In this document: positions 1 through 64,000 of the stretch, in pieces
Position numbering within the stretch: position 1 is the first letter of the stretch
Layout: each line of letters starts with the position of its first letter
Assembly: GCA_016182185.1 (NCBI GenBank)
Contig: JACOXU010000002.1
Location: forward strand, 22,874 to 86,873
DNA length: 64,000 nucleotides
Direction of reading: 5' to 3'
Source of the DNA: Candidatus Levyibacteriota bacterium
GTDB taxonomy: Bacteria; Patescibacteriota; Microgenomatia; Levybacterales; UBA12049
The notes under the pieces: generated by a model
The model's database searches: none
What the model was told of the DNA's origin: nothing
Seen by the model: the letters and a program-made list of their open reading frames with translations, nothing else
Program-made: the position numbers and the translations under genes

Positions 1-203
1 TGAAAATAAAAAGCAGTGAAAATATCCGCCATGCCCAGGGGCCCTGCTGAGTGTCCGGAGCCTGCCTCAAGCAAAGTTTCGATAATTAGCTCGCGGGTCT
101 TAACAGCTGTAAGTTCAAGCTCTTTAAGTTTGTCTTCGTATAATTCTTCAACCATATATATTTTAAATATAAAATATAAAAGATAAAAAATACAGATCAA
201 AAA

Positions 204-575
204 TCAAATATTTTTATTCTTCCCTTTTAAGGTTAACAGACTTGAGCCAAATATTCTAGAGATCTCATCCAATTCTTTAAGCAAAAAAGCAGTTTTATCT
301 CTATCTACATTATCTGTATCTTTAAGCAATGCAATCCAAACCTTACTTTCATTTGCGGATTTTAAGGAATAATTAAAGTAATTTGTGTAATCTTTTTTTG
401 AACTTGCGGCGTGCCCCTCAATATAGTTGGCTAAGATACTTGTTATGCTTCTTATCAATTGATCTCCAATTATTCTTGATGTGGAAGATTTTTTTGCACT
501 TTCCACCAGTTTAATTGTTTGTAAGATCAGAACATATAATCTTTTTTTAAATTCTTTTGTTTTCTCATTTTTCAT
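204..575 (-). CDS. Four-helix-bundle protein of the 23S rRNA intervening-sequence protein family
   Basis: 123 aa. The 'IIGDQLIRSITSILANYIEG' segment matches the conserved core of this family; ATG at 573-575 on the minus strand. Confidence 0.5.
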   Translation of the reverse strand: MKNEKTKEFKKRLYVLILQTIKLVESAKKSSTSRIIGDQLIRSITSILANYIEGHAASSKKDYTNYFNYSLKSANESKVWIALLKDTDNVDRDKTAFLLKELDEISRIFGSSLLTLKGKNKNI

Positions 576-597
576 TTTTAATATGCATATTCTATAT

Positions 598-1887
598 TTA
601 ATCTTTTATTTTTAATATTATTATAAGGTCGGAGACGTTTGAGGGGAGTCTGCCAGTTTCAATTCCATCACCTGTTTTCTCAAAAAACTCCAGACTATTG
701 TCCGTCTCTAGGAATTTTAGGGGTTCAACCCCTAATTCATTTGCGCGTTCAATGGTTTTGTGATCTCCGAACGCTCCTGCAAAGCGAGAATTATCCCAAC
801 CGTCCGAATCAAAAGATGAAATCACGGTTTTTTCATTCAGAAATTGTAAAGTCGCAAGTACCAACTCCTGATTTCGCCCTCCTTGTCCGTGCTCTCCTTT
901 GACTTTTACAGTTGTTTCCCCTCCCACTAAAAGGACCGAATTGTCAGAAGTTTTCTCTACGAGTTCTTTTCCAACTTCTCTGGCTATTCCCTGAAATTTG
1001 TCGGAAAATATCTCTGCTTTAAGCCCAAGTTCTTGGGCTTTTTTTTGCATAGCTGAAAGGGCGGTCAGATTGCTCAAGATCAAAAGATTGGAAACATTTT
1101 CAAAATACTTATCGTCTTTGGGATTTTCGGAAAATTCTTCACGCGTAAGTTCTAACTTTTCCCAGAGATTATATTTTTCAAGAAGTTCTATCGCATCATC
1201 AACAGTTGTATGATCTTTGACTGTTGGACCCGATGCTATAAAAGATAGATCGTTTCCCGGAACATCTGAAAATATCAAAGTCGCAATATTTGATGGATAA
1301 AGAATTTCCGAAAGTCCGCCTCCTTTGACAGTTGAGAGATGCTTCCTTATTGTGTTCATTTCGATTATATCAGCACCTGACTCAAGAAGCGCTTTCCCAA
1401 CCTCTATTTTTTTCTCAAGACTGATGCGATAGGGATGGACGAGCATGGCCGAACCTCCGCCGCAGACTACGATTATTACAAGATCTCTTTCTGTAAGATT
1501 TAAATCTTTGAACCTTTTTATAACCGAATCGGTAAATTCTACATTTTGCTGAGAAGGAAGAGGATGTGCGCCTTGAGTGAATTTGATCTTTGCAAAATTT
1601 TCTGAATTTGTATCAATAACAAAGCCTTCGGTTAGTTTCCCTCCGAGCTTTCCCTCGATTAACTTAGAATTCTTGGCAGATCCTTTACCAAAGCCAAGAA
1701 GAAAGATCCTGTCGAAATTTTCAATATTAAAAGTCTTATCATTTATAAAGAGTTTGTTATTTTCCAGTTTGACATTTTTATTAATTACCTCTTCAGGCTG
1801 GATGGAAGATAGGGCAGCTTCGATAAGCTCAAGGACTATTTTTCTGTTGGGAGTTTTGGCAAGATTATCAAAATTTTTAATAAACAT
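598..1887 (-). CDS. Glycerate kinase (MOFRL family, GckA/TtuD-like glycerate 2-kinase)
   Basis: 429 aa. C-terminal 'LLVGGETTVKV...GQGGRNQE' matches the MOFRL signature; N-terminal DUF4147-like part present. Confidence 0.65.
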   Translation of the reverse strand: MFIKNFDNLAKTPNRKIVLELIEAALSSIQPEEVINKNVKLENNKLFINDKTFNIENFDRIFLLGFGKGSAKNSKLIEGKLGGKLTEGFVIDTNSENFAKIKFTQGAHPLPSQQNVEFTDSVIKRFKDLNLTERDLVIIVVCGGGSAMLVHPYRISLEKKIEVGKALLESGADIIEMNTIRKHLSTVKGGGLSEILYPSNIATLIFSDVPGNDLSFIASGPTVKDHTTVDDAIELLEKYNLWEKLELTREEFSENPKDDKYFENVSNLLILSNLTALSAMQKKAQELGLKAEIFSDKFQGIAREVGKELVEKTSDNSVLLVGGETTVKVKGEHGQGGRNQELVLATLQFLNEKTVISSFDSDGWDNSRFAGAFGDHKTIERANELGVEPLKFLETDNSLEFFEKTGDGIETGRLPSNVSDLIIILKIKD

Positions 1888-1989
1888 TGTGATTAAGTTT
1901 GACCGAGATTGACAGAGTTTATAAATAAGTGTATCCTATTTGTAGAAGTTTGACAATTACATAGGGAAATCCTTTTGAAAGGGCTGCCT

Positions 1990-2739
1990 ATGAATGCGGA
2001 AACAGGGAAATTATTACATTTTCCAGAACATTCTAAATCATCTGCTCCGCTTTTGCGATTCTCCGAACCGTTTACCCTTCTTGATTTTTCAAAAGCAAAA
2101 TTAGAAAGACAGAAGCTGGAAATGACAGCAAGACGACAAGATGTGATAGAACTGCAGAAATTTCAAATAACAAATCAGATAGAAAGACTTATTAATTTTG
2201 GATTTCATCGAGAATTAGGCCAAGATGAAGCTGAATATACGCAAACGTTTTCAGGTATTCTTGAGCAAGTTGAAAAATACAGAGGAAAATTTAACACTCC
2301 ACTTGTGGTTGAAGGAAGAGTTCCTCTTAAAAAACAGCATGAATTAGTGGGCATTGAAGAATTTTTCAATTCAGAAAAAATCAAGAATCATATAAAGATT
2401 CCTCAAGTACCCAATAACTGCCCTTTTATAATTTGGATTCCTAGTCCAAGAGATCTCAGAGAAGAAACAATCGCAGAATCTTTATCCGGGCTTCACGAAG
2501 GAGAGGTTGATTGCACTCAACTTGAAGTAACTTCTTTTTTCATTCATCATTCTGATTTCTTTAAAAGTAGCAAAATTATAATGACTGCAATGGGGTCACG
2601 TTTTAATGACAGCCACATTCCTTATATAGAATATTATAATAACAGGTCGCGTCTTGATGTGATCTCAGAATACGTCCGTCATCAGCAATCCGTGGCTTTG
2701 TTGCGTGGCGAAAGAATAACTTTCCCTCTTGCTGCATAA
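1990..2739 (+). CDS. Hypothetical protein
   Basis: Long ORF; the track start at 1975 is TTG and the first ATG is at 1990. No recognisable motif. Promoter-like TTGACA elements lie in the divergent region 1888-1974. Confidence 0.35.
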   Translation: MNAETGKLLHFPEHSKSSAPLLRFSEPFTLLDFSKAKLERQKLEMTARRQDVIELQKFQITNQIERLINFGFHRELGQDEAEYTQTFSGILEQVEKYRGKFNTPLVVEGRVPLKKQHELVGIEEFFNSEKIKNHIKIPQVPNNCPFIIWIPSPRDLREETIAESLSGLHEGEVDCTQLEVTSFFIHHSDFFKSSKIIMTAMGSRFNDSHIPYIEYYNNRSRLDVISEYVRHQQSVALLRGERITFPLAA

Positions 2740-2789
2740 GAATCTGTTTCCCTCTTGCTGCATTTTTTTTTCTGGTTTATACTATTTTA

Positions 2790-3845
2790 ATGATACGGGT
2801 TGCGATAAATGGCTATGGAAGAATTGGAAGAATTGCTCACAGGGTTATCCTTCAAAAACATACCCAGGAAATAGATGTTGTTGCCATCAATGCTGGTTCC
2901 TCAACAGATATTAAGGGCTGGATGTATCTCTTAAAGTATGACACGTCGTATGGAACACTCCGTGATCATACTTTAGAACTTAAATCTCAAAACTCAAATT
3001 TCAAAGATTCAATTGGATCACTTATTATTGACGGAAAAGAGATTCCGGTTATTTCTCAGAAGGATCCCGGTCTTTTGCCGTGGAGAGACTTAAATGTAGA
3101 TGTAGTCATTGAATCAACAGGACACTTTACTACGGCTGAGAAATTAAAGCCTCATATAGATTCTGGAGCCAAAGCTGTTGTTTTGTCGGCACCAGTTAAA
3201 GGAGGAGAGGTGCCAACTTATGTTATTTCAGTCAATTCAAATAATTATCAAGGCGAGAAGATAATTAATAATGCATCTTGTACTACAAATTGCATTACCC
3301 CGGTGGCAAAAGTAATGGTTGATCATTTTGGAGTGGAAAAGGCAATGATGACCACAATTCATGGCTATACATCAGATCAAAGGATTCAGGACGGAGGGCA
3401 CAAAGACTATAGACGCGCAAGAGCAGCCGCTGAGAATATAATTCCCACCTCAACTGGTGCGACAATTGCAGCAACCGAGGCCGTGCCAGAGCTTAAGGGC
3501 TTATTTAATGGCCTTGCGATAAGAGTTCCGGTCAAGGTCGGTTCACTTTCTGATTTTACTTTTCTTCTTAGAAGGGAAACGACAAAGGAAGAAGTGAATA
3601 ATGTTTTAAGAGAATCAGCCAATAACCCTGCTTTTAAAGGAATTCTTGAAGTAACAGAGGACCCCATTGTTTCAAGTGATATTATCGGTAATCCTCATTC
3701 GGCCATAGTTGATTTATCTCTGACTCAAGTTGTCGGTGGGAATCTGGTAAAAATCATTGCCTGGTATGATAACGAATACGGCTATTCAAGTCGTTTGATT
3801 GAAGAGGTAATTATGATGGGAAACAGATTAAATCCTAATTTCTAA
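2790..3845 (+). CDS. gap: Glyceraldehyde-3-phosphate dehydrogenase, type I
   Basis: N-terminal 'VAINGYGRIGR' Rossmann motif and active-site 'ASCTTNCITP'; 351 aa. Confidence 0.9.
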   Translation: MIRVAINGYGRIGRIAHRVILQKHTQEIDVVAINAGSSTDIKGWMYLLKYDTSYGTLRDHTLELKSQNSNFKDSIGSLIIDGKEIPVISQKDPGLLPWRDLNVDVVIESTGHFTTAEKLKPHIDSGAKAVVLSAPVKGGEVPTYVISVNSNNYQGEKIINNASCTTNCITPVAKVMVDHFGVEKAMMTTIHGYTSDQRIQDGGHKDYRRARAAAENIIPTSTGATIAATEAVPELKGLFNGLAIRVPVKVGSLSDFTFLLRRETTKEEVNNVLRESANNPAFKGILEVTEDPIVSSDIIGNPHSAIVDLSLTQVVGGNLVKIIAWYDNEYGYSSRLIEEVIMMGNRLNPNF

Positions 3846-3895
3846 TATCTAATTTCTAAATAAATTCCAAGTTCCAAAATCAAAATTTAAAACTA
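3846..3895. repeat. Copy of a dispersed AT-rich short repeat (taatttctaaataaattccaa...caaaat)
   Basis: Shares 'taatttctaaa[ct]aaat' with 61511-61575 and 'aaataaattccaa' with 22110-22125. Confidence 0.3.
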
Positions 3896-3927
3896 TTTGA
3901 GATTTAAGTATTAGAATTTTTAAAAGC

Positions 3928-4515
3928 ATGAATACTCCAGCAGAGCTTCCAAATATTAGAAATATTACTGTCTCGGGGAGAATTGGTTCAGGTGCCACGA
4001 CCTTGGCGAAGAAACTAGCAGAAATTTTGAAATGGGAGATGCTTGAAGGCGGACAAATAATGAGAAAGGCAAATATTGATGCTGGAGCATCAGTGATCGA
4101 AACTGACAAAAGACCTGATGACGCAGATCTTAAATATGAAGAAATGGTCAAAAAAATTTTAAAAGAAGAAAATCACCATATTATTCAAAGTCACCTAGCA
4201 GGTTTTGATGCGCAGGCAATTGAAGGGGTTTTTAAAATTTGTGTAATCTGTGAAGATGAAGAGGGGAATGACAAGACAGATATACGAATTGACCGCTTGG
4301 TAAATCGGGATAAAATCTCAGTTGATGAGGCTAAATATGAAATCAAAGAAAGAGAAGAAAGAAATCTTAAGAAATGGCGAAGGCTTTATGCCAAGAATGA
4401 TTCAAGCTGGATTTATTGGGACAAAAATTATTATGACTTAGTAATTAATACCTACTCCCATAATCCAAGAGAAACCCTCGACCTCGCCCTTGAAAACATA
4501 GGATTCAAGAGCTAG
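3928..4515 (+). CDS. P-loop nucleotide kinase, cytidylate-kinase-like
   Basis: Walker A 'SGRIGSGATTLAKKLA' near the N-terminus; about 195 aa, similar in layout to archaeal-type CMP kinases. Confidence 0.45.
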   Translation: MNTPAELPNIRNITVSGRIGSGATTLAKKLAEILKWEMLEGGQIMRKANIDAGASVIETDKRPDDADLKYEEMVKKILKEENHHIIQSHLAGFDAQAIEGVFKICVICEDEEGNDKTDIRIDRLVNRDKISVDEAKYEIKEREERNLKKWRRLYAKNDSSWIYWDKNYYDLVINTYSHNPRETLDLALENIGFKS

Positions 4516-5465
4516 TCTTTTCTTGCTTTCATATAGTAGTCGATTATCTCGTCTCTTATTTCAGGAGTAGCTGCAGCAATGAAAAAAGGAACCTTTCCTT
4601 CTACGTACAGCTGAGGATTTTCGTAAAACTCAGGAGTAAGTTTTATCTCCTCATATGAACCATCAGGATTTACACTTACCACTGTGCATTTCGCCGAACG
4701 CGCCAGAGTAAATCCAGGAAAAATTTCAGAGTATGGTTCATCGAACATCACATATGCATCGACAGAACCATTTGCTAAAAGACCGTATATAAATGCTCCT
4801 CCTCCTGCATAAAGTCTTGCCTTTGGTGGCATGTCTTCAATCATTTTTCCAAAATGTTTAAAAAATTTCAACGAATATTCTTTACTTCCTAAATAGCTTG
4901 CAATTGTTGCCTTGTCATCTTTAAGAGTTGTTCTTCTTGAAGCAAAAACTTGACTGTAGTGGTCTGGCATTTCAGTATCGAGTTCGTACACTCCGCCATC
5001 GTGCGCTATAAAAGCCTTTCTATCTCTTATGTTACATACAGCACCTGCAATTGGTTTCCCATCTAAAGAATAAGCACTGACTACCGTGTAGACTGGGGTG
5101 TCGAGTCCTCTCATGTACTCACTAGAATTGTCGAATGCATCAATCGGTATTATAACTTGAGGCTGTCCAAATTCAGTAAAAGTAGGAGGATTATGTTCCC
5201 CCAAGACAATAGCGGGTAGCTGAATATCTCTTATTAGGTTCGCCAATAAATCCTCTCCGTAAGAATCAATACCCAATTGATCGTCCTCTGGTCTTCCGGG
5301 CACCGATCCTATTATTACTTTTCCCTCTCCTCTCCTGACTGTCGGATACAATGCCTTAATTGATTCCCTAGCGTAATCATTTATAACCCTACGAGTTCTT
5401 ACAGTTATTTCTCTCCGCGATAAAGGCTCTCCAGTTAGTCTGCCTAGTTCATTACCGTTTCCCAT
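4512..5465 (-). CDS. Inositol-monophosphatase/fructose-1,6-bisphosphatase family phosphatase
   Basis: 317 aa; metal-binding 'IIPIDAFDNSSEY' (DPIDGT-like) motif. Confidence 0.5.
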   Translation of the reverse strand: MGNGNELGRLTGEPLSRREITVRTRRVINDYARESIKALYPTVRRGEGKVIIGSVPGRPEDDQLGIDSYGEDLLANLIRDIQLPAIVLGEHNPPTFTEFGQPQVIIPIDAFDNSSEYMRGLDTPVYTVVSAYSLDGKPIAGAVCNIRDRKAFIAHDGGVYELDTEMPDHYSQVFASRRTTLKDDKATIASYLGSKEYSLKFFKHFGKMIEDMPPKARLYAGGGAFIYGLLANGSVDAYVMFDEPYSEIFPGFTLARSAKCTVVSVNPDGSYEEIKLTPEFYENPQLYVEGKVPFFIAAATPEIRDEIIDYYMKARKD

Positions 5466-5554
5466 AGCATAAATACTGGGTTTTTGCCCAGAGTTTTAGG
5501 CTTATATCACACCCTCTTGCTATTTGTCAAGTTTAATGATAAATTAAAGGCGCA

Positions 5555-6148
5555 ATGATGGCGAAAAAGAGCGATTATCTTGAGTTCCTCAAGATAGTTG
5601 GAAAATCAAAGAGACTTTTAAGAACCGGATGGGTAAGAGAGGGTATAAAAAACCCGGAAAGCATCGCTGCTCATTCATTTCGTGTAGGCGTTCTCACGAT
5701 GACAGTGGCCGATGAATTAAAAATTGACAAGGATAAGTTAATGAAAATGTCTCTTATTCACAGTCTTGGGGAGGCAATAACAGAAGACAAAGTTTGGGTT
5801 AGGTGGGGAGTCGTAGATTTAAAGGCAAGGAAAGTTAAAGAAGAACAGGAAATAAGAGGAATAGTAGGTCTTTTTAACGGAATTGAAGGAGGAGAGGAGT
5901 ACATTGAGATATTCGAAGAAATGATCTTGCGGTCTTCAAAAGAAGCTAAACTTTTCTGGCAGATTGACAAGCTTGAAATGTCACTACAGGCATATGAGTA
6001 TGAAGAAGAACAAAATAAAAAGCTGGATGAGTTTTTTGCAACTGCTGATTTATATATAAAAGAGCCGTTTTTAAGAGAGATGTTTGATGAAATTATGAGA
6101 AAAAGAGAGGAAAGGGGAAAAACCTTAACAAAACATGAAAGTCTCTGA
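5555..6148 (+). CDS. HD-domain phosphohydrolase, YfbR-like
   Basis: H..H...HD pattern: 'AAHSFRV' ... 'LIHSLGEA'. Confidence 0.55.
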   Translation: MMAKKSDYLEFLKIVGKSKRLLRTGWVREGIKNPESIAAHSFRVGVLTMTVADELKIDKDKLMKMSLIHSLGEAITEDKVWVRWGVVDLKARKVKEEQEIRGIVGLFNGIEGGEEYIEIFEEMILRSSKEAKLFWQIDKLEMSLQAYEYEEEQNKKLDEFFATADLYIKEPFLREMFDEIMRKREERGKTLTKHESL

Positions 6149-7400
6149 TGCGATGTCCAAAAATGTTGACTCTGTACGTACAGATACAAAAGTCAAGGAT
6201 GTCTCACTTCTTATCTTCGGACGCGGTATTAATGGCGTCCCGGTCTTAAAGGGAAAAAAAGTAGTAGGATTTATTACTGAAAGAGATATACTTGCAAAAT
6301 TTTATCCTTCGATATCCGAATATGCCGAGGACCCGTTTCGAGAAGGAAATTTTGAAGAGATGGAGGACAAGGTTGATGAGATTTTTGAGATGCCAGCCGA
6401 TAAGATCATGAGTACTCAAGTAACATTGGTTACTCCCAATACTCCACTTCTTCGAGCTCAATCCCGAATGTTTATAGAAAAAGTAGGGAGACTTCCCGTG
6501 ATAGACAAGAGCGGGAACTTAGTAGGTATTATTTCAAAAGGGGATATCTTCAGAACTTTAGTTGGGGACAGGCTTCTTTTTACAGAAAACGAGGAATATA
6601 ATGACTGGCTTTCCAAAACTTATTACGCCTCTGTCGACATTAAAGACAGATTGGGGCACGAAGTTCCCGATCTTCTAAAAATTTTTGCCCAAAACGAAGT
6701 AAAAAGAATTCTTGACATTGGCTGCGGAACAGGAGATCACGCAATTGATTTTGCGAGAAGAGGGTTTGAGGTAGTTGGGATCGATCGAAGTCAAGGCATG
6801 ATAAGAGAGGCAAATAAAAGAAGACAAGTTCTCTCAAAAGAAGCATCAGAAAGACTTAAATTCTACTGCTCAGACCTTGAAAGCTTTATTCCTAAAATAA
6901 AAACTACGTTTGATGCAGCACTTTTTTTAGGCAATACTATTTCCCATAATCCCCATAACTATCAAGAATTAATAGCAAGAACTTCAAAACATCTATCAGA
7001 AAAAGGAGTCATGGTGCTTCAAATTACAAATTTTAATAAGATTCTGAAGGTGAGGAATAGAATTTTAGGTCTTAATTTTGCAGTGAACAAGGCAGAGCCC
7101 AATAGAGAATACGCATTTGTGGAATTTTATGATAATCCTTCCGATCACGGTAAAACCATACTTAAAACTTTTGCCATACTGACATCAGATGGTGGAAAAA
7201 GATGGAAGTCAACCGGTGTAAGAAATAGTGTCATGGCCTATCTTAACAAAGACAAAATAAATGCCGTTCTTAAAAGAAATGGATTTTCAAAAATTTCTGT
7301 TTTTGGAGGAGCTTTTGACGGAAGACATTGGGACTTTCTATTTAGAAAACCATTTAAAGAACTTGAGAGCGATTGGCTAAATGTTGTTGCAATAAGATAA
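6135..7400 (+). CDS. CBS-pair domain fused to a class I SAM-dependent methyltransferase
   Basis: Two CBS-like repeats in the N-terminal half; 'ILDIGCGTGDHAIDFARRGFEVVGIDRS' SAM-binding motif I/II in the C-terminal half. Confidence 0.6.
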   Translation: MKVSDAMSKNVDSVRTDTKVKDVSLLIFGRGINGVPVLKGKKVVGFITERDILAKFYPSISEYAEDPFREGNFEEMEDKVDEIFEMPADKIMSTQVTLVTPNTPLLRAQSRMFIEKVGRLPVIDKSGNLVGIISKGDIFRTLVGDRLLFTENEEYNDWLSKTYYASVDIKDRLGHEVPDLLKIFAQNEVKRILDIGCGTGDHAIDFARRGFEVVGIDRSQGMIREANKRRQVLSKEASERLKFYCSDLESFIPKIKTTFDAALFLGNTISHNPHNYQELIARTSKHLSEKGVMVLQITNFNKILKVRNRILGLNFAVNKAEPNREYAFVEFYDNPSDHGKTILKTFAILTSDGGKRWKSTGVRNSVMAYLNKDKINAVLKRNGFSKISVFGGAFDGRHWDFLFRKPFKELESDWLNVVAIR

Positions 7401-7412
7401 AAACAGAATTAT

Positions 7413-7967
7413 ATGAAAAAAATCCTTTTTCTTCTGGTCTTTTTCTCATTTTATTCTTTCAGTATTAATTTTTCTTTTGCTCAGGGAGCTCAAGATTCAA
7501 CTGCCTCGGCAGAAGTTACAGAGGAGATTAAGTACGCTTTGCCATACCCCGGTCTTCTTCCTGATAACCCATTATATTTTCTTAAAGCAATAAGAGATAG
7601 GGTGGTAAACTTCCTGATATCCGATTCTGTTAAAAAAGCAGATTTTAATTTACTTCAAGCAGATAAACGTTTAAATGAAGGAGTAATGTTATTTGAAAAA
7701 GGAAAGGCAAAGCATAGTTTGGCAGTTACTACTGTCTCAAAAGCGGAAAACTATTTTGATGAGGCAATAAGGCAAATCAATCAAGCAAAGGAACAGAAAA
7801 AAGAAACAAAAGATATTACTGGGCGGCTTTATCAGGCGGCGTTGAAGCATGAAGAGGTTATCAAAAATTTAGAAGTTAAAGCAGAAGGTCAGATCAAAGA
7901 CGGATTAAAAAGTCAAGCTCAAAGAGTAGCTGGTTTTCAAAAAAGGGTCAAAGAATTAATGCTGTAA
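7413..7967 (+). CDS. Secreted coiled-coil protein, hypothetical
   Basis: N-terminal signal peptide ending in a 'SFAQGA' cleavage-like site; conserved 'LPYPGLLPDNPLYFLK'. Confidence 0.4.
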   Translation: MKKILFLLVFFSFYSFSINFSFAQGAQDSTASAEVTEEIKYALPYPGLLPDNPLYFLKAIRDRVVNFLISDSVKKADFNLLQADKRLNEGVMLFEKGKAKHSLAVTTVSKAENYFDEAIRQINQAKEQKKETKDITGRLYQAALKHEEVIKNLEVKAEGQIKDGLKSQAQRVAGFQKRVKELML

Positions 7968-8166
7968 CGACAGGATAAATAGCTAAGATTGAATAATATT
8001 TATTCCGACATTTACAAGCGAACTTGAACAACCCACATTTTTTTTACTCTATTTCTAACCCAAAATCTCCGAGAAGAAAAAACCGAGGCTAAATTAAAAC
8101 CTGATATTTTTTGATCTACTTATTTCTAGTTGACAGGGTAGATTTAGTGTAATACGATTTGTCTTG

Positions 8167-8182
8167 ACACTATTTGTAGTGT
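8167..8182. promoter_or_regulatory. NrdR-box-like 16-bp palindrome ACACTATTTGTAGTGT upstream of nrdR
   Basis: Matches the NrdR box consensus acaCwAtATaTwGtgt at 14 of 16 positions; perfect ACACTA/TAGTGT arms; 23 nt upstream of the nrdR ATG and overlapping a TTGACA. Confidence 0.5.
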
Positions 8183-8204
8183 TTGAGCATGGAAGCTAGC
8201 TTAT

Positions 8205-8654
8205 ATGAAGTGTCCATACTGCGGATCGACGGAAACAGAAGTAGTTGAAACAAGAGACAGTGAAGATTTAGAAACAATAAGAAGAAGAAGATCATGCTTA
8301 ACATGCGATAAGCGATTTACAACATACGAAAGAGTAGAAAATATCAATTTAGTAGTAATTAAGAAAGACGGGAGAAGAGAACAGTTTAACAGAGACAAAT
8401 TAAAAAGCGGAATAATAAGGTCTTGCGAAAAAACAAAAGTATCGCTTGAGGACATAGAAAGAATTGTAACAGAGGTTGAAAGGGAGCTGCGAGGAGCAGA
8501 TTCACTGGAAATAGATAGTAAAAAAATAGGACAAATGGTAGCGACAAGACTCAAAAAGATAGATAAAGTTGCATATATCAGATTTTCAAGTGTTTTTAAA
8601 AGATTTGTAGATGTTGAGGATTTTGAAAAAGAAGTAAAGAGGCTGATAAAATAA
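8205..8654 (+). CDS. nrdR: Transcriptional repressor NrdR
   Basis: N-terminal zinc ribbon 'MKCPYCGSTETEVVETR...CLTCDKRFTTYE' followed by an ATP-cone; 149 aa. Confidence 0.9.
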   Translation: MKCPYCGSTETEVVETRDSEDLETIRRRRSCLTCDKRFTTYERVENINLVVIKKDGRREQFNRDKLKSGIIRSCEKTKVSLEDIERIVTEVERELRGADSLEIDSKKIGQMVATRLKKIDKVAYIRFSSVFKRFVDVEDFEKEVKRLIK

Positions 8655-9073
8655 TGAAACAATTAAAAACAGAAATTATTGCCCTTTGCGATTATGCAAG
8701 CGTATCGAGAGAAGGAAAGTTAAGTATTAATGGGATTTTTGATGAGATAAGAGTTCAGCAATTTCCAGGAGGATTGTCTCGTGCATTTTTTGTAGCAACA
8801 GTTAATGGAGCCCCGGTAACTAAATATAAACTAAATTTAAAAATAGAACCATCTAAGGGTCTTGCTGGGGAGCAGAGTAGCTTTAATCTTGATACCTTCA
8901 CTGGCCCTAATGGCAAGAATAATTTAATAGTAGAACTCGCAGGTCTCGGATTTAAAGAAGAAGGTCATTACAAGTTTATTTTAAGCGAGGGAGATAAAGA
9001 GATTGACTCAACAGTTTTAAAAGTTTTTCAAAAGGATAAATATGCTACTAAGGATATAAAATTATCAAATTAA
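8654..9073 (+). CDS. Hypothetical protein, translationally coupled to nrdR
   Basis: ATG overlaps the nrdR stop (TAATG); 139 aa with no known motif. Confidence 0.45.
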   Translation: MKQLKTEIIALCDYASVSREGKLSINGIFDEIRVQQFPGGLSRAFFVATVNGAPVTKYKLNLKIEPSKGLAGEQSSFNLDTFTGPNGKNNLIVELAGLGFKEEGHYKFILSEGDKEIDSTVLKVFQKDKYATKDIKLSN

Positions 9074-9394
9074 TATGAGCAAATCGAGGTCAAATAGTTA
9101 TATTTTTAATTTATTCCCAATTAATGTATCTATATGTAATGGTAGGCATGATAGAGTTTTAATAAAAGGAAATTCTAATAGAATTACTACATCAGATACC
9201 AGTAATGGAGCTTCTTTGAAGGATCTAAGCGACAAATCTTTGGCAACCGTAACTCCTTTTACCAAATTAGTTATCTTTATTAAAGATATTGTTAATAGTC
9301 CGACATATAGTGAATTTTTATTAAAAACCATATTGCCAGTTGGTATTTATTTATTCAATGGTAGATCACCACCATTTTTTAATTAACAAAATTT

Positions 9395-11890
9395 ATGAAG
9401 CTTGATGGAATAAGAAATAAAGTATTTTTGGACAGATATGCTCTTAAGGGAGTCAAAGGAGAACTCTTAGAACATACACCCCAAGAAATGTGGAAGAGGG
9501 TCGCCCGGGGGATTGCCGAGAATGAGAAAAAAGCTGTAAGAAAACACTGGGAAAAAGAATTCTACAACGTAATGAGTGACTTTAAGTTTGTTCCGGGTGG
9601 AAGAATCTTGTCTGGTGCCGGAACAAATTATGAGGTTACTTATTTTAATTGTTTTGTTATTCCATCACCCAAAGATTCAAGAGAGGGAATTTTGGAATCC
9701 CTAAAACAATTAGTAGAAATTCAGTCAAGGTCTGGTGGCGTAGGTCTTAATCTTTCATCCTTAAGACCAAGAGGCGCTCGTGTTAAAAAGGTCAATGGAA
9801 CTTCTTCAGGTCCTGTGACATGGGCTGGACTTTTCTCCTACGCAACGCATGATGTCGTCCAGCAGGGAGGAACAAGAAGAGGTGCAACCATGCTTATGCT
9901 TTGGGATTGGCATCCTGATATCGAGGAATTCATTACTGTCAAGCAGGATCTCTCAAAAATAAATGGCGCCAATCTCTCAGTTTGTGTTTCTGATTCTTTC
10001 ATGGAAGCGGTCAAAAAGGACAAAGATTGGAGTTTGATTTATCCTGATCTGGATGATCCAAAATATGATGAGAAATGGGATGGTGAGATAGATCAATGGA
10101 AAAAAATGGGCGGGAAAATAAAAGTCTATAAAACTATAAAGGCCCGGGATCTTTGGAATCTTATCTGCGAAGCAGCATGGAGATCTGCTGAGCCAGGCCT
10201 TCATTTTCTTGAGAGAAGCAACAAGAGAAGCAACACCTGGTATTTTGAAAAATTAATCGCCACGAATCCCTGCGGTGAACAGCCATTGGGACCCTGGGCA
10301 GTTTGTAATCTCGGAGCTATGAATTTGGCAGTATATGTAAAACCTGCCTCGCAGCAAGGCGGGAACGGCGAATTTGATTACAAGAATTTTGGGAAAGATG
10401 TCAAAACCGCAGTGAGATTCTTAGATAATGTTATTGATAAAACATACTATTTTTTCAAAGAAAATGAAAAAATCGCCAAAGAGATAAGAAGAACCGGTCT
10501 TGGCATCATGGGCTTGGGAGATGCGCTTATTAAGATGAAAGTAAGATACGGATCCGATGAATCTTTGGAAATAATTGATAAAATATTTGAGACACTTAGA
10601 AACAGTGCCTATGAGGCCTCTTCTGATATTGCCAGAGAAAAGGGTGTATTCCCGAAATTTAACAAGGCAAAATACATGAAGGGGTACCATATCAAAGAAC
10701 TTCCTGAGGAAATTCAAAAGAAAATTACCAAACAGGGCATAAGAAATGCGGTCCTTCTTACCATTGCTCCAACCGGTACCACATCTCTTCTTTCAGGTGT
10801 TACTTCAGGAATTGAACCTGTTTATGAATTTACATTTATTCGTCGAGATAGAACTGGAGAACATATAATGTACCATCCGCTATATGAAGAGTGGAAAAAA
10901 GAAAACCAAGAGAGAGAAAAATCCTTCGACTCCGTTCAGGATAGACCAGAGTATTTTGTCAGCGCAAATGATCTTACCCCTCTTGAACATGCTCAGGTCC
11001 AGGCAGTTGCCCAAAAATATATCGATGCATCAATCTCAAAAACAGTCAATGCGCCAAATGCACATACCGTTGAAGATGTAAAGACACTTTACATGGCAGC
11101 TTATGATTTGGGACTTAAAGGTGTAACCTACATGAGAGATGGATCAAGAGAAGGAGTTCTCACCCGAGTCGAGGAGAAAAAAGAAGAAGTCAAACAGGAG
11201 AAAGCCCTAACGCCTCTTGGTAAGCCTGTTATTCCGCGACCGATGCAGCTTGAGGGAGTAACTTATGCAATCCAAACGCCGGTAGGCAAGACTTATATCA
11301 CGATTAACCACGATGAAAAAAGAGAACCATTTGAAGTATTTATAACCATCGGCAAATCAGGTTCTGACGTTGCGGCAATGGCAGATGCATTGGGGCGAAT
11401 GATCTCTGTAAACCTTCGTCTTATTGGCGGCTTGACGCCTAGAGAGCGCATAAGACAAGTTGTAGCACAACTTGCTGGAATAGGCGGAGCCAGAAGTGTT
11501 GGATTTGGCAAAGACAAAGTCAGATCCTTGCCTGACGCAGTCGCAAAAATACTGTCTATACATTTTGACTTTGCAGTTAATGGAAATGTGGAGGACAGAA
11601 ATAAAATTATTGCAAATGGACATGCTCCGGAGAATATCTCAGCTTCTTTAAATGGCTCAGCTAAGAATGGAAGTCATGAGGAGGAAAAAACAGAGGATCC
11701 TGAGATAGTTAAATTACAGCAGTTGCCTCTTGTAGGACAGGCATCTGGAGTTTTTGCCGAAGATAAATCCTCTCTTGATATGGAAGCCGGAACCGGACTT
11801 TATGATATCTGTCCTGAATGTGGAGCCGGAAGCCTAGCATATGAAGAAGGCTGTAGGAAATGCTACAGCTGTGGTTATTCCGAATGCTAG
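9395..11890 (+). CDS. nrdJ: Adenosylcobalamin-dependent (class II) ribonucleoside reductase
   Basis: 831 aa; RNR catalytic-core motifs ('NPCGEQPL', 'TIAPTGTTS') and a C-terminal CxxC...CxxC zinc ribbon 'CPECG...CRKCYSCG'. Confidence 0.85.
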   Translation: MKLDGIRNKVFLDRYALKGVKGELLEHTPQEMWKRVARGIAENEKKAVRKHWEKEFYNVMSDFKFVPGGRILSGAGTNYEVTYFNCFVIPSPKDSREGILESLKQLVEIQSRSGGVGLNLSSLRPRGARVKKVNGTSSGPVTWAGLFSYATHDVVQQGGTRRGATMLMLWDWHPDIEEFITVKQDLSKINGANLSVCVSDSFMEAVKKDKDWSLIYPDLDDPKYDEKWDGEIDQWKKMGGKIKVYKTIKARDLWNLICEAAWRSAEPGLHFLERSNKRSNTWYFEKLIATNPCGEQPLGPWAVCNLGAMNLAVYVKPASQQGGNGEFDYKNFGKDVKTAVRFLDNVIDKTYYFFKENEKIAKEIRRTGLGIMGLGDALIKMKVRYGSDESLEIIDKIFETLRNSAYEASSDIAREKGVFPKFNKAKYMKGYHIKELPEEIQKKITKQGIRNAVLLTIAPTGTTSLLSGVTSGIEPVYEFTFIRRDRTGEHIMYHPLYEEWKKENQEREKSFDSVQDRPEYFVSANDLTPLEHAQVQAVAQKYIDASISKTVNAPNAHTVEDVKTLYMAAYDLGLKGVTYMRDGSREGVLTRVEEKKEEVKQEKALTPLGKPVIPRPMQLEGVTYAIQTPVGKTYITINHDEKREPFEVFITIGKSGSDVAAMADALGRMISVNLRLIGGLTPRERIRQVVAQLAGIGGARSVGFGKDKVRSLPDAVAKILSIHFDFAVNGNVEDRNKIIANGHAPENISASLNGSAKNGSHEEEKTEDPEIVKLQQLPLVGQASGVFAEDKSSLDMEAGTGLYDICPECGAGSLAYEEGCRKCYSCGYSEC

Positions 11891-11929
11891 AGCTTGATTA
11901 AAAGAGCTTTCTATTTTAAAATCATAAAA

Positions 11930-12031
11930 CTTAAGCATAGGTAATTACGGTGGATATCCGTAGCTGTGCCGCAACTGTAAAAGCCAGAAAACTATGCTAA
12001 AAAAGTTTTCCCGAGCAGGAAATTAAGATTT
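11930..12031 (+). promoter_or_regulatory. Candidate leader RNA element with antiterminator upstream of pduO
   Basis: P1-like pairing GCATAG (11935-40) with CTATGC (11994-99), enclosing 'ACGGTGGATATCCGTAGCTGTGCCGCAACTGT...AGCCAG', which weakly resembles the cobalamin-riboswitch core (GGUG.AA.UCC...GC.G..CCGC.ACUGU...AGCCAG). CCCGAG (12010-15) can pair with CTTGGG (12038-43) as an antiterminator. Confidence 0.25.
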
Positions 12032-12061
12032 ATCCTTCTTGGGAACAAGAAGGATTTTTTT
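12032..12061 (+). terminator. Intrinsic terminator hairpin directly abutting the pduO ATG
   Basis: 10-bp stem atccttcttg/caagaaggat with a ggaa loop, followed by TTTTTT(T) and then ATG at 12062. Confidence 0.55.
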
Positions 12062-12607
12062 ATGCCAATTTATACCAAAAAAGGTGATAAAGGAAGAACG
12101 TCTCTTTTTACTGGGAAAAAGGTTTCAAAAACTGCAGCAAGAATAGAGGCGATAGGAACTATAGACGAGTTAAATAGCACGATAGGGTTTACAATATCAA
12201 ATATAAAAAATAAAAAATCAAAGATTAAGGAAGAATTAATTGAAATTCAGAGAGATTTGTTTGAAATTGGTGCATCTTTGGCAAATCCATCAACGTTTAG
12301 GAAACTTAAAATTTTAGAGAGGGTTTCACATTTTGAAAAGTTCATAGATGAGATGACGGAACAGATGCCTAAACTTTCAAATTTTATTCTCCCAGGAGGA
12401 ACAACTGCTGCTTCATATTTGCACATCGCCCGTACAGTCTGCCGAAGAGCAGAAAGAAGACTGGTTGCCTTATCACACAAAGAAAGGATTGATAAAAAAA
12501 TCTTAGTTTATATCAACCGACTCTCGGATTTATTTCTAACCATGTCAAGATTCGTGAATTTTAAAAGTGGCAAAGAGGAAACAATCTGGAAAGGAGACCA
12601 TAAATGA
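12062..12607 (+). CDS. ATP:cob(I)alamin adenosyltransferase, PduO-type
   Basis: 'MPIYTKKGDKGRTSLFTGKKVSK...IEAIGTIDELNS' is the characteristic PduO/MMAB N-terminus; 181 aa. Confidence 0.8.
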   Translation: MPIYTKKGDKGRTSLFTGKKVSKTAARIEAIGTIDELNSTIGFTISNIKNKKSKIKEELIEIQRDLFEIGASLANPSTFRKLKILERVSHFEKFIDEMTEQMPKLSNFILPGGTTAASYLHIARTVCRRAERRLVALSHKERIDKKILVYINRLSDLFLTMSRFVNFKSGKEETIWKGDHK

Positions 12608-13884
12608 TAGCTGTCGAAGCCCGTCCATCAGTTTTTAAAACCGAGGACGAAAGCCTCACGGGAAATCCTTTGGCAAAAGAGATAAGATATTTTGATCTGA
12701 ACTGGAGACGGGAAGGGTTGCCATCTGACTGGTATAACCTGAACGAAATTGGATTTAGTATGAATGGGCAAATGAATCTTCTTCAAGGATTGGATCAGGA
12801 GTCAAAGTCAATTTGGCTAAGACAAACAAAAAGAGATATTTTGGGTTTTGGCTTAGAATACCTTCGGCAAGGTATAGTTTTTCCATTCGAATACGAAGTT
12901 ACGGAAGTTGAGGGAGAACGGGATCTTATAGATTCTGAATATGGAAAAAGATTACTTGATACTGTTGATAAAAAGGAAAGAGATGGGTATGTTCTCTCAT
13001 CTCTTCGGATAATTCAGGAACATTTATTAAAAAAAGATGGGACAAGCGCCACGATGGTAAGCCCTTTGGGCTGGACAGGTCTTAAAACTGATAGGGGAGA
13101 AGATATCTTATATCAAGATACGCAAGTATATTTCTTAAGAAGAAAAGAAAATACGATTATCGGAACAACCTTTAGAACTGATTTCAATTTTGCCGAGACC
13201 AGAGAAGCGATCAGAATTTTAACAGGGAAAGAACTCCCTGAAAATGCGTCTGTGATGGATTATATAAAGACTCTTTCTCTGGAAGATTCTTCGGAAAGAC
13301 ATGAAGAAGATATTGTATTTGATTTACTTTCTTCGAGGAAAAATATTTCAGGTGAAGATAAGTCTGCATATAAAGATAAAACATGGAGAGATATGTTCCA
13401 AGCTCTTAAAAATAGAAATTTTCTTTACGATTTTGATGAACAGGTAAAGCAAATGATTGGCGAATTTGAAGATTATGTAGTTTCAAATAATCTTTCGAAA
13501 GCTGAAATCCGCAAGGCACTTGCCGCAACAATACTTAGGATATCCAAACACGCTTTATTCGGTCAAGATGATAGGGAGTATAGGTATTTAAAGACTGCTT
13601 ACCATAGAAACAAAGACCATCTTGATACAAGAACAATAACATATGGAGAAGTTTTTGAAAAAGTTAAAGAACTTCCGGGGTGCGCAGGAGGGGGATCAAA
13701 AACAAGCTCAATAGAATCTATAACGGATAGAAGTATCAGTATATTTGAGGATCTGGGATACGATTTTGATCAACCAGGCCCATGTAAAAAATGCGGAAGC
13801 GATACCAGGTGTGGACCGTGTGGAATTTGCAAAAGCTGCGATATTTCAATACGAAGAAAAGAAGCTTTCAAAATTGCTGCGTGA
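12604..13884 (+). CDS. Hypothetical protein with C-terminal Cys-rich zinc-knot (CKKCGSDTRCGPCGICKSCD)
   Basis: ATG overlaps the pduO stop (ATGA); 426 aa; no known catalytic motif. Confidence 0.5.
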   Translation: MIAVEARPSVFKTEDESLTGNPLAKEIRYFDLNWRREGLPSDWYNLNEIGFSMNGQMNLLQGLDQESKSIWLRQTKRDILGFGLEYLRQGIVFPFEYEVTEVEGERDLIDSEYGKRLLDTVDKKERDGYVLSSLRIIQEHLLKKDGTSATMVSPLGWTGLKTDRGEDILYQDTQVYFLRRKENTIIGTTFRTDFNFAETREAIRILTGKELPENASVMDYIKTLSLEDSSERHEEDIVFDLLSSRKNISGEDKSAYKDKTWRDMFQALKNRNFLYDFDEQVKQMIGEFEDYVVSNNLSKAEIRKALAATILRISKHALFGQDDREYRYLKTAYHRNKDHLDTRTITYGEVFEKVKELPGCAGGGSKTSSIESITDRSISIFEDLGYDFDQPGPCKKCGSDTRCGPCGICKSCDISIRRKEAFKIAA

Positions 13885-13942
13885 TGATACTGTGAGCCAA
13901 ATGTAATGACACGATTCTAAATTCGTGTTATCATGTTTACAT

Positions 13943-14380
13943 ATGGATAGCAAGATTCAGTCAGGCTCACAACAACCATCGGGAGGTGCGGATGTTTCAG
14001 GAGTTGAAGTAGGATCTGGAGCAGTTTCTCCAGTTTCTGTCGCACCGAAAAAAGAAGGTGCACCAGTAGAAATCAGACCCTCAGAACCGGAATTAAATAT
14101 TCATCCTGAAATTGCCGAAATTGGTGTTGAAAAGGCAGAGAAACACCCCGTTTTAACAGCAGAACACGAAGAGGCGGGACTAAGACTTTCTGAGCCAAGG
14201 CCAATTATTTCAGATAAACCCCAAACACAGTCATTACCAGATTTACCGTTATCAATAGGTCAGGCAAAACATATCGCCAAAGTTGGAAAAACCGATGACA
14301 AGAAATCATGGCTTGCCAACCTGGTCCTTAGGGCATTTGAAAAAATTAGAAAGAAAGAATTAGAACATGCAGCCGCTTGA
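13943..14380 (+). CDS. Hypothetical Pro/Glu-rich, probably disordered protein
   Basis: The track ORF starts with GTG at 13925; the first ATG is at 13943 ('MDSKIQ'). Its stop overlaps the start of the next gene. Confidence 0.35.
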   Translation: MDSKIQSGSQQPSGGADVSGVEVGSGAVSPVSVAPKKEGAPVEIRPSEPELNIHPEIAEIGVEKAEKHPVLTAEHEEAGLRLSEPRPIISDKPQTQSLPDLPLSIGQAKHIAKVGKTDDKKSWLANLVLRAFEKIRKKELEHAAA

Positions 14381-16739
14381 TTTACAAAATTTAACTACAT
14401 TTTTGACTGTTTTTTTGGCAGGGCTTTTGGCCTCGATTTTGATTGTTTTAGGCCTTATTTTACTAGGTTATATTTTTATTATTTTATACAGAAATCGCAA
14501 TCGGGAAAAAGAATCCCTTGATTCGATTCTTCTTCAAGTTTCACTGCCAAGAGATAATGAAATCAAAATTGACGCGGCAGAACAAATGTTTTCAAGCTTT
14601 GCTTCAATTAGAAAAGGCGGAAGATTCTCTTTTTTAAATCCTCAGCCACATCTCTCCTTTGAAATTGTCGGAATGCCTGAAGATATCCGCTTTTATGCAA
14701 ATACACCAAACAATTTAAAAGATTTTGTTGAGAAGCAAATAAATGGTGCATATCCTGAAGCAGAAATAAAAGAAGTAGATATTAAAAATTTCGCCAAAGA
14801 GGGCTATGCAATCGGAAATGAGTATAATATTTTTTCAGGGGAGGGAAAGGTCGCTTTTGCCAGTCTGAGACCTAAATCTTCAAGCTATATGCCTATTAAA
14901 GTCTTCAAAGATTTACCTACCGACCCACTGTCCTCCATTACTTCTATTTTGGCCAAGATGACCGAGGGAGAGGGTGCGGCAATTCAAATAATGGTGAGTC
15001 CGTCTGATTCCAAATGGAAAAAATTAGGAAGAAGCTATATTGCCAAAACCAAAAAAATGGAATCAAATCCCGAGACCGCAAAATATGCGGCTGACCCCAA
15101 AGAGCTTGAAGGAATTGAGAACAAAATTGGAAAAGCAGGTTTTGATGTAGTGGCAAGAATTGTTATTTCTTCAAAAACAAATGAAGCGGCCAAGGCTCAT
15201 CTGAGTAATATTATCTCAAGTTTCAGTCAATTCGACGGGCTTAATTCCTTCACCAAAAATTCTCATCGATTCAAGGGATTATTCATGAAGGATTTTATTT
15301 ATCGCTTTATGCCGATGCGAGGACAGACAGGAGTCTTGTCGAGCGAAGAATTGGCAACCATTTTTCATTTTCCCAACAAAAGCGTTGAAACCCCTCATAT
15401 TCATTGGATTACTGCCAAGAGAGCTCCTGCTCCTGCTCAAATTCCTCAAAGAGGACTATTTTTGGGGAAAAGCACTTATAGGGGGATCGTTAAACCGGTT
15501 CATATTAGCCTTGATGATCGCAGGCGTCACATGTACATCATCGGGAAGACAGGAACCGGAAAATCAGAATTTTTAAAATCCATGATTATGCAGGATATCA
15601 GAAATGGAGAGGGACTGGCTGTGATTGATCCTCACGGAGATTTGATAGACGATATTTTAAAACTTATTCCGCCCCAGCGATCTGAGGATGTAATACTTTT
15701 TGATCCTTCAGACACACAAAGACCAATGGGTTTTAACATGCTTGATGCAAGAACAGAGGAACAGAAACATTATGTAGTTTCATCAATTATTGGGCTTATG
15801 TACAAGCTTTTTGATCCCCATCAAACAGGAATCATCGGGCCTAGGTTTGAACATGCGATAAGAAATGCGATGCTTACTGTCATGTATGAGTCGGGAAGTA
15901 CATTTGTTGAAGTCGTAAGAGCATTGACTGATGCGACTTATGTGCAAGAGCTTTTACCCAAAGTTCAGGACCCTATTATCAGGCGCTATTGGACAGATCA
16001 GATCGCCCAAACTTCGGATTTCCATAAATCCGAGGTCTTGGATTATATAGTTTCTAAGTTCGGAAGGTTTGTTACCAATAAGATGATCAGAAATATTATC
16101 GGTCAATCACAGAGTTCATTTGATTTCCGAAATGTAATGGATGAGCAGAAAATTTTGCTCATCAATCTTTCAAAAGGAAAAATAGGGGAAGAGAATTCGA
16201 ATTTCTTGGGATTAATATTGGTTCCTAAAATTCTGGTGGCTGCGATGTCTCGGCAGGATGTGCCGATTGAGCAAAGAAAAGACTTCTTTCTTTATGTTGA
16301 TGAGTTTCAAAACTTTGCGACTCCTGATTTTGCCCAAATTCTTTCTGAAGCTCGAAAGTACCGCCTTAATTTAATAGTCGCAAACCAGTTTATCGGGCAA
16401 ATGGAAGAGGAGGTTAAAAACGCCATCTTTGGAAACGTGGGTAGCGTCATGGCCTTCAGAGTCGGAGTAACAGATGCAAATTATCTTCAGCATGAATTCC
16501 AACCAGTCTTTAACGAATCAGATCTTATAAATGTTGAGAGATTTAATACCTATATGAAGACAATCGTGGGAGGGGAGCCCGTACTGCCATTTTCTATGGA
16601 TTTGACACGGGATATGAGTGAAGAAAAAAAGATTGCCAATCAAAGAGTTTCAGAACTGGTCCGCGAACTTTCGCGCTTAAAGTATGGGAAAGAAGCGGAA
16701 ATTGTTGAGGCAGAAATCTCCAAAAGGGCCAAACTCTAA
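14367..16739 (+). CDS. Membrane-anchored P-loop ATPase of the FtsK-HerA/VirD4-TraD (DUF87-like) superfamily
   Basis: 34-residue N-terminal hydrophobic segment; Walker A 'IIGKTGTGKSEFL' around residue 390; 'FLYVDEFQNF' Walker B-like; 'YRLNLIVANQ' conserved C-terminal motif; 790 aa. Confidence 0.6.
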   Translation: MQPLDLQNLTTFLTVFLAGLLASILIVLGLILLGYIFIILYRNRNREKESLDSILLQVSLPRDNEIKIDAAEQMFSSFASIRKGGRFSFLNPQPHLSFEIVGMPEDIRFYANTPNNLKDFVEKQINGAYPEAEIKEVDIKNFAKEGYAIGNEYNIFSGEGKVAFASLRPKSSSYMPIKVFKDLPTDPLSSITSILAKMTEGEGAAIQIMVSPSDSKWKKLGRSYIAKTKKMESNPETAKYAADPKELEGIENKIGKAGFDVVARIVISSKTNEAAKAHLSNIISSFSQFDGLNSFTKNSHRFKGLFMKDFIYRFMPMRGQTGVLSSEELATIFHFPNKSVETPHIHWITAKRAPAPAQIPQRGLFLGKSTYRGIVKPVHISLDDRRRHMYIIGKTGTGKSEFLKSMIMQDIRNGEGLAVIDPHGDLIDDILKLIPPQRSEDVILFDPSDTQRPMGFNMLDARTEEQKHYVVSSIIGLMYKLFDPHQTGIIGPRFEHAIRNAMLTVMYESGSTFVEVVRALTDATYVQELLPKVQDPIIRRYWTDQIAQTSDFHKSEVLDYIVSKFGRFVTNKMIRNIIGQSQSSFDFRNVMDEQKILLINLSKGKIGEENSNFLGLILVPKILVAAMSRQDVPIEQRKDFFLYVDEFQNFATPDFAQILSEARKYRLNLIVANQFIGQMEEEVKNAIFGNVGSVMAFRVGVTDANYLQHEFQPVFNESDLINVERFNTYMKTIVGGEPVLPFSMDLTRDMSEEKKIANQRVSELVRELSRLKYGKEAEIVEAEISKRAKL

Positions 16740-16742
16740 ACG

Positions 16743-16814
16743 TGCGTCCGCTTGGATTCGAACCAAGGACATCTACTTTATAAGAGTAGCGCTCTGCCAC
16801 TGAGCTACGGACGC
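16743..16814 (-). tRNA. tRNA-Ile, anticodon UAU
   Basis: Reverse complement folds as a 72-nt cloverleaf: GCGTCCG-TA-GCTC-AGTGGCA-GAGC-G-CTACT-CTTATAA-AGTAG-ATGTC-CTTGG-TTCGAAT-CCAAG-CGGACGC-A, with a perfect anticodon stem, U33, anticodon TAT and A37. No CCA is encoded. Confidence 0.7.
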
Positions 16815-16897
16815 AAAGTACTACAATTTTACCAAAGCCGGAAGACAACAGCAACCTTGAGAACTCCTTTTATTTCCTCTATAATCGCCCTAAAGTT

Positions 16898-17623
16898 ATG
16901 AGAAATAGCAGAGTGGTTTTGGCCGTCGGGGCTCACCCGGATGATATAGATTTTGGGGCAGCAGGAACTATTGCTAAATGGACCGGGGAGGGCGCAAGAG
17001 TATATTATCTTGTCTGTACCGATGGAAGTAGGGGCTCTGACGATCCTGGGATGACCCGCAAGAAACTTGCTCAAATTAGAAGAGAAGAGCAAGTCAATGC
17101 CGGCAGAGTTTTGGGGATCAAAAAAATTTTTTTTCTAAAACATGCCGATACCACGCTTGTCTCAGATTTTAAACTTAAGAAAGACATCGCACAGGTTATC
17201 AAAACCATCAAGCCAAATATTCTTCTGACCATGGATCCCTCTCTTTATTATTCTGAGAAGTTTAGTTTTATAAATCACTCAGACCACAGAGCTGCTGCTT
17301 TGGCAGCCATGGATGCCTGTTTTCCGCTTTCGCGTGATCGTCTCACATTTCCTGATCATGAGAGAAAGGGACTTTTCCCTCATAAGACTAAAGAACTCTG
17401 GTTGATAGGTTTTGAAAAAAGAAATCAATTGGTTGATGTCACAAAAACATTCGAGAAAAAATTAAAGGCCTTGTCGATGCACAAAAGTCAATTTCCAGAT
17501 TTCCCTGCAGTTAAAAAGAAAGTTGAGGAGACAGCCAGATATTTTGGAGAAGGCCTGCCTGCCGGCAAGCAGGCAAAAGGTGTCAAATATGCAGAGAATT
17601 TTACCAGAATTGTAATTTCTTAA
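16898..17623 (+). CDS. PIG-L/LmbE-family N-acetylglucosaminyl deacetylase
   Basis: N-terminal 'VLAVGAHPDDIDFGAAGTIAKW' is the PIG-L zinc-binding motif; 241 aa. Confidence 0.7.
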   Translation: MRNSRVVLAVGAHPDDIDFGAAGTIAKWTGEGARVYYLVCTDGSRGSDDPGMTRKKLAQIRREEQVNAGRVLGIKKIFFLKHADTTLVSDFKLKKDIAQVIKTIKPNILLTMDPSLYYSEKFSFINHSDHRAAALAAMDACFPLSRDRLTFPDHERKGLFPHKTKELWLIGFEKRNQLVDVTKTFEKKLKALSMHKSQFPDFPAVKKKVEETARYFGEGLPAGKQAKGVKYAENFTRIVIS

Positions 17624-18480
17624 AGATCTGAAAGATTTGAAGTTTCTTTTCCGCGTTCACCTACGTACTCAAGATACCTTTCAGTAGTTGAAAGTCTCTT
17701 GTGTCCCAGTATTTTTGAGAGTAAGACCAAAGAAACCCCTTGTTTTAGGTGATGGGCAACAAAAGTGTGCCTAAGATCATTAACTTTGGCGTCTTTGATT
17801 TCAGCAAGACGAAAATATCTTTCCATTGAGGTTCTAATATTTCTGACGAGGAAGGGCTTTCCGGATTTAGTGACATAAACATGTTCGTCTTTGGTCTTAG
17901 GTCGAAGTTCTAGATATTTACTAAGAGCTTCAAGGACGCGTTTGTTAAGAGGTACGGTTCTTTCGTCATGTTTTTCATAAGGTCTTATTTTCATAGTTTC
18001 TTTGTTAAGATCTGATAATTTTAGCTCTGCCAATTCTCCAATTCTTATTCCTGTCTGAAGCAAAAGTTCGATAATAGAAAACATACGCGGATCATTTCTG
18101 GCCGCATCTCGCAACGCCCTGTATTCAGTCGGGGTGAGAATTCTGGGTGTTGCCAGTTGATATCTGGGGTGGGCTACCAAAAGAGAGGGGTCATCCGTAA
18201 CATATTCATTTACCTTCAGAAATCTATAGAAAGTTCGGGTAGAGTTAATTTTGCGAGAAATTGATTTGGGAGTATAGCCCTCTTTGGTCAATTTAGCCAA
18301 AAAGGCCTCGATATCCTCTTTGGTCACTTCATGAATGTGATTTTTGGACAATTCTTCGAGAAAAGAAACAAGCTGCTCTATGTCTTTACCGTATGCTACA
18401 ATGGTAGAGCCTGAGTGCTTTTTTTCCTTTAAAAAATCTTTAAATTTTTGGTGGGCATCTCTGAGTTTTACTGGTTTCAT
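17620..18480 (-). CDS. Tyrosine site-specific recombinase, XerC/XerD-like
   Basis: C-terminal catalytic 'DLRHTFVAHHL...LGHKRLSTTERYLEY' (R..H..R..Y) and an N-terminal SAM-like core-binding domain; 286 aa. Confidence 0.75.
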   Translation of the reverse strand: MKPVKLRDAHQKFKDFLKEKKHSGSTIVAYGKDIEQLVSFLEELSKNHIHEVTKEDIEAFLAKLTKEGYTPKSISRKINSTRTFYRFLKVNEYVTDDPSLLVAHPRYQLATPRILTPTEYRALRDAARNDPRMFSIIELLLQTGIRIGELAELKLSDLNKETMKIRPYEKHDERTVPLNKRVLEALSKYLELRPKTKDEHVYVTKSGKPFLVRNIRTSMERYFRLAEIKDAKVNDLRHTFVAHHLKQGVSLVLLSKILGHKRLSTTERYLEYVGERGKETSNLSDL

Positions 18481-18560
18481 GCTAGGCTAAAAAATATAAG
18501 ATGTCCTATAATATCAAAGATTGCCTGGGTAGTCAAGATGGAATACACTGAGAGATAAAT

Positions 18561-27523: not shown

Positions 27524-28168
27524 TTGGCAAAAGCAACATCCGCTAAATTATTCTCAAAGAAAGAGGCAATCAAATTTGGATTTTCCTTCTTCAAAGAAAA
27601 TATCGTAACTTTCCTCAAGCTGGGAGTGGTAGTAATTTTGATCAATTTTGCTGCAAGCGCCATTACCGGCGGAGTGAAAGATAGTCCTATACGCTTTTTC
27701 TGGTCAATTATTTCAATTGTGATATCAATCGCCGTTCAAATCGGAATTACCAAAATAACGCTTGATCTTCACGATAAGAAGCCCCTTAATTTGTCTTATT
27801 TCTACACACTTTATCATCTTATCTTAAATTATTTTATAGCTTCAATTATCTATGGAGTTATCGTAATCGCTGGATTGATTCTTTTGATAGCCCCAGGAAT
27901 CATCTGGGCAATAAAATTCCAGTTTTACAGTTTTTTAATTGTAGACAAGGGGGTTGGAATTATGGATTCACTAAAACAAAGTTCAAAAATGACTGAAGGC
28001 GTGAAATTGAACTTACTTCTCTTTGGTGGACTACTAATTCTTATAAACATTCTTGGAGCGCTTGCCCTGGGCATTGGTCTTCTAGTAAGTATTCCAACTA
28101 GTCTTATGGCTACAGTTTACGTTTATCGCAAACTCCTTCCCAAAACTACTTCAGTCGAAACTTCTTGA
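27524..28168 (+). CDS. Polytopic membrane protein, hypothetical
   Basis: 214 aa with 5-6 hydrophobic segments; TTG start in the track. Confidence 0.4.
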   Translation: MAKATSAKLFSKKEAIKFGFSFFKENIVTFLKLGVVVILINFAASAITGGVKDSPIRFFWSIISIVISIAVQIGITKITLDLHDKKPLNLSYFYTLYHLILNYFIASIIYGVIVIAGLILLIAPGIIWAIKFQFYSFLIVDKGVGIMDSLKQSSKMTEGVKLNLLLFGGLLILINILGALALGIGLLVSIPTSLMATVYVYRKLLPKTTSVETS

Positions 28169-28183
28169 TGGTATAATAGCTTC

Positions 28184-29119
28184 ATGCATTCTGATCAGGA
28201 GAAGTTCGTTTTGATTGATGGCAATGCCATAGTTCACAGAGCTTATCATGTGATGCCCCCACTTACGCGCTCAGACGGCACTCCGACTGGGGCAGTTCAG
28301 GGGTTTTTTTCAATGGTTCTTAAAATCATTCAGGAGCTCAAGCCCGCTCATATTGCAATTGCTTTTGACAGTCCATCCCCAAATTTCCGAAAAGAACTCT
28401 TTAAAGACTATCAATCTCAACGGCCTGCGATGGAGAGTGATTTATCGCCTCAGTTCGGAATAATTCAAGGAATTCTTCAAAAGGCAAAAATCCCCATTTA
28501 TGCTGTTGATGGACTTGAAGCAGATGATATCATCGGCACAATTTCAGAGAAGGCCAAAGAAACAGGCCATCTGGTTTTTATTCTTACAGGAGACAGAGAC
28601 ATGCTTCAGCTTGTGAATCACAAAACCAGAGTCTTAGCACCTGTTAAGGGGATAACAGAAATGATTTTATATGACGAAGAAAAAGTCAAAGAAAAATATG
28701 GTATAGGGCCTAGTCAGTTTGTTGAACTTAAGGCTCTCGTGGGCGATAGCTCTGATAATTACCCCGGAGTTTCGGGTATTGGACCTAAGACTGCCTCAAA
28801 TCTCATTAGTGAATACGGTTCGATAGAAAATATTTACAAAAATATTGAAAAAATCAAAGCCAAAAACCCAAAACTGGCTGAAAAGCTTGAGGCAGGCAAA
28901 GATAATGCAAAACTTGCCCATCAGCTTGCAACAATTTTGGTAGATGCTCCTTTTAAATATGATTTTTCCGACTGTGATATGAAAAATTTGGATGTGGCGG
29001 GCTTTAGGGAGGCTCTGGAAAATTATGATTTTAAGACTCTGCCCAAAAGACTAGACGAAATTTTTACAAAGAACGGAATTGAAAAAATCACAGACAAACA
29101 GATCAAATTAATAGAATGA
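28184..29119 (+). CDS. Standalone 5'-3' exonuclease/flap endonuclease (PolI N-terminal domain-like)
   Basis: 'LIDGNAIVHRAYH' N-terminal motif and H3TH 'GDSSDNYPGVSGIGPKTA'; no polymerase domain. Confidence 0.8.
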   Translation: MHSDQEKFVLIDGNAIVHRAYHVMPPLTRSDGTPTGAVQGFFSMVLKIIQELKPAHIAIAFDSPSPNFRKELFKDYQSQRPAMESDLSPQFGIIQGILQKAKIPIYAVDGLEADDIIGTISEKAKETGHLVFILTGDRDMLQLVNHKTRVLAPVKGITEMILYDEEKVKEKYGIGPSQFVELKALVGDSSDNYPGVSGIGPKTASNLISEYGSIENIYKNIEKIKAKNPKLAEKLEAGKDNAKLAHQLATILVDAPFKYDFSDCDMKNLDVAGFREALENYDFKTLPKRLDEIFTKNGIEKITDKQIKLIE

Positions 29120-30321
29120 GGGTTGCGCTTGTCCATGATTATATCAAGGAATATGGCGGGGCAGAGAGAGTCCTTGAGGCCTTGCATGAGATTTATCCTG
29201 ATGCTCCTGTTTTTACATCTTTGTACATTCCGGAATTTTTAGGGCCACATCGAGAAAGATTTGAAAACTGGGATATAAGAACTTCAATTGCTCAATTTTT
29301 ACCATTTAAGGCAAAACTAATAAGCCCTCTTCGAATTATTGCACCATTATTATTTAAGTCCTTTGATTTTTCAGATTTTGATGTTGTAATTGTTTCTGCG
29401 ACCGGCGCTTATAATCCAAATATTATCAGCAAAAAAATTGCAGTCCAAATTTGCTACTGTCATACTCCGCCTCGTTATCTCTATGGTTTTGCAACAGCCC
29501 GGGAGTGGAAAAATAATGTTATTTTTAGAGTATTAGGAGAATTGGCAAATCATTTTTTAAGACTGGTTGACTTCAGGAGCGCGCAAAATGTAGATTTTTT
29601 CATTGCTAATTCTCAGAATGTGGCAGCCAGAGTCAGGAAATTTTACAGAAAAAATTCAACTGTAATTTACCCGCCGGTAGGGTTGAGCGCTGAGGTCGCT
29701 TCCAAAAATTTTCGTGTTCACAACGCGGGCAAAATTTCTGATTCAGACAAGGCTAATGGCGCAAATGCTCACAGCGAAAATTTTGAGATCTCCCCGCGCT
29801 CATACTATTTGACAGGCGGTAGGCTTGCGAGGCCCAAGCATATAGACTTGATAGTAGAAACTTGTGCTAAATTAAACTTATCATTAAAAGTTTTCGGTAG
29901 GGGGTTTGCTGGTTTTGAGGAGGAAATTAAAAATAAAATATTAAATATCAAAAATACAAATAAAAAATCAAAAATTGAATTTCTTGGAGAAATTAAAGAC
30001 AATATAAAGTTAGAATTAATGAGAAATGCCAAGGCTTTCATAATTGCAGCAGAGGATGAGGATTTTGGCATTACTCCGGTTGAAGCGATGAGCGTAGGAA
30101 CGCCTGTGATAGCATATAGATCGGGTGGAGTTTTAGAATCTATTATTGCGGAAAGAACGGGTCTTTTTTTCAACGAATTGAGCATCGACCATTTATCTAA
30201 GGCAATAAAACAATTTAACAATTTAACAATTAGGCCTGAAGATTGTATTTTTCAGGCCCAAAAATTCTCAAAAGAAAGATTCAAAAAAGAAATTAGCGCT
30301 TTTGTAGAAAATAAAATATAA
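29116..30321 (+). CDS. Glycosyltransferase family 4
   Basis: GT-B fold with 'EDFGITPVEAMSVGTPVIA' (E-x7-E region). Contains an in-frame GC-rich insert of about 40 aa (see 29685-29804). Confidence 0.75.
   Translation: MRVALVHDYIKEYGGAERVLEALHEIYPDAPVFTSLYIPEFLGPHRERFENWDIRTSIAQFLPFKAKLISPLRIIAPLLFKSFDFSDFDVVIVSATGAYNPNIISKKIAVQICYCHTPPRYLYGFATAREWKNNVIFRVLGELANHFLRLVDFRSAQNVDFFIANSQNVAARVRKFYRKNSTVIYPPVGLSAEVASKNFRVHNAGKISDSDKANGANAHSENFEISPRSYYLTGGRLARPKHIDLIVETCAKLNLSLKVFGRGFAGFEEEIKNKILNIKNTNKKSKIEFLGEIKDNIKLELMRNAKAFIIAAEDEDFGITPVEAMSVGTPVIAYRSGGVLESIIAERTGLFFNELSIDHLSKAIKQFNNLTIRPEDCIFQAQKFSKERFKKEISAFVENKI
29685..29804. repeat. GC-rich palindromic element inserted in-frame in the GT4 gene (copy B)
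   Basis: 120 nt (40 codons). Starts TGAGCGCTGAGGTCGCT and ends CCCCGCGCTCATA. The termini are inverted repeats (tgagcgc...gcgctca) and there is an internal palindrome ccaaaaattttcg/cgaaaattttgag. Confidence 0.4.
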
Positions 30322-30330
30322 TTTAATTTT

Positions 30331-31596
30331 ATGCCAAAGATTTTAAAAAACCATCAGTTTCTACGTCTTTGGGGCAATCAGGTTCTTCTTCAAGTCGCTT
30401 TTAATATGTGCAATTTTTCGGCTCTCCTTATCCTGGCCGACAGAACCCACTCGCCTTTTATTCAGGCCCAATTTTACACAGCGCTTATACTGCCGGCCAT
30501 CCTTTTCGGGCTTATAGCAGGACCGATAGTTGACATGACCAATCGTAAACAGCTGATACTTCTTACCGATTTTCTTCTGGCGCTTCTATTTTTCTCTTAT
30601 ATTTTTATGGATGGGAAAATTTGGCTTGCCTTCCTGATTGCTTTTCTAACATCCTCAGTCGCCAGATTTTTTACTCCAGCAGAAGCAGCCTCAATTCCAC
30701 TTATTGTTGAGAAAGAGACTTTAAATCACGCAAATACTTTTTTCCTCTTTACGCTAATGGGGTCTGTGCTTTTGGGTTATGCCATTGCAGGACCTGTAAT
30801 GCAGCTTTTTGGAGGATTAGGGACAGATGGGGAATATGCCCCTTTTATATTAGGCAGTATAATTTTGGCGATTGGTTTTATTTTGATGTGGGGAATGCCA
30901 CATATTGAAACGGTAAAGCCCAAGCTTTCAGAAGGATCAGTCGTCGGGAAAACATTTATTTTGTTCTGGCAGACGATTCAGGAGGTAAAGACCAATAAAA
31001 GAGTTTCGCTTCCCATTGCCATTCTTGTCTTTATCGAACTTATGGTGGGGCTTATGAGCATCATGCTTCTTGAATATATAAGAAGATATGTTCAGCTACC
31101 TCTGACATCCATAAGCTACGTTCTGATGGGACCATTGGTATTTGGTTTAATTATTGGAATACTTCTTTTAGTCAAAGTCGAGAAATTATACGGGGCTAGA
31201 AGGTCAATCTTTCGGGGTATTGTGGGTACCGGAGCACTCCTTTTTGTCATGGGGATAACGCCAATAATAGTTGATAAATTTGGATTTGATATTTCATTTG
31301 TCAGATTCATGTTGATCGGAGCTTCTTTCGTGATGGGAATTCTTGTGGTCTTGGTTGCAGTGCAGTCAAGAACAATTCTACAGACAAGCAGCAGGCAAGA
31401 AATGCATGGCAGAATTTTTTCTTTTCTAGATATTATGATTGCCTTTGTGACTCCGATACCGGTCCTTATTATGGGATTTTTGGCAGACAAGGTGAGTCTT
31501 TTAGCAACACTTATGTCCATAGGCTTTGTTATAATGCTCTTGACTTATCTAGGCTACGTATTTATATATAAAAGAGACAATGGATATAAATCATAA
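30331..31596 (+). CDS. MFS transporter
   Basis: 421 aa with about 12 predicted TM segments in a 6+6 arrangement. Confidence 0.65.
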   Translation: MPKILKNHQFLRLWGNQVLLQVAFNMCNFSALLILADRTHSPFIQAQFYTALILPAILFGLIAGPIVDMTNRKQLILLTDFLLALLFFSYIFMDGKIWLAFLIAFLTSSVARFFTPAEAASIPLIVEKETLNHANTFFLFTLMGSVLLGYAIAGPVMQLFGGLGTDGEYAPFILGSIILAIGFILMWGMPHIETVKPKLSEGSVVGKTFILFWQTIQEVKTNKRVSLPIAILVFIELMVGLMSIMLLEYIRRYVQLPLTSISYVLMGPLVFGLIIGILLLVKVEKLYGARRSIFRGIVGTGALLFVMGITPIIVDKFGFDISFVRFMLIGASFVMGILVVLVAVQSRTILQTSSRQEMHGRIFSFLDIMIAFVTPIPVLIMGFLADKVSLLATLMSIGFVIMLLTYLGYVFIYKRDNGYKS

Positions 31597-32641
31597 CAGC
31601 GAAACTGAAAGTGTAGCATTCCAAGAATTTAATTCAGCAGAAAGAGGAGCGAAAAAATCTGTTGAAGTGAATGGAAAAAAATGGGAATATCTTGAGTATG
31701 GGAACCCAGACGGAATACCGATTTTAAATGTTCATGGATGGCTTGGTGCATCTGCGGAAGGGAATGAACTACTTTCAAAAGCACTTACAGGAGAAGTTCA
31801 GAATTCGGTAGGCTTACAGAATTTAGAAGAAAATGTTCCTAAGGGAGCGCAGAAAGTCAAAGATTTAGTTGGGGAAATAAAGGGTAAGTATCGTATTATT
31901 GCTCCGCAACTTCCTGGATTTGGGAAATCTGAGGCTATAGATGATCCGACTCTTGATAATATGGCAGATGAACTGAGCGTTTTTAGCCAAGCCGTCGATA
32001 TGGACAAGCCTGTTGTTTTCGGCTCTTCGATGGGAGGAATACTTGGTATAAAATTGGCAGCCAGGCATCCGGACGCATTAAGAGCACTTATAATTCAGGG
32101 GACAATGACTCAACCGACAGATATGAACAGTAGAGAGTACATTCTGTCAAGAGTAGCAACTTTCCCACCAATAAAAATGGCGGTTGAAAATATCCCCTTT
32201 TTAGCAAATTTTGCAAAAGAAAGACTATTTAAACCAGGGATTCAAGGGAATAAAGACTTCAAATTAGCTACTCCCGAGAATCAAGAATTGATGCTAAGAG
32301 ATGTAGGGAATACAGATCCAAAAACTGCCCTCTCTACTCTTAGGGGGATTGGGAGTCATCTGGAGGGAGATATAGATAGAGTAACAGTTCCAGTCGTGGT
32401 TTTGGATGGAACTGCAGGAGACCTTGTGCCTATCGTAAAAAGCAAAGATATTGCGGGAAGGTTTCATAGACAAGATGAAGACAATAGGGAGAATCTTAGA
32501 AAAAACATTATTGATAGAAGGACTATGTATTTCCAAATTGGCGGAGTGGCGGGTGAACATGGTCATAGTGTCATTAATTCAGCCCCTGAAGAAGTTGCGG
32601 TTTTAATTAATCATGCAGTAAGTAATTATTTTAAAGTTTAA
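31580..32641 (+). CDS. Alpha/beta-hydrolase fold protein
   Basis: Nucleophile elbow 'GSSMGG'; 'HGW' oxyanion region. Confidence 0.55.
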   Translation: MDINHNSETESVAFQEFNSAERGAKKSVEVNGKKWEYLEYGNPDGIPILNVHGWLGASAEGNELLSKALTGEVQNSVGLQNLEENVPKGAQKVKDLVGEIKGKYRIIAPQLPGFGKSEAIDDPTLDNMADELSVFSQAVDMDKPVVFGSSMGGILGIKLAARHPDALRALIIQGTMTQPTDMNSREYILSRVATFPPIKMAVENIPFLANFAKERLFKPGIQGNKDFKLATPENQELMLRDVGNTDPKTALSTLRGIGSHLEGDIDRVTVPVVVLDGTAGDLVPIVKSKDIAGRFHRQDEDNRENLRKNIIDRRTMYFQIGGVAGEHGHSVINSAPEEVAVLINHAVSNYFKV

Positions 32642-32643
32642 TT

Positions 32644-33486
32644 ATGCCGGAGTTACCAGAAGTAGAAACACTTAAGCTAGGTCTTCAAAAATATCTCGTC
32701 GGACACAAAATTTTAGGCCTTGAAATAAAGGACAAAAAGCTTTTTGAGGGAATAGAGAAAAATGCAGTCGGCGCGAAGATTGTGGAAATAAGAAGATTCG
32801 GTAAAGGTTTGTTAATTGATCTAGACAATGATTATTCAATTGCGATTCATGTAAAACTCACCGGACAGTTAGTCTTCAGAGACAAAAAGACCAAAAACCT
32901 ACCAATTGCAAAGCCGATTACCAGCACATTGCCGAATAAGTTCACTCGAGCAATTTTTGTGCTGGATAAAGATTCGTCTCTTTATTTTAATGATGTGAGG
33001 CGATTTGCCTGGATGAAGATACTTAAAACAGAAGAGGTTAAGAAATTGCCATTTTTCCGCGAACTTGGTCCGGAGCCTTTTGATGGTCTAACATCTGAGA
33101 TTTTTAGAAAAATTGTGAATATTTCCGGTTCTCCAATTAAAGTTTTGCTAATGGATCAGAAAAGAATCGGGGGAATAGGGAATATTTATGCCAATGACGG
33201 ACTTTTCGATGCAGGGATTAGCCCCAAAAGACCTGCTAAATCCTTATCCGATGAAGAAATAAAAAAGCTTTATAGTTCAATTTTAAAAGTTTTAGAAAAG
33301 GGTCTTAAATACCATGGTTCATCCGATCTTAATTTTGTCGATGTCTTGGGTCAGACAGGAGAGTATCAACAGCACTTTCTGGTTTACGGGCGAAAGGGAA
33401 AGAAATGCAAAAGATGTGATGGAATTATTCAAAGGATAAGCCTAGGCGGCCGCGGCACATTCTACTGTCCCAATTGTCAAAAATAA
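32644..33486 (+). CDS. mutM: Formamidopyrimidine-DNA glycosylase (Fpg/Nei family)
   Basis: 'MPELPEVET' catalytic N-terminus and C-terminal zinc finger 'CKRCDG...CPNCQ'. Confidence 0.85.
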   Translation: MPELPEVETLKLGLQKYLVGHKILGLEIKDKKLFEGIEKNAVGAKIVEIRRFGKGLLIDLDNDYSIAIHVKLTGQLVFRDKKTKNLPIAKPITSTLPNKFTRAIFVLDKDSSLYFNDVRRFAWMKILKTEEVKKLPFFRELGPEPFDGLTSEIFRKIVNISGSPIKVLLMDQKRIGGIGNIYANDGLFDAGISPKRPAKSLSDEEIKKLYSSILKVLEKGLKYHGSSDLNFVDVLGQTGEYQQHFLVYGRKGKKCKRCDGIIQRISLGGRGTFYCPNCQK

Positions 33487-33573
33487 AATTCTCCCTCTTG
33501 CATAAAAATGTATGAAATTATAGCATAAATTAGTGTATTGTTTTTTCGACAACCAAGTGGTATTATTAGTCTC

Positions 33574-33595
33574 TAGCACTATGTGCTAGTTTTTT
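33574..33595 (+). terminator. Hairpin plus T-tract, likely terminator of mutM
   Basis: ctagcac-tat-gtgctag followed by TTTTTT; ends 1 nt before the next ORF's first ATG. Confidence 0.4.
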
Positions 33596-34303
33596 ATGGG
33601 CAATAACCATCGGGAAAAGATCGTAATGTCCATTGGGGGCTCCCTCATCGTACCAAACGGAGGGATTAATATAGAGTTTCTTAAGAAGCTTAATACGTTC
33701 GTTCGAGAACAACTGGCGAAAGACAACAATCGCCAGTTTTTTTTAGTCGCAGGAGGCGGATCAATCTCAAGACATTACCGTGATGCAGGAAGAGAAGTGG
33801 TGGGACACGAGCTGACCAAAGAAGATATGGATTGGCTGGGAATTCATACGACCAAATTAAACGCCCACTTAATCCGTACAATTTTCAGAGACATTGCTCA
33901 CCCTTATGTGCTTAAGCACTACGAGATCATAAGGAAAGTGACAGAGCCGGTGGTAGTCGCGGCAGGCTGGAAGCCTGGCTGGTCTACTGATTTTTGCGCT
34001 GCCATGGTTTGCGAGGATTACAATATAAAAACACTTATTAATTTGACAAATATTGATATGGTCTATGATAGTGATCCAAATCAGAATAAGAATGCTAAGC
34101 CAATCAAAAAGACCAACTGGGAAGACTTCAGGAAAATTGTAGGGGATAAATGGGTGCCTGGAATGAATGCTCCTTTTGATCCGGTTGCTTCTAAGAAAGC
34201 ACAGGAGTTGGGAATAAAAGTAGTTGTTCTGAGAGGGGATGACTTTGATAACCTTAATAAATACTTCAACGGAGAAAAATTCGTAGGAACTGTGATAGAA
34301 TAA
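33596..34303 (+). CDS. pyrH: UMP kinase, archaeal-like amino-acid-kinase family
   Basis: 'MSIGGSLIV', 'FLVAGGGSISRHY' and 'GIHTTKLNAHL' fit UMPK motifs. The real start may be the internal ATG at 33626. Confidence 0.6.
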   Translation: MGNNHREKIVMSIGGSLIVPNGGINIEFLKKLNTFVREQLAKDNNRQFFLVAGGGSISRHYRDAGREVVGHELTKEDMDWLGIHTTKLNAHLIRTIFRDIAHPYVLKHYEIIRKVTEPVVVAAGWKPGWSTDFCAAMVCEDYNIKTLINLTNIDMVYDSDPNQNKNAKPIKKTNWEDFRKIVGDKWVPGMNAPFDPVASKKAQELGIKVVVLRGDDFDNLNKYFNGEKFVGTVIE

Positions 34304-34324
34304 CTCTGCCTTTTCTTTTGTTCC

Positions 34325-35407
34325 ATGTTTCTTAAAAGCCTCAGGCTTACCAATTTCAGAAATTACGCCAAATCAGAATTTGAATTTAATTCGGATACTA
34401 TACTTATAGTAGGTCCTAATACTTCGGGCAAGACTAATTTTGCGGAAGGTATTTTTTTTCTTTCAGTAGGAAGAAGTTTCAGAGCAGAGAAGGATGGGGA
34501 GAGTGTAAGCTTTGGTAAAGAAGTCGCACATATTACAGGTACTGTTGTTTTTTCAAAAGAAGGAAAGATTGAGGATGGAACAAAACTCGAAGTTGCGATA
34601 CAAAAAGGCGATGAAGATGGGACTGCACGGAAAAAATATAAAGTCAATGGAGTTGCCAAAAGAAGGCTTGATTTTGCAGGGAATTTAGTCTCCGTACTTT
34701 TTCTTCCTGAGCATCTCGATATTATTATTGATTCTCCCTCCCTTCGCAGAAATTTTCTTGACAATGTACTTGAACAGGTGGACAGAGACTATAGAGCTGC
34801 AACAATTTCATTCACAAAAGGACTTAGACAAAGAAATGCACTTTTGGATCACGCACGTGAGTCAGGTATAAGGAATGAAAAACAATTTGAGTATTGGGAC
34901 AATCTCTTAATAGAAAGCGGTTCGATAATTACTCAAAAAAGAGAAGAATTTATCACGTTCATAAATGATTCCAGAAAAGACATTTTTGATTTTGCAGTTT
35001 TCTACGATAAAAGTGTTATTTCAAAAGCACGTTTATTACAATACAAAGAAGCAGAAGCCTCATCTGGTGTAACTTTGGTTGGTCCTCACAGAGATGATGT
35101 ATCTTTCCATATGTACAATAACACGAGAAGAACGACGCACGATATAAAACAATTCGGTTCAAGAGGGCAGCAGCGTTTGACCATTTTACAATTGAAGCTT
35201 ATAGAACTTACTTTTATAGAATCAACTATTGGACAAAGACCAATCCTGGTTCTTGATGATATATTTTCGGAGCTTGATCAAGATCATATAAAGCTGGTTC
35301 TTGAGGAGATTCATGGACAGCAAACCATACTTACCGCAACCCACAAGGAATTTTTTGATTCACAGTTTTTGAAAAAGGCTGGTGTGATAGAATTGAAACT
35401 GAAATGA
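34325..35407 (+). CDS. recF: DNA replication and repair protein RecF
   Basis: 'LRLTNFRNY' and Walker A 'GPNTSGKTN'; C-terminal 'LVLDDIFSELD' Walker B/signature region. Confidence 0.8.
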   Translation: MFLKSLRLTNFRNYAKSEFEFNSDTILIVGPNTSGKTNFAEGIFFLSVGRSFRAEKDGESVSFGKEVAHITGTVVFSKEGKIEDGTKLEVAIQKGDEDGTARKKYKVNGVAKRRLDFAGNLVSVLFLPEHLDIIIDSPSLRRNFLDNVLEQVDRDYRAATISFTKGLRQRNALLDHARESGIRNEKQFEYWDNLLIESGSIITQKREEFITFINDSRKDIFDFAVFYDKSVISKARLLQYKEAEASSGVTLVGPHRDDVSFHMYNNTRRTTHDIKQFGSRGQQRLTILQLKLIELTFIESTIGQRPILVLDDIFSELDQDHIKLVLEEIHGQQTILTATHKEFFDSQFLKKAGVIELKLK

Positions 35408-36222
35408 ATCAATTTAATTTAAGTGATCTTAAAAAGCTTTATGTTCCGCCTCCGTCCTCTCACAAGGGACAAAATGGAAAAGTTTTGATAATTGCTGGGT
35501 CAAAACTTTTCCATGCTGCATCTTTGTGGCCGCTTAAGATAGTTTCCCGAATTGTAGATATGACTTATTATTCATCTGTTGTTGAAAACAATAAGATAGT
35601 CCAGAAAGCCAAGCAAGAATTTCGTGATGGAATAGTTGTTCCCAGAGAGAAGGTCGAAGATTATATAAATGAAGCCGATTGCGTATTAATTGGCCCGGGT
35701 CTTCCCAGAAAAGACGGGCAGGAAAAAGGAGATGATGATACAAAACAGTTATCCGAGAAGCTTTTGAAAAAATTCCCAAACAAAAAATGGATAATTGACG
35801 GAGGGAGCCTGCAGACGATTGATCCTAAAATTATTCCTCAAAACTCTATTGCCACGCCGCATCATGGAGAATTTAAAAAACTTTTTAAAATAGGACCTAC
35901 ATCTGAGAATGTGGCAAAAATGGCAAAAAAATTTAAATGTGTAATTTTGCTCAAGGGTCAAGCAGATATAGTTTGTGATAAAAATAAGTGTGTGGTTATT
36001 GAAGGTGGTAATGCAGGTATGACCAAAGGCGGAACCGGAGACGTTTTGGCAGGATTAGTAGCAGCTTTATATTGCAAAAACGATGCATTCTTATCCGCTT
36101 GCGCAGGATCGTATATCAATAAAAAAGCAGGGGAAAGTTTGTATAAAAGAGTAGGTTATTATTTCAATTCCTCAGATTTGGTCGAAGAAATTCCAAAAGT
36201 AATGAAGGAATTAATTCTCTGA
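35404..36222 (+). CDS. ADP-dependent NAD(P)H-hydrate dehydratase (YjeF C-terminal domain)
   Basis: 'KGQNGKVLIIAGS', 'IGPGL' and 'GTGDVLAG' ribokinase-like motifs. Confidence 0.7.
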   Translation: MNQFNLSDLKKLYVPPPSSHKGQNGKVLIIAGSKLFHAASLWPLKIVSRIVDMTYYSSVVENNKIVQKAKQEFRDGIVVPREKVEDYINEADCVLIGPGLPRKDGQEKGDDDTKQLSEKLLKKFPNKKWIIDGGSLQTIDPKIIPQNSIATPHHGEFKKLFKIGPTSENVAKMAKKFKCVILLKGQADIVCDKNKCVVIEGGNAGMTKGGTGDVLAGLVAALYCKNDAFLSACAGSYINKKAGESLYKRVGYYFNSSDLVEEIPKVMKELIL

Positions 36223-36492
36223 TTCTTTTTGGAGGCGTTGCGATAAGCGGGAAATCTGCATCGTCACAAAAACAGCCAAAAAAGTGACTATCAGTGCATA
36301 AATCAGAAGAGAGATAATTCCTGAATTTCCCGGAAGCCATTTCTTGACATAAGTATTTACAACTTCCTGAATGAGACTATTCCACGCAAGAGCAGCCACC
36401 AGTCCAAAACCGCTGGTTGAGAGTGTAACCATCTGTCGTATTACCTCAACATGCAGTCTTTTTTCTTCTTTTGTTTCCTCTTTCTCCGCCAT
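36211..36492 (-). CDS. Small two-TM membrane protein, hypothetical
   Basis: 93 aa; lies between convergent and divergent neighbours. Confidence 0.35.
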   Translation of the reverse strand: MAEKEETKEEKRLHVEVIRQMVTLSTSGFGLVAALAWNSLIQEVVNTYVKKWLPGNSGIISLLIYALIVTFLAVFVTMQISRLSQRLQKESEN

Positions 36493-36543
36493 AAGTATAT
36501 TATAGCATTTTTCATTTCTCGGGAAATATGCGATAATTAATCC

Positions 36544-37617
36544 ATGTATTCTCCCCGCTTCACGATCACCAATAAGATCTTGAAGAATATAGGTGTCATC
36601 GAAGCCTCAAGAGAAATTATTGATAAAGCGCCTCTTCTTCCGTACTATGAAAAGAAATTTCAAGATGAAGCCTTGGTAAGAACTGTTCACTTTGGTACTC
36701 ATATTGAAGGAAACGAGCTTAATTTATCCCAAGCTGAAAAAGTCATGATGGGAGCAGATGTTGCTGCACGGGAACGTGATATTCAGGAGGTGCTCAATTA
36801 CAGGAAGGTTATAGAATATATCGGAGACTTAGGTGAAAAGCATGGAATGGAAGATGAAGAAAATAAAAAGAAGGAAATAGATGAAGAATTAATTAAATAT
36901 CTTCATAAATTAACTCTTAGAAAAATAATGCCCGATGAAAAAACAGGAAAATACAGAAAAACTCAGGTAGTAATAAAAAATAGTCAGACTGGTAAAGTTT
37001 CCTTCAGGCCACCCATGTCGGTGGCTGTTCCTTTCCAAATTAGGGAACTGATTGCATTTATAATAAGTCCGGAAGCAAAAGATATTCATCCGGTTTTGAA
37101 AAGCGGAATTGTTCACTATGAATTAGTGAGAATTCATCCCTTTTTGGATGGGAATGGCAGAGTTGCGAGAGCTCTTTCGACACTTATATTGTTTCTGGAG
37201 GGGTACGATATCAGAAAGTTCTTTTCATTGGAAGAATATTTTGACAGTGATTCGCAAAGATATTATGATGCTCTTCAAAGTGTTGAAAAAGATGATGGAG
37301 ATTTGACCCATTTGCTTGAATATTTTACTCAAGGCCTTTCCATTGAACTTTCCAAGGTAAAAGAAAAGGTTGAAAATATTTCAATAGATGCAAATCTGAG
37401 GGAGAGACTTGGGGGCAAACCGATTCTTCTCTCCGATCGGCAGATAAAATTAATTGAATACATTCAAAAGACAGGTTATTTACAGAATAAAGCCTTCCCG
37501 AGCCTTTTTCCTATGGTTTCTGAAGACACAATTTTGAATGAGTTGAAAGGACTTTTGAAGGCGGGTATAATCCGAAAACAGGGCGTTACCAAAGGCGCAA
37601 AATATATAATGGCTTAA
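36544..37617 (+). CDS. Fic-family protein (AMPylase-type), probably class II auto-inhibited
   Basis: Canonical 'HPFLDGNGRVARAL' Fic motif; N-terminal 'GTHIEGN' resembles the inhibitory (S/T)xxxE(G/N) helix; C-terminal winged-helix-like tail. Confidence 0.8.
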   Translation: MYSPRFTITNKILKNIGVIEASREIIDKAPLLPYYEKKFQDEALVRTVHFGTHIEGNELNLSQAEKVMMGADVAARERDIQEVLNYRKVIEYIGDLGEKHGMEDEENKKKEIDEELIKYLHKLTLRKIMPDEKTGKYRKTQVVIKNSQTGKVSFRPPMSVAVPFQIRELIAFIISPEAKDIHPVLKSGIVHYELVRIHPFLDGNGRVARALSTLILFLEGYDIRKFFSLEEYFDSDSQRYYDALQSVEKDDGDLTHLLEYFTQGLSIELSKVKEKVENISIDANLRERLGGKPILLSDRQIKLIEYIQKTGYLQNKAFPSLFPMVSEDTILNELKGLLKAGIIRKQGVTKGAKYIMA

Positions 37618-37850
37618 TGAAGAAGTATTTTGATGTCAATAAATCTGCTCTAATAACGGCTATTTTAGGCGCTTTTTTGATCGGAATTATTATTTTTGGG
37701 TTATGGGGATATGGGAAATATTTTTGTGAAGGGGGAAAGCCAGTAAAAAATGTGCCTTTGCCCTCAGATTTAAAAGCCAGTGATTTTTCTTCAGCCTGCG
37801 CACAGGGTGATTATATTAATATTGCAATAAACGTACTGACAGCACAATGA
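37617..37850 (+). CDS. Small membrane protein, hypothetical
   Basis: 77 aa with one TM helix; coupled to the Fic stop and the ligase start. Confidence 0.3.
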   Translation: MKKYFDVNKSALITAILGAFLIGIIIFGLWGYGKYFCEGGKPVKNVPLPSDLKASDFSSACAQGDYINIAINVLTAQ

Positions 37851-39589
37851 AATTTTCAACTTTGGCAGAATATTTTGAAAAATTAGAAGGAACGAGCAAG
37901 CGTCTTGAGCTTATTGATATTCTTTCTGATTTATTTAAAAAAGCAGAAACTTCTGAAATCGGCAAAATTTGCTATTTGATTCAAGGCAGAGTGGCCCCTT
38001 TTTATGAACCTACAGAAATCGGAATGGCAGAGAACATGGTAGCAGTTGCGATCGGTCGCGCTTTCAATAAATCTAAAGAGGAGGTCATTAAATTATATCT
38101 GAAAAAAGGAAATATCGGGCTTGCAGCCGAGGAACTTGCTTCAAAATATAAGCACAAAGGAGAACTTTCAGTCACAGGGGTTTTTGAAGAACTGTTGAAA
38201 ATCGCTAAATTTGAAGGTGTTGGCACTGTTGAAAAAAAAGTTTCGACACTTTCGGATCTTTTGAAAAAAGTTAATCCCAAAGGTGCTAAGCATATTGTTA
38301 ACATTCCACTTGACACGCTTCGTCTCGGAGTAGGTGATCCGACTATTCTTGATGCACTTTCTCTTGCCAAGCATGGTGATAAATCCCTTCGGCCGACTCT
38401 TGAGGGTGGTTATAACAAAACAAGCGACTTAGGGCTTGTTGCAGAAACTTTCTTTAAAAAGGGAACGACAGGTATTAAAAGTATAGAGCTTATTGTAGGC
38501 AAGCCCGTACGGCCGGCACTTGCCGAACGTTTGCCATCGGCTGATGAGGCAATTAAAAGATTGGGAAAAGAATTCGCAGCAGAACCTAAATTTGACGGAT
38601 TCCGAGTCGCAGTGCACAAGAATAAAGATAAAATAAGCCTTTTTTCAAGAAACTTGGAAAATACTACTCATGCTTTTCCGGATTTGGTCGGTGGAGTAGA
38701 AAAAGAAGTAAAAGCAGAAAGTGCAATCTTGGAAGGCGAGGCAATCGCTTATAATCCACAAACACAGGAATTTCTGCCTTTTCAGGAGACTACCAAAAGA
38801 AGAAGAAAATACAAAGTCGAGGAAATGGCAAAGAAGCTACCCTTGGTACTTTTTGCCTTTGATCTTTTATATTTAAACGGTAGAGATATTACCCAGAAGC
38901 CTTATAAAGGAAGAAGAAAACTTCTGGAATCAATAATTGCCAAGGACGGCTTGGTCATAAAACTCTCAGAAGAAAGAATTCTTCATAAAACCTCAGAGAT
39001 TACGGATTTTTTCAACGAAGTAGTTTCAGAAGGACTTGAGGGTCTTATGCTTAAAAAATTAGATAGCCCGTATATTGCGGGAGGGCGGGGGTTTCATTGG
39101 GTGAAGTTTAAAAGATCTCAGGCCGGAGCGCTTGTCGATACTGTCGATTGTGTTCTGCTGGGAGTTTATGCAGGAAAGGGGAAGAGGACAGAATTTGGAG
39201 TGGGGGGGGTTCTCGTAGGAGTTTATGATGACAAAAAAGATGAATTTGTTTCTATAACAAGATTGGGAACCGGTCTGACTGATGATGAATTTCGAAGAGT
39301 GCATGAAATTTCAAAAAAATTGAAAGTAGAGCGCAAACCAGCACGAGTGAATTCTGATATAAAACCTTCTTTTTGGGTAGAGCCAAAAATAGTTTTAGAG
39401 ATTGCCTCAGATGAGATAACGCGTTCTCCAATTCATACTGCGGGAAGAGATAAAGATGGCTCGGGATATGCTTTAAGATTTCCCCGTTTGGTCAAATTTC
39501 GCGAGGCTGATAAGCGAGCAGAGGACGCAACCACAGTTGAAGAAATAAAAAAACTCTATAGCCAGCAATTTAACCACCGCAAGAAGTAA
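37847..39589 (+). CDS. ATP-dependent DNA ligase
   Basis: Adenylation motif I 'EPKFDGFRVAV' with the KxDG lysine; 'EGLMLK' motif; OB domain; 580 aa. Confidence 0.85.
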   Translation: MKFSTLAEYFEKLEGTSKRLELIDILSDLFKKAETSEIGKICYLIQGRVAPFYEPTEIGMAENMVAVAIGRAFNKSKEEVIKLYLKKGNIGLAAEELASKYKHKGELSVTGVFEELLKIAKFEGVGTVEKKVSTLSDLLKKVNPKGAKHIVNIPLDTLRLGVGDPTILDALSLAKHGDKSLRPTLEGGYNKTSDLGLVAETFFKKGTTGIKSIELIVGKPVRPALAERLPSADEAIKRLGKEFAAEPKFDGFRVAVHKNKDKISLFSRNLENTTHAFPDLVGGVEKEVKAESAILEGEAIAYNPQTQEFLPFQETTKRRRKYKVEEMAKKLPLVLFAFDLLYLNGRDITQKPYKGRRKLLESIIAKDGLVIKLSEERILHKTSEITDFFNEVVSEGLEGLMLKKLDSPYIAGGRGFHWVKFKRSQAGALVDTVDCVLLGVYAGKGKRTEFGVGGVLVGVYDDKKDEFVSITRLGTGLTDDEFRRVHEISKKLKVERKPARVNSDIKPSFWVEPKIVLEIASDEITRSPIHTAGRDKDGSGYALRFPRLVKFREADKRAEDATTVEEIKKLYSQQFNHRKK

Positions 39590-39639
39590 AATTTCAGTTG
39601 TGACAAGAATTGCCAATAAGTGTATATTACCCCCTGTGA

Positions 39640-40040
39640 TTAGTAAAGAAAAAGCAAGATCAACAATTCATCCTGATCTCGCTATTTTAAATACAGTTTT
39701 GCCGCCAAATAGAGTAGTAACCAGGGGAGAAAATAGAGATAATTTAGCTGCTCGTATAAGCATTTTATTTATTGATCCAGACAAGTCTTATTTACATCAT
39801 TATTGTCGGATTTCTGACGAGTTTTATCACGGAAGGAAAGTCGTCTTTTTATTATCCCATTCCCAAGAAGGTGTAAAAAGAGTAAGGGGAATAGCAGGGG
39901 ATGTAATTAGAGAAGGGGCAACGAGCACAGAACTTACAAGGGACCAATTGGCAGAGGTAGGCCAAAGACAATTTGCTGGAGGTTTTTGTTTTAGACTCAT
40001 TCACCCCGGCAAAACCGCTGAAGCTAAAAATGTAACTTAG
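39640..40040 (+). ncRNA. Candidate structured ncRNA (possibly RNase P RNA-like); the alternative is a 146-aa GTG-start ORF of atypical composition
   Basis: Promoter-like TGACAA-16-TATATT at 39603-39636. Long-range 9-bp pairing GTTTTGCCG (about 39697) with CGGCAAAAC (about 40007). Contains 'GGAAGGAAAGUC', 'ACAGAAC' and 'GGUAGGCCAAAGAC', reminiscent of RNase P CR-I/CR-V and the 'AGGCCAAAUAGG' region. The length of about 400 nt fits. Confidence 0.3.
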
Positions 40041-40055
40041 TGCTATAATGTTTTT

Positions 40056-41432
40056 GTGGATTTCGTAGCGGATCTTCATCTACACTCAAAATATTCCCGA
40101 GCTGTTTCTCAAGACATGGTTCTTCCTCAGATGGCAAAATGGGCACGAATTAAAGGAGTTGATGTTTTGTCTGCCACAGATTTTACTCACCCCCTTTGGC
40201 TTAGAGAATTGAAAAGTTTATTAAAAGAAGAGTATGAAGGTTTATATTCTCTTAAATCAGAAGCAGGAAAAACAGGACCTGACAGAACAACTCTCTTTCT
40301 ACTTTCTACAGAAATCTCAAGCATATATAAACAAGAAGATAAGCTTAGAAGAATTCATAATCTTGTCTTTGCTCCAAATATCGAGACAGTCGAGAAGATA
40401 AATAAAGAATTTTTAAGAAGAGGCTTTAATCTTTCCTCCGACGGAAGGCCGATTATCGGCTTGTCGTCTGTCGGACTTTTAGAACTTCTGCTTTCAATTG
40501 ACACAAGAATACTTTTGATCCCTTGTCATGTCTGGACGCCGCATTTTGGTATGTACGGGAGCGCCTCTGGCTTTGATTCTATTGAGGAGTCTTTTGGTGA
40601 ATACGGCAAATATATTTATGGAGTAGAGACCGGGCTTTCGAGTGATCCTGAAATGAATTGGCAAATGGCCGAGCTTAAAACCCGCTCGATTTTATCCTTT
40701 TCAGATGCGCACAGTAATCCCAAGATGGGAAGAGAAGCCACTGTTTTTGCTTTGCGCAAAAACGAAATCTCAAATCTCAAATCTCAAATCACAAATCTAT
40801 CATATGATGATTTTACGCAAGCGATTAAAAGAACTCCTGATTCGAAACTTAAAATAGCTTATACGATTGAGTTTTATCCTGAAGAAGGGAAATATCATTT
40901 CTCAGGACACAGAAACTGCAAGATAGTAAAAGGACCTGATGAGACAAGAAAGGATGGGAACATGTGCCCGGTCTGCAAAAAAAGATTAACTGAAGGTGTT
41001 CTCTACAGGGTACAGCAGTTATCAAGTGAAAAATTAATTGGAAATGTAGATGTCAAATTAAGTCCAAGCGGAATCAAATGGTATACGGACAAGACCAGAA
41101 CTCATCCTCCGTTTGTAAAACTTGTTCCTCTTCTTGAAATTATTGCCGAAGCATTGAAATCAACGACTTCAAGTCAAAAAGTCAGAAATGCATATACGGA
41201 TTTGTGCAAAGAATTCAAATCTGAAATTGAGATTCTGCTCAAGGTCCCGATTGAGACTATCGAAAAGACCGGTGGGCAAAAAATAGCAGAAGGGGTAGAT
41301 AAAGTGAGGCGTGGAGATATCGTAATTGATCCTGGATATGATGGGGAATATGGAAAAGTCAAAATTTGGAACGACCACAGTGTGACAGAAGCGACCAATG
41401 AGGCTATTGCTCAAATTGGAATTGATTTTTAA
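40056..41432 (+). CDS. PHP-domain metal-dependent phosphoesterase
   Basis: 'DLHLHSKYS' PHP motif I at the N-terminus; internal CxxC 'CPVCKK' ribbon. GTG start immediately downstream of a TATAAT box at 40045-50. Confidence 0.6.
   Translation: MDFVADLHLHSKYSRAVSQDMVLPQMAKWARIKGVDVLSATDFTHPLWLRELKSLLKEEYEGLYSLKSEAGKTGPDRTTLFLLSTEISSIYKQEDKLRRIHNLVFAPNIETVEKINKEFLRRGFNLSSDGRPIIGLSSVGLLELLLSIDTRILLIPCHVWTPHFGMYGSASGFDSIEESFGEYGKYIYGVETGLSSDPEMNWQMAELKTRSILSFSDAHSNPKMGREATVFALRKNEISNLKSQITNLSYDDFTQAIKRTPDSKLKIAYTIEFYPEEGKYHFSGHRNCKIVKGPDETRKDGNMCPVCKKRLTEGVLYRVQQLSSEKLIGNVDVKLSPSGIKWYTDKTRTHPPFVKLVPLLEIIAEALKSTTSSQKVRNAYTDLCKEFKSEIEILLKVPIETIEKTGGQKIAEGVDKVRRGDIVIDPGYDGEYGKVKIWNDHSVTEATNEAIAQIGIDF
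40765..40797. repeat. Tandem aaatctc heptamer repeat (x4), in-frame in the PHP gene
   Basis: aaatctcaaatctcaaatctcaaatcacaaatc, encoding 'EISNLKSQITNL'; same motif family as 22084 and 43508. Confidence 0.35.
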
Positions 41433-41472
41433 TCAGGAAAATTATAAGCTATATCAAGGAAGGAGGTGAATT

Positions 41473-41922
41473 ATGGATTCGACTACAAAAGGATTAACAA
41501 AATCTCTTGATGAAGCCTATGCCAAACTTCCTGCTCTTCCAGTAGGGATAAAAGAATTTATAGTAACTGTTGCGCCTTGGCTCGCTTTGATATTTGGTAT
41601 TCTTGCAATACTAGCCGGAATTTCTGCTTTTGGTTTACTTTCGGTTTTGTCTCCATTCGCGGCTGTTTCAGGTGCCGGTCAATATGCTATTTCAGGTATC
41701 ATTTCATCAGTAATTCTGTTGGCACAGGGAGTAGTAGAGCTTATTGCTTTCCCATCGCTTCAGGCAAGAAAAATAAAGGGATGGAATTTAATTTTCTTAA
41801 GCTTAGTACTTAGCGTCTTAAGCTCTTTAACTACCCTTAGCATTTCAGGTGTATTATGGTCGTTGATTGCGGCTGCAATTGGTTATTATTTCTTGTATCA
41901 AGTTAAATCTTACTATAAATAA
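41473..41922 (+). CDS. Small polytopic membrane protein, hypothetical
   Basis: 149 aa with four hydrophobic segments; strong SD GGAGGTGA upstream. Confidence 0.4.
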   Translation: MDSTTKGLTKSLDEAYAKLPALPVGIKEFIVTVAPWLALIFGILAILAGISAFGLLSVLSPFAAVSGAGQYAISGIISSVILLAQGVVELIAFPSLQARKIKGWNLIFLSLVLSVLSSLTTLSISGVLWSLIAAAIGYYFLYQVKSYYK

Positions 41923-41965
41923 TACAAGATATATTATTCTTAGCCTAAGTTAGAGAGGTGCGGTT

Positions 41966-42598
41966 TTGATGTTTAAAAATAGAGTCGAGGCAGGAAGACT
42001 ACTTTCTGAGAAACTTCGCCCATTCAGAAATAAAAAAAATACAATCGTAACGGGAATTACACGCGGCGGCGCAATCTTAGCAAGAGAATTAAGTCTAGAG
42101 TTAAATCTACCTCTTGATGTAATAGTTATAAAAAAAATAGGTGCTTTGAATAATCCAGAACTTGCTGTTGGAGCGGTGGGTCCTAAGAAAACAGTGTATT
42201 GGGATGATGAATTATGTATCAGGCTTCAAGTTTCTAAGCAAGAAAAAACAAGATCCTTAAAATCTAAAAACCAAGAAAGAATTAATCTTGAAAGATATTT
42301 AAGAAGGGGAAAACGAGCAAGAAGTTTAAAAAACAAGACAGTTATTCTTACTGATGACGGAATTGCTACCGGTTCAACCGTTCTTTGCGCACAAAAATTT
42401 TTTCGAAAACAAAAAGTAAAAAGATTAATTTTGGCAACACCAGTGATAGCAAAAGACACGTTAAGTAATATTAGTAAATACTTTGATGATGTTATAATAT
42501 TGGATACTCCAGGAGAATTTTATGCAATTGGGCAGTTCTATAATGATTTTACTCAAGTTTCAAATGAAGATGTAGTTAAGATTTTAAAGAGTAAGTAA
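41966..42598 (+). CDS. Phosphoribosyltransferase-family protein
   Basis: PRPP-binding 'VILTDDGIATGSTV'. Confidence 0.6.
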   Translation: MMFKNRVEAGRLLSEKLRPFRNKKNTIVTGITRGGAILARELSLELNLPLDVIVIKKIGALNNPELAVGAVGPKKTVYWDDELCIRLQVSKQEKTRSLKSKNQERINLERYLRRGKRARSLKNKTVILTDDGIATGSTVLCAQKFFRKQKVKRLILATPVIAKDTLSNISKYFDDVIILDTPGEFYAIGQFYNDFTQVSNEDVVKILKSK

Positions 42599-42604
42599 TT
42601 TAAT

Positions 42605-43225
42605 ATGAAAATTATAGTAGGGCTCGGAAATCCTGGGGAAAAATATGAAAAAACCCGACATAACCTTGGCTTCAATGTTATTGATAAATTTTTGAAAAAT
42701 TTCAAGAGCGTTTCTGAAAGCAATTGGAGAGAAGAAAGAAAATTCAAGAGCGATATCGCCGAATTCGAATTTAATCTTCGAAAGGGAAAACCTGAAAAAA
42801 TAATTCTTGTAAAGCCCAAGACTTATATGAATGGTTCTGGTCTTGCTGTTACTCTACTTTCCTCATATTTTAAAGTAAACACTTCTGATATATGGATTAT
42901 TCATGATGATATTGATTTGCCTTTGGGAAGTATGAGAATTCGCTTTGGAGGAAGCTCTGGAGGACACAAGGGAATTCAATCAATTATTGAAGCCATTGGA
43001 ACTGAAAAGTTTTGGAGATTTCGTTTGGGAATAAAGCGCGACAGGACAAAAGCTCATGATAAAAAAAACAAATTCATCAAAAAGGTTAATGAATTTGTTT
43101 TGGACACATTTAGCCATGATGAACAAGGAAAAGTAAGGGAGCTTATTAAAAAAAGCTGTTCGGGAATTGAGATGGGGCTTTTGAAGGGACTTGAAGGAAC
43201 AATGAACAAATTTAATACAAAGTGA
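42605..43225 (+). CDS. pth: Peptidyl-tRNA hydrolase
   Basis: 'IIVGLGNPGEKYEKTRHNLGF' catalytic N-terminus; 206 aa. Confidence 0.85.
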   Translation: MKIIVGLGNPGEKYEKTRHNLGFNVIDKFLKNFKSVSESNWREERKFKSDIAEFEFNLRKGKPEKIILVKPKTYMNGSGLAVTLLSSYFKVNTSDIWIIHDDIDLPLGSMRIRFGGSSGGHKGIQSIIEAIGTEKFWRFRLGIKRDRTKAHDKKNKFIKKVNEFVLDTFSHDEQGKVRELIKKSCSGIEMGLLKGLEGTMNKFNTK

Positions 43226-43536
43226 TTTTTGTGAGCTCCCCGCAAATAAATTATTGTATGAAATCAATTAAACAAATTCTAGGAAATTTTGATCCAATTA
43301 AAGATAAATATATTTCTCGAGAATTTCAATCATATGGGATTTATATTGCCGAGACTTTGGATGATCTTAAGCATAGGGGGCTTTATATTAAACTTGCCAA
43401 AACAGTTCATCGTTCAATTCTTGAGAAAGCCCTGGCATATGTCTCAGACAGTAATGCCAAAAATAAAGGAGCACTTTTTATGTGGAAACTCAAAGAATTA
43501 AGAAATAACAAATCTCAATTATCAAATCTCAAATAA
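43222..43536 (+). CDS. Hypothetical protein
   Basis: 104 aa; the C-terminus runs into the AT-rich repeat (encodes '...NKSQLSNLK'). Confidence 0.3.
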   Translation: MIFVSSPQINYCMKSIKQILGNFDPIKDKYISREFQSYGIYIAETLDDLKHRGLYIKLAKTVHRSILEKALAYVSDSNAKNKGALFMWKLKELRNNKSQLSNLK

Positions 43537-43560
43537 GTTCAAAATCTCAATTATCAAAAA
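43508..43560. repeat. AT-rich short repeat, two copies of aaatctcaattatcaaa
   Basis: Copies at 43509-43525 and 43540-43556, straddling the stop of the preceding ORF. Confidence 0.35.
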
Positions 43561-43637
43561 ACAAAACAATTGAATATTTGGATTTTGAACTTCTAGTTTA
43601 ATTAGAGCTTGAAATTTAGGCATTGAAATTTTTACTT

Positions 43638-43904
43638 ATGGTTGCCAAGGTTTTTATTTCAGGTTTTGTTCAGGGAGTCGGCTTCAGGCAGCATATAAAA
43701 AAGAAAGCCCGATCTCTAGGTCTTACTGGGTGGATTAGAAATCTTCAGGATGGAAGAGTCGAGGCTTTATTCTCAGGATCAAGAGAAAAAATAGAAGAGG
43801 TAATTTCAGAGTGCAACAAAGGTCCATTTCTTGCGGAAATTAAGAATGTGACAGTTGAGTGGGTTGATTTAGATGAGGAATATACCGGCTTTAAGATTAT
43901 TTAA
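43638..43904 (+). CDS. Acylphosphatase
   Basis: 'VFISGFVQGVGFR' and 'GWIRNLQDGRVE' acylphosphatase signatures. ATG at 43638; the track start at 43623 is TTG. Confidence 0.75.
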   Translation: MVAKVFISGFVQGVGFRQHIKKKARSLGLTGWIRNLQDGRVEALFSGSREKIEEVISECNKGPFLAEIKNVTVEWVDLDEEYTGFKII

Positions 43905-44715
43905 TTTTCTTTAATTCTTCATCTATTAGGGTTTTAAAAGATGCGTATGGCTGTGCTCCTACAATTAATTGACCGTTAATAAAAGTTGCAGGGGTACCGG
44001 TGACGCCCGCTTTTTGTCCTGCTGAAAGATCATCGCTCACATTTTTTGAATATTTATCAGAATTAAGGCATGAAGCGAACTGATCTTTGTTAAGACCTAA
44101 GCTTTCTGCAAAACCGATTAGTTTATCCTTAGCAAATGCTCCGGAGTTTTCAGGACCCTGGTTATTATAGAGATAATCATGATATTCCCAGAATTTATCC
44201 TGTTCGTTGGCGCATTCTGAGGCTTGTGCTGCCCAGGTTGATTCTTGTCCCAGAAAGGCATAGTGCCTGAAAGCTAATTTAACCTTTCCTGTATCAACAT
44301 AGTCCTTTTTAAGATTCGGTATGGTATCTTTGAAGAATCTTTCGCAGAATGGACACTGAAAATCAGCAAATTCTATAATAGTTACTTTTGCATCATTTTT
44401 TCCAAGTACTGGAAGATGCCCATTATCGACTTTTACTCTTACCCCGGGTGAAGGAGCCTGATTTGGAACTGTTCCCTGGATTCCTGTTTGAGTCTGACCA
44501 GTTTGACCCTGCCCTTTTTCCACATAGGAAAGTTTTGTAGATAAGGCTCCGAGGAGAAATGCGGCAACTAGAAGAAGAACTAACAATATTGGCGTGTATG
44601 ATTTGTCGGTTAAGTTTATTTTATTTGAATTTTTTTTTTGAGGGCTTTGAGAAGTTTCAATTTTGTTTTCAGCTTTTTCTGCCACTATTTTTCTTCCGAC
44701 TACCTTTTTTGCCAT
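43897..44715 (-). CDS. Membrane-anchored thioredoxin-fold protein, DsbA/BdbD family
   Basis: One TM helix, then 'FADFQCPFCERF' CxxC active site. The start is likely the ATG at 44713-15, just downstream of a TTGACA-17-TATACA promoter-like element; the track ORF extends to 44751. Confidence 0.65.
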   Translation of the reverse strand: MAKKVVGRKIVAEKAENKIETSQSPQKKNSNKINLTDKSYTPILLVLLLVAAFLLGALSTKLSYVEKGQGQTGQTQTGIQGTVPNQAPSPGVRVKVDNGHLPVLGKNDAKVTIIEFADFQCPFCERFFKDTIPNLKKDYVDTGKVKLAFRHYAFLGQESTWAAQASECANEQDKFWEYHDYLYNNQGPENSGAFAKDKLIGFAESLGLNKDQFASCLNSDKYSKNVSDDLSAGQKAGVTGTPATFINGQLIVGAQPYASFKTLIDEELKKIK

Positions 44716-44970
44716 GTGGCAATTGTATATAGATAGTCTTGTTTTTGTCAAGCACTAAAACCCAAAGGAGTAAATAAGACATTCCAAAATGCCCTTAGCA
44801 GATTTTCATCTTTCGGATTTTTTATAAAATAACTCTTTCTTTTTGTTTTAAGATTGTGTCCAATGTTTTTTTTACCTCTAAAACATTCCCTCAAATCCCT
44901 AAAAGATAATGGTGTCGGCCAGGAACTTAAAAATGGTTCTGTATAGATATCTTTCATTTTTCACCTCCTT

Positions 44971-45186
44971 TCACAGATTTTTCAAAATTTGATATAAAAT
45001 AAATAACAATGTTAATAAAGCAAGGAAAATATTCACAGTAAGAAGCTTATTAAAAAAAGAGGGAAGGGAAATGGCCAGTTCATTCTTGGCCTTTTCGGAA
45101 TAAAACGTGAAGAGAATATTGTAAATTGTTATAGCAAGAACGAGAAGTAGTGTGGCTACGTAGACGATAAAAATTAGATAGTTCAT
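44971..45186 (-). CDS. Small two-TM membrane protein, hypothetical
   Basis: 71 aa hydrophobic ORF. Confidence 0.25.
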   Translation of the reverse strand: MNYLIFIVYVATLLLVLAITIYNILFTFYSEKAKNELAISLPSFFNKLLTVNIFLALLTLLFILYQILKNL

Positions 45187-45188
45187 AT

Positions 45189-45836
45189 TTATAACGCTTC
45201 GGCAACTCCTCCCGGAAAAATCTCTTGGGTGATTCTATAGGGTTTTTCTTTATTTCTTGGTCTATACCAGATAGGATTAACCATGATGTCAAGTTCTGCT
45301 TTATTCATATCCAAAACATCGGCCAAAAGAAAACCTACTGATTTGGGATCTTTGACATTCATAAAACAGAATTCTTCTTGATGAGTAGGCCTGTCAAAAG
45401 TTATCAATACATTTCCGATATCAAGTATTTGATTTATAAAGCCTTTCTTTTCAATATCAATTTCTGTGGATTTCACCTGATTGAGAATTACATTATTGAT
45501 GCTGCTTGCAAAGAGAGGTTTGTAGCTTACTTCAAGAACTCGTCTGTTTGTCAGAAGATAAAAATGACAGTGCCAATCAGCAATCAATTTAGAAATTATT
45601 GTTAGGGCAGAAAGGAGAATTACAAAATTCAAAGTTAAAAATAAATTGTTTTCAGGGAAAAATTGCAGAAACACAAAAAAGTTTACTCCCATAAGAAGAA
45701 AACTAAGCAGTACTGTTGAAAATATTGATAGAATAAGCGGGAACCAATGTTGCCTTCTTCGCAAAAGTATTTTTTCGCGGGGATCTACCAGAGGACTATC
45801 ATATATCGGCTTTGTAACATGCCTACTTTTTATCAT
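45189..45836 (-). CDS. Membrane protein with C-terminal bacterial PH-like domain, hypothetical
   Basis: Two N-terminal TM helices followed by a domain of about 110 aa. Confidence 0.35.
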   Translation of the reverse strand: MIKSRHVTKPIYDSPLVDPREKILLRRRQHWFPLILSIFSTVLLSFLLMGVNFFVFLQFFPENNLFLTLNFVILLSALTIISKLIADWHCHFYLLTNRRVLEVSYKPLFASSINNVILNQVKSTEIDIEKKGFINQILDIGNVLITFDRPTHQEEFCFMNVKDPKSVGFLLADVLDMNKAELDIMVNPIWYRPRNKEKPYRITQEIFPGGVAEAL

Positions 45837-46020
45837 AACGAAAGTCCTCCTTCTCTTAAAATGAATCGATAAATTCTACATAGCGATTTTTGATTGCATT
45901 CAGTGCCTTATGAAACCTTTATACATTATATTTAGCCAATTTTCAGTAATCTAGATTACTAATTCTAGAACTTGAGTTCATGCTTATGTTATAATTCCGA
46001 GGCTTGGGGGAACTAATAAA

Positions 46021-46668
46021 TTGGATCCGTCAAAAAAGATCGTAAAGTTTTTTGCTCAATTTAAGACTCATGCAATTAAGAAGGGAAGAACCTTTTTGAA
46101 AGCAGGGGATACCCCTCGCGGAGTTTATTTTATAAAGAAAGGTTATGCCAGAATTTATTCAGTCTCATCAGGAGGGAAAGAATTAACTCTTGTAATCTAT
46201 CAGCCGGGAGAATTTTTTCCAGTTGTTTGGACATTTACTTCAAAACCGAGTATATATTACTATGAAGCACTTAGTGATTTAGAAATATCAATCGCTCCCA
46301 GATTACAATTTGTCAAATTTACCAAAGAGAACCCTGATGTCTATGAAGAAGTTTTGAGGGGAATTATTGAAAGATTCCAAAATGCCTTAAAGCGCATGCA
46401 ATATTTAACTTTTGGCAATGTCAGATCTCGTATTGCATCGGTGTTTTTAATTTATGCAGAGCGTTTTGGAGTTAAAAAGGTAGAAGGAGAGATTCAGCTT
46501 CCTGTTCCTTTCACCCACAGCGACATTGCGAATATAGTCGGTGTTGCAAGAGAAACTGTGAGTATAGAAATCAAAAAATTTCTAGACGGGGGAATTATCG
46601 GTCATACCGGAAGATTTTTCATTATAAAAAATAAAAGAAGATTAGCAGCCGAAGCAAGTCAACTTTGA
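46021..46668 (+). CDS. Crp/Fnr-family transcriptional regulator
   Basis: cNMP-binding-like beta-roll in the N-terminal part; C-terminal HTH 'RSRIASVFLIYAERFG...HSDIANIVGVARETVSIEIKKF'. Confidence 0.75.
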   Translation: MDPSKKIVKFFAQFKTHAIKKGRTFLKAGDTPRGVYFIKKGYARIYSVSSGGKELTLVIYQPGEFFPVVWTFTSKPSIYYYEALSDLEISIAPRLQFVKFTKENPDVYEEVLRGIIERFQNALKRMQYLTFGNVRSRIASVFLIYAERFGVKKVEGEIQLPVPFTHSDIANIVGVARETVSIEIKKFLDGGIIGHTGRFFIIKNKRRLAAEASQL

Positions 46669-46679
46669 TTGGTTTCCTC

Positions 46680-46708
46680 TTGACAAGTGATCAAACTAAT
46701 GTTATCTT
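46680..46708 (+). promoter_or_regulatory. Sigma70-like promoter for the CsoR operon
   Basis: TTGACA-17 nt-TATCTT, about 40 nt upstream of the csoR-like ATG, which carries the SD GGAGGGAGG. Confidence 0.35.
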
Positions 46709-46745
46709 AATCTAGACCTATATCCTAGGAGGGAGGATTATAAGA

Positions 46746-47006
46746 ATGCAACCAAATGGTAAACAGCAGGTAATAAGAAGACTCAGTATTATCGAAGGTC
46801 ATCTCAAAAGAGTCAAAAAGATGGTTGAGATGGAAGAATATTGCCCCAATATTATTCAGCAATCCTCGGCAGTTCAAAGCGCACTTCGAAAGGTCGATGA
46901 ACTTTTACTTGAGGGGCACCTGAAAGATTGCGTTACCAATGCGATTAAATCAGGCGGAGGAGATAAGGAGATAAAAGAACTTCTAGAGGCATTCAGTAAG
47001 AGGTGA
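46746..47006 (+). CDS. CsoR/RcnR/FrmR-family metal-sensing transcriptional repressor
   Basis: 'RRLSIIEGHLKRVKKM...YCPNIIQQSSAVQSAL...EGHLKDC' fits the W-X-Y-Z Cys/His pattern of CsoR-like repressors; 86 aa. Confidence 0.75.
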   Translation: MQPNGKQQVIRRLSIIEGHLKRVKKMVEMEEYCPNIIQQSSAVQSALRKVDELLLEGHLKDCVTNAIKSGGGDKEIKELLEAFSKR

Positions 47007-47007
47007 T

Positions 47008-47508
47008 ATGGATAAAAAAATTTTAATCGGATTGCTCTCCTTTTCCCTATTGATCATAGTTGGCGGTGCTTTTGTTTTGAGCAACGGTCCGACCAAGGCA
47101 GTAGTTGAAAAAACCCAAGGTGCAAAACTAGAAACAAAGGAGACTAGCTTTGATTTTAAGGAAATACCCTACTCAGGAGGTAAGGCAGAACACGCGTATC
47201 TTATAAAAAATACAGGGAATAAAGATCTTGAAATAGCCAATATTTCAACCTCATGCATGTGCACAATCGCATATTTTAAAAGTGAAAGAGAAATGAGTTC
47301 TGAATTCGGCATGAAAGGCATGACTCAGCCATCAAGCTGGAAAGGAATTTTAAAGGCCCAAGAGGAGGGAAAAATTGTTATTGTTTTTGATCCTGCTTTT
47401 CATGGTCCTCAGGGAGTAGGTCCGATATCTCGAATAGTAAGTTTCGAAACAAATGATCCTGATAATCCCTACGCTGAATTTGCCTTTTCCGGAACAGTCG
47501 TAAAATAA
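47008..47508 (+). CDS. Signal-anchored DUF1573-like beta-sandwich protein
   Basis: 'NISTSCMCTIAYF' resembles the conserved SCGCT motif of DUF1573; N-terminal TM or signal segment. Confidence 0.5.
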   Translation: MDKKILIGLLSFSLLIIVGGAFVLSNGPTKAVVEKTQGAKLETKETSFDFKEIPYSGGKAEHAYLIKNTGNKDLEIANISTSCMCTIAYFKSEREMSSEFGMKGMTQPSSWKGILKAQEEGKIVIVFDPAFHGPQGVGPISRIVSFETNDPDNPYAEFAFSGTVVK

Positions 47509-47518
47509 CCCCTTATTT

Positions 47519-48463
47519 ATGGCAAAAAGAAAAAGTTTCTTGCAAAAATTTAAATTCTTAGGCAAAAAATCAAAACAAAGATATCTTATTCTTCCTCTTC
47601 TTTTTCTGGTTCTTGTTTCGTTCACTTTAGGTGTGTATATTGGGCAAGTAAGCATTAATAATTCTAAAAAGAGTTTGGTTGATAAATCTTCGGGAATTGA
47701 CCTTACAAAACTTCAGGAAGAAGTAATACCACAAAAAGGTTATGATATTAAAATTCATTGGGGAAATTTGGGCAAGAGGATGATCGAAGACGGAGTCATT
47801 GATGAGACAAAACTTGCAAAAGCGGTGACAGGATCAGATAAACTTCCAGAAGATCTTAAAAAATATTTAAACGGCGAGGACATTAAAAAAATAACTCTTA
47901 ATCAAAATAATGCGCAGTTTTGGGTGGATGTTCTTTGGGGACTGGGACTTGCCAACAAGAATGAAATTCTTGATAAGGGTCCGATGCAAGAGGGAGGAAA
48001 TACGGCCAATTTTGCCTCAACTGGAGGATATACGATCGGTGTGAAAGCGCCTATGGAGTTTTATAGTAAGTTCTTCTATATTCAGCTTTCGGAAAAACAA
48101 CAAAAATTTGTCAGAGAAATTGCAGAGAATGTCTACAGACCCTGTTGCGGAAATTCAACTGCATTTCCTGATTGTAATCACGGTATGGCAGCTTTGGGAC
48201 TTATTGAACTTATGGTTTCTCAAAATAAATCTAAAGAAGAAATTTACAAGACAATTCTTGCTTTTAATTCCTATTGGTTTCCTCAAACTTACCTTGATAT
48301 CTCGTATCATTTTGTCAAAAATGGGCGGAACTATGGGGATGTAAATCCACAAGAAATTCTTTCCAAAACTTTTTCAAGCGCCATGGGATACGATGTTATC
48401 AGAAAAAAAGTAGGAAAGTTGGAGTGGCCCATCCTGGGCAGCGGGGGAAGGTGCGGAGCCTAA
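47519..48463 (+). CDS. Membrane-anchored extracytoplasmic protein, hypothetical (CCGNS...C.H motif)
   Basis: One N-terminal TM helix; 'RPCCGNSTAFPDCNHGMAALG' Cys/His cluster. Confidence 0.4.
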   Translation: MAKRKSFLQKFKFLGKKSKQRYLILPLLFLVLVSFTLGVYIGQVSINNSKKSLVDKSSGIDLTKLQEEVIPQKGYDIKIHWGNLGKRMIEDGVIDETKLAKAVTGSDKLPEDLKKYLNGEDIKKITLNQNNAQFWVDVLWGLGLANKNEILDKGPMQEGGNTANFASTGGYTIGVKAPMEFYSKFFYIQLSEKQQKFVREIAENVYRPCCGNSTAFPDCNHGMAALGLIELMVSQNKSKEEIYKTILAFNSYWFPQTYLDISYHFVKNGRNYGDVNPQEILSKTFSSAMGYDVIRKKVGKLEWPILGSGGRCGA

Positions 48464-48464
48464 T

Positions 48465-49298
48465 ATGGAAGGAGTTTTTTTTCAAACGTCTCTCATGGCT
48501 GCTTTCATTGCCGGTATGGTTGCTCTTTTTGCTCCCTGCTGCATAAGCTTTCTTCTCCCTGCATATCTTGGCGGAGTCTTCAAAGAAAAGGAAAAAGTCT
48601 TGTTTATGACTTTCATATTCGGGCTTGGCATTTTTATTGTTCTTATGCCCGCAGTCCTAGGCGTCGCATTTATTTCGCAAATGCTCTTTCGCTACCATGA
48701 CACTATTTATATATTGGGTGGATTTTTAATGCTTATCGTTTCGGTAACTACATTTTTAGGGATAAAACTGCCTTTTCATATTCCGGGAAGAAACTTAAGC
48801 GGCAAACCTGATGTTTTATCAATTTTTGTCCTGGGAATATTTTCGGGTATCACAAGCGCATGCTGCGCTCCGGTTCTTATCGGGATTCTCACTTTTGCTT
48901 TTCTTTCTCCGAACTACCTCGGAGCCCTTCTTATAGGCGGGATGTATGTCTTCGGAATGGTTATGCCGCTTTTGCTAATTTCTGTTTTTCTTTCGGGCAA
49001 GCTTCCTAAATTGGCAGTTCTCAGAAAGCCAGTCTCAGTAATTAAAATTTTTGGCAAAGAATACGTTCTTTTTCTAAGTAACGTTATAGCAAGTATTATT
49101 TTTTTTATTGCCGGATTTTTTACCCTGCTTCTTACTTCAACCGGACGGTTATCGATGGCACAAAGCGAGAGCTTTGCTAAATTTATTCAAAATACCGGAG
49201 GATTTGTCAATCAATATATAGGCGGGAATCTGGTTATAAATATTATTTTTCTTGCAATTGTTTTATTTATCCTCTATAAACTAGCCAAAAAAATCTAA
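48465..49298 (+). CDS. CcdA/DsbD-transmembrane-domain family thiol-disulfide transporter
   Basis: 'FAPCCISFLLPAYLG' matches the CcdA 'SPC.LP..PaYL' motif; second Cys pair 'TSACCAPVLIG'; about 6 TM helices. Confidence 0.65.
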   Translation: MEGVFFQTSLMAAFIAGMVALFAPCCISFLLPAYLGGVFKEKEKVLFMTFIFGLGIFIVLMPAVLGVAFISQMLFRYHDTIYILGGFLMLIVSVTTFLGIKLPFHIPGRNLSGKPDVLSIFVLGIFSGITSACCAPVLIGILTFAFLSPNYLGALLIGGMYVFGMVMPLLLISVFLSGKLPKLAVLRKPVSVIKIFGKEYVLFLSNVIASIIFFIAGFFTLLLTSTGRLSMAQSESFAKFIQNTGGFVNQYIGGNLVINIIFLAIVLFILYKLAKKI

Positions 49299-49388
49299 AT
49301 TCCCACAGTTTCGCCCTCAATAAAGGTAATCCAAATTACTGACGGATATTGATCAGCTTGGTATTCTTAAAATACAAAAAGAAAGGAG

Positions 49389-49817
49389 GTGGCAAAAATG
49401 GCAAATGATATAATTCCACGAACATTTTTAAGATCTCCGTTTGTTTCCCTTCCGTCTGTGTGGGAGGACATAGAAGAAATGCTCCCGACAACGGGGAATA
49501 TAAGCGGGCTATCAATTTCTGAAGACGGACAGAATATTTATGTTTCTGCTGCTGTTCCTGGAGTTGATCCAGAAGACGTAGATATAAGTTTTGAGAAAGG
49601 CGTACTTTGGGTTAAAGCAGAAAAAAAAGAGGAGGAAAAAGGAAAAAAATTCTACAGGAAGGCAACTAGTTCTTTTTCCTATAGAGTTACTGTTCCTGGT
49701 GAAATTGACCCAAATATTGAGCCTGAAGCATCCTGCAGGAATGGCATAGTGACTGTTACCTTTGTTAAGTCTCCCAAGGTCAAGCCTAAAAAGATTGCAG
49801 TAAAAAGCGGGAAGTAA
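49389..49817 (+). CDS. Hsp20/alpha-crystallin small heat-shock protein
   Basis: 'KGVLWVKAE...YRVTVPGEIDPN...NGIVTVTF' alpha-crystallin domain; strong SD GGAGGTGG. Confidence 0.8.
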   Translation: MAKMANDIIPRTFLRSPFVSLPSVWEDIEEMLPTTGNISGLSISEDGQNIYVSAAVPGVDPEDVDISFEKGVLWVKAEKKEEEKGKKFYRKATSSFSYRVTVPGEIDPNIEPEASCRNGIVTVTFVKSPKVKPKKIAVKSGK

Positions 49818-49827
49818 CGTTATAGTT

Positions 49828-50283
49828 ATGAGATATACGGTAACAGCAAAACAGTGTGAGCTTTCAGACAAGGCGCTTTTGCATATTAAAAATCATGTCC
49901 GAAAGCTTGCCGGTTTATTGCCTGAATTTAGGGTTGATCTTCCCCTTCTTGAAATTATAATAAAAAGACATAAAAAAAGAAGATTAAATCATATTACAGA
50001 TGAGGTAAGAATCGATAATGTTATAGAGATAGTTGAATCCGTAACTCCTAAATCCGAAGATCCTATTTATTATGACGGCACAATAAAACTTATTTTGCCC
50101 AAAAAACCTCTAGTTGTTTATACACGGGGATTTTTACTTGATCAGGTCATCGATGTAGGCTTTCATCGGCTGACGAAAGAAATCAAGACATACAAGGGAA
50201 AACATTTTGTCGGCAACAGTGAATATTTTGATCGTCGCTCAATAAGAACCGGCGATTATTTTATAAACTCGACAGAAAAATAA
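49828..50283 (+). CDS. Hypothetical protein (possibly ribosome-hibernation/RaiA-like)
   Basis: N-terminus 'MRYTVTAKQCELSDKALLHIKNHVRKL' loosely fits the HPF/RaiA pattern; unverified. Confidence 0.3.
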   Translation: MRYTVTAKQCELSDKALLHIKNHVRKLAGLLPEFRVDLPLLEIIIKRHKKRRLNHITDEVRIDNVIEIVESVTPKSEDPIYYDGTIKLILPKKPLVVYTRGFLLDQVIDVGFHRLTKEIKTYKGKHFVGNSEYFDRRSIRTGDYFINSTEK

Positions 50284-50375
50284 GATGACTCAAAAAGGCC
50301 CGGGTTCCTCAGGAGTAAAAAGCCAGTAGCAAAACTTCTTTTAAAATAGTACGATAGAAAAGGAGGTGATAAAAG

Positions 50376-50540
50376 ATGATGGGCTTTGTAGGAGATTACC
50401 GCGGTATGATGGATTGGGGATTTTCAGGCAATGCAGGCTGGGGATGGTTTGGCGTTACTCATATTGCTTTTTCAATTGTAATTTTAGTTGATCTTATCCT
50501 TTTGGGACTTTGGCTTTGGAAACAGATTCAGAAGAAATAG
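50376..50540 (+). CDS. Small (54 aa) Trp/Gly-rich membrane protein not in the ORF track
   Basis: ATG preceded by a perfect SD AAGGAGGTGAT; sequence 'MMGFVGDYRGMMDWGFSGNAGWGWFGVTHIAFSIVILVDLILLGLWLWKQIQKK'. Confidence 0.4.
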   Translation: MMGFVGDYRGMMDWGFSGNAGWGWFGVTHIAFSIVILVDLILLGLWLWKQIQKK

Positions 50541-50562
50541 TCTAGAGAGGAGGTGAATTAAC

Positions 50563-50943
50563 TTGAAAAATAAAAGCGTTGAGTGGATTTTGCGCATTGC
50601 GGTTGCCGGTGAATTCTTAGGACACGGGATGTTTAGCATAAACGGTAAAGAGCAATGGTCAGGTTGGATCAGTCAATTAACAGGAGTTGATTTAGCTACC
50701 GCCACTCAACTTCTTTTTCTGATAGGCGTACTTGATTTATTTATTGCACTCATCGTTCTGCTTAGACCGATCAGAATAGTCCTTGTCTGGGCGGTTTTTT
50801 GGGGATTCTGGACAGCCATACTTCGACCAATTGTTGGTGAACCAATCTGGGATTTTATTGAAAGATTTGCTAATATTGGAGCACCATTAGCACTTTTGGC
50901 CTTAAGAGGGATACCTCAAAAAGCAAAAGATTTAATGTCTTAG
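50563..50943 (+). CDS. DoxX-like membrane protein
   Basis: TTG start with SD GAGGAGGTGA; 126 aa with 3-4 TM helices. Confidence 0.45.
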   Translation: MKNKSVEWILRIAVAGEFLGHGMFSINGKEQWSGWISQLTGVDLATATQLLFLIGVLDLFIALIVLLRPIRIVLVWAVFWGFWTAILRPIVGEPIWDFIERFANIGAPLALLALRGIPQKAKDLMS

Positions 50944-51000
50944 ACAATTTTATAAAAGTAATAAATAGTTAATTACATCCTGAAAGAAGGAGGTGATAAT

Positions 51001-51558
51001 ATGGACAAAAATGAAATAGCTGTGACGCATATTCCGGAGCCAAAACTATCCCGTCTTCTTTTTGCCGATACTCGATTTGCTCTTATTTGGCTTGTTATCA
51101 GACTTTATACAGGTTGGGTTTGGCTTGAAGCAGGTTTAGAAAAAGTTCAGAATCCTGCATGGGCAGGTGCAACTGCCGGAACAGCCATGAAAGGTTTTAT
51201 TCTGGGAGCAATAGCTAAGGCATCTGGCGAACATCCTGCTGTTCAAGGTTGGTACGCAACTTTTCTAAATGATTTTGTCTTGCCAAATATTTCAGTATTT
51301 TCATATTTAGTTGCGTATGGCGAGCTACTCGTAGGAATAGCACTTATTTTGGGTATTTTTACAGGAATTGCGGCTTTTTTCGGCGGATTCATGAACATGA
51401 ACTTTCTCTTGGCAGGAACTGTCAGCGTGAATCCAATACTTTTTCTTTTTGAACTTTTCCTGATTCTGGCATGGAGAGTGGCAGGTTGGTGGGGAGCAGA
51501 TAGATATATTTTGCCCGCACTCGGTACGCCATGGAAACCAGTAAAAATTTTCAAGTAA
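51001..51558 (+). CDS. DoxX-family membrane protein
   Basis: SD AGGAGGTGATAAT before the ATG; 185 aa; four TM helices with DoxX-like spacing. Confidence 0.55.
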   Translation: MDKNEIAVTHIPEPKLSRLLFADTRFALIWLVIRLYTGWVWLEAGLEKVQNPAWAGATAGTAMKGFILGAIAKASGEHPAVQGWYATFLNDFVLPNISVFSYLVAYGELLVGIALILGIFTGIAAFFGGFMNMNFLLAGTVSVNPILFLFELFLILAWRVAGWWGADRYILPALGTPWKPVKIFK

Positions 51559-51559
51559 G

Positions 51560-52195
51560 ATGGTAAGAGAGGCAGGATTTATGAATGAAGATCAAGATGC
51601 TGGTGAATCGATGAAAAGTCCAGAAAAAGAGCCGATACAAACAGAATGGGTAGTCATTACTGGTGGCCCATCTTCAGGGAAAACCTCCGTTATTAATCGA
51701 TTGAAAGAGTTGGGATACAAAACTGTTCCTGAAGCAGCAGAAGAACTTATAGAGGAAGAGAGAGCAAAAGGAAAAAAGACAGAAGACATAAGAGTAAGCG
51801 AAGAAGAATTCACAAAATTAGTTTTTTACAAGAAACTGGAAAAAGAGACTAGGCTTTCTGCAGGCAGTCTTACATTTCTTGATCGTGGTCTTCCAGACAC
51901 AATTGCATACGGACAAGCAGATAAATATGACATTTCTTACGCATTAAATGATCCTAGATTAAATGTAAATAAGTATAAAAAGGTATTCCTTTTGGACTTG
52001 GTTCCCTTTGAGCAAACAGAGATAAGAATTGAGGATAAGGCGTTTGCGGAAAGAGTAGACCAAGAATTAAGTGATGCATATAAAAGCTTAGGCTATGATG
52101 TCGTCCGAGTACCGGCATTACCTGGGGCAACTCTTAAAGAAAAGGTAGACACCCGTACGCAATTTCTCTTGCAATCTTTACAGCTTACATCCTGA
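51560..52195 (+). CDS. AAA_28/NadR-like P-loop ATPase
   Basis: Walker A 'ITGGPSSGKTSV'; 211 aa. Confidence 0.5.
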   Translation: MVREAGFMNEDQDAGESMKSPEKEPIQTEWVVITGGPSSGKTSVINRLKELGYKTVPEAAEELIEEERAKGKKTEDIRVSEEEFTKLVFYKKLEKETRLSAGSLTFLDRGLPDTIAYGQADKYDISYALNDPRLNVNKYKKVFLLDLVPFEQTEIRIEDKAFAERVDQELSDAYKSLGYDVVRVPALPGATLKEKVDTRTQFLLQSLQLTS

Positions 52196-52284
52196 TTTAT
52201 TTCCCAGAAATTTCAGAATAACTCTTGACACCTAGGAAATTCAGCTTTATACTAAGGGTATCCTCCAGGGGAGGATACCATATT

Positions 52285-54522
52285 ATGAAGAAAAAAATAT
52301 ACATTTGCCCAATGCATAAGGAAATAAGATCCGATAAACCCGGTAAATGCCCAAAATGTGGAGGAATGGATCTTATCGAGATTGAAGAGAGTAATTCAAA
52401 AGAAGAAAACATGAATCACCAGGATGATGAACCCTCCCATAATTCACTCTACACATGCCCGATGGATCCTGATGTGATAAAAGACAGGCCCGGTAAATGC
52501 CCAAAATGTGGGATGGATCTAGCTCCTCTTATCAAATCAGAAAATAGTCAACACGCAGGTCACAAGGGTCATAAATCAATGGAAGAGGATTTTAAAAGAA
52601 GGTTTTTTGTAACCTTACCTCTTGTTCTTATAGTGATGTTTCTTTCTCCCAACATACAGAAATGGCTTGGAATATCAATTGATTTCTTAAGTCGGGATAT
52701 TCTAATCTTTATTTTGGGAACGTTTATTTTTTTCTTCGGGGGTTTACCATTCTTTAAGGCCGCAAAAGGCGAGATAAGGACTAAAAGCTTCGGCATGATG
52801 ACTTTAGTTGCGCTTGCCATAAGCGTCGGATATGTCTTTTCGGTCGCTGCCACCTTTTTATTTCCCGGAGAATCGCTTTATTGGGAAATCTCGACTCTTA
52901 TTTCTGTTTTTCTTTTAGGTCACTGGCTTGAAATGAGAGCTGTAAGAGGTACAACAGGGGCATTGGCAGAACTTGCAAGGCTCATTCCTCAGACTGCCCA
53001 TCTTATAAAAGGAAAAGAAATAGTTGAAATTGAGACAGAAAAGCTTGCTAAGGGAGATAGGGTTTTGGTAAAACCAGGAGAAAAAATTCCAGTTGACGGA
53101 ATTGTGATCTCAGGAGAAAGTTCTGTAAATGAATCAATGCTTACAGGAGAATCAGCGCCTATTGTAAAAAACCAGGGAGACAAGGTTATTGGAGGAACTA
53201 TTAATGGCGATGGCTCGCTTACTGTAGAAGTCGCCAAAATAGGTAAAGAAACCGCAATTTCACAAATAATGGAGCTCATTAGGCAAGCTCAAGAGTCAAA
53301 GCCTTCAGTGCAAAAACTAGCTGATCGAGGAGCTTTTATACTCACCCTTACTGCTATATCAGTTGGCATTGCAACCTTCGTTTTTTGGTTATTTTTAATT
53401 CCTCAAGGCGCAATTTTTGCAGCAACTCTTGCAGTTTCCTCAATTGTAGTTGCCTGTCCTCATGCCCTGGGACTTGCTATCCCAACCGTAACGACAATTA
53501 CGTCAACACTTGCTGCCAGAAACGGAATTCTCATAAAAGACATGAAGGGTCTTGAGGTGCTTAGGAAGGTAAATTATGTCGTTTTTGACAAAACAGGAAC
53601 TTTAACCAAAGGGGAATTTGGCGTAAATGATATTCTTGTCAGTAAAAATTCTAAGTTGAGGCCTGAAGAAATTCTTAAGCTAGCTGCTGCAATTGAGGCG
53701 CATTCTCAGCATCCGATTGCAAAAGGAATAGTTGATGAGGCAAAAAAGAAAAATCTAAAACTGCCTGAAATTAAGAATTTTAAATCCTTTCCGGGCAAGG
53801 GCGCAGAGGGGATAGTCTCAGATAAATATATTTTGGTTGGCAATAGGATTCTTCTTAATGAATTAAAGTTGGAAGAAGATGTTTTTGAGAAAAATATTGA
53901 TATGGGTGTTTCAACCGGTGTTTATGTTGCTGTTGATAAAAAAGTTGAAGGATTAATTCTTCTTTCAGATATTTTAAGGGAAGAATCAAAAGAAGTTATA
54001 CAAAAACTTCAACAAATGCAAATTAAAACAGCCATGCTTACCGGAGATCGGGGAAACGTAGCTTCTGAAGTTGGTAAACAGCTTAAAATAGATACGGTTT
54101 TTGCAGAAGTATTGCCTGAAGATAAGGTAAATAAGATTAAAGAACTTCAAAAAAAAGGAAGTATTGTTGCAATGGTCGGAGACGGTGTAAATGATGCGCC
54201 ATCACTTACTCAAGCGCATGTTGGAATTGCAATCGGTGCAGGAACTGATGTAGCAGTTGAATCTGCAGAAATAGTCTTGGTTAAAAATGATCCAAAAGAC
54301 GTAGTAAAGGCAATCTCTCTAAGTAGAAAAACCAACAATAAAATGATCCAAAATCTTCTCTGGGCGACCGGTTACAATGTATTTGCTATTCCAACTGCAG
54401 CAGGAGTATTTTATCCATCGTTTAATATTCTTCTTAGACCGGAATGGGCGGCAATTCTTATGAGTATGTCTTCGATTATTGTAGTATTTAATGCACTTTT
54501 ACTCCGCAGAGCAAAGCTTTAA
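52285..54522 (+). CDS. copA: Copper-translocating P-type ATPase
   Basis: Two N-terminal 'CPMH...[10 protein letters not shown]' metal-binding repeats; TM 'CPH' motif; 'DKTGTLT' phosphorylation site; 'GDGVNDAP'. The ATG at 52285 has a GGGGAGGA SD; the track ORF extends upstream to 52225. Confidence 0.85.
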
Positions 54523-54525
54523 GTT

Positions 54526-55155
54526 ATGAAGCGAAAAGATTACACGCAAGCTCTAACATTAGGATTCTTCACAGGGTGGTATGATTCAATAGTTAATCTT
54601 ATGGGCTTTGGGAAAAGATATTATGCAAAAGCAGCAGATTATATTCAGCCAGGGGATAGAGATAGTATACTTGATGTAGGAACCGGAACTGCAAATTTAG
54701 CCATCGCAATTAGACAAAAATATCCCCGTGTTAAAGTTACAGGCATTGACCCTGATAAAGAAATTCTTGAAATTGCAAAAAAGAAAATTAAAAAGGAGAA
54801 ATTTGACATAGAGTTAATAAATACGCCAGCGCAGAAACTCCCTTTTCCTTCTGAATCTTTTGATTTTGTAGTCTCAAGTCTTGCTATCCATCACATTCCT
54901 AAGTCATTTAAAAAAGAGTCTTTTTCAGAAATGAAAAGAGTGCTTAAGAGAAACGGAGTGATTTTGATTGTTGATTTTGGTATCCCTAAAAACTTCTTTG
55001 CAGACATAATTTCATTTATACTTTCACTCCTTGAAGATGTTGGGCCAAATCGAAAAGGATTAATACCTAATGCATTGAATGATTTAGGATTTAAAGATAT
55101 CAAGGAAGTTGGGAACAAATTTGGATTGATATCATTTTATAAGGCAAGAAAATAA
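54526..55155 (+). CDS. Class I SAM-dependent methyltransferase
   Basis: 'ILDVGTGTANLAIAI' motif I. Confidence 0.7.
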   Translation: MKRKDYTQALTLGFFTGWYDSIVNLMGFGKRYYAKAADYIQPGDRDSILDVGTGTANLAIAIRQKYPRVKVTGIDPDKEILEIAKKKIKKEKFDIELINTPAQKLPFPSESFDFVVSSLAIHHIPKSFKKESFSEMKRVLKRNGVILIVDFGIPKNFFADIISFILSLLEDVGPNRKGLIPNALNDLGFKDIKEVGNKFGLISFYKARK

Positions 55156-55180
55156 TAGAATGGAAAGGAGGTGATAAAAC

Positions 55181-55444
55181 ATGTTGAAGTCGATTGCATT
55201 TGCAAATGCTTTTACAGCGGTTGGATTAGGTGCGTATGTAGCTTGCAGGGCATTGTCTCTTGCGGCACCAGACCTTCTTTTTAATATCGGCACAAGCTGG
55301 TTTCATACATTTAACCTTGATTCAACAAGAGCGGTAACACCATTTGATATTGGCACATTTTTATTTGGAGCAGTTACTTTTGGCGCTTTTGTCTGGATCA
55401 TAGCATACGCTGGAGCAGCGCTCTACAATAACTTGGCGAAATAA
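55181..55444 (+). CDS. Small membrane protein, hypothetical
   Basis: SD AAAGGAGGTGAT before the ATG; 87 aa with two TM helices. Confidence 0.35.
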   Translation: MLKSIAFANAFTAVGLGAYVACRALSLAAPDLLFNIGTSWFHTFNLDSTRAVTPFDIGTFLFGAVTFGAFVWIIAYAGAALYNNLAK

Positions 55445-55909
55445 TTGTTTATGCTGAAAAGGCCGAGCTTAAAAATTATACTAGGACCAGTTTTAAAAGG
55501 ATCAACTGCATCAGTTATTCTACTTTTGGTCTACTTTTCAGTTACGTCTTTTGTATCTGGGTGGGAATTTAGCTTAAGTCAATTTTCAGAGTTTTGGTAT
55601 TTTATTGTTACACTTTCTTTTGGATTTGGAGCCCAATTAGGACTTTATACATATCTTAAAAAATTAATAAATAAGGAAAGTGGTTCAAGAAAGATCTTAA
55701 CAGTCTCAGGAACTACGTCAACCGTTGCTATGATTTCTTGCTGTTCCCATTATCTTGTAAATATTCTGCCATTTATTGGTATTACGGGTTTTCTTACAGT
55801 TATATCTCAATATCAAATTCAGTTTTTTTGGGTAGGTCTTATATTTAATCTACTGGGAATTTTATATATTACAAACAAAATTTTAAATATTAAAAAATTT
55901 AATAAATAA
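55445..55909 (+). CDS. Polytopic membrane protein with CC motif, hypothetical
   Basis: 154 aa with four hydrophobic segments and 'ISCCSHY'. Confidence 0.35.
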   Translation: MFMLKRPSLKIILGPVLKGSTASVILLLVYFSVTSFVSGWEFSLSQFSEFWYFIVTLSFGFGAQLGLYTYLKKLINKESGSRKILTVSGTTSTVAMISCCSHYLVNILPFIGITGFLTVISQYQIQFFWVGLIFNLLGILYITNKILNIKKFNK

Positions 55910-55911
55910 GG

Positions 55912-56361
55912 ATGAAAAAATTAATTTTACTAATTATTTTGATACTGGGTTTTATAATTGGAGCAGGATTGATTCTCCAGCAAAACAACAAAAATAACCC
56001 AAGTACCGAAATTATTACTCCAATCCAAGAGCAACCCAGATCCTTCGAACCGATTGAAGACAATCAGGGAGAGGTTGTGGTTAAAGTAACTCCAAAAAGG
56101 CTTTCATCAAAGGAAAATGTTGAATTTAATATTTCCTTAAGTACCCATTCGGTAGACTTGGATTATTCGCTAAAAGATATATCTTTGATCGAGGATGATA
56201 AAGGAAACGAATATAAACCAATAAGCTGGAGTGGAGGGAAAGGCGGCCATCATTTAGAAGGAATTTTAATTTTTCCTCCTTTTTTGAATAAGACTATGTT
56301 TGTTAGATTAATAATCAAACAAATCGGTGGGGTAGACAAGAATTACAAATGGGATTTGTGA
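55912..56361 (+). CDS. Signal-anchored beta-sandwich-like protein, hypothetical
   Basis: N-terminal TM helix, then a domain of about 110 aa ending in 'GGKGGHHLEG'. Confidence 0.35.
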   Translation: MKKLILLIILILGFIIGAGLILQQNNKNNPSTEIITPIQEQPRSFEPIEDNQGEVVVKVTPKRLSSKENVEFNISLSTHSVDLDYSLKDISLIEDDKGNEYKPISWSGGKGGHHLEGILIFPPFLNKTMFVRLIIKQIGGVDKNYKWDL

Positions 56362-56456
56362 TTTATTTAGACATTAATCCGTAGAATCAGTCTAATTGAA
56401 TTAATCAAAATTAATAGTTGCTTTTTGCTTCAAAAGGGGTCTACAATTAATTTAGT

Positions 56457-58286
56457 ATGCCCAGTTCTAAACTGCCTAAGAAAGCGGTATATGATTTAGG
56501 TGTTACGGTCAAAGACAAGAAGGTATTCCTTTTTCATAATCTTTTTGGGTATAAAAATGCATTCCGCATTGCCACAAGTACAGATGGTTTTTCTTTCAAA
56601 CGCTTCTCAAAAGAACCTCAGATTCTCAATGAGAGGGGCGAAAGGGAAATTACTCTAAAATGTAGAGATTTTCGGATATCTCAAGCAGGCAGCGATTTTT
56701 TTCTGACCTACAAAATAGAAAAAAACAGGAATAAAATTTTATCCTCTGCAACATCTAAAGATTTAATAACCTGGAAAAAGATAAATTATCTCCCGGATAT
56801 AAAAGAGATTTCTATGTTGGTCCCCGATTATAAATATAATGAAGATTATGTTTTGTATTTTGGAGAGGATGATATAAAGATTGCTTTTTCTAAGGATCTT
56901 AAAAATTGGGAAATAAAAGAGACAGTACTTTCGAAAAGAGAAGGACATTTCGACAGCGGGCCTCTTAATCTAGTCTCAGTTTTTGCGCAAGATGACGGAA
57001 TATTGGTAATTTATTTCACAAAGAGCAAGAAAGAGAAAAACTTTGTTTATTATCTTGGCGCAGCACTTTTTGACAAAAATAACCCAAACCAACTCTTAAA
57101 AAGAAGAGAACAGCCTCTTTGGGAACTTGAAGATGATCGAGAACTTTTCCCGCTTGGAGCCATAGAATTTGATGATAAGTTGATAGTTTATATTGGAGCC
57201 GCAGGCAAGGGAGTTTTTGCTCTATCCTTCGGTTCAGTTTCTTCATTTTCCTCTGCTCCTCTTCTTGAAAAAGTCGATAAGAATCCCATTCTTGAACCCG
57301 TGCTTGAGCATCTCTGGGAAAACCAGGCCACATTTAATCCTGCGGCAATTTACGACGAGGGCAAAGTTCACTTTATTTATCGGGCAGTAGGAAGTTCTGA
57401 TACTTCGGTTTTAGGTTATGCGGCAAGTACAGACGGAATAAATATAGACGAAAGACTGGATGATCCGGCCTATATTCCGCGGGAAGATTTTGAAGTACCG
57501 GCTTTCAGTTCTCCTTATCCTTCAGCCTATATGTCAGGCGGCGGAGGGTACGGAGGATGTGAAGATCCAAGATTGACCAAAATTGATAACCGCGTTTACA
57601 TGACTTATGTTGCCCATAATGGCAGTAATGCTCCGAGGGTAGCTCTGACTTCTATATCGGTTGATGATTTTAAAAATAAGCGCTGGAATTGGGATAAAGC
57701 CAAGATTATTTCAGCGCCTGATGTGGTGGATAAAAATGCATGCTTATTGCCTGAGAAAATCAAAGGAAAATACGTAATTTTTCATCGCATTTTTCCGAAC
57801 ATTTTGATAGATATGGTAGATGATTTAAATTTTGAAAATGATTATCTTAAAGGGGAATATTATATCGGGCCGAGAAAAAACTTCTGGGATTCAAGAAAAG
57901 TTGGAGCAGGCGCGCCGCCCTTGAAGACAGATGAAGGGTGGCTTCTTATTTACCACGCTGTTGACGATCGCGATGCTTCAAAATATAAAATGGGAGCGAT
58001 GCTTCTTGATCTTGATGATCCTACCAAGGTAAATTTCAGATCAAGCACTCCAATTCTAGAGCCTAGAGAATGGTATGAAAATGAAGGTTTCAAAGCTGGA
58101 GTTGCTTATCCATGTGGGTCCGTGATTTTTAAAGATGATTTAGTTGTTTATTATGGCGGGGCTGATAAAGTAGTTTGCGCAGCTAAGAAAAATTTAAACG
58201 ACTTTATTACTGGTCTTAAACATTCAAGTAATATCCAAATGGATCAGACCGTAGGCTTCAAAAGACTCATGAGGGACTATGATTAA
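56457..58286 (+). CDS. GH130-family glycoside phosphorylase/hydrolase-like protein with an extra N-terminal domain
   Basis: C-terminal half has 'FNPAAIYDEGKVHFIYRAVG...GYAASTDG', 'GCEDPRLTKIDNRVYMTYVAHNG' and 'GWLLIYHAV', which are GH130/DUF377 hallmarks. The N-terminal approximately 270 aa looks like a degenerate repeat of the same fold. Confidence 0.7.
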   Translation: MPSSKLPKKAVYDLGVTVKDKKVFLFHNLFGYKNAFRIATSTDGFSFKRFSKEPQILNERGEREITLKCRDFRISQAGSDFFLTYKIEKNRNKILSSATSKDLITWKKINYLPDIKEISMLVPDYKYNEDYVLYFGEDDIKIAFSKDLKNWEIKETVLSKREGHFDSGPLNLVSVFAQDDGILVIYFTKSKKEKNFVYYLGAALFDKNNPNQLLKRREQPLWELEDDRELFPLGAIEFDDKLIVYIGAAGKGVFALSFGSVSSFSSAPLLEKVDKNPILEPVLEHLWENQATFNPAAIYDEGKVHFIYRAVGSSDTSVLGYAASTDGINIDERLDDPAYIPREDFEVPAFSSPYPSAYMSGGGGYGGCEDPRLTKIDNRVYMTYVAHNGSNAPRVALTSISVDDFKNKRWNWDKAKIISAPDVVDKNACLLPEKIKGKYVIFHRIFPNILIDMVDDLNFENDYLKGEYYIGPRKNFWDSRKVGAGAPPLKTDEGWLLIYHAVDDRDASKYKMGAMLLDLDDPTKVNFRSSTPILEPREWYENEGFKAGVAYPCGSVIFKDDLVVYYGGADKVVCAAKKNLNDFITGLKHSSNIQMDQTVGFKRLMRDYD

Positions 58287-60201
58287 ACTTCAGAGAGCCG
58301 ATGAAAACCCAATAATTTCACCTTCTTCGAACGATTGGGAAAAAAGGGCTGCTTTCAACGGATGCGTAGTAGAAAATAACGGCAATTTTTATATTGTTTA
58401 TCGGGCAGTTTCAGAACCCCAATCCTACTATCGGGGTGCGAATATGGAAATTTCCTCGATTGGGCTTGCCAAAAGTCCTGATGGAATTCATTTTGAAAAT
58501 AGAATGCAATTTATAAAACCCCAGAACGACTGGGAAATTTTCGGCTGCGAGGACCCGAGAATAACTAAAATTAATGATAAATTCTATATTTTCTACACGG
58601 CTTTATCTACTTATCCATTCTCTCCGTTAGGGATTAAAATTGGAGTTGCTATAACTTCGGATCTTAAAACAGTCAGCGCAAAATATCCGGTAACGCCCTT
58701 CAATGCTAAGGCAATGGCGCTTTTTCCAGAGAAAGTAAATGGAAAATTAGCAGCGATTTTGACTATAAATACTGATATCCCTCCAGCTAAGATTGCAATA
58801 AGTTTTTTTGATAAAGAAGAAGATATTTGGTCCAAAGATTTTTGGCTTGAATGGTATTCATCCCACGATTCTCATGTTATTCCCCTTCTTCGTAATTTTC
58901 ATGATCAGATTGAAGTTGGCGCCCCACCTATAAAGACAGAAAAAGGCTGGCTTCTTATTTATTCGTATATTAGAAATTATTACTCATCTCAAAGAATTTT
59001 TGGTATTGAGACTGTACTTTTGGACTTAAATGATCCCACCAAGATAATTTCAAGGACAGAGGATCCGATTCTTCTCCCAGACAGAGATTATGAATTATAC
59101 GGGACCGTTCCTAATGTCGTTTTTCCATCAGGAGCACTGGTGAAAGATGAAATGCTCTATGTTTATTATGGTGCTGCAGATACCACTTGTTGTCTAGCAA
59201 CTTGCAATCTCAGTGAATTGCTCGATGAACTTACATCACCTCAGATAGAGAAGACCGAGCCTAATTCAGAAAAATTTACAAGATTTGAGGGAAACCCTAT
59301 TATTTCTCCGATTCCTGAGCACCCATGGGAAGCAAGATCTACGTTCAATCCGGCTGCAATTCACGAAGAAGGCAAAATCCACCTTTTATATAGAGCGATG
59401 TCTCAAGATAACACCTCTGTAATCGGCTATGCTTCAAGTACTGACGGATTTAAAATTGATGAAAGATTAACACACCCAATTTATACACCACGGGAAAATT
59501 TTGAAAGGAAAATGGTTGCAGGCGGAAATTCCGGATGCGAAGATCCAAGACTTACCAAAATAGATGGGAGAATCTATATGTGCTATACAGCTTATAATGG
59601 TAATGATCCGCCCAGAGTTGCCCTAACTTCTATAGATACTCACGATTTTTTTGAGAAACATTGGAATTGGGACAAAACCAAAATTATTTCTCCGTCAAAT
59701 ACGGATGATAAAGATGCTTGCATGTTGTCCAAAAAAATTGATGGGAAATATGTTTTTTTTCATAGAATCAACAATGATATCTGGATAGATTTTATTGAGA
59801 ATCTGGAATTTTCAGACGGTAAATTCTTGGATGGAGAAATTTTGCTCAAAGTAAGACCCGGAAAATGGGACAACCAGAAAATTGGAATTGCAGCACCGCC
59901 GATTGAAACAGAAAGAGGCTGGCTCCTTATTTATCATGGAATAACAGATCCTGGGATAATATATAAAGTAGGAGCCGTTCTTCTTGATCTTGATAATCCA
60001 AGAAAAATTTTAAAAAGACTGGAGGATCCCATACTTGAACCTGAAATGACTTATGAAAAAGAAGGGGAGGTTAAAAATGTTGTTTTTCCCTGTGGTGCAG
60101 TAGTCAAGAATGGAGAGATTCTCATTTATTATGGCGGGGGAGATAGAGTGGTTGGAGTGGCGAGCATAAATTTGGAAAAGCTCTTGGAAAAACTTCAATA
60201 G
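58279..60201 (+). CDS. Tandem-duplicated GH130-like protein
   Basis: Two full GH130-like modules: the first has 'FNGCVVENNGNFYIVYRAVS' and 'GCEDPRITKINDKFYIFYTA'; the second has 'FNPAAIHEEGKIHLLYRAMS' and 'GCEDPRLTKIDGRIYMCYTAYNG'. Start overlaps the upstream paralogue. Confidence 0.7.
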   Translation: MIKLQRADENPIISPSSNDWEKRAAFNGCVVENNGNFYIVYRAVSEPQSYYRGANMEISSIGLAKSPDGIHFENRMQFIKPQNDWEIFGCEDPRITKINDKFYIFYTALSTYPFSPLGIKIGVAITSDLKTVSAKYPVTPFNAKAMALFPEKVNGKLAAILTINTDIPPAKIAISFFDKEEDIWSKDFWLEWYSSHDSHVIPLLRNFHDQIEVGAPPIKTEKGWLLIYSYIRNYYSSQRIFGIETVLLDLNDPTKIISRTEDPILLPDRDYELYGTVPNVVFPSGALVKDEMLYVYYGAADTTCCLATCNLSELLDELTSPQIEKTEPNSEKFTRFEGNPIISPIPEHPWEARSTFNPAAIHEEGKIHLLYRAMSQDNTSVIGYASSTDGFKIDERLTHPIYTPRENFERKMVAGGNSGCEDPRLTKIDGRIYMCYTAYNGNDPPRVALTSIDTHDFFEKHWNWDKTKIISPSNTDDKDACMLSKKIDGKYVFFHRINNDIWIDFIENLEFSDGKFLDGEILLKVRPGKWDNQKIGIAAPPIETERGWLLIYHGITDPGIIYKVGAVLLDLDNPRKILKRLEDPILEPEMTYEKEGEVKNVVFPCGAVVKNGEILIYYGGGDRVVGVASINLEKLLEKLQ

Positions 60202-60279
60202 ATTATCTCCAAAGATTTGGTAGTTGACAAAAAAAGATTAAGTCGCCAAGCTTAAATAGTTGCGAAAATATAAAAATAC

Positions 60280-60606
60280 ATGTTGAGCGATAGAACAATT
60301 TCAAATCTTAAAAAAAATATTACTAGTAATTCTAAATTTAATATAAAGGCTGGACTTATAAAGTGCATGGGGGATCCTACATGTCTTAAAATACTCTACA
60401 TTATTTCTCGGGAAAAAGAAGTTTGCCCCTCAGATCTGGTAAGTATTCTCGGAATTTCAATGCCTGCAATCTCTCATCAACTTGCACGACTTAAACAGAT
60501 GGGGGTTGTGAAAACAAAAAGAATGGGCCAGATAATCTGCTACAGTTTTTCTGATACGAAGGAGGCAAAATCTATTAAAAATATAATAAAGACAATCGCG
60601 TTATGA
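60280..60606 (+). CDS. ArsR/SmtB-family transcriptional regulator
   Basis: HTH 'ICPSDLVSILGISMPAISHQLARLKQMGVV' with preceding Cys residues ('CMGDPTCLKIL'). Confidence 0.7.
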   Translation: MLSDRTISNLKKNITSNSKFNIKAGLIKCMGDPTCLKILYIISREKEVCPSDLVSILGISMPAISHQLARLKQMGVVKTKRMGQIICYSFSDTKEAKSIKNIIKTIAL

Positions 60607-61136
60607 TCCCAGATATTGTTATGACTTTTAAAAGAGAAATACTAAACCTAAGATATGCTTTTATCATTTTTGTAATTGCTTTACTCTATTCAGCCCTTGT
60701 TGCTTATACTATTAATTACAGATTGGTTTTTGGAATAATAATTGGAGATTATTCCCTCTTTTATAAAATAAGAATATTATTTGAACTGCTCAGAGGGCTA
60801 GGAACGGCATTATCGGGATTTGATTTCTTACTTCTTATTATTACGTCTCTATTGAGCGGAGTTAATATGGCATTGATAATTCGAAGCCTAGATGTTATTA
60901 AAGAGAACGGAGAAGTTAAATTTATGGCAGGGGGAGGTACACTTTTAGGCTTTGTCTCAAGCGGTTGTGCAAGTTGCGGGTTTTCACTTTTATCCGTTTT
61001 GGGTATCGGATCAGTATTTACCACGTTGCCATTTAGCAATTATACATTATATATCTTATCAATAATATTTTTGCTGTTCTCAGGTTTTTATATGCTGAAA
61101 AAGCTTAATAATATAAGACTTTGCAAAATAATCTAA
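60603..61136 (+). CDS. Membrane protein, hypothetical (ArsR-coupled)
   Basis: 177 aa with 4-5 TM helices; 'SGCASCG' motif; start overlaps the ArsR stop. Confidence 0.4.
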   Translation: MIPDIVMTFKREILNLRYAFIIFVIALLYSALVAYTINYRLVFGIIIGDYSLFYKIRILFELLRGLGTALSGFDFLLLIITSLLSGVNMALIIRSLDVIKENGEVKFMAGGGTLLGFVSSGCASCGFSLLSVLGIGSVFTTLPFSNYTLYILSIIFLLFSGFYMLKKLNNIRLCKII

Positions 61137-61173
61137 TTGACAGAGTCAGTAAGACTTTGATATTTTAAAGGAG

Positions 61174-61506
61174 GTGAATATGGCGGATACAACTTTTACA
61201 GATCAGAATTTTGAACAAGACGTACTTAAGAATAATTTACCCGTTCTTGTAGATTTTTGGGCTCCCTGGTGTGCTCCATGTAGAATTGTTTCTCCAATTG
61301 TTGAAGAGCTGGCAAAAGAATATGAAGGCAAATTAAAGGTAGGGAAATTAAATGTTGACGAGAATCCTGAGAATGCATCAAAGTATGGGGTAATGAGCAT
61401 TCCGAGTTTGATTATTTTTAAAAACGGCCACCCGATTAAAACAGTAATTGGCGCTCAGGGAAAAGAAAACTTCAAAAAAGCAATTGACGAAGCCCTGAGC
61501 GCATAA
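61174..61506 (+). CDS. trxA: Thioredoxin
   Basis: 'WAPWCAPCR' active site; 110 aa; SD AAGGAGGTGAAT. Confidence 0.85.
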
Positions 61507-61510
61507 CGGC

Positions 61511-61575
61511 ACAAATCCTAAGTCCTAATTTTTAATTTCTAAACAAATATCAAATCCCAAATCTTAAATTCAAAG
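61511..61575. repeat. Intergenic copy of the AT-rich short repeat
   Basis: acaaatcctaagtcctaatttttaatttctaaacaaatatcaaatcccaaatcttaaattcaaag, just after the trxA stop. Confidence 0.3.
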
Positions 61576-61648
61576 CAGTTTAGGGCTTAGCATTTTGAAA
61601 ATTGGAATTTATTTAGGATTTAGATATTCGGATTTAGGATTTCTTAAT

Positions 61649-62560
61649 ATGTATGACGTGATAATAATCGGTAGTGGGCCTGCAGGGCTGACCTCTGCAA
61701 TCTATACAACCCGCGCGAGTCTTAAAACCCTAGTTGTCGCCGGTGGTAAATGGGGTGGTCAGCTTATGCTGACAACTTTGGTCGAGAACTATCCCGGATT
61801 TCCAGAGGGAATTCAAGGTCCTGATCTAATGCTTGCGATGCGAAAGCAGGCAGAAAGATTTGGAGCAGAATTTATTGATGAAAATTTCGAAGAATCAGAT
61901 TTTACAAAACTCCCATTCCGAATAACTGCAGCCGGAAAAACATTTGAAGGTAAGTCAGTAATAATTGCAACGGGGGCTGACACCAGATGGCTCGATGTTC
62001 CCGGTGAAAAAGAAAAAATCGGAAGAGGCGTGTCGTCTTGCGCACCGTGCGATGCATTCTTCTTTAAAAATAAGAAAACTATAGTGATTGGAGGAGGAGA
62101 CAGCGCCATGGAAGAGGCAATTGTCCTTGCCAATTTTGCTGAATCGGTAACTGTAGTTCATAGAAGTGAGGCTTTACGGGCAAGTCAAATCATGCAGGAT
62201 AAGGCCAGGAAAAATCCAAAGATTAAATTTATTTTCAATACCGAGGTTAAAAAAATTTTGGGAGATGATCATGTGACGGGAGTCGAGCTTTTGAATAACA
62301 AAACCAATGAAACTTCTAAGATTGATATAGACGGAGTATTTGTCGCAATCGGTCATATTCCCAACACCAAGATCTTCAAAGGCATAGAGCTTGATAAAAA
62401 GGGTTATGTGAGAGTCCACGATCATACCAGAACCAACATTGAGGGTGTTTTTGTGGCAGGAGATGTGCATGACAGTCACTACAGACAGGCAGTTACTGCC
62501 GCAGGTTTTGGATGCGCTGCGGCACTTGAAGCCGAGCGCTGGCTGAGAGACCAAGAATAG
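61649..62560 (+). CDS. trxB: Thioredoxin-disulfide reductase
   Basis: 'MYDVIIIGSGPAGLTSAIY' FAD motif and redox-active 'CAPCDA'; NADPH motif 'GGGDSAMEEA'. The first ATG is at 61649; the track start at 61595 is TTG. Confidence 0.85.
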   Translation: MYDVIIIGSGPAGLTSAIYTTRASLKTLVVAGGKWGGQLMLTTLVENYPGFPEGIQGPDLMLAMRKQAERFGAEFIDENFEESDFTKLPFRITAAGKTFEGKSVIIATGADTRWLDVPGEKEKIGRGVSSCAPCDAFFFKNKKTIVIGGGDSAMEEAIVLANFAESVTVVHRSEALRASQIMQDKARKNPKIKFIFNTEVKKILGDDHVTGVELLNNKTNETSKIDIDGVFVAIGHIPNTKIFKGIELDKKGYVRVHDHTRTNIEGVFVAGDVHDSHYRQAVTAAGFGCAAALEAERWLRDQE

Positions 62561-62602
62561 ATAATATTGACTTTTTGAAGCGTACTACCTAAAATCCCCA
62601 TC

Positions 62603-63085
62603 ATGGGATTAAAAGAAAAAATTTCAAGATTACTTCACCGCCCTCCCTCTTCGGAAGAAATTATGCAGACAACGGAGGAGATAAAGGGGCAGATTGACGT
62701 TGCATTTCATATAAGAGAATTAAATGGAGATAAAGATACGTTAGAGGTCAAAAAATTGCTTGAGGAGAAAAAGATAGGAGTTGCTTTTTTGGCAACTAAG
62801 GAGGCGGAAAAGTGCGGTCCGTTTTTTGTAATTCACGGAACTACTGGAATTGATACTGCGACAATTCTACTTTGCTCAAGTATATTGGCATACCGATCTT
62901 CTTCAGGATGGAGGAAGATAAGCTCACTAAATCAAGCTATTTCTGATGCGGGAAGGATTGCCAGAGCAATGATTAGCGAAGGATTTAGAATGGATGTGCA
63001 GGATCAGGCAATCAGCAACCTATTGATCAGGAGGGGGCTATGGAATCCTAATGAAGCATTTGGAATAATACCTGAAAACAAATGA
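62603..63085 (+). CDS. Hypothetical protein
   Basis: 160 aa ORF with no recognised motif. Confidence 0.3.
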   Translation: MGLKEKISRLLHRPPSSEEIMQTTEEIKGQIDVAFHIRELNGDKDTLEVKKLLEEKKIGVAFLATKEAEKCGPFFVIHGTTGIDTATILLCSSILAYRSSSGWRKISSLNQAISDAGRIARAMISEGFRMDVQDQAISNLLIRRGLWNPNEAFGIIPENK

Positions 63086-63132
63086 AGCCTGTTTGACATA
63101 AAACTACATCTTTTATAAAATACCCTACGCAA

Positions 63133-63576
63133 ATGTCATACCACGATAAGGAACCGATTGGCAAAGATAAAACAGCAGAGCTTGCAGAGGCAGTTAATTT
63201 TCTGACATTTTTTCTTTCTGCCTTTGCTCAGCAAACCAATTCAAGTGATCCAAGAAGGGCATCTGTTAGAAGATTATTAAGATTTATCCAAGCTGATTAT
63301 GTTTCGATAGATGGGGCTTCAAGTGATGGTCTTCCTGAATCAATCGGATATAGTCATGAAATAATTCGAGGTAAGCATAGATTTAAGCTTGATGTAAGTC
63401 CAGTTTTTATTGGACGAATGAAGAGTTCGGGAGTAAGTATTAGACAAGAAACAGAACGATTAACTTTCAGCACTGTAAGTATTTTGACAAAAAAGATCGG
63501 CGACGCACTTTCTCATGAAGCACCGGTCATGGGAAAAGCCGAGTATGAGGAGCTTGTCGCCAAATCTGGTGAATAA
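63133..63576 (+). CDS. Hypothetical protein
   Basis: 147 aa ORF with no recognised motif. Confidence 0.3.
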   Translation: MSYHDKEPIGKDKTAELAEAVNFLTFFLSAFAQQTNSSDPRRASVRRLLRFIQADYVSIDGASSDGLPESIGYSHEIIRGKHRFKLDVSPVFIGRMKSSGVSIRQETERLTFSTVSILTKKIGDALSHEAPVMGKAEYEELVAKSGE

Positions 63577-63704
63577 TTGACTTAAAACTCCCAATTTGTC
63601 ATAATTCCCCAGCTATGACAAGACTTCAAGCCGACCACTGGCTAAGAGGACAGGAATAATTTAGCGAAGTTGACTTCATCTTTTAATAAGAGTATAAGAA
63701 AACT

Positions 63705-63962
63705 ATGGTAAAGAATATGATTGATAATCAAAAACTAATTGGAATATTTATACTAATCTTGATAGGATTCTTTTATTGGTTTCAAATAAGACCTACATTA
63801 GCAAGACAGAATTGTCAGCAGTTGGCGCGTGAGCGTGCTGGCCAATATTTTAATTATTCCTTCCTTCAAGATGAAACTGATCTAAGAAAGTCTCAATTAC
63901 AAGCAATATACATGGATCAAACGTATGAGAGGTGTTTGCATGATAAAGGTATCGCTGAGTGA
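63705..63962 (+). CDS. Small membrane protein, hypothetical
   Basis: Preceded by TTGACT-17-TATAAG at about 63646-63674; one TM helix. Confidence 0.3.
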   Translation: MVKNMIDNQKLIGIFILILIGFFYWFQIRPTLARQNCQQLARERAGQYFNYSFLQDETDLRKSQLQAIYMDQTYERCLHDKGIAE

Positions 63963-64000
63963 GATATTAAAAAGATATGGACTGGGATGCTAGAGTATTA

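What the first reader, a model, noticed from the sequence alone, without database searches (positions are those of the whole stretch)
11930..12061. Attenuator with a terminator abutting the pduO start codon and a cobalamin-riboswitch-like core upstream
A perfect 10-bp hairpin plus T7 ends 1 nt before the ATG of the PduO-type adenosyltransferase. An alternative CCCGAG/CTTGGG pairing would sequester the terminator's 5' arm, giving a classic antiterminator. Upstream, a P1-like stem (GCATAG/CTATGC) encloses ACGGUGGAUAUCCGUAGCUGUGCCGCAACUGU...AGCCAG. This resembles the conserved GGUG.AA.UCC / GC.G..CCGC.ACUGU core and the start of the B12 box, but in a much shorter RNA than canonical riboswitches. 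AdoCbl feedback on the enzyme that makes AdoCbl, sitting right behind a B12-dependent RNR, would be logical. A leader this small would be a new minimal variant, or it may be a different ligand or protein-mediated attenuator.
Basis: partly seen in the sequence, partly recalled or inferred. Interest (0 to 1): 0.6.

Follow-up and report, generated by a model that had tools for sequence, protein, structure and literature searches.

The report
Class-II cobalamin riboswitch before pduO
The leader between the B12-dependent ribonucleotide reductase gene and the B12 adenosyltransferase gene is a genuine vitamin-B12 riboswitch of an already described short class, so it is a real but ordinary regulator, though its regulon in these tiny-genome bacteria includes an uncharacterised protein family worth a look.

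Summary
Rfam's AdoCbl-II model (RF01689, the short 'AdoCbl-variant' class-II cobalamin riboswitch) matches window 11922-12002 end to end at 45.8 bits (gathering score 36.5, E 7.6e-8). So this is the known short class, not a new minimal variant.

The window is from a Candidatus Levybacteria (Patescibacteria/CPR) genome. The same aptamer lies after nrdJ in many relatives. In 81 related leaders, P1/P3, P4 and P5 covary.

It is the expected partner of aptamer loop L5 (GCC) in the regulatory kissing loop.

The CCCGAG/CTTGGG pairing is part of a 10-bp antiterminator (12010-12020 with 12033-12043, about -15 kcal/mol). It competes with weak P13 (-3.4) and the terminator (-14.2). The terminator's 3' arm holds the Shine-Dalgarno AAGGA and its U-tract abuts the ATG. 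This design recurs in relatives (ATG abuts in 29 of 43; SD-like in 41 of 43).

Most likely it is a B12-repressed OFF switch on pduO and the overlapping unknown gene.

Side lead: that gene belongs to a CPR-only family with no known domain or fold, repeatedly under cobalamin-riboswitch control.

The parts
9395..11890 (+). nrdJ, class II (B12-dependent) ribonucleotide reductase. It is the upstream gene and the likely source of read-through transcription into the leader.
   Evidence: Pfam Ribonuc_red_lgC at 2.6e-130, plus Ribonuc_red_lgN and TSCPD. The gap from the nrdJ stop to the aptamer helix is 43 nt here and 24 nt or less in 20 of 42 related loci.
11922..12002 (+). Class-II cobalamin riboswitch aptamer (extent of the Rfam AdoCbl-II, RF01689, match).
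   Evidence: 45.8 bits against a gathering score of 36.5, E 7.6e-8, model positions 1-81 of 81.
11934..11998 (+). Well-paired aptamer core. P1/P3 helix 11934-11940 with 11992-11998. J3/4 GUAAU 11941-11945. P4 11946-11950 with 11958-11962, with the L4 T-loop UGGAUAU. P5 11965-11967 with 11971-11973, with L5 GCC at 11968-11970. P6 11975-11977 with 11985-11987. J6/3 AAAA 11988-11991.
   Evidence: Sequence, Rfam alignment and covariation in 81 related leaders: 83% of cells paired against 35-45% for slid controls. Changes on both sides occur in 11 of 12 P1/P3 pairs, 5 of 6 P4 pairs and 2 of 3 P5 pairs.
12007..12022 (+). P13 regulatory hairpin: stem UUUCC (12007-12011) with GGAAA (12018-12022), loop L13 CGAGCA (12012-12017). 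Proposed kissing-loop partner of L5: G11968-C12016, C11969-G12015, C11970-G12013, G11971-C12012, with A12014 bulged.
   Evidence: Folds at -3.4 kcal/mol. The loop motif CG-N(1-2)-GC is present in 88 of 93 related leaders against 17.5 in shuffles. It has a flanking stem of 3 bp or more in 83, against 2.6 in full shuffles and about 25 when only the 5' flank is shuffled. Stem pairs switch between C-G and U-A. The kissing-loop pairing itself is inferred from complementarity and from PMC5028336 and PMC10327014.
12010..12043 (+). Antiterminator: 12010-12020 (CCCGAGCAGGA) pairs with 12033-12043 (UCCUUCUUGGG), 10 bp with one C.U mismatch. It is mutually exclusive with both P13 and the terminator.
   Evidence: -14.7 kcal/mol. 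It is the minimum-energy structure of the nascent RNA up to 12045-12050. In 43 relatives that have terminators, the P13 segment against the terminator 5' arm plus loop averages -14.4 kcal/mol, against -5.5 for shuffled segments.
12032..12061 (+). Intrinsic terminator: a 10-bp perfect stem, GGAA loop and a run of seven U (12055-12061; the first U is the last stem base). Its 3' arm contains the pduO Shine-Dalgarno AAGGA (12050-12054). The U-tract serves as the SD-to-ATG spacer.
   Evidence: -14.2 kcal/mol. In relatives the ATG abuts the T-run in 29 of 43 and an SD-like sequence lies in the 3' arm in 41 of 43.
12062..12607 (+). pduO, a PduO-type ATP:cob(I)alamin adenosyltransferase. It is the first regulated gene.
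   Evidence: Pfam Cob_adeno_trans at 4.3e-60. NCBIfam TIGR00636 PduO_Nterm at 207.8 bits against a cutoff of 108.45.
12604..13884 (+). unk426, the second regulated gene. Its start overlaps the pduO stop codon (ATGA). It belongs to a CPR-restricted family of unknown function that is repeatedly under cobalamin-riboswitch control.
   Evidence: No Pfam or NCBIfam match. No PDB match by sequence or by fold. The family has 359 clusters. Homologs sit next to pduO, DUF4430 and DUF6580 genes and behind RF00174 or RF01689 riboswitches.

Best explanation
The nrdJ-pduO spacer of this Candidatus Levybacteria genome carries a class-II cobalamin riboswitch (Rfam RF01689) that most likely acts as a B12-repressed OFF switch on pduO and the translationally coupled unknown gene.

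Shown:
- The aptamer (core 11934-11998) is a bona fide, covarying member of the family.
- A conserved hairpin P13 (12007-12022, loop CGAGCA) follows it.
- Nearly the whole of P13 is complementary to the 5' arm and loop of a strong terminator whose U-tract abuts the pduO ATG.
- The terminator's 3' arm holds the Shine-Dalgarno sequence.
- The three structures are energetically balanced: P13 -3.4, antiterminator about -15, terminator -14.2 kcal/mol.

Inferred, by analogy with the dissected env8 and P. megaterium metE riboswitches:
- When a corrinoid occupies the four-way junction, loop L5 (GCC, then G) kisses loop L13 (CG-A-GC, with the A bulged) and locks P13.
- The antiterminator then cannot form, so the terminator forms. 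Transcription stops just before pduO, and in any full-length transcript the ribosome-binding site is buried.
- Without ligand, the weak P13 melts. Its nucleotides pair with the terminator's 5' arm as that arm emerges, the polymerase reads through, and the SD is left free.
- The leader is probably reached by read-through from nrdJ. It would then uncouple the B12-salvage genes from the B12-consuming reductase within one transcription unit.
- The ligand is probably AdoCbl, because the P1-P3 helix is continuous with no J1/3 loop and the feedback logic fits. This is not established.
For: - Rfam match: 45.8 bits against a gathering score of 36.5, full length.
- The same aptamer lies just upstream of pduO or a B12-uptake module in related genomes.
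- Aptamer covariation in 81 leaders: 83% of cells paired against 35-45% in slid controls; 385 cells changed on both sides against 143 in shuffles.
- P13 loop motif and stem are far above shuffles: 88 and 83 of 93 against 17.5 and 2.6. P13 stem pairs switch between C-G and U-A.
- Antiterminator complementarity is conserved: mean -14.4 against -5.5 kcal/mol, and 95% of leaders are at or below -8. Both sides change together in, for example, L058, L063 and L072.
- Nascent-RNA folding shows the antiterminator forming first unless P13 is held.
- The ATG abuts the T-run in 29 of 43 leaders and an SD-like sequence lies in the 3' arm in 41 of 43.
- In most (30) of the 41 leaders without a terminator, the ATG lies 6-15 nt after the start of the P13 3' strand, so P13 then holds the SD as in env8.
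- Regulated genes are coherent with B12 acquisition: DUF4430 (transcobalamin-type domain, PMC4350170), DUF6580 membrane protein, PduO.
Against: - No experimental data exist for this RNA or any CPR riboswitch (a literature search found none).
- L5 and L13 are both essentially invariant in my set, so the kissing loop rests on complementarity, not covariation.
- My metagenomic set was selected with a pattern that fixed L5, P6 and J6/3. Many sequences are related, so counts are not independent events.
- Whether intrinsic termination works this way with CPR RNA polymerase is unknown. The hairpin could act mainly on translation.
- Ligand selectivity cannot be read from sequence (PMC6158498, PMC9600662).
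- A weak sigma-70-like match (11894-11922) leaves an own promoter possible, though such matches are not above chance.
Confidence: 0.85

Rival explanations
1. Same riboswitch, but the hairpin works mainly or only at the level of translation. It buries the Shine-Dalgarno AAGGA in its 3' arm, the U-run is merely the SD-to-ATG spacer, and little real termination occurs.
For: The SD lies in the 3' arm and the ATG abuts the U-run. About half of the related leaders (41 of 84) have no terminator and are purely translational, with the SD in the P13 3' strand. The founding class-II example, env8, is translational (PMC5028336).
Against: A 10-bp G+C-containing stem followed by seven U is a canonical intrinsic terminator. 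A run of at least four U after the stem (usually six or seven) is kept in nearly all of the 43 terminator-type leaders, more than a spacer needs. The two modes are not exclusive.
Confidence: 0.2
2. One reading: a new minimal cobalamin-like variant, a riboswitch for a different ligand, or a protein-mediated attenuator.
For: The leader is short. J6/3 is AAAA rather than the family consensus AGCG, and the J1/3 loop is absent. So the binding pocket is not identical to env8.
Against: There is a full-length match above the gathering score to the curated class-II model. The short size is the class's defining trait. Members lacking J1/3 are already known (PMC6158498). All regulated genes are B12-related. 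Homologs of the co-regulated gene sit behind classic RF00174 riboswitches.
Confidence: 0.04
3. The hairpin is simply the constitutive terminator of nrdJ, and the aptamer-like sequence is a relic or chance match.
For: The hairpin lies downstream of nrdJ, and no strong promoter is seen between nrdJ and pduO.
Against: The terminator ends at the pduO ATG, leaving no room for a promoter. A constitutive terminator would therefore silence pduO and unk426. The aptamer, P13 and the antiterminator complementarity are all conserved and covary.
Confidence: 0.02
4. It is an ON switch: ligand binding promotes read-through, as in the A. halodurans cobT corrinoid riboswitch.
For: Activating corrinoid riboswitches exist (PMC10327014). 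Induction of an adenosyltransferase by its unadenosylated substrate would be conceivable.
Against: In the activating type, P13 overlaps the terminator and is itself the antiterminator. Here P13 (12007-12022) and the terminator (12032-12055) are compatible, and it is the melted P13 that pairs with the terminator arm. That is the repressing architecture.
Confidence: 0.04

Closest known systems
AdoCbl-variant / class-II (Cbl-II) cobalamin riboswitches, Rfam RF01689 (Weinberg et al. 2010, PMC2864571). The structural archetype is env8HyCbl (PMC5028336).
   Same: Compact aptamer of about 80 nt with a four-way junction (P3-P6), an L4 T-loop and no peripheral P6 extension. A downstream P13 hairpin whose loop kisses L5 with an unpaired nucleotide in the loop-loop helix. 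Repression on ligand binding.
   Different: env8 is purely translational and has a J1/3 T-loop that tunes selectivity toward MeCbl/HyCbl. The window's RNA has a continuous P1-P3 helix, J6/3 of AAAA, L5 of GCC, L13 of CGAGCA, and a terminator-based platform. The family was first described from marine metagenomes. These members are from groundwater and soil Patescibacteria.
Priestia megaterium metE repressing corrinoid riboswitch (expression platform dissected in PMC10327014).
   Same: The same logic. The L5-L13 kissing loop stabilises P13 so the terminator forms. When unbound, P13 nucleotides pair with the terminator's 5' arm as an antiterminator.
   Different: That aptamer is the long class-I type (RF00174), and only the 3' side of P13 joins the antiterminator. 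Here the 5' stem, loop and 3' stem of P13 all pair with the terminator arm and loop, and the terminator also hides the SD and abuts the ATG.
Enterococcus faecalis eut (EutX/Rli55-type) AdoCbl riboswitch, a Cbl-II member without J1/3 (mentioned in PMC6158498; its AdoCbl binding is from my own knowledge of DebRoy 2014 and Mellin 2014).
   Same: A class-II core that lacks an identifiable J1/3 element. It is the basis for guessing AdoCbl as the ligand here.
   Different: The enterococcal element works within a trans-acting sRNA that sequesters a response regulator. It is not a cis terminator switch in front of B12-salvage genes.
Classic cobalamin riboswitch (RF00174; for example E. coli btuB, B. 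subtilis btuF).
   Same: The same clan (CL00101), the same ligand family and the same type of regulon (B12 uptake and processing). It even replaces the class-II element in front of unk426 homologs (L168) and after pduO (L014).
   Different: It is much longer, with the P6 extension and B12 box. The window's element scores best with the class-II model.

Membership tests
Class-II cobalamin riboswitch (Rfam RF01689, AdoCbl-II / AdoCbl-variant) | Sequence and structure match to the curated covariance model at or above its gathering score | tested here: met
   45.8 bits against 36.5, model positions 1-81 of 81, E 7.6e-8. Relatives score 37.5-58 bits.
Class-II cobalamin riboswitch (Rfam RF01689, AdoCbl-II / AdoCbl-variant) | Four-way junction with P3, P4 (T-loop L4), P5 and P6, supported by covariation | tested here: met
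   83% of cells paired against 35-45% in slid controls. Changes on both sides occur in P1/P3, P4 and P5. P6 could not be tested because the search pattern fixed it.
Class-II cobalamin riboswitch (Rfam RF01689, AdoCbl-II / AdoCbl-variant) | Absence of the class-I peripheral extension on P6 (P7-P11 and the long B12-box region) | tested here: met
   P6 is a 3-bp stem with a 7-nt loop (11975-11987). The whole aptamer is about 65-81 nt.
Class-II cobalamin riboswitch (Rfam RF01689, AdoCbl-II / AdoCbl-variant) | Regulatory hairpin P13 presented as a stem-loop, whose loop L13 can pair with L5 leaving at least one unpaired nucleotide (PMC5028336) | tested here: met
   The P13 hairpin is conserved and covarying. 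L5 GCCG is complementary to L13 CG-N-GC, and the bulged N varies (A, U, C or UU). The pairing is inferred from complementarity only, because L5 and L13 show no covariation.
Class-II cobalamin riboswitch (Rfam RF01689, AdoCbl-II / AdoCbl-variant) | Direct binding of a cobalamin or other corrinoid | not testable with these tools
   Needs in-line probing, ITC or a reporter assay.
env8-like subgroup of class II (MeCbl/HyCbl-selective) | J1/3 internal T-loop between P1 and P3 that contacts J6/3 (PMC6158498) | tested here: not met
   In the window, 7 contiguous pairs are followed by a 1x4 internal loop. Relatives in front of pduO or DUF6580 have 7-13 contiguous pairs. So the element should not be filed with the env8-like subgroup. 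It is closer to members that lack J1/3.
Repressing transcriptional corrinoid riboswitch platform (P. megaterium metE type, PMC10327014) | P13 and the terminator are compatible with each other; P13 nucleotides form an alternative helix with the terminator's 5' arm; P13 alone is weaker than that antiterminator | tested here: met
   P13 -3.4, antiterminator -14.7 and terminator -14.2 kcal/mol, with co-transcriptional folding order. Conserved in 43 relatives. Functional repression was not tested.

The most novel reading that the evidence does not exclude
The riboswitch itself is a known class. The novel reading concerns its regulon. In Patescibacteria it marks a minimal B12-salvage regulon attached to nrdJ. 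The co-regulated unk426 superfamily would then be a new B12-handling protein, for example a corrinoid reductase, a dealkylase, or a chaperone feeding PduO or NrdJ. The superfamily has no known domain or fold, a conserved Cys in a glycine-rich loop, and a C-terminal Cys4 ribbon reminiscent of the NrdJ tail. A lesser variant: the subgroups with and without J1/3 in the same genomes sense different upper-ligand forms of B12, and so separate control of uptake and adenosylation from control of unk-superfamily genes.
Probability: 0.4. Interest if true: 0.6.

Novelty: new member of a known kind. Interest (0 to 1): 0.3.

Why it matters
For the riboswitch itself the value is modest. It correctly annotates a regulator, and it shows that the kissing-loop-gated P13/antiterminator/terminator logic, dissected so far in only a few model riboswitches, is used in a very compact form across Patescibacteria. 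In that form the terminator doubles as an SD sequestor and touches the start codon.

It also documents that these reduced-genome, B12-auxotrophic bacteria place a B12-salvage module directly behind their B12-dependent ribonucleotide reductase. The module comprises a binder, a membrane protein, an adenosyltransferase and an unknown protein, and it is throttled by an operon-internal riboswitch.

The practical pay-off is the regulon. Riboswitch-based guilt by association singles out an uncharacterised, CPR-restricted protein superfamily, and DUF6580, as candidates for missing steps of B12 uptake or processing.

Tried and rejected
- Minimum-energy folding of the whole 174-nt leader does not recover the aptamer and is only marginally better than shuffles (z -1.98). 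This was uninformative, as expected for a tertiary-structure-dependent junction.
- The promoter scan gives one weak sigma-70-like match (11894-11922, 9 of 12). Such matches are fewer than expected by chance in the region (8 against 14.1), so there is no evidence for an own promoter.
- I looked for L5/L13 covariation in aptamers not selected by my pattern (L005, L006, L042 and the second L056 copy). All keep GCC(G) and CG-N-GC, so there is no covariation test.
- For unk426, Pfam, NCBIfam and a PDB sequence profile gave nothing. Foldseek against the PDB gave nothing either (best E 0.019, TM 0.22).
- DUF6580 and DUF4430 representatives have no informative PDB sequence relatives.
- Literature searches for Patescibacteria plus cobalamin riboswitch and for DUF6580 returned nothing.
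- Considered and rejected: ON-switch architecture, nrdJ-terminator-only, and a protein-mediated attenuator (see rival explanations).

Full report
**1. What is in the sequence**

- nrdJ ends at 11890. Pfam gives Ribonuc_red_lgC at 2.6e-130 plus TSCPD.
- pduO starts at 12062. Pfam gives Cob_adeno_trans at 4.3e-60. NCBIfam gives PduO_Nterm at 207.8 bits.
- A perfect 10-bp hairpin (12032-12041 with 12046-12055, loop GGAA) is followed by a T-run ending at 12061, directly against the ATG. It is the top-listed, longest-stem terminator-like site in 9000-14500.
- GCATAG (11935-11940) pairs with CTATGC (11992-11997).
- CCCGAG (12010-12015) can pair with CTTGGG (12038-12043).

**2. Identity of the RNA**

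A scan of the whole window against Rfam 15 gives three hits at gathering threshold: two tRNAs and RF01689, called AdoCbl-II.
- RF01689 is the family first published as 'AdoCbl-variant' (PMC2864571).
- It matches 11922-12002 on the + strand over the full model at 45.8 bits, against a threshold of 36.5, with E 7.6e-8.
- In a permissive local search nothing else comes close; the next family scores 20.6 bits at E 0.3.
- The alignment lays out the class-II architecture: an outer helix, P4 with the GUGnAnnUC-type T-loop, P5 with a small L5, and P6 as a 3-bp hairpin. There is no peripheral extension.

**3. Source and conservation**

The pduO product and the leader are identical in four groundwater-type assemblies. 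The neighbouring protein is recorded at NCBI as a hypothetical protein of a Candidatus Levybacteria MAG.

A genome-collection scan with PduO returned 43 loci, mostly Patescibacteria.
- In these, nrdR, nrdJ, pduO and a VirD4/TraG-like gene form a conserved block.
- Rfam finds the same class-II aptamer just upstream of pduO in L008-L013 and L017, and elsewhere in the block in L006, L007 and L042.
- L005 has a sub-threshold copy with the same platform.
- Other relatives (L014, L015, L016, L022, L033, L046) have no riboswitch in the nrdJ-pduO gap, so the element is lineage-restricted rather than universal.

A metagenome scan with an 18-base pattern specific for this subtype gave 112 unique leaders, including copies in loci fetched earlier. 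Of these, 93 have the aptamer signature. Rfam independently confirmed the aptamer in 8 of the 9 loci I re-scanned.

**4. Covariation of the aptamer**

I used an 81-sequence alignment (A2) and the class-II structure.
- 83% of cells are standard pairs, against 35-45% when partners are slid by 1-3 columns.
- 385 cells carry changes on both sides, against 143 +/- 10 in shuffles.
- P4 has changes on both sides in 5 of 6 pairs, P5 in 2 of 3, and P1/P3 in 11 of 12.
- P6, L5 and J6/3 were fixed by my search pattern and say nothing.
- The sequences are related, so these are not independent events, but the slid control keeps relatedness.

**5.

Every relative carries CCCGAGCA(A)GG or a covarying version a few nucleotides after P1, whether or not a terminator follows.

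Anchoring only on the loop motif CG-N(1-2)-GC:
- The motif occurs in 88 of 93 leaders, against 17.5 in shuffles.
- It has 3 or more flanking pairs in 83, against 2.6 in full shuffles and about 25 when only the 5' flank is shuffled.

The stem pairs switch between C-G and U-A, for example UCC...GGA, CUUU...AAAG and GCC...GGC.

In the window this hairpin is 12007-12011 with 12018-12022, loop CGAGCA, at only -3.4 kcal/mol.

Published work shows three relevant things.
- Cobalamin riboswitches couple ligand binding to the platform through a kissing loop between L5 and L13.
- L13 must be presented as a hairpin.
- At least one unpaired nucleotide always interrupts the loop-loop helix (PMC5028336).

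Here L5 plus its closing G reads GCCG (11968-11971). L13 reads CG-A-GC, which gives four G-C pairs around a bulged A. In relatives the flanking CG and GC are invariant, while the middle position varies (A, U, C or UU). That is the pattern expected for a bulge. Because both loops are invariant there is no covariation proof, so this step is inferred.

**6. The switch**

Positions 12010-12020 pair with 12033-12043, 10 bp with one C.U mismatch, at -14.7 kcal/mol. This helix consumes the P13 5' stem, the loop and part of the 3' stem on one side, and the terminator's 5' arm and loop on the other.

Folding nascent-RNA prefixes shows the following order.
- P13 forms first.
- The antiterminator takes over once 12041-12045 are made (-14.8 kcal/mol).
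- P13 plus the terminator (-17.6 together) wins only after the full 3' arm is out.

This is the balance described for the P. megaterium metE riboswitch: weak P13, stronger antiterminator, and the kissing loop tipping the choice (PMC10327014).

The arrangement is conserved.
- Of 84 leaders with P13, 43 have a terminator.
- The P13 segment against the terminator 5' arm plus loop averages -14.4 kcal/mol, against -5.5 for shuffled segments. 95% are at or below -8.
- Both sides change together in variants such as L058 (CUUCGAGCAAAGG with CCUCUGCUUGAAG), L063 and L072.

P13 and the terminator do not overlap. This is therefore the repressing architecture, not the activating one (PMC10327014).

**7. 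Terminator, SD and start codon**

The terminator's 3' arm contains AAGGA (12050-12054), 7 nt before the ATG. The U-tract is the spacer.
- In the 43 terminator-type relatives, the ATG abuts the T-run in 29 and an SD-like sequence lies in the 3' arm in 41. One hairpin can thus both terminate transcription and mask the ribosome-binding site.
- In 30 of the 41 leaders without a terminator, the ATG lies 6-15 nt after the start of the P13 3' strand (GGA...). There P13 itself holds the SD, as in env8.
- Because the terminator touches the ATG, pduO cannot have a promoter between them. The hairpin therefore cannot be a plain constitutive nrdJ terminator unless pduO is silent.

**8. Transcription unit**

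- The only sigma-70-like match in the spacer (11894-11922) is weak, and such matches are not enriched.
- Across 42 loci with nrdJ upstream, the distance from the nrdJ stop to the first paired aptamer nucleotide has a median of 36 nt. It is 24 nt or less in 20 loci, and 43 nt in the window.
- I infer that the leader is usually reached by read-through from nrdJ. It would then be an operon-internal attenuator that lets nrdJ be made while throttling the B12-salvage genes.

**9. Regulon**

The first genes behind the 84 classified leaders (those with a scorable downstream ORF) fall into these groups.
- A membrane-anchored protein group whose representative carries DUF4430: 29 leaders. DUF4430 is the domain found at the C-terminus of transcobalamins (PMC4350170).
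- PduO: 28 leaders.
- A diverse unknown superfamily: 15 leaders.
- DUF6580 membrane proteins: 3 leaders.

Synteny shows the full module is nrdJ, riboswitch, DUF4430, DUF6580, pduO, then optionally unk426, unk151 and the VirD4-like gene. The window has a reduced version with only pduO and unk426. Everything points to B12 capture and adenosylation being repressed when B12 is sufficient.

**10. Ligand**

Class-II members range from MeCbl/HyCbl-selective to AdoCbl-selective. The J1/3 loop is a key determinant, and some members such as the E. faecalis element lack J1/3 altogether (PMC6158498).
- The window's RNA has 7 contiguous P1-P3 pairs and then a 1x4 internal loop.
- Its closest relatives have 7-13 contiguous pairs and no J1/3.
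- The leaders in front of the unknown superfamily keep a 5' internal loop.
- J6/3 is AAAA rather than the model consensus.

I consider AdoCbl the more likely ligand, from the feedback logic and the resemblance to J1/3-less members. This is a guess that only binding assays can settle.

**11. Side lead: unk426 (12604-13884)**

Its start overlaps the pduO stop codon, so it is co-regulated.
- It has no Pfam or NCBIfam match and no PDB relative by sequence profile.
- A confident AlphaFold model (pLDDT 82, pTM 0.74) has no significant Foldseek match in the PDB (best E 0.019, TM 0.22).
- An exhaustive profile search finds 359 clusters, all aligning over the full length. None of ten divergent members has a known domain.
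- In four independent contexts it follows pduO, with DUF4430, DUF6580 or a BtuF-like Peripla_BP_2 gene nearby.
- It is preceded by a classic RF00174 riboswitch in L168 and by a class-II one in L169.
- Shorter relatives of 275-335 aa share a W.SP.G motif, a G.SC(G)GG motif and a C-terminal Cys4 ribbon. Each sits directly behind a translational class-II riboswitch.

Control by two riboswitch classes and constant linkage to pduO make a B12-related role likely. What that role is remains unknown.

**12. Verdict**

- The element is a new member of a known kind, in an under-studied phylum, with a neat but not unprecedented compact platform.
- Interest for the riboswitch is low to moderate. The co-regulated unknown protein family is the more promising lead.

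Noticed in passing
window 12604-13884 (+); homologs in L005, L007, L013, L127, L153, L168-L172: unk426 is a CPR-restricted protein family of 359 clusters. It has no Pfam, NCBIfam or PDB match by sequence or fold, despite a confident AlphaFold model. It is always linked to pduO and B12-uptake genes, and sits behind either class-II or classic cobalamin riboswitches. It has a conserved G-C-x-G-G-G loop and a C-terminal Cys4 ribbon.
   Followed up: partly
L048, L050, L052, L068, L074, L122, L129, L132, L136, L142 (first ORF after the riboswitch): These are shorter proteins of 275-335 aa that share motifs and the C-terminal zinc ribbon with unk426. Each sits directly behind a translational version of the riboswitch, with the SD in the P13 3' strand. 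Their leaders keep a J1/3-like internal loop, unlike the pduO-type leaders.
   Followed up: partly
L055 3933-5853; L145 10440-12360; L172 659-2335; L153: The full B12-salvage module in relatives runs riboswitch, DUF4430 (transcobalamin-type domain), DUF6580 (a 6-TM-like membrane protein with no literature) and then pduO. DUF6580 is thus a candidate corrinoid transporter. The window has no DUF4430 or DUF6580 gene within its 64 kb.
   Followed up: partly
L056 510-587 and 1090-1161: Two class-II cobalamin aptamers lie in series on one contig, each in front of its own gene.
   Followed up: no
L139 3489-8498; L078 1694-5182; L101 7804-11346; L071: In several relatives nrdJ aligns in two or three separated pieces. 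This suggests inteins, introns or inserted genes within the reductase gene.
   Followed up: no
L127 2367-2598 (-): A group I intron (Rfam RF00028, 110 bits) lies on a Patescibacteria-like contig about 900 nt downstream of the riboswitch-controlled gene.
   Followed up: no
window 8205-16739; L005-L047: The order nrdR, (DUF6941), nrdJ, pduO, ..., then a VirD4/TraG-like ATPase (DUF8128) is conserved across many Patescibacteria lineages. It is unexplained why a coupling-protein-like ATPase stays linked to the reductase cluster.
   Followed up: no
window 11891-11918: A weak hairpin (AGCUU...GAGCU) followed by a U-rich stretch lies right after the nrdJ stop codon. It overlaps the only sigma-70-like match in the spacer. 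It could be a leaky nrdJ terminator or nothing.
   Followed up: no

Follow-up and report, generated by a model that had tools for sequence, protein, structure and literature searches.

Gene organisation of the locus

In the 64-kb window (the whole stretch of DNA analysed), which belongs to a Candidatus Levybacteria (Patescibacteria/CPR) contig, a class II ribonucleotide reductase (RNR) gene is followed by a cobalamin riboswitch, a terminator and four ORFs (pduO, ORF426, ORF145 and ORF790; Table 1). The first-pass annotation had described the same ORFs and sequence motifs, all of which are real, and had chained the last three behind pduO into one translationally coupled operon ending at a tRNA gene; this layout stands in part only. 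The start of ORF426 does overlap the stop of pduO (ATGA) and the final 14 nt of ORF145 overlap ORF790, but ORF426 and ORF145 are separated by a 58-nt gap (from the annotated ATG at 13943) containing a conserved promoter, which splits ORF426 from the ATPase pair; a single coupled operon is thus not supported. The tRNA-Ile(UAU) gene is convergent with ORF790 and bounds the second unit without belonging to it; at the corresponding position in most relatives the tRNA is on the plus strand. The overall reading that we propose, whose chances we judge to be about even, is that the region comprises two neighbouring transcription units rather than one four-gene operon, and that ORF790 is a type IV coupling protein (T4CP) working at a type IV secretion system (T4SS).

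Table 1 Features of the pduO-ORF790 region (positions in the window).
Feature	Position (nt)	Strand	Basis or detail
AdoCbl-II (cobalamin) riboswitch aptamer	11922-12002	+	Rfam RF01689
Intrinsic terminator (riboswitch expression platform)	12032-12061	+	10-bp stem, GGAA loop, T7 tract
pduO, PduO-type cob(I)alamin adenosyltransferase, 181 aa	12062-12607	+	Pfam, TIGR00636
ORF426, 426 aa, predicted cytoplasmic	12604-13884	+	Levybacteria-restricted family, B12 regulon
Internal promoter of the ATPase unit	13906-13934	+	-35 ATGACA 13906-13911, 17-nt spacer, extended -10 13926-13934
ORF145, 145 aa	13943-14380	+	NCBI annotation; start ATG 13943 (alternative 13925)
ORF790, 790 aa, membrane-anchored T4CP-type ATPase	14367-16739	+	Family, structure and alignment searches
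Transmembrane helix (aa 8-44)	14388-14498	+	Hydropathy profile, single hydrophobic segment
DUF8128 domain (aa ~50-340)	~14514-15386	+	Pfam (PF26449)
VirD4/TrwB-type P-loop domain with helical insertion (aa ~364-745)	~15456-16601	+	
Walker A GKTGTGKS	15543-15566	+	
Walker B	16284-16307	+	
tRNA-Ile (anticodon UAU)	16742-16814	-	ARAGORN and Rfam

A riboswitch-controlled pduO-ORF426 unit

The first unit consists of the AdoCbl-II riboswitch, the terminator, pduO and ORF426. The riboswitch, overlooked in the first-pass annotation together with the terminator, lies between the RNR gene and pduO, covers the full model (1-81; 45.8 bits against a gathering score of 36.5) and has a promoter-like TTGATT-17-TAAAAT at its start (11894-11922). 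The terminator (ATCCTTCTTG-GGAA-CAAGAAGGAT followed by TTTTTTT) has a T7 tract that reaches the ATG of pduO, whose product matches Pfam Cob_adeno_trans (4e-60) and TIGR00636 (207.8 bits, cut-off 108). Plentiful adenosylcobalamin would turn off pduO and ORF426 through this platform, and PduO would supply cofactor to the class II RNR encoded immediately upstream.

ORF426 belongs to a small, fast-evolving family of Levybacteria (33 homologues found). The cysteines previously described as a C-terminal zinc knot are six in number (C394-x2-C397-x5-C403-x2-C406-x2-C409-x2-C412) and form a zinc-ribbon module at aa 394-412; a PGCAGGGS motif (C360) is invariant in the family alignment. The protein had no match in Pfam, NCBIfam, PADLOC or PHROG, and its AlphaFold2 model, a check suggested with the first-pass annotation, was confident (pLDDT 82, pTM 0.74) and retrieved nothing at E<=0.001 from PDB and BFVD with Foldseek. 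ORF426 is placed in the B12 regulon because a cobalamin riboswitch usually lies directly upstream of it in related loci: at the Rfam gathering score in L001 and L090, below it in L004 and L089 (E 1e-5 and 9e-4), and as a weak match in L091 (E 0.05); L088 has the riboswitch in front of pduO and ORF426, which overlap there too. ORF426 is missing from L006, L018 and L023, and in L090 the riboswitch-ORF426 segment is followed by a ComF-like gene and no ATPase; the gene goes with PduO and the cobalamin riboswitch, not with the ATPase. As in known B12-regulon operons (PduO, DUF4430, DUF6580 and BtuF-like genes under cobalamin riboswitches), a riboswitch and a terminator precede pduO here, and the cluster of the relatives holds DUF4430, DUF6580 and Peripla_BP_2 genes beside the B12-dependent class II RNR gene. 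Unlike the members of those operons, ORF426 falls outside every described family of B12 transport, salvage or chaperone proteins and its predicted fold is unmatched; very tentatively, it may handle cobalamin in the cytoplasm.

A separate promoter for the ORF145-ORF790 unit

The second unit consists of its own promoter, ORF145 and ORF790. The promoter matches 10 of the 12 consensus positions plus the TG, and its extended -10 (TGTTATCAT) ends 8 nt ahead of the ATG at 13943. Among 23 related loci, 20 carry the TGnTAnnAT element 5-10 nt ahead of the start codon of the small ORF, compared with 30 of 351 other genes. The short distance between the -10 box and the ATG suggests a leaderless or near-leaderless mRNA, which would start at the ATG of ORF145. 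No strong terminator was found after ORF426, and some read-through from the first unit into the second may occur.

This lack of a strong terminator and the upstream riboswitch would suit a single B12-controlled operon of all four genes for cobalamin acquisition, with the ATPase powering vitamin uptake or handling, as would the RNR-PduO-(ORF426)-small ORF-ATPase synteny extending across Levybacteria into Woesebacteria and the tight packing of the gene in the PduO/small-ORF slot against the small ORF (-4 nt in L039, 6-12 nt in L011/L012). We consider it improbable, given the dedicated conserved promoter, the ATPase-free L090 arrangement and the lack of B12 genes around the ATPase pair in the majority of the remaining CPR classes, Saccharimonadia and Paceibacteria-like ones among them; moreover, we know of no T4CP that carries small molecules.

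ORF145 is fast-evolving, mostly low-complexity and disordered. Described earlier as a Pro/Glu-rich protein of 146 aa, it is annotated at 145 aa and only mildly enriched (E 11%, P 9%). Only four close homologues were found; the positional orthologues have three short motifs in common, and no mutual homology was detectable between the small partner families of different CPR classes. Its C-terminus is a basic, Trp-containing amphipathic helix (SWLANLVLRAFEKIRKKE) with a strong hydrophobic moment at aa 122-139, and sequence analysis revealed no transmembrane segment. ORF145 is translationally coupled to ORF790, and the spacing between small ORF and ATPase is -29 to +10 nt in most loci. It is this coupling and the conserved position, and only these, that suggest binding of ORF145 to ORF790, on which the disordered protein would dock via its C-terminal helix as an adaptor or regulator. 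Comparable pairs are Cag-beta/CagZ (H. pylori) and DotL and its adaptors (Legionella), in which small accessory proteins bind to a VirD4-family ATPase and regulate its substrate recognition or extend it; Cag-beta and DotL are both among the Foldseek matches of ORF790, although neither sequence nor any demonstrated structural relationship links ORF145 to CagZ or to the IcmS/W, DotM or DotN adaptors.

ORF790 as a T4CP-type ATPase

The motifs listed for ORF790 in the first-pass annotation (the N-terminal transmembrane segment, GKTGTGKS, FLYVDEFQNF, RLNLIVANQ) are all present, and the stretch of about 330 aa to which it gave no function corresponds to Pfam DUF8128. Its TraD/VirD4-type assignment is borne out by three Pfam coupling-protein models above cut-off (TrwB_AAD_bind 37.2, cut-off 20.5; T4SS-DNA_transf 30, cut-off 20.1; TraG-D_C 25.8, cut-off 22), by TrwB and DotL as best PDB matches and nearest solved structures by sequence, and by full-length alignment with plasmid T4CPs of monoderms: an Embleya protein (NZ_CP108778, WP_331738717; BLASTP 3e-66 over aa 89-747) and a Shouchella clausii protein (WP_248290882; 2e-44 over aa 52-742). 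Identity with these proteins is 24-25%, and ORF790 is collinear with them throughout (a DUF8128-like N-domain and a P-loop domain), with Walker A, Walker B, Q motif and TraG-D_C region in common; the alignment with the Shouchella protein begins at residue 13 of the latter, which therefore has no equivalent N-terminal anchor. The plasmid genes adjoin a replication-relaxation gene and nearby T4SS genes (PrgI, a VirB4-like ATPase and an NlpC/P60 cell-wall hydrolase in Embleya; conjugal-transfer genes and a VirB4-sized ATPase in Shouchella), whereas ORF790 has none of these within the 64 kb, is a vertically inherited chromosomal core gene, and has a small disordered partner gene in front and a leaderless-type promoter. 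By sequence, ORF790 represents a VirD4/TrwB-type T4CP in its Patescibacteria core form, and it aligns full-length with Gram-positive/actinobacterial plasmid T4CPs. The catalytic residues are invariant in a CPR-spanning alignment (36-71% identity). The protein would form a ring ATPase anchored at the cytoplasmic membrane by one N-terminal helix, with DUF8128 in the cytoplasm and an all-alpha insertion that would bind the substrate; the low quality of the structure model (pLDDT 57) makes the ring form and the all-alpha domain tentative, and likewise any resemblance between DUF8128 and the N-domain of VirB4.

A membrane-anchored ATPase with a weak FtsK_SpoIIIE P-loop match, followed by a Xer gene (minus strand) in 22 loci and DivIC (plus strand) in 16, Dojkabacteria included, might be the FtsK-like chromosome translocase of the lineage, working with these downstream-encoded proteins. 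This is very unlikely: the FtsK_SpoIIIE match (21.1 bits, cut-off 24) spans aa 377-408 only, the gamma domain and the 4-TM N-terminus are absent, the Xer linkage is absent outside Microgenomatia and Dojkabacteria, and a Patescibacterium encodes a canonical FtsK (SEML1_0096), which has both alpha and gamma domains and is essential. A plain FtsK orthologue, one of the two outcomes named as speaking against the first-pass interpretation, is largely refuted. The other, a lack of synteny, does not hold either: ORF426, the small ORF and the ATPase lie together in several related Levybacteria. The first-pass interpretation is supported in part.

A defence function, also raised there, is unlikely for a core gene that is inherited vertically and better conserved than the adjoining RNR gene. 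If ORF790 were a HerA- or MADS mad8-like ATPase of a defence system, or had been left behind by an integrated conjugative element, this could account for the PADLOC mad8 match (4.7e-16), the weak HerA and DndH P-loop matches, the homologues in Bacillus phages (PHROG 5156, 3e-92) and on plasmids, and the nearby tyrosine recombinase and tRNA genes. However, the context is housekeeping and syntenic across orders, the GC content over 10-18 kb (0.37-0.41) lies inside the range of the window (0.33-0.42), nuclease, methylase, relaxase and other mad genes are absent, and the recombinase gene is of a conserved XerC/D type, with 76% identity in L001, which makes this explanation extremely unlikely.

Distribution, essentiality and possible role

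The 80 ORF790 loci, from most CPR classes, show 37-77% full-length identity; among the genes nearby, conservation is highest for the ATPase (62% identity with the Woesebacteria counterpart, against only 38% for the reductase there), which is almost always preceded by a small ORF. Annotation of the family already exists, and its location apart from virB4 has been published: of 3,035 Patescibacteria genomes, 2,918 (96%) carry T4CP homologues, while VirB4 occurs in 80%, and only 148 of the 5,713 homologues are near virB4, 5,565 being away from it (Quinonero-Coronel et al., PMC12102498). ORF790 belongs to these homologues (it is so annotated by NCBI, carries PF26449 and lies away from virB4). That study pooled them as one group and cited a non-essential copy of S. 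epibionticum; our comparisons indicate at least two paralogue types.

In Saccharimonadia, the loci with ORF790 orthologues (38% identity across aa 21-789) begin with the small ORF and the ATPase and continue with a 190-aa gene (-), a DUF11 gene (-), gyrB and gyrA. This order matches SEML1_0141 to 0146 and makes SEML1_0141/0142 the Southlakia epibionticum counterpart, an orthology based on six-gene synteny and gene sizes. The ORF790 type is the paralogue with a small partner and, by this synteny, corresponds to the essential SEML1_0142. In the S. epibionticum Tn-seq, SEML1_0142 was called essential at all three time points, SEML1_0141 had no insertions (Tables S1 and S2), the other T4CP paralogue (SEML1_0293) was non-essential, and the T4SS cluster was essential and without a coupling protein of its own (PMC10633639).

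Several observations count against coupling to a T4SS: the absence of T4SS genes from the window (no VirB4-sized P-loop ORF in the entire 64 kb, in line with the first-pass annotation), the rarity of virB4 linkage across the phylum and the excess of genomes with T4CP homologues over those with VirB4. SEML1_0142 is, in addition, essential from the first time point, like type IV pilus genes, and most T4SS genes only later, which leaves room for a T4SS-independent role. The pair might thus have an essential job independent of the VirB4 machinery, e.g. nucleic acid or protein movement across or along the cytoplasmic membrane, possibly with type IV pili. The very high protein conservation and the DNA- and nucleotide-metabolism neighbours recurring in different classes (RNR-PduO and Xer-DivIC in Microgenomatia and Dojkabacteria, DnaX in Paceibacteria-like bacteria, GyrB/GyrA in Saccharimonadia; RNR directly upstream in L045) agree with such a job. 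We regard it as possible but rather unlikely, since all characterised relatives of the same architecture are located in conjugative T4SS clusters, SEML1_0142 is the sole essential candidate for the coupling protein that the essential S. epibionticum cluster lacks, and housekeeping synteny is weak evidence in small, densely packed genomes.

Under T4SS coupling, ORF790 would energise and gate macromolecule traffic (protein or nucleic acid) at a VirB4-type, Gram-positive-like T4SS that these bacteria encode elsewhere. The ORF145-ORF790 pair appears, via synteny, to be essential in the one species tested, and of the functions first proposed for the ATPase, an episymbiont transfer channel is the best lead.

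Two adjacent regulatory units behind the ribonucleotide reductase gene

ORF calling placed pduO, ORF426, the small ORF145 and ORF790 where the first-pass annotation had them, and NCBI holds proteins identical to ORF790, ORF426 (HYT08_03535) and ORF145 (HYT08_03540). That annotation had read the genes as a single operon chained to pduO by overlapping stop and start codons. Such overlaps are present at two junctions (ATGA between pduO and ORF426; 14 nt between ORF145 and ORF790) and absent from the third, where the annotated ATG at 13943, which gives a 145-aa protein, leaves 58 nt behind ORF426. Several apparent PduO overlaps in relatives were artefacts of over-long ORF calls. The 58-nt gap contains a conserved dedicated promoter, and the locus consists of two adjacent regulatory units: unit A (riboswitch, terminator, pduO and ORF426) and unit B (promoter, ORF145 and ORF790). 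Read-through from unit A into unit B may occur.

The promoter reads ATGACA-17 nt-TATCAT with TG in front (10/12 consensus positions plus the extended -10), and 8 nt separate the end of its -10 box from the ATG. In all nine Levybacteria loci inspected, a TGnTAnnAT box stands 5-10 nt ahead of the small ORF's start, in intergenic sequence that has otherwise diverged; among the Microgenomatia, Dojkabacteria and WWE3 loci it precedes 20/23 small ORFs versus 30/351 other genes. This enrichment argues for a dedicated unit B promoter and a predicted leaderless or near-leaderless transcript. The extended -10 box stands 5-10 nt before a possible start codon in about 8.5% of the other genes of these groups (30/351; loci L001-L042), so leaderless transcripts may be fairly common in these genomes.

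The operon had also been described as ending at a tRNA gene: a tRNA-Ile does follow immediately 3' of ORF790, on the opposite strand. The corresponding tRNA is on the ATPase strand in most relatives (for instance the related locus L001) and inverted in the window and in L009. Its anticodon is UAU; in most bacteria AUA is read by a modified CAU tRNA. The surroundings are of housekeeping type (NrdR, DUF6941, class II ribonucleotide reductase, PIG-L, XerC/D-type recombinase, DivIC, MurI, Mur ligase, FtsH and others), and no GC anomaly was seen in the window.

Coordinates of the features discussed, in the window and in related CPR loci (L numbers)
Feature	Sequence	Coordinates	Strand	Remarks
Class II ribonucleotide reductase	window	9395-11890		
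AdoCbl-II riboswitch	window	11922-12002	+	Rfam 45.8 bits (gathering score 36.5)
Terminator hairpin	window	12032-12061	+	10-bp, T7 tract; 3' of the aptamer, ends at pduO start codon
Riboswitch-terminator platform	window	11922-12061		
pduO	window	12062-12607	+	PduO-type ATP:cob(I)alamin adenosyltransferase; Pfam 4e-60; TIGR00636 equivalog-domain 207.8 bits (cut-off 108.45)
ORF426	window	12604-13884	+	
Unit B promoter	window	13906-13934	+	
ORF145	window	13943-14380	+	
ORF790	window	14367-16739	+	
tRNA-Ile(UAU)	window	16742-16814	-	
437-aa pilin-like protein	window	22528-23841		
ATP-dependent DNA ligase	window	37847-39589		
GH130 pair	window	56457-60201		
tRNA 3' of ATPase	L001	10447-10518	+	
tRNA 3' of ATPase	L009	10328-10399	-	
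Extra 46-50-aa ORF	L004	9404-9556		
Extra 46-50-aa ORF	L089	8363-8503		
Extra 46-50-aa ORF	L091	~3585-3740		
Extra 46-50-aa ORF	L010	7214-7363		
Group I intron match	L039	14302-14495	-	67.9 bits

Elsewhere in the window there are a three-domain ATP-dependent DNA ligase (DNA_ligase_A_N, _M, _C), two adjacent GH130 paralogues of mannoside phosphorylase type (609 and 640 aa, both extended at the N-terminus) and a protein whose N-terminus has a type IV pilin methylation motif and which is large for a pilin-like protein. The group I intron match is on a related Levybacteria contig.

ORF426 belongs to a cobalamin riboswitch regulon

An AdoCbl-II riboswitch and a clean terminator, absent from the first-pass annotation, separate pduO from the gene of the B12-dependent class II ribonucleotide reductase. 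The hairpin with its T7 tract is predicted to be a standard transcription-termination platform; aptamer and platform lie upstream of pduO and ORF426 on the same strand, and both genes are accordingly listed here as members of a cobalamin-riboswitch regulon, under predicted riboswitch control. In several relatives the cluster also holds DUF4430, DUF6580 and BtuF-like genes. The reductase itself has a long C-terminal extension (TSCPD domain, terminal CPECG...CRKCYSCG zinc-ribbon motif), and its gene is separated from nrdR by a DUF6941 gene.

ORF426 has no match in Pfam, NCBIfam, PADLOC or PHROGs, and only 33 homologues were detectable, all with a common layout. Their alignment shows an invariant core (W43, D78, E85, Y113, E125-R126-x-G128, S153, G156, D193), an invariant PGCAGGGS motif (C360) and a Cys-rich C-terminus in two alternative forms. 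The AlphaFold2 model is confident (pLDDT 82, pTM 0.74); Foldseek searches of PDB and BFVD returned nothing at E<=0.001, and the family profile did not match PDB sequences. A cobalamin riboswitch lies directly 5' of the ORF426 homologue in L001 and L090 (at the Rfam gathering score), exactly in the gap 5' of it in L004 and L089 (E 1e-5 and 9e-4, below gathering) and, as a weak match, directly 5' of it in L091 (E 0.05); in L088, as in the window, it precedes an overlapping pduO-ORF426 pair. These contexts place the ORF426 family in the B12 regulon.

The slot between PduO and the small ORF is variable and ORF426 is optional in it: the slot is empty in L006, in L018 and in L023, a complete Woesebacteria genome, where PduO is directly followed by the small ORF; the occupant is a distant ORF426 homologue in L002 (hhalign 95.8%, E 7.5e-9), shares the Cys module alone with ORF426 in L009, and does not match the ORF426 profile in L011 and L012, the latter with a riboswitch 5' of this unrelated-looking gene. 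In L090 the ORF426 homologue is followed by a ComF-like gene in place of the ATPase. ORF426 is therefore read as a B12-regulated, fast-evolving and predicted cytoplasmic zinc-ribbon protein, for which regulation alone would suggest a role in cobalamin handling. The ideas that it is a relaxase analogue or a T4CP (type IV coupling protein) substrate found no support, the protein being devoid of a Replic_Relax or any other Pfam match. An additional 46-50-aa ORF stands between the ORF426 homologue and the partner ORF in several relatives but not in the window; its two Cys pairs match the pattern of a mini zinc ribbon (C..C...CGW.P...CP.CGW).

ORF790 is a member of the T4CP family

The reading of ORF790 as a TraD/VirD4-type motor was borne out by three Pfam families above their cut-offs: TrwB_AAD_bind (37.2, cut-off 20.5), T4SS-DNA_transf (30.0, cut-off 20.1) and TraG-D_C (25.8, cut-off 22). 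The Walker motifs of a VirD4-clade P-loop NTPase are intact (GKTGTGKS, FLYVDEF), and residues G393, G396, G398, K399, D645, E646, R663, K664 and Q674 are invariant in an alignment of 36-71% identity. The nearest solved structures by sequence are TrwB and DotL, and the TrwB alignment takes in both Walker A and Walker B. NCBIfam T4CP equivalog models score far below their cut-offs (e.g. conju_CD1115, 57 vs 250), so ORF790 is no equivalog of any named T4CP. The membrane anchor is one hydrophobic stretch (aa 8-44) followed by RNRNREKE, fitting the positive-inside rule; the model has a helix at aa 6-42, compatible with a single transmembrane segment or a hairpin. Two transmembrane helices are typical of classical T4CPs. 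Between Walker A and Walker B, aa 464-569 form six helices in a low-confidence model (pLDDT 35-55), a region that the Pfam TrwB_AAD_bind alignment covers and that may be the all-alpha domain which T4CPs have inserted in their nucleotide-binding domain.

About 330 aa of ORF790 had been presented as of unknown function; a region of ~290 aa is already assigned to Pfam DUF8128 in precomputed annotation, and our search found no literature on this domain. The AlphaFold2 input was limited to sequences 76-92% identical and the resulting model is poor (pLDDT 57), so the Foldseek ranking, with TrwK/VirB4 first (~750 columns, E 2e-13, TM 0.25), is only a hint that DUF8128 may resemble the VirB4 N-domain; neither Pfam nor the PDB sequences gave a match of ORF790 to VirB4.

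Other identities were rejected. FtsK_SpoIIIE reaches 21.1 bits (cut-off 24) over the P-loop only (aa 377-408), and Pfam gives no Ftsk_gamma or FtsK_4TM match: ORF790 is not a plain FtsK. A replacement for FtsK, suggested by the Xer and DivIC neighbours, is removed by the separate, canonical and essential FtsK (SEML1_0096) of Southlakia epibionticum. The proposed HerA likeness was not upheld, the NCBIfam HerA model scoring 15 bits against a cut-off of 970, with a match to the generic DUF87 central domain alone and no adjacent nuclease gene. The MADS defence hit (mad8, PADLOC 4.7e-16) covers the ATPase domain only, and the defence idea it prompted was dropped in view of the gene's conservation and housekeeping context; ORF145, like ORF426, has no PADLOC match.

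As first reported, no partner VirB genes accompany ORF790: the 64-kb window contains no VirB4-sized P-loop ORF or other T4SS (type IV secretion system) gene, and none was found in the flanks of 80 related loci, paralogous ATPase copies aside. With tblastn, full-length relatives were recovered both from plasmids (Streptomycetaceae, Bacillaceae, haloarchaea, Sulfolobus) and from Bacillus phages (e.g. SPO1 gp27.4, phage G gp156; PHROG 5156). Two plasmid relatives were inspected: one from Embleya (E 3e-66 over aa 89-747 of ORF790), flanked by genes for a VirB4-like ATPase and a PrgI-family protein and by a replication-relaxation gene and an NlpC/P60 hydrolase gene; and one from Shouchella (E 2e-44 over aa 52-742), followed by a replication-relaxation gene and conjugal-transfer genes. 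Their contexts make the DUF8128-plus-ATPase architecture a coupling-protein type of monoderm conjugation systems and no CPR invention. The ATPase family is known and already annotated, and ORF790 adds a member, with delivery of substrates to a T4SS channel as its candidate role.

The ATPase and the position of its partner are conserved across the phylum

An exhaustive HMMER scan returned 6,183 representative clusters at E<=1e-30, mostly of ~780-870 aa, the longer forms carrying TPR repeats or large C-terminal extensions. Among the long forms, P0209, P0212 and similar proteins (~1440 aa) have ATPase domains of ~50% identity at the C-terminal end of long TPR-repeat proteins, and P0176 and P0177 (1700-2000 aa) have C-terminal extensions of 900-1200 aa devoid of Pfam matches. 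With one genome per species, 80 loci were collected at 37-77% full-length identity to ORF790, from many CPR groups: Levy-, Curtiss-, Woese-, Roizman-, Davies- and Shapirobacteria, Dojkabacteria, WWE3, Saccharibacteria, Paceibacterota, Uhr-, Magasanik-, Berkel-, Staskawicz- and Portnoybacteria, and Peregrinibacteria. No other protein of the neighbourhood is as conserved as ORF790 (window vs L001: ORF790 77%, reductase 70%, PduO 56%; window vs Woesebacteria: ORF790 62%, reductase 38%).

Of the 87 ATPase genes, 66 are preceded at under 200 nt by a same-strand ORF of fewer than 330 aa (mostly 100-190 aa), which often overlaps the ATPase start. These small ORFs form conserved, class-specific families. 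That of ORF145, which reaches Woesebacteria and a few other lineages (jackhmmer), is marked by three short shared motifs and by a basic, Trp-containing amphipathic helix at the C-terminus. No homology to the partner families of Saccharimonadia and Paceibacteria-like lineages was detectable by hhalign, and phylum-wide homology of the partner was dropped after this null result; it is the position of the partner that is conserved across the phylum. The ATPase is conserved phylum-wide, with a positional partner and apart from T4SS genes.

Some CPR genomes have two paralogous ATPase copies, in tandem or a few genes apart (L041, L054, L072). The gene after the ATPase in the Paceibacteria-like loci L043-L063 encodes a conserved ~210-aa protein (cluster c7, without Pfam match), and the next one a protein that looks like DnaX on visual inspection only; in L045 a ribonucleotide reductase gene is directly upstream of the small ORF.

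Probable correspondence with an essential gene pair of S. epibionticum

VirD4-like T4CP homologues have been counted in Patescibacteria (5,713 in 2,918 of 3,035 genomes, only 148 of them near virB4, VirB4 itself being present in 2,417 genomes), and that of S. epibionticum was described as non-essential and perhaps exapted (Quinonero-Coronel et al., PMC12102498). The T4SS of this species is essential and was reported to have no recognisable coupling protein (Wang et al., PMC10633639). The Tn-seq table of the latter study (calls for the time points P0, P1 and P2 in this order; ES essential, GD growth defect, NE non-essential) holds two T4CP candidates: SEML1_0293 (921 aa, NE/NE/NE); and SEML1_0142, a 1019-aa "TraM recognition domain-containing" protein of a core, Patescibacteria-enriched family (ES/ES/ES, class I essential). 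Just 5' of SEML1_0142 is SEML1_0141 (139 aa, GD/ES/ES, zero insertions), and after it come a 193-aa gene (-), a DUF11 gene (-), gyrB and gyrA (PMC10633639). Gene order and sizes from SEML1_0141 to gyrA fit those around the Saccharimonadia ORF790 orthologues in L046, L056, L066, L071, L073 and L084, one Saccharimonadia orthologue being 38% identical to ORF790 over aa 21-789. From this match we infer that SEML1_0141/0142, the essential pair, is the counterpart of the ORF145-ORF790 module.

Proposed function of the ORF145-ORF790 pair

In the model proposed here, ORF790 would be a ring ATPase anchored in the membrane; it would recruit macromolecular substrates and drive these at a VirB4-type T4SS encoded elsewhere, with ORF145 as a putative bound adaptor or regulator. 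T4SS coupling is favoured because all characterised relatives work in T4SS clusters, and because the T4SS of S. epibionticum, itself essential, requires a coupling protein that is essential too, a role for which the SEML1_0142 type alone qualifies. Against these two arguments stands the main rival, an essential role of the pair independent of any T4SS, which we regard as rather unlikely: it is favoured by the higher prevalence of T4CP homologues than of VirB4 (96% vs 80%), by an essentiality call for SEML1_0142 earlier than those of most T4SS genes, and by the recurrent nucleotide- and DNA-metabolism neighbours of the ATPase (RNR/PduO, DnaX, GyrB/A, Xer).

The boldest reading, to which we give little credence, would make the pair a cytoplasmic-membrane motor pulling host nucleic acid (RNA or DNA) inward through a T4SS or pilus tube, an import-direction coupling protein feeding nucleotide salvage. 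A 2026 preprint calls the host RNA uptake route of Patescibacteria unresolved. If true, the import reading would explain the phylum-wide presence of the module, its essentiality, its separation from conjugation genes and its repeated siting beside ribonucleotide reductase/PduO, DnaX and gyrase genes.

Meaning for Patescibacteria

Taken as a whole, the first-pass observation was confirmed in part and its interpretation partly supported. Four things are added here: the division of the locus into two units, the conserved promoter of leaderless type and the small partner of the ATPase, the link by synteny to a gene pair that is essential, and the view of ORF426 as representing a family under riboswitch control whose predicted fold has no match. 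Patescibacteria account for much of bacterial diversity and depend on materials taken from host cells. The small family defined by ORF426, with a confident but unmatched predicted fold under direct (predicted) cobalamin-riboswitch control, supplies a new B12-handling candidate in organisms that must scavenge B12 for ribonucleotide reductase. In the sole genetically tractable species the T4SS is essential and has no assigned coupling protein, and a specific candidate for that place is the coupling-type ATPase that carries DUF8128, together with its small partner: the pair is phylum-wide, highly conserved, separately promoted and, by synteny, would be the essential SEML1_0141/0142, which makes a direct depletion and interaction experiment possible.

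Follow-up and report, generated by a model that had tools for sequence, protein, structure and literature searches.

RPE-like palindromic repeats in Microgenomates, including a copy in frame within a GT4 glycosyltransferase gene

Introduction

The closest described relatives, by behaviour, of the repeat considered here are the palindromic elements of Rickettsia, RPE-1 to RPE-10 (Ogata et al., 2000, Science 290:347; Ogata et al., 2002, Genome Res 12:808; both as cited in the passages of PMC10969869 that deal with such elements). The title of the 2002 report, as quoted in the same passages, describes in-frame palindromes as a 'unique but recurrent feature' (PMC10969869). Classical bacterial MITEs, such as Correia/NEMIS, carry terminal inverted repeats and are flanked by target-site duplications (PMC10969869). 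Selfish palindromes residing in frame in essential genes have hitherto been regarded as peculiar to Rickettsia.

The ERIC/IRU elements of enterobacteria are imperfect palindromes of approximately 127 nt with conserved ends, and internal deletions or insertions give rise to shorter and longer variants. Transcription together with an adjacent gene is common, and intragenic copies with open reading frames have been reported; to our knowledge, ERIC elements have not been described as systematic in-frame loops of essential enzymes. REP/REPIN sequences are mobilized by RAYT (Y1 HUH) transposases, and the palindromes derived from IS200/IS605 are comparable. A strand or orientation bias is the expectation for single-stranded intermediates on the lagging-strand template. 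Bacteria of the Candidate Phyla Radiation (CPR) are ultra-small, free-living or epibiotic organisms in which mobile elements are usually said to be scarce, and no paper on palindromic or in-frame repeats in CPR, Microgenomates or Patescibacteria was found in a literature search.

The DNA analysed here, referred to as the window, is a stretch of 64,000 nucleotides from a Candidatus Levyibacteriota bacterium (GenBank assembly GCA_016182185.1, contig JACOXU010000002.1, positions 22,874 to 86,873 of the forward strand), and all window coordinates are counted from its first letter. It contains an RPE-like element in a new phylum.

The element in the glycosyltransferase gene

The host gene (29116..30321, + strand) encodes a GT4-family glycosyltransferase of 401 aa, identified from the ORF list and Pfam, which matches P0001, a protein of Candidatus Levybacteria, at 100% identity. 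Its Glyco_transf_4 (N-terminal) domain extends to approximately residue 189 and its Glycos_transf_1 (C-terminal) domain begins at approximately residue 228 (Pfam); the enzyme thus contains both domains, which are Rossmann-like in the structure model. Between them, flanked by VIYPPVG and YYLTGGRL, lies a codon-aligned insert of 120 nt or 40 codons (L190-S229, 29683-29802). An insert of this length between these conserved segments had been predicted originally, although at 29685-29804, which is off by 1-2 nt; the element itself starts at 29684 and ends at 29802 (+ strand), which gives 119 nt between the outer ends of its two inverted repeats.

This element is the long form of a palindromic family, A, with homologous copies elsewhere. 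It starts with TGAGCGCTGAGGTCGCT at 29684 and is bounded by the terminal inverted repeat that had been proposed for it, TGAGCGC at 29684-29690 and GCGCTCA at 29796-29802. The conserved 5' end GCGCTGAGGTCG (29687..29698, +), which the scan pattern described below required, is followed by the 5' arm of an inner AT stem, AAAATTTTCG (29705..29714, +), at a fixed offset of 8 nt past GGTC. The 3' arm of this stem, CGAAAATTTT (29775..29784, +), and the conserved 3' end CTCCCCGCGC (29790..29799, +) complete the element, and the two AT arms correspond to the inner palindrome noticed earlier. The variable centre of the hairpin (29715..29774, +) is 59-65% identical to those of L001 and L002, the copies with the best-conserved arms, which were used for this comparison.

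The predicted in-frame translation of the element is LSAEVASKNFRVHNAGKISDSDKANGANAHSENFEISPRS. In the AlphaFold model, residues 192-227 have a pLDDT below 50 and are flanked by confidently folded domains; the insert is thus modelled as a low-confidence interdomain loop. GT4 homologues do not share a linker of uniform length at this site. In 115 of the 120 homologues listed, those with both flanking motifs, the linker measures 12-55 aa with a median of 23, as compared with 41 aa in the window, and only about a dozen of those listed contain the element. The description as an insert therefore holds only in part, the element being set in a linker whose length varies among the homologues listed. 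More generally, this linker is a place where several unrelated peptides derived from repeats have accumulated.

A sister copy is found at 21587..21712 (+) in murD (20851..22299, +; 482 aa; ORF list and Pfam). It has a family-A 5' end, GGCGCTGAGGTC at 21589-21600, followed by the core GCTCGGGGTCCTG...CCCGCCAGTGC...GCACTGTCGGG...CCACCCCTCGCTC, and its predicted in-frame translation is IGAEVARGPVPKFLPASARLDDAKPQRLRTVGIPSFRATPRS. As the original prediction stated, the two window copies share an exact 14-mer, GCGCTGAGGTCGCT (29687-29700 in GT4 and 21590-21603 in murD), and have similar 3' ends (CCCCGCGCTC in GT4 and CCCCTCGCTC in murD); the reading frame, AEVA, is common to the two. The divergence of their cores, also predicted, is that between two families, as the murD core is a member of a second dispersed family, B (GCTCGGGGTCCTGTC...GCCACCCCTCGC), copies of which, in other genomes, lie in frame at this very position of GT4 and, elsewhere, between genes. 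Over its full length, the murD copy matches the covariance model described below only weakly (11.3 bits, E 0.7). At this murD site, the MurD orthologues of L002 (445 aa) and L005 (436 aa) are free of the element, and that of L001 (456 aa) has only a core-less 22-nt form, GGCGCTGAGGTCACCCCGCGCC.

Distribution and hairpin structure

Within the window alone, the evidence for a repeat family is weak: the 14-mer match has a blastn E value of ~0.02, one of 100 shuffles gave at least two matches at up to two mismatches, and the fold energy of a single copy is uninformative by itself (z ~-1.5; -1.45 for the GT4 copy). The case for a family therefore rests on sequences outside the window. A scan with the exact pattern, run on one genome per species, yielded 54 stretches against approximately 2 expected by chance, so that the further copies sought in the original prediction do exist; nearly all are from Levybacteria, Gottesmanbacteria and Microgenomates. 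Several MAGs contain at least 4-11 copies each, with at least 11 in JACOXV01. Since the scan patterns require the conserved ends, conservation of these ends in the matches is partly by construction; GT4 homologues and short forms, however, yielded the 5' end even where the pattern did not impose it.

A covariance model (R1) built from 31 long-form copies, including the window GT4 copy, identified 73 copies at 58 loci, which together with the two window copies makes 75. In these copies the same two ends enclose differing cores, in agreement with the proposal that the termini define the family. For the GT4 copy the score is 107 bits (29683-29803, E 3e-25), partly by construction because this copy is itself among the 31 in the model; the other long-form copies of the training set score 74-114 bits. 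A further window match of 12 bits (24322-24392, - strand) lies inside a conserved aminoacyl-tRNA synthetase-like coding segment and was rejected as chance. Short forms were found in low-GC metagenome contigs. Of the metagenome matches in high-GC contigs, approximately 55 of 86 do not form hairpins, and these were treated as chance. No long form was detected in viral contigs, in which the short pattern gave one high-GC chance match. At the protein level, a profile search of a 5.8-billion protein index, the word index of which is ill-suited to 40-aa inserts, returned only three tiny spurious ORFs. HMMER against 1.84 billion cluster representatives, which often do not carry the insert, gave five matches (a FolC-like protein, DprA, GT4, a small ORF and a false positive).

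Each family copy was shown to be one long imperfect hairpin. The two conserved ends form its foot, which consists of imperfect inverted repeats, GCGCKGRGG, with fixed internal loops, and which is lengthened by a covarying flanking base pair (N-GCGC...GCGC-N'). Above the foot is a short stem that covaries between copies; next, in the subfamily of the GT4 copy, comes a AAAATTTT stem, and a variable centre closes the hairpin. Measured between or including the conserved ends, the copies fall into size classes of 22-28, 38-50, 74-88 and 98-125 nt, the smallest being a core-less form of 22 nt and the largest reaching 125 nt. Small size (22-125 nt), absence of coding capacity, many dispersed copies per genome and terminal inverted repeats, GCGC(T/G)G(A/G)GG at both ends, are all features expected of MITEs. 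The hairpin is maintained through compensatory changes: its 24 pairs are 94% paired versus 85% in shuffles, and double-change cells number 68 versus 16.9 in shuffles, a value of 68 being reached by none of 500 shuffles and slid registers giving at most 18.

Taken together, the GT4 insert is very probably a non-coding, non-autonomous palindromic repeat of the MITE/RPE type that is dispersed through the Microgenomates branch of CPR. Copies would land, or be copied, both between and inside genes, and genic copies would last only in tolerated loops or domain linkers, in sense orientation and free of stop codons. In GT4, as the frame statistics and the structure model suggest, the element would be translated as a disordered loop of approximately 40 aa between the Rossmann-like domains, and the loop probably has little or no effect on the enzyme.

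Orientation, spread and exchange of copies

Approximately 40% of the copies lie in frame within unrelated housekeeping genes and the remainder are intergenic, which is the distribution of dispersed in-frame palindromes that characterizes RPEs. The hosts confirmed by Pfam are DprA, class II RNR, NAD(P)H-hydrate dehydratase, LeuRS, RadA, WecG/TagA, TopoI, Tgt, YchF and a FolC-like ligase; visual inspection added IF-2, PrsA and transketolase, and the DprA, FolC-like and GT4 hosts were found again in a protein library. The genic copies, numbering approximately 30 at approximately 19 independent sites, are oriented in sense in 29 cases and in antisense in at most one. Intergenic copies between co-directional genes follow the same trend (20 same-sense versus 7 opposite), all copies are co-oriented on contigs with several of them, and the sense strand has a positive GC skew at 54 of 57 loci. 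This strand bias could be due to transcription or gene orientation rather than replication.

Two intergenic copies (L004, 20906-21039; L029, 7660-7793) have arms near-identical to those of the GT4 copy in the same genome, and both have a TAG in the coding frame. The original prediction had called for a search for target-site duplications around the GT4 and murD copies, and none was visible at either, nor flanking the near-identical, recent L004 and L029 copies. A transposase or other autonomous partner was not present among the ten neighbouring ORFs, all of which are ordinary genes. Since neither a target-site duplication nor an empty-site pair was found at nucleotide resolution, we infer the mobility of the family only from its distribution. 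Given the strand bias, a foot that is both conserved and asymmetric, and no visible target-site duplication, our best guess, held with low confidence, is that the element may spread via a single-stranded hairpin intermediate on which trans-acting machinery operates, in the manner of IS200/IS605 and REP/RAYT.

The GT4 arms of the window and L001 are 95-97% identical while the flanking coding sequence is 66-67% identical, and in L003, the closest relative by protein identity, the GT4 copy is decayed. Different species have a long A, a 46-nt A or a B element at the GT4 site, a 22-nt A or an A plus B element at the murD site, and an 88-nt or long form at the DprA site. Such near-identical arms despite saturated host genes, together with differing variants at orthologous sites, point to copies that continue to exchange sequence, whether through gene conversion or re-insertion, or to a nucleotide-level constraint from the copying machinery. 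A more specific proposal, which we hold to be rather doubtful, is that the foot GCGCTGAGGTC...CCCCGCGC acts as a module for landing or recombination that can be used repeatedly and that, at tolerated loops of essential genes, the cores (A-long, A-short and B) are swapped in and out of it. Swapping might then proceed by gene conversion or via a single-stranded hairpin intermediate coupled to replication. If so, Microgenomates would possess a cassette-like system that keeps rewriting the surface loops of housekeeping proteins, and protein-coding palindromes would have arisen a second time after Rickettsia, independently and by a different mechanism.

Alternative explanations

The element might instead be a nucleic-acid signal kept by the host (for example a hairpin for mRNA stabilization or processing, a terminator, an attenuator, or a DNA site to which a protein binds) and merely tolerated in coding sequence. 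The compensatory changes in the stem, the much better conservation of the arms than of the host coding sequence and the sense-strand bias are all consistent with such a role, as is the position of 17 of the 32 intergenic copies, which begin -7 to +8 nt from the upstream stop codon, where 3'-end hairpins sit. However, this last placement is expected anyway, since tiny spacers leave little room if the promoter or ribosome-binding site of the downstream gene is to stay intact. Orthologous genes differ in whether they carry the element and in its size, the copy in L003 has decayed, and no T-run follows the hairpin in the varied 3' flanks, as an intrinsic terminator would require. In the stem, G-T mismatches (12) and A-C mismatches (17) are equally common, and thus there is no sign of selection specifically on the sense RNA. 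A scan of both inserts against Rfam gave only sub-threshold noise (mir-7957, Na+ riboswitch, 15-22 bits), with no family near its gathering score (best 15.6 bits versus 40.5). A host-kept signal is therefore improbable.

It is also conceivable that the peptide itself is selected, i.e. that the xAEVA...ENF...SPR loop serves interaction or localization and the DNA palindrome is secondary. Nearly all of the genic copies use this one frame, although other frames are often open: the AEVA frame accounts for 28% of all open frames. This is stricter than avoidance of stop codons predicts, and hydropathy as the cause of the frame choice was not supported, so some selection on the insert peptide or the mRNA may operate. 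Against a functional peptide, it is the nucleotide sequence that is conserved, at every codon position and with covarying stems; most copies are intergenic, some with stop codons; the centre of the peptide is not conserved; the model confidence in GT4 is low; and the hosts have no functional relation to each other. The insert peptides matched no Pfam or NCBIfam model at E values up to 10. We thus regard a selected module as very unlikely.

An intervening sequence absent from the mature enzyme, whether a mini-intron, an insert cut out and religated in RNase III fashion or a mini-intein, would fit the conserved internal loops of the hairpin, which lie exactly at the insert boundaries. CPR genomes are known for rRNA intervening sequences, and the FtsH gene of a related locus has inteins. 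However, every genic copy is in frame and free of stop codons, while the AEVA frame of intergenic copies is stop-free in only 58% (42% contain a stop). The absence of stops argues for translation and would be unnecessary if the RNA were excised. Further, at 40 aa the insert falls short of the size of an intein and has no intein motifs, it is not covered by any Pfam domain, Rfam intron families gave no match, and neither splicing domains nor a catalytic RNA core were found. An excised insert is accordingly a highly improbable explanation.

Finally, an ordinary lineage-specific variable linker that resembles the murD insert by chance, as the hypervariability of the site and the weak window-only statistics might suggest, is refuted by the scan count, the intergenic paralogues, the covariation and the covariance-model copies, among them the GT4 copy's own score against a model that includes it.

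Significance and comparison with known systems

The dispersed MITE/RPE-type repeat thus remains the preferred explanation. Rickettsia-like behaviour in CPR would make the phenomenon convergent and tied to small genomes, and the family would supply a concrete source of many lineage-specific insertions in CPR proteins. For annotation and phylogenomics, loops derived from the element inflate alignments, split Pfam domains and create spurious small ORFs, while arms that are near-identical across species can serve as sequence markers. A hairpin that is 95% identical in a host gene that has fallen to 66% is, in addition, a tractable puzzle.

Similarity to ERIC/IRU lies in the imperfect palindrome, the conserved ends and the size variants; ERIC, however, is mainly extragenic and unrelated in sequence. 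With REP/RAYT and IS200/IS605, the Microgenomates family shares short imperfect hairpins, a conserved asymmetric foot, strand bias and the lack of target-site duplication. It differs from REP in having no GTAG head and in being genic in approximately 40% of copies, REP being extragenic, and from REPIN in that its copies are single and co-oriented rather than inverted doublets; no RAYT or TnpA gene was present in the ten flanking ORFs examined. Like MITEs, it is small, non-coding and multi-copy, forms a hairpin and can give in-frame fusions, and it has terminal inverted repeats, albeit imperfect ones. Unlike classical MITEs, it has no detectable target-site duplication, and the scan of ten flanking ORFs identified no parent insertion sequence with matching inverted repeats.

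RPEs provide the known example of in-frame residence of this kind. At the peptide level, no similarity to an RPE family consensus was found in Pfam or in NCBIfam, which presumably includes the TIGRFAM-derived RPE domain models, at E values up to 10. In the passages of PMC10969869 that describe them, RPEs, like the present family, are dispersed palindromic repeats of approximately 100-150 nt without an ORF of their own, many copies of which lie in frame in unrelated housekeeping genes and others between genes; the peptides they encode can be accommodated in the host fold at surface or loop positions, and the host lineage has a small, reduced genome. The present family differs from RPEs in its host, a CPR Microgenomates lineage and not the Alphaproteobacteria, and in its modular construction, in which a conserved foot is combined with interchangeable cores at sizes down to 22 nt. 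It differs further in its strict sense orientation and single reading frame, in arms that are far better conserved than the host genes, and in the presence of different variants at the same gene sites in different species.

Dispersal and structure of the palindromic family

Family A, the palindromic repeat typified by the insert in the GT4 gene, is a structured, non-coding palindrome in dispersed copies, those within genes lying in frame and in the sense orientation. The original prediction, an element family with copies in GT4 and murD, is confirmed as an observation and supported in its interpretation. The further copies that it anticipated were found by an exact-pattern motif scan of one genome per species, which returned 54 stretches where roughly 2 were expected, nearly all of them from MAGs of Levybacteria, Gottesmanbacteria, Microgenomates or Patescibacteria, single MAGs carrying as many as 11 copies or more. 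In the L004 genome, an intergenic copy has arms near-identical to those of the genome's own GT4 copy, and its coding frame is interrupted by TAG.

Aligning 31 long copies yielded a 24-pair hairpin. Hairpin positions were paired in 94% of cases, compared with 85% in shuffles, and 68 double-change cells were observed against 16.9 in shuffles (68 was reached in 0 of 500) and at most 18 in slid registers. Covarying stem pairs include GCTAAT/ATTAGC, GCCAAC/GTTGGC, GTCCAC/GTGGAC and GGTAC/GTACC. A covariance model of the 31 copies, the GT4 copy of the window among them, scored that copy at 107 bits and recovered 73 across the fetched loci, 46-nt and 22-nt forms included. One weak full-length hit in the window (24322-24392, minus strand; 12.2 bits, E 0.4) was judged to be chance, being conserved coding sequence of a plus-strand aminoacyl-tRNA synthetase-like gene. 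A metagenome scan for short forms gave about 30 additional hairpins on low-GC contigs, with the same ends and several different cores; two are collapsed AAAATTTT versions, apparently derived from long forms by internal deletion.

The element also occurs in MAGs labelled 'uncultured Gammaproteobacteria' (binchicken co-assemblies; loci L013, L016, L019, L028, L031, L034, L035, L044-L046, L048 and L049). These have a GC content of about 38-40% and CPR-like genes, for example of the same GT4 family, and their label looks wrong.

The GT4 gene and its linker

The window (38% GC) is a fragment of a Candidatus Levybacteria genome (CPR, Microgenomates). Its GT4 protein (29116-30321), in which a domain search identified Glyco_transf_4 and Glycos_transf_1 domains, matches a protein of an NCBI Levybacteria MAG at 100% identity. 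The segment LSAEVASKNFRVHNAGKISDSDKANGANAHSENFEISPRS separates VIYPPVG from YYLTGGRL and, aligned to codons, occupies 29683-29802 (120 nt). The interval first proposed, 29685-29804, had the right length and bounds off by 1-2 nt, the quoted string starting at 29684 and GCGCTCA ending at 29802. The terminal inverted repeat TGAGCGC/GCGCTCA is present, as are the inner palindrome (AAAATTTTCG, 29705-29714; CGAAAATTTT, 29775-29784) and the exact 14-mer GCGCTGAGGTCGCT common to the GT4 and murD inserts, which is read in the identical frame in both; their 3' ends are similar. Within the window alone, the 14-mer match has an E-value of about 0.02 and the GT4 insert a fold z-score of -1.45, values that are no more than suggestive.

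Thirty-three GT4 homologues were aligned, and linker length was measured in the 115 of 120 listed that had both flanking motifs identified. Across these 115, the stretch following IYPPV is hypervariable (12-55 aa, median 23). An xAEVA...SPR-type insert occurs in 9 homologues, with decayed versions in 2-3 further, and an alternative insert, GPVPxFLPASA...RxVGxPSxxxTPRS, in 3-4; AT-rich, repeat-like peptides fill the site in most others. At the DNA level, the inserts have a common 5' GCGCTGAGGTYG and 3' CTCCCCGCG, and the long forms an additional common AAAATTTT stem at a fixed offset, while the GT4 genes at loci L005 and L006 carry a 46-nt form (GGCGCTGAGGTTGCCCCGCCAGGGCGGGGCTCCCCGCGC). Locus L006 also encodes the FtsH of that related genome (1364-7192), a 1942-aa protein with intein and LAGLIDADG domains. 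An AlphaFold2 model run on the homologue alignment folded both Rossmann-like domains, with pLDDT below 50 for residues 192-227, between strands 182-184 and 230-234. The insert is thus modelled as an interdomain loop; it is probably a neutral passenger, the family being the interesting result.

Three further insertion hot spots with recurring repeat-like peptides (CHPELVSGS...QVRHD, VIARSEERATRQS...GIASPLRGLAMT, PSAGSGQA and FKIQNSKFKI) lie at alignment columns 127-175, 355-395 and 455-470, which suggests colonisation of the gene by several element families. An AT-rich, AAATCCCAAATCACAAAT-like repeat family is also dispersed in the window (161-221, 12188-12223, 22077-22115, 29925-29985, 40758-40796, 43496-43572 and 61513-61648). 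In-frame copies occur in murD (ITNPKSQINSKIQ), the third variable loop of GT4 (KNKILNIKNTNKKSK) and an ORF of 181 aa (12062-12607; NIKNKKSKIK); the related peptides NPKSQIPNKS and KYKIQNT occupy the GT4 linker in many homologues.

The murD copy and family B

The murD insert spans 21587-21712 (126 nt). Because gene order is conserved, murD orthologues can be compared: those of L002 and L005 are without an insert, and that of L001 carries a 22-nt form without a core (GGCGCTGAGGTCACCCCGCGCC) precisely at the 126-nt site. The murD copy scores weakly against the family-A model (11.3 bits). Its core (GCTCGGGGTCCTGTC...CCCGCCAGTGC...GCACTGTCGGG...CCACCCCTCGC) differs from that of GT4, as originally noted, and is the core of another dispersed family, B. 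Family B lies in frame in murD at 21601-21710 (GCTCGGGGTCCTGTC...CCCGCCAGTGC...GCRCTGTCGGG...GCCACCCCTCGC), between thioredoxin and thioredoxin reductase genes in L046 (6150-6250), and in the L133 gene for a distant GT4 (about 3190-3379, minus strand), in frame at its IYPPV site, where a family-A 3' end follows. Its peptide signature is found in GT4 homologues P0014, P0092 and P0115, and its 5' module directly upstream of several mid-size A copies. Family-B ends (GCKMGGGGT) resemble family-A ends; the proposal of a family defined by its termini is therefore borne out, and the family is modular.

MurD of the window has an extra 10-aa insert, SFAKASAGKP (TCCTTCGCTAAGGCTTCGGCGGGCAAGCCA, 21310-21339), absent from L001, L002 and L005 MurD, which looks like another short repeat-derived insertion.

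Placement, strand and frame

Among 75 copies, 29 lie in sense inside long ORFs, 45 are intergenic and 1 is ambiguous (antisense, near a 5' end). Hosts confirmed by Pfam are DprA, class II ribonucleotide reductase, NAD(P)H-hydrate dehydratase, LeuRS, RadA, WecG/TagA, topoisomerase I, Tgt, YchF and a FolC-like ligase, with several domains split in two by the element; IF-2, PrsA and transketolase were identified by eye. DprA and FolC-like hosts were found again in other species. Nearly all genic copies read xAEVA...SPR, and two begin in another frame and finish in the SPR frame. In 43 intergenic copies this frame is open in 58%, making up 28% of all open frames, and antisense frames are open in 23-40%; genic orientation and frame are therefore more uniform than avoidance of stop codons predicts. 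Hydropathy did not explain the choice of frame. No genic copy contains a stop, which favours translation of the insert over its removal from the RNA.

Intergenic copies follow the sense of the neighbouring gene in 20 cases against 7. On multi-copy contigs, copies are invariably co-oriented (L061, L058, L025, L027, L014, L053, L008, L040, L021, L004/L029 and the window), and GC skew is positive on the element sense strand in 54 of 57 loci. Seventeen of 32 intergenic family-A copies start -7 to +8 nt from the stop codon of an upstream same-strand ORF (for example L004 20906, L029 7660, L027 7182, L058 2078 and L016 1450), and the downstream genes begin 7-73 nt past the element.

In L061, co-orientation and positive skew hold though most genes are on the opposite strand. 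Two of its copies (5773-5865 and 6612-6704) have identical 3' flanks with ATG, and opposite-strand paralogous ORFs beginning MNIL run across the element in one of its antisense frames. They could represent N-terminal antisense fusions, unless the genuine start codons lie further downstream.

Conservation and possible exchange of variants

Comparison of the GT4 copies of the window and L001 gives identities of 95-97% for the 40-nt arms and 65% for the centre, against 66-67% for flanking coding sequence (300 nt on each side). In L003, the closest relative by protein identity, the copy is decayed (arm identity 65-72%). Orthologous sites also hold different variants from one species to another: long A, 46-nt A or B in GT4; 22-nt A or A plus B in murD; an 88-nt or long form in DprA; and variants in WecG and NnrD. 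In the JAMCYD01 MAG, GT4 carries a short form, and TopoI and the adjoining gene carry long ones. This pattern is compatible with ongoing exchange between copies, with repeated insertion into the same sites and also with a requirement on the arms at the nucleotide level, and it does not fit a passively drifting linker. Non-Watson-Crick cells (12 G-T, 17 A-C) were counted as equally frequent, so nothing in them points to selection on the sense RNA specifically.

Mechanism and comparison with known systems

A genic element would be translated as a tolerated loop, selection would filter insertions by site, strand and frame, and exchange between copies would be ongoing. No transposase was found in the examined flanks, no target-site duplication was seen at the copies, and no copy was found in the viral contigs scanned. 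Strand bias, the missing duplication and a conserved asymmetric foot weakly indicate a single-stranded hairpin intermediate of the IS200/IS605 or REP-RAYT type.

The insert peptides matched no Pfam or NCBIfam model and the inserts no Rfam family. No report of comparable elements from CPR, Microgenomates or Patescibacteria was found in searchable full text, which does not in itself prove novelty. REP elements are defined by a GTAG head, extragenic placement and doublets, whereas family A has no GTAG head, is in part genic and does not come in doublets. In behaviour, the nearest known parallel is the Rickettsia palindromic elements (RPE; PMC10969869). Family A is RPE-like in that respect, but it appears unrelated in sequence, occurs in a different phylum, is modular and is strict in its use of strand and frame.

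Follow-up and report, generated by a model that had tools for sequence, protein, structure and literature searches.

Scs systems are induced by copper, and their ScsB and ScsC proteins are Cu(I)-binding thiol oxidoreductases (PMC10907172, PMC8900818). In the Scs loci of Salmonella, Proteus, and Caulobacter (ScsB-ScsC-ScsD-ScsA) and in DsbD(CutA2)/DsbC of E. coli, a membrane electron transporter of the DsbD superfamily is coupled to cysteine-bearing envelope proteins and acts in parallel with a Cu(I) ATPase. In the CsoR-CopZ-CopA regulons of Bacillus, Mycobacterium, and Streptomyces, the repressor has a Cys-His-Cys triad, its pseudo-palindromic operator with GC tracts overlaps the promoter, and copA is a target. 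Two cytochrome c maturation factors also bear comparison with the proteins described below: CcdA of System II (Thermus structure 5VKV) and CcmH, the apocytochrome c thioreductase of System I (2HL7 and 2KW0).

We analyzed a window of 64,000 nucleotides from a Levybacteria (CPR) bacterium (contig JACOXU010000002.1), in which a csoR-like gene heads an operon of four genes (here g1 to g4). We propose that this locus follows the same logic as Scs and DsbD(CutA2)/DsbC, with different parts. CsoR takes the place of CpxRA/CueR as regulator; the CC pairs belong to a transporter of the minimal CcdA type, which lacks the alpha and gamma domains of Scs/DsbD; in place of the thioredoxin-fold proteins of Scs/DsbC, its partners are a DUF1573 Ig-like sandwich and a helical protein of a new family; and the host probably has no outer membrane, unlike the hosts of Scs and DsbD. 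As the operon encodes neither a ScsB-type alpha domain nor a thioredoxin-fold ScsC or ScsD, it was not assigned to Scs and is Scs-like only in its proposed working. It shares the triad, the type of operator, and the copA target with CsoR-CopZ-CopA, but CopZ is absent from the window, and csoR is co-transcribed with extracytoplasmic or membrane cysteine proteins. No description of the module was found in the literature on DUF1573, on YcnL, on CsoR together with CcdA, or on copper and CcdA in Patescibacteria/CPR. Judged from sequence, the g3 family appears to be undescribed and the module appears to be built from parts other than those of Scs or DsbD(CutA2).

Operon layout, promoters, and CsoR-box-like sites

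The four ORFs lie as one run on the forward strand (46746-49298), with intergenic gaps of 1, 10, and 1 nt (Table 1). The original prediction had described this arrangement and its promoter correctly. The promoter-like sites of the operon and of copA are the two best sigma-70-like matches within 45800-52400. The start of copA is the ATG that had been proposed, and the TTG start at 52225 in the ORF list is the -35 box. The surroundings that had been named as a copper/thiol-stress region were confirmed (a DsbA-like gene, Hsp20, DoxX, a CopA-type ATPase, ArsR, TrxA, and TrxB), and Hsp20 and other genes separate g4 from copA in this window. A scan of genes at and around the operon, from about 43600 to 63600, gave no match to the Mer families. 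As the GC content of the operon (0.381) equals that of the window (0.380), a horizontal-transfer island was rejected.

A Met/Gly/Trp-rich mini-protein with a single TM segment has homologues directly 3' of g4 and ahead of copA in at least 13 related loci, while its gene is shifted by about 1.1 kb downstream in this window. It is probably a fifth conserved piece, an accessory member of the module. TrxA and TrxB, taken here as genomic context of the regulon, are the putative cytoplasmic electron source for g4; they were linked to g4 because of the working mode of CcdA (PMC3884852).

Table 1. Features of the CsoR-headed operon and its surroundings (positions in the window)
Feature	Position	Strand	Length	Description
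DsbA-like gene	43897-44751	-		
Operon promoter-like site	46680..46708	+		TTGACA (46680)-17-TATCTT (46708), TG before the -10; 10/12 matches
CsoR-box-like imperfect inverted repeat	46721..46738	.		TATCCT-AGGAGGG-AGGAT; between the -10 and the ATG, overlaps the ribosome-binding site
g1	46746-47006	+	86 aa	CsoR-family repressor, predicted to sense Cu(I)
g2	47008-47508	+	166 aa	Membrane-anchored DUF1573-type Ig-like beta-sandwich
g3	47519-48463	+	314 aa	New family, N-terminal TM helix and helical extracytoplasmic domain
g4	48465-49298	+	277 aa	Putative homologue of CcdA/DsbD-type membrane thiol-disulfide transporters
Hsp20 gene	49389			
Mini-protein gene	50376..50540	+	54 aa	Met/Gly/Trp-rich, single TM; MMG..GMM...LLGLWLWKQIQKK
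DoxX gene	51001			
copA promoter-like site	52225..52253	+		TTGACA-17-TATACT; 11/12, top match in 45800-52400
Second CsoR-box-like site	52257..52279	.		Perfect palindrome GGTATCCTCC-AGG-GGAGGATACC; behind the copA promoter
copA	52285..54522	+		Cu(I) ATPase of the P1B type, metal-binding HMBD domains at its N-terminus; Pfam E1-E2_ATPase, Hydrolase, HMBD
ArsR gene	60280			
TrxA (61174) and TrxB (61595)	61174..62560	+		Pfam Thioredoxin 2e-31; Pyr_redox_2 4.8e-56

The g1 protein matched PF02583 at 1.8e-25 (89.5 bits against a gathering cut-off of 22.8). In alignment with the CsoR structures 4m1p and 2hh7, its C33, H58, and C62 coincide with the ligands (C36/H61/C65 in Mtb), and Tyr32 precedes C33, in keeping with the x-Cys-His-Cys ligand fingerprint. 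A protein without the triad, for example of the FrmR type, had been named as the finding that would speak against a CsoR; g1 keeps Cys/His/Cys and is not FrmR- or RcnR-like, and an FrmR, RcnR, or CstR identity was rejected because the triad is present. By its sequence, g1 is a CsoR-family repressor of the Cu(I)-sensing class, for which Cu(I)-dependent release of DNA is predicted.

A search for an operator upstream of g1, which had been suggested, yielded an inverted repeat that is degenerate on its left inner arm, and a perfect one was found ahead of copA. The TATCCT-N7-AGGAT type of pattern occurs at 2 sites in the window, against 0.05 expected, and the strict canonical operator TATCCCC-N1-6-GGGGATA has no match anywhere in the window; the two sites are read as a putative variant form of the canonical operator. 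The degenerate form recurs in three close relatives (L003, L006, and L008); at the equivalent position, the majority of the remaining loci carry ATATCCCC-N-GGGGGATAT or ATACCC-N5-GGGTAT. A 17-bp box (AT[AC]CCC-N5-GGG[GT]AT) precedes csoR in 28 related loci and copA in 5; in 6 loci in which g2 does not directly follow csoR, it precedes g2. TTGACA stands just 5' of the CsoR box in related loci too. CsoR thus appears to govern copA plus the g2-g4 trio in this bacterium.

The membrane and extracytoplasmic proteins

The operon encodes 12 cysteines (2, 2, 4, and 4 in g1 to g4), and all of them are kept in homologues. The SCMCT, CCGNS-type, and APCC motifs that had been read in g2, g3, and g4, respectively, are present. 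Both g2 and g3 have a single N-terminal TM helix, and the N-terminus of g3, as read from the translation, is rich in Lys/Arg; therefore, their domains should face outward. The original prediction had called the module periplasmic. Extracytoplasmic is the proper term, because g2 and g3 each carry one N-terminal anchor helix.

The DUF1573-like character claimed for g2 was borne out by Pfam (PF07610, 1.4e-12; 47.9 bits against a gathering cut-off of 26.1), with only model positions 2-52 of 98 covered. The NCBIfam OS_HP2 (seleno)protein model matched at 1.1e-12, with a score of 48 below its cut-off of 100. The TM segment spans residues 5-23, the SCMCT motif residues 82-86, and the invariant residues (alignment A5) are C83-x-C85, M102, W111, and H132. 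The AF2 model (pLDDT 93) gave PapD/ASH-like fold matches, including the Porphyromonas structure 2qsv; the best 50 of 114 matches at E≤0.001 were generic PapD/ASH Ig-like folds only, with no copper chaperone or DsbD-alpha among them. The N-terminal half of the domain is common to g2 and DUF1573/OS_HP2 (seleno)proteins, whereas the C-terminal half, in which Met, Trp, and HGP are invariant, is particular to this CPR subgroup. In DUF1573 selenoproteins, UGC is the Sec equivalent of CxC, a likeness in type to C83-x-C85.

The g3 protein represents a new family. The domain search that had been proposed for this protein yielded no known domain: no match was obtained in Pfam (E≤10), in NCBIfam, or among PDB sequences searched with the g3 profile. 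Its motif CCGNSTAFPDCNHG occupies residues 209-222; C209, C210, D218, and C219 are invariant, and R207, P208, N212, N220, H221, and C312 are near-invariant (alignments A1 and A4). At least 592 species genomes, nearly all labeled Patescibacteria or unclassified, encode a member of the family, which forms 490 clusters at 50% identity and has no member from a cultured organism. Some relatives carry fusions to rhodanese (3), HMA (1), DsbC_N (1), or a domain of 4-5 TM segments in which a CxxC lies within the membrane. One fusion of the last type (L088) lies inside a csoR-ATPase-cupredoxin locus without g4, and for this reason a Cys-bearing membrane domain is regarded as an obligate partner of g3.

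In the AF2 model of g3 (pLDDT 85), the fold search returned nothing meaningful besides a weak CcmH-like loop-and-helix subdomain at about residues 190-250. The best PDB match in Foldseek was 2hl7 (probability 0.77, TM 0.66 on the target, E=2.5). The g3 loop RPCCGNST.FPDCN, flanked by helices 192-203 and 220-234, is placed like the active-site loop that joins helices 1 and 2 of CcmH and matches the CcmH signature RCPxCQN.S..DSN. CcmH and g3 have in common a single-TM anchor, a small helical bundle that holds a Cys loop between two of its helices, and P-x-C-x-N-x-S/T...D-x-N followed by a 'KSxxEI' helix. Unlike CcmH, g3 has an adjacent CC, an extra C-x-H, and a C-terminal Cys, and the subdomain is embedded in a helical domain of about 250 aa; the redox-active LRCxxC of the three-helix CcmH bundle is absent, the equivalently placed loop having RPCC without CxxC. 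In hhalign, the match had P=0.0024 with A1 (0/200 shuffles attained the score) and P=0.04-0.07 with the more diverse profile A4. Because A4 weakened the match, CcmH was kept as a lead and not as a family assignment; neither g3 nor 121 relatives matched PF03918 in Pfam at E≤1.

The window protein g4 had no Pfam match even at E=10, while homologues of 85-90% identity carry PF02683 (DsbD). As had been claimed from its sequence, it is CcdA-like: a family-profile match to the CcdA structure 5vkv at 1.2e-7 places the first Cys of each of its vicinal pairs (C25-C26 in APCC, 23-26; C133-C134 in ACCAP, 132-136) against a catalytic Cys. The core appears homologous, the TM1 and TM4 cysteines are kept, and the expected thioredoxin donor is in the window. 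The g4 protein differs from CcdA in its P-C-C and C-C-x-P motifs (APCC(ISF) and ACCAP, with a second adjacent Cys in each) instead of P-C-x-x-P, in having seven predicted hydrophobic segments against six, in the lack of a ResA-like partner, and in its proposed control by copper. FAPCC and CCxPVL are present in all 60 full-length g4 neighbors of g3, and the CC pairs hold the only cysteines of g4. By sequence, g4 is a probable CcdA homologue with a cysteine at both catalytic positions, and electron transfer is predicted for it. A second membrane family, with four TM helices and CxxC, is encoded in the window at 60603-61136.

Conservation of the gene neighborhood

A check of the gene order across genomes, also suggested beforehand, showed that the neighborhood is kept across Patescibacteria. 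Among 49 g3 loci with full flanks, 47 contained g2 or g4 (g4 in 43, g2 in 41), 43 contained copA, and 34 contained csoR. The order varied among g2-g3-g4, g2-g4-g3, and g3-g2-g4; this shuffling indicates selection for linkage and not inherited synteny. The recurrence of the cluster in dozens of species, together with the two operator sites in the window against 0.05 expected, places the arrangement beyond chance. In the commonest arrangement, csoR comes first in the operon. The operon had been called non-canonical, which is true against Bacillus only, but in CPR bacteria this is the common arrangement.

The upstream Crp/Fnr gene was found in only 5/49 full-flank loci, and no Hsp20 homologue was found in any related locus; both genes are outside the conserved module. 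Loci with the module also contain genes for a Met-rich peptide, cupredoxins, and HMA, and one g3 locus contains a separate rhodanese gene.

Proposed mechanism, alternatives, and significance

The original view of a metal/redox defense locus is supported by the sequence-based checks that had been proposed with it. We slightly favor the reading that copper induces the locus as a module for surface thiols and Cu(I) buffering, supplied with electrons by thioredoxin, within a copper-stress regulon of Patescibacteria (Levybacteria), in which the g2-g4 trio probably protects the cell surface from copper. Its basis, obtained in silico, is the gene identities, the conserved residues, the common operator, and the conserved linkage. 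At low copper, a g1 tetramer would sit on the inverted repeats downstream of the two TTGACA promoters and block its own operon and copA. Binding of Cu(I) to C33/H58/C62 would release g1 and so induce both, and CopA would expel Cu(I) from the cytoplasm. We infer that g4 would convey reducing equivalents from cytoplasmic thioredoxin outward to g3 and g2 on the outer face of the membrane, in the order g4, g3, g2. To this, g3 may contribute its CC...C-x-H cluster and flexible C-terminal Cys, and g2 its Ig-like domain with CxC, Met, and His. The reduced thiolates of g2/g3 would then trap surface Cu(I) and/or reduce copper-made disulfides and sulfenates of surface proteins, and the Met-rich mini-protein would probably aid in Cu(I) binding. 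Counted against this reading are the absence of a thioredoxin-fold acceptor from the operon, the vicinal CC pairs, the lack of a Pfam DsbD match for the window's g4, the weak CcmH link, the degenerate operator, and the genes between g4 and copA.

Thiol-disulfide exchange seldom uses vicinal CC pairs, which are characteristic of Cu(I)/Hg(II) sites, for example the CC of Cox17 and of MerT; therefore, a pure metal relay fits the residues equally well. In such a relay, g4 would be a CcdA-derived channel whose two membrane-embedded CC pairs pass Cu(I) to g3, g2, and the mini-protein as extracytoplasmic metallochaperones or sinks. The invariant CC pairs as the sole cysteines of g4, the PCC of g3, the CxC with invariant Met and His of g2, the HMA fusion of one g3 relative, and the Met-rich peptide, cupredoxin, and HMA genes at the same loci favor it. 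Cox17 binds Cu(I) via two adjacent cysteines, a TM CC-x-x-P motif serves in MerT and MerF, mercury transporters that g4 resembles in its CC-x-P motif, and metal exporters are among the members of the LysE superfamily, to which the DsbD fold belongs. However, g4 aligns with CcdA across both catalytic-Cys helices, Cu(I) export is already supplied by CopA, the DsbC_N and rhodanese fusions suggest thiol chemistry, and metal transport is not known for any DsbD-family member. On balance, this relay is a possible but doubtful explanation. Its full consequence, that g4 is the first DsbD/CcdA-fold Cu(I) conduit rather than an electron carrier and feeds a new metallochaperone fold (g3), g2, and the mini-protein in a CPR-specific Cys-based copper relay, is unlikely; the 4-TM CxxC family could replace g4 in it.

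Cupredoxin and DsbD_2-cupredoxin genes are present in about 30 of 80 loci and adjoin the module in the loci detailed (L001, L005, L086, and L088), which would suit a role in keeping the cysteines of neighboring membrane-anchored cupredoxin-like proteins reduced or in metallating them. This is highly improbable: the window keeps g2-g4 without any cupredoxin homologue by tblastn, on which ground this was rejected as the main role, and a repressor released at high Cu(I) suits defense more than supply. CcdA and CcmH being cytochrome c maturation factors, and DsbA-like genes lying within 8 kb in 20/49 full-flank loci, a housekeeping redox pathway (cytochrome-c-type maturation or general disulfide isomerization) could merely stand near copper genes. 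We give this very little credence, as a CsoR box directly precedes g2 even with csoR elsewhere, csoR commonly heads the operon, g3 lacks the CXXC of CcmH, and inspection of loci revealed no genes for haem handling. A sulfur/persulfide stress system under a CstR-like member of the CsoR family would account for the rhodanese fusions of three g3 relatives and the separate rhodanese gene, but is extremely unlikely: CstR is without the His of the Cu(I) triad, which g1 retains, the same operator precedes copA, and neither a persulfide dioxygenase nor an SQR gene was observed.

The motif of g3 is possibly a remodeled CcmH active site; if so, the thiol-redox or Cu(I) proteins without a thioredoxin fold, which are few, would gain a further kind. 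The analysis offers a testable function for the g3 hypothetical proteins, the DUF of g2, and a distinctive CC-type CcdA subfamily, and the CsoR operator model for CPR genomes is usable to map copper regulons. Patescibacteria (CPR) have tiny genomes with few recognizable defense functions and often live attached to host cells. That g3 is kept in so many of their species genomes, nearly always by g2, g4, copA, and csoR, suggests that surface thiol/copper protection is important for this lifestyle.

Operon layout and putative CsoR-type operators

The original prediction described four tightly spaced genes, and all four ORFs were present: g1, encoding a CsoR-like repressor (csoR hereafter), g2 (DUF1573-like), g3 (CCGNS-motif protein), and g4 (CcdA-like). 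The TTGACA-17-TATCTT promoter claimed for csoR was likewise found, and this site and the promoter of copA, the gene for a P1B-type Cu(I) ATPase, were the two best sigma-70-like matches within 45800-52400. Exact sequence matches assign the window to a Candidatus Levybacteria MAG, within the Patescibacteria/CPR. The GC content of the operon was 0.381, compared with 0.380 for the window. The + strand showed no terminator-like site in the interval from g4 to the Hsp20 gene. Homologues of Hsp20 and of the adjacent 151-aa ORF were absent from the related loci, which are numbered loci (L) around g3 homologues. The copA start was placed at ATG 52285, giving an HMBD-type metal-binding N-terminus; the start at TTG 52225 in the mechanical ORF list was rejected, as the -35 hexamer begins at this position.

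Features of the csoR-copA region and of other parts of the window
Feature	Position	Strand	Remark
DsbA-like gene	43897-44751		divergent
Crp/Fnr regulator gene	46021-46668		upstream of csoR
Operon promoter-like site	46680-46708		TTGACA-17-TATCTT; TG precedes -10
CsoR-box-like site 1	46721-46738		TATCCT-N7-AGGAT; between -10 and ATG of csoR
csoR (g1)	46746-47006	+	ORF
g2	47008-47508	+	ORF; 1-nt gap after csoR
g3	47519-48463	+	ORF; 10-nt gap after g2
g4	48465-49298	+	ORF; 1-nt gap after g3
Hsp20	49389-49817		between g4 and copA
151-aa ORF	49828-50283		no family; between g4 and copA
Mini-protein	50376-50540		54 aa; Met/Gly/Trp-rich, single TM
DoxX-like pair, first gene	50563-50943		no Pfam match
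DoxX-like pair, second gene (DoxX)	51001-51558		between g4 and copA
AAA_28 protein	51560-52195		between g4 and copA
copA promoter	52225-52253		TTGACA-17-TATACT; sigma-70-like match
CsoR-box-like site 2	52259-52276		TATCCT-N7-AGGAT; within perfect palindrome 52257-52279
Two tandem large GH130-family genes	56457-60201		beta-1,4-mannooligosaccharide phosphorylase-like; 609 and 640 aa
4-TM protein	60603-61136		177 aa

The synteny of the Crp/Fnr and DsbA-like genes was limited to close relatives (L003 and L008); Crp was found in 5 and DsbA-like genes in 20 of the 49 loci with full flanks.

The csoR product belongs to the CsoR/RcnR family (PF02583, 1.8e-25) and scored far lower with FrmR and RcnR models. 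In alignments with CsoR structures 4m1p and 2hh7, the positions of the Cu(I) ligands are occupied by C33, H58, and C62, with Tyr32 just before C33; the Cys/His/Cys triad is therefore retained, as expected of a CsoR-like repressor. The original prediction called for a search for a CsoR-operator-like inverted repeat near the operon start, and TATCCT-N7-AGGAT was found there and once more in the 64-kb window (two sites, 0.05 expected), the second within the palindrome GGTATCCTCC-AGG-GGAGGATACC, which ends five bases 5' of the copA ATG. At the equivalent position, immediately 3' of a TTGACA promoter, related genomes have a box of the canonical CsoR type (ATATCCCC-N-GGGGGATAT or ATACCC-N5-GGGTAT). 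Scanning 1.06 Mb of related loci yielded 79 boxes, compared with approximately 30 in shuffles, of which 28 precede csoR, 5 precede copA, and 6 precede g2 where csoR is not directly upstream. As the box occurs before g2 even where csoR does not directly precede it, g2-g3-g4 are predicted members of the CsoR regulon, whether co-transcribed with csoR or not.

Cysteine-bearing proteins of the module

The g2 protein has a single N-terminal TM helix, gives hits to the OS_HP2 (seleno)protein model and to DUF1573, the latter over its first half, and is confidently modelled as an Ig-like sandwich of the PapD/ASH type (pLDDT 93), in agreement with the DUF1573-like beta-sandwich originally proposed. C83-x-C85, M102, W111, and H132 were invariant among 37 homologues. 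In published selenoprotein tables, the DUF1573 Sec motif is UGC, the Sec equivalent of CxC; its likeness to C83-x-C85 of g2 is one of motif type.

For g3, no match was retrieved in Pfam, NCBIfam, or PDB sequence searches, even at E=10, which fits a novel module. Its homologues (>5,700 at 90% clustering; 490 clusters at 50% identity) are labelled 'hypothetical protein' in the source databases. The protein has a Lys/Arg-rich N-terminus, read off the translation, and one TM helix, followed by a predicted helical domain (pLDDT 85). In a set of 121 diverse members with 28-59% identity, the invariant residues were W140, C209, C210, D218, and C219, and R207, P208, N212, N220, H221, G222, and C312 were conserved in at least 90%. 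Because C312 lies in the low-confidence C-terminal tail of the model, this tail is probably flexible.

The sole structural match of g3 with non-trivial probability was the CcmH periplasmic domain (2hl7; prob 0.77, TM 0.66 normalised to the target, 63 columns), but with E=2.5. A separate profile comparison placed g3 190-248 on CcmH 8-67 (32% identity, P=0.0024), and the g3-CcmH score of 25.0 was attained by 0 of 200 column shuffles of CcmH (12.7 +/- 2.5), a result that looks better than warranted because column shuffling destroys helical periodicity. A more diverse g3 profile gave a weaker match (P=0.04-0.07). The signatures align as RPCCGNST-FPDCN in g3 and RCPKCQNNS-IADSN in CcmH, and a 'KSK(E/K)EI' helix follows in both. 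In CcmH, a three-helix bundle with a single TM anchor carries the active-site loop between its first and second helices (PMC3884852), and the PCC loop of g3 is modelled between helices 192-203 and 220-234. We take this as a lead towards a CcmH-like domain, not CcmH membership.

The g4 sequence alone did not match the Pfam DsbD model. Homologues at 85-90% identity carry PF02683, the family profile matches CcdA structure 5vkv (1.2e-7), and the first Cys of each of two CC pairs falls on a catalytic Cys of CcdA, in line with the earlier CcdA/DsbD-type assignment. FAPCC and CCxPVL were present in all 60 full-length homologues adjoining g3, most of which have no further Cys.

Conservation, neighbours and fusions

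With one genome per species, g3 relatives were encoded in at least 592 genomes. Those informatively labelled are Patescibacteria (Levy-, Davies-, Woese-, Ames-, Roizman-, Gottesman-, Yanofsky-, Jorgensen-, and Vogel-bacteria, Peribacteraceae, and others); several bins are labelled otherwise (e.g., Gammaproteobacteria, Rikenellaceae, and Armatimonadetes), for which we suspect mis-binning. The gene neighbourhood proved to be conserved: of 49 full-flank loci, 47 have g2 or g4 beside g3 (g4 in 43, g2 in 41), 43 have copA, and 34 have csoR. The commonest order, csoR-g2-g3-g4-copA, was found in 17/80 loci, and g2-g4-g3, g3-g2-g4, and csoR-after-g4 also occur; neighbours kept through varied orders argue for functional linkage.

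A fifth component is a Met/Gly/Trp-rich single-TM peptide of 44-55 aa (MMG..GMM...LLGxWLWKQIQKK; MMGFVGDYRGMMDWG...LLGLWLWKQIQKK in the window), encoded immediately 3' of g4 and 5' of copA in at least 13 related loci. The homologues called in L001, L003, and L005 have no recorded Pfam match. The peptide probably plays an accessory role by binding Cu(I). Approximately 30 of the 80 loci contain cupredoxin, DsbD_2-cupredoxin, and HMA genes, all of which were absent from the window. In many of the related loci, for example at L001 7979-11864 and L005 8074-12003, an anchored cupredoxin, copA, a DsbD_2::cupredoxin fusion, and an HMA (CopZ-like) gene come after g4 and the mini-protein; the membrane-anchored cupredoxin of such loci has a C-G-M-N-M-x-H motif.

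Among the 121 g3 cluster representatives, g3 is fused to rhodanese in three, to HMA in one, to DsbC_N in one, and to an N-terminal 4-5-TM domain with a TM-embedded CxxC in approximately 25. The free-standing 4-TM homologue in the window (TM-embedded GCASCG, C-terminal Cys, no Pfam family) is clustered with an ArsR-type regulator on one side and TrxA and TrxB on the other (60280-62560), and its homologues directly adjoin DsbA-like genes in L010, L028, L030, L046, and L059. These proteins are candidates for a new family of thiol conduits in the membrane, comparable to DsbB/VKOR or CcdA. A 381-aa member (L024 2381-3526) bears an additional Cys-rich domain at its C-terminus (GSCCSPMNMH..., KGPCCCKCW..., DGCGGQGDHVNH).

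L088 has the order csoR, Met-rich secreted protein, P1B ATPase, 4TM::g3 fusion, and cupredoxin, with a CsoR-type box and no g4. Given this locus and the 4TM::g3 fusions, the g3 domain seems always to work with a membrane protein having Cys inside the bilayer. The secreted Met/His-rich protein of L088 (4391-4912; …MGRMGMMMMGPVGPMGWG…) has a C-terminal TM helix, and its tail resembles the mini-protein of the window. At L086 1607-3285, genes for a cupredoxin, a stand-alone rhodanese, and a Ferric_reduct-like membrane protein come after a 4TM::g3 fusion, a hint that some lineages have a broader set of extracytoplasmic redox and copper genes around g3.

Proposed mechanism and alternatives

A copper-induced envelope thiol module is the best-supported model. 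Cu(I) would release CsoR, CopA would pump Cu(I) out, and g4 would hand reducing equivalents of thioredoxin to g3 and thence to g2; once reduced, the thiolates of these two proteins would act as a Cu(I) buffer and/or restore surface thiols damaged by copper. Scs and DsbD(CutA2)/DsbC operate by such thiol/Cu(I) logic (PMC10907172).

The main rival is a Cu(I) relay, in which the CC, CxC, and Met motifs would pass the metal and g4 itself would move Cu(I). Residue chemistry cannot discriminate this from the electron relay, and the two may coexist, as in ScsB/ScsC. Lower probability is given to roles in cupredoxin maturation, housekeeping redox, or persulfide sensing. We place moderate confidence in the electron relay, and we hold with high confidence that the module is CsoR-controlled, copper-linked, and CPR-wide.

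No description of the g2-g3-g4 module was retrieved from the literature searched. The logic of the system is already known; its new elements are g3 as a family, the subfamily of CC-type CcdA proteins, and a DUF1573 CxC protein serving within a CsoR regulon.
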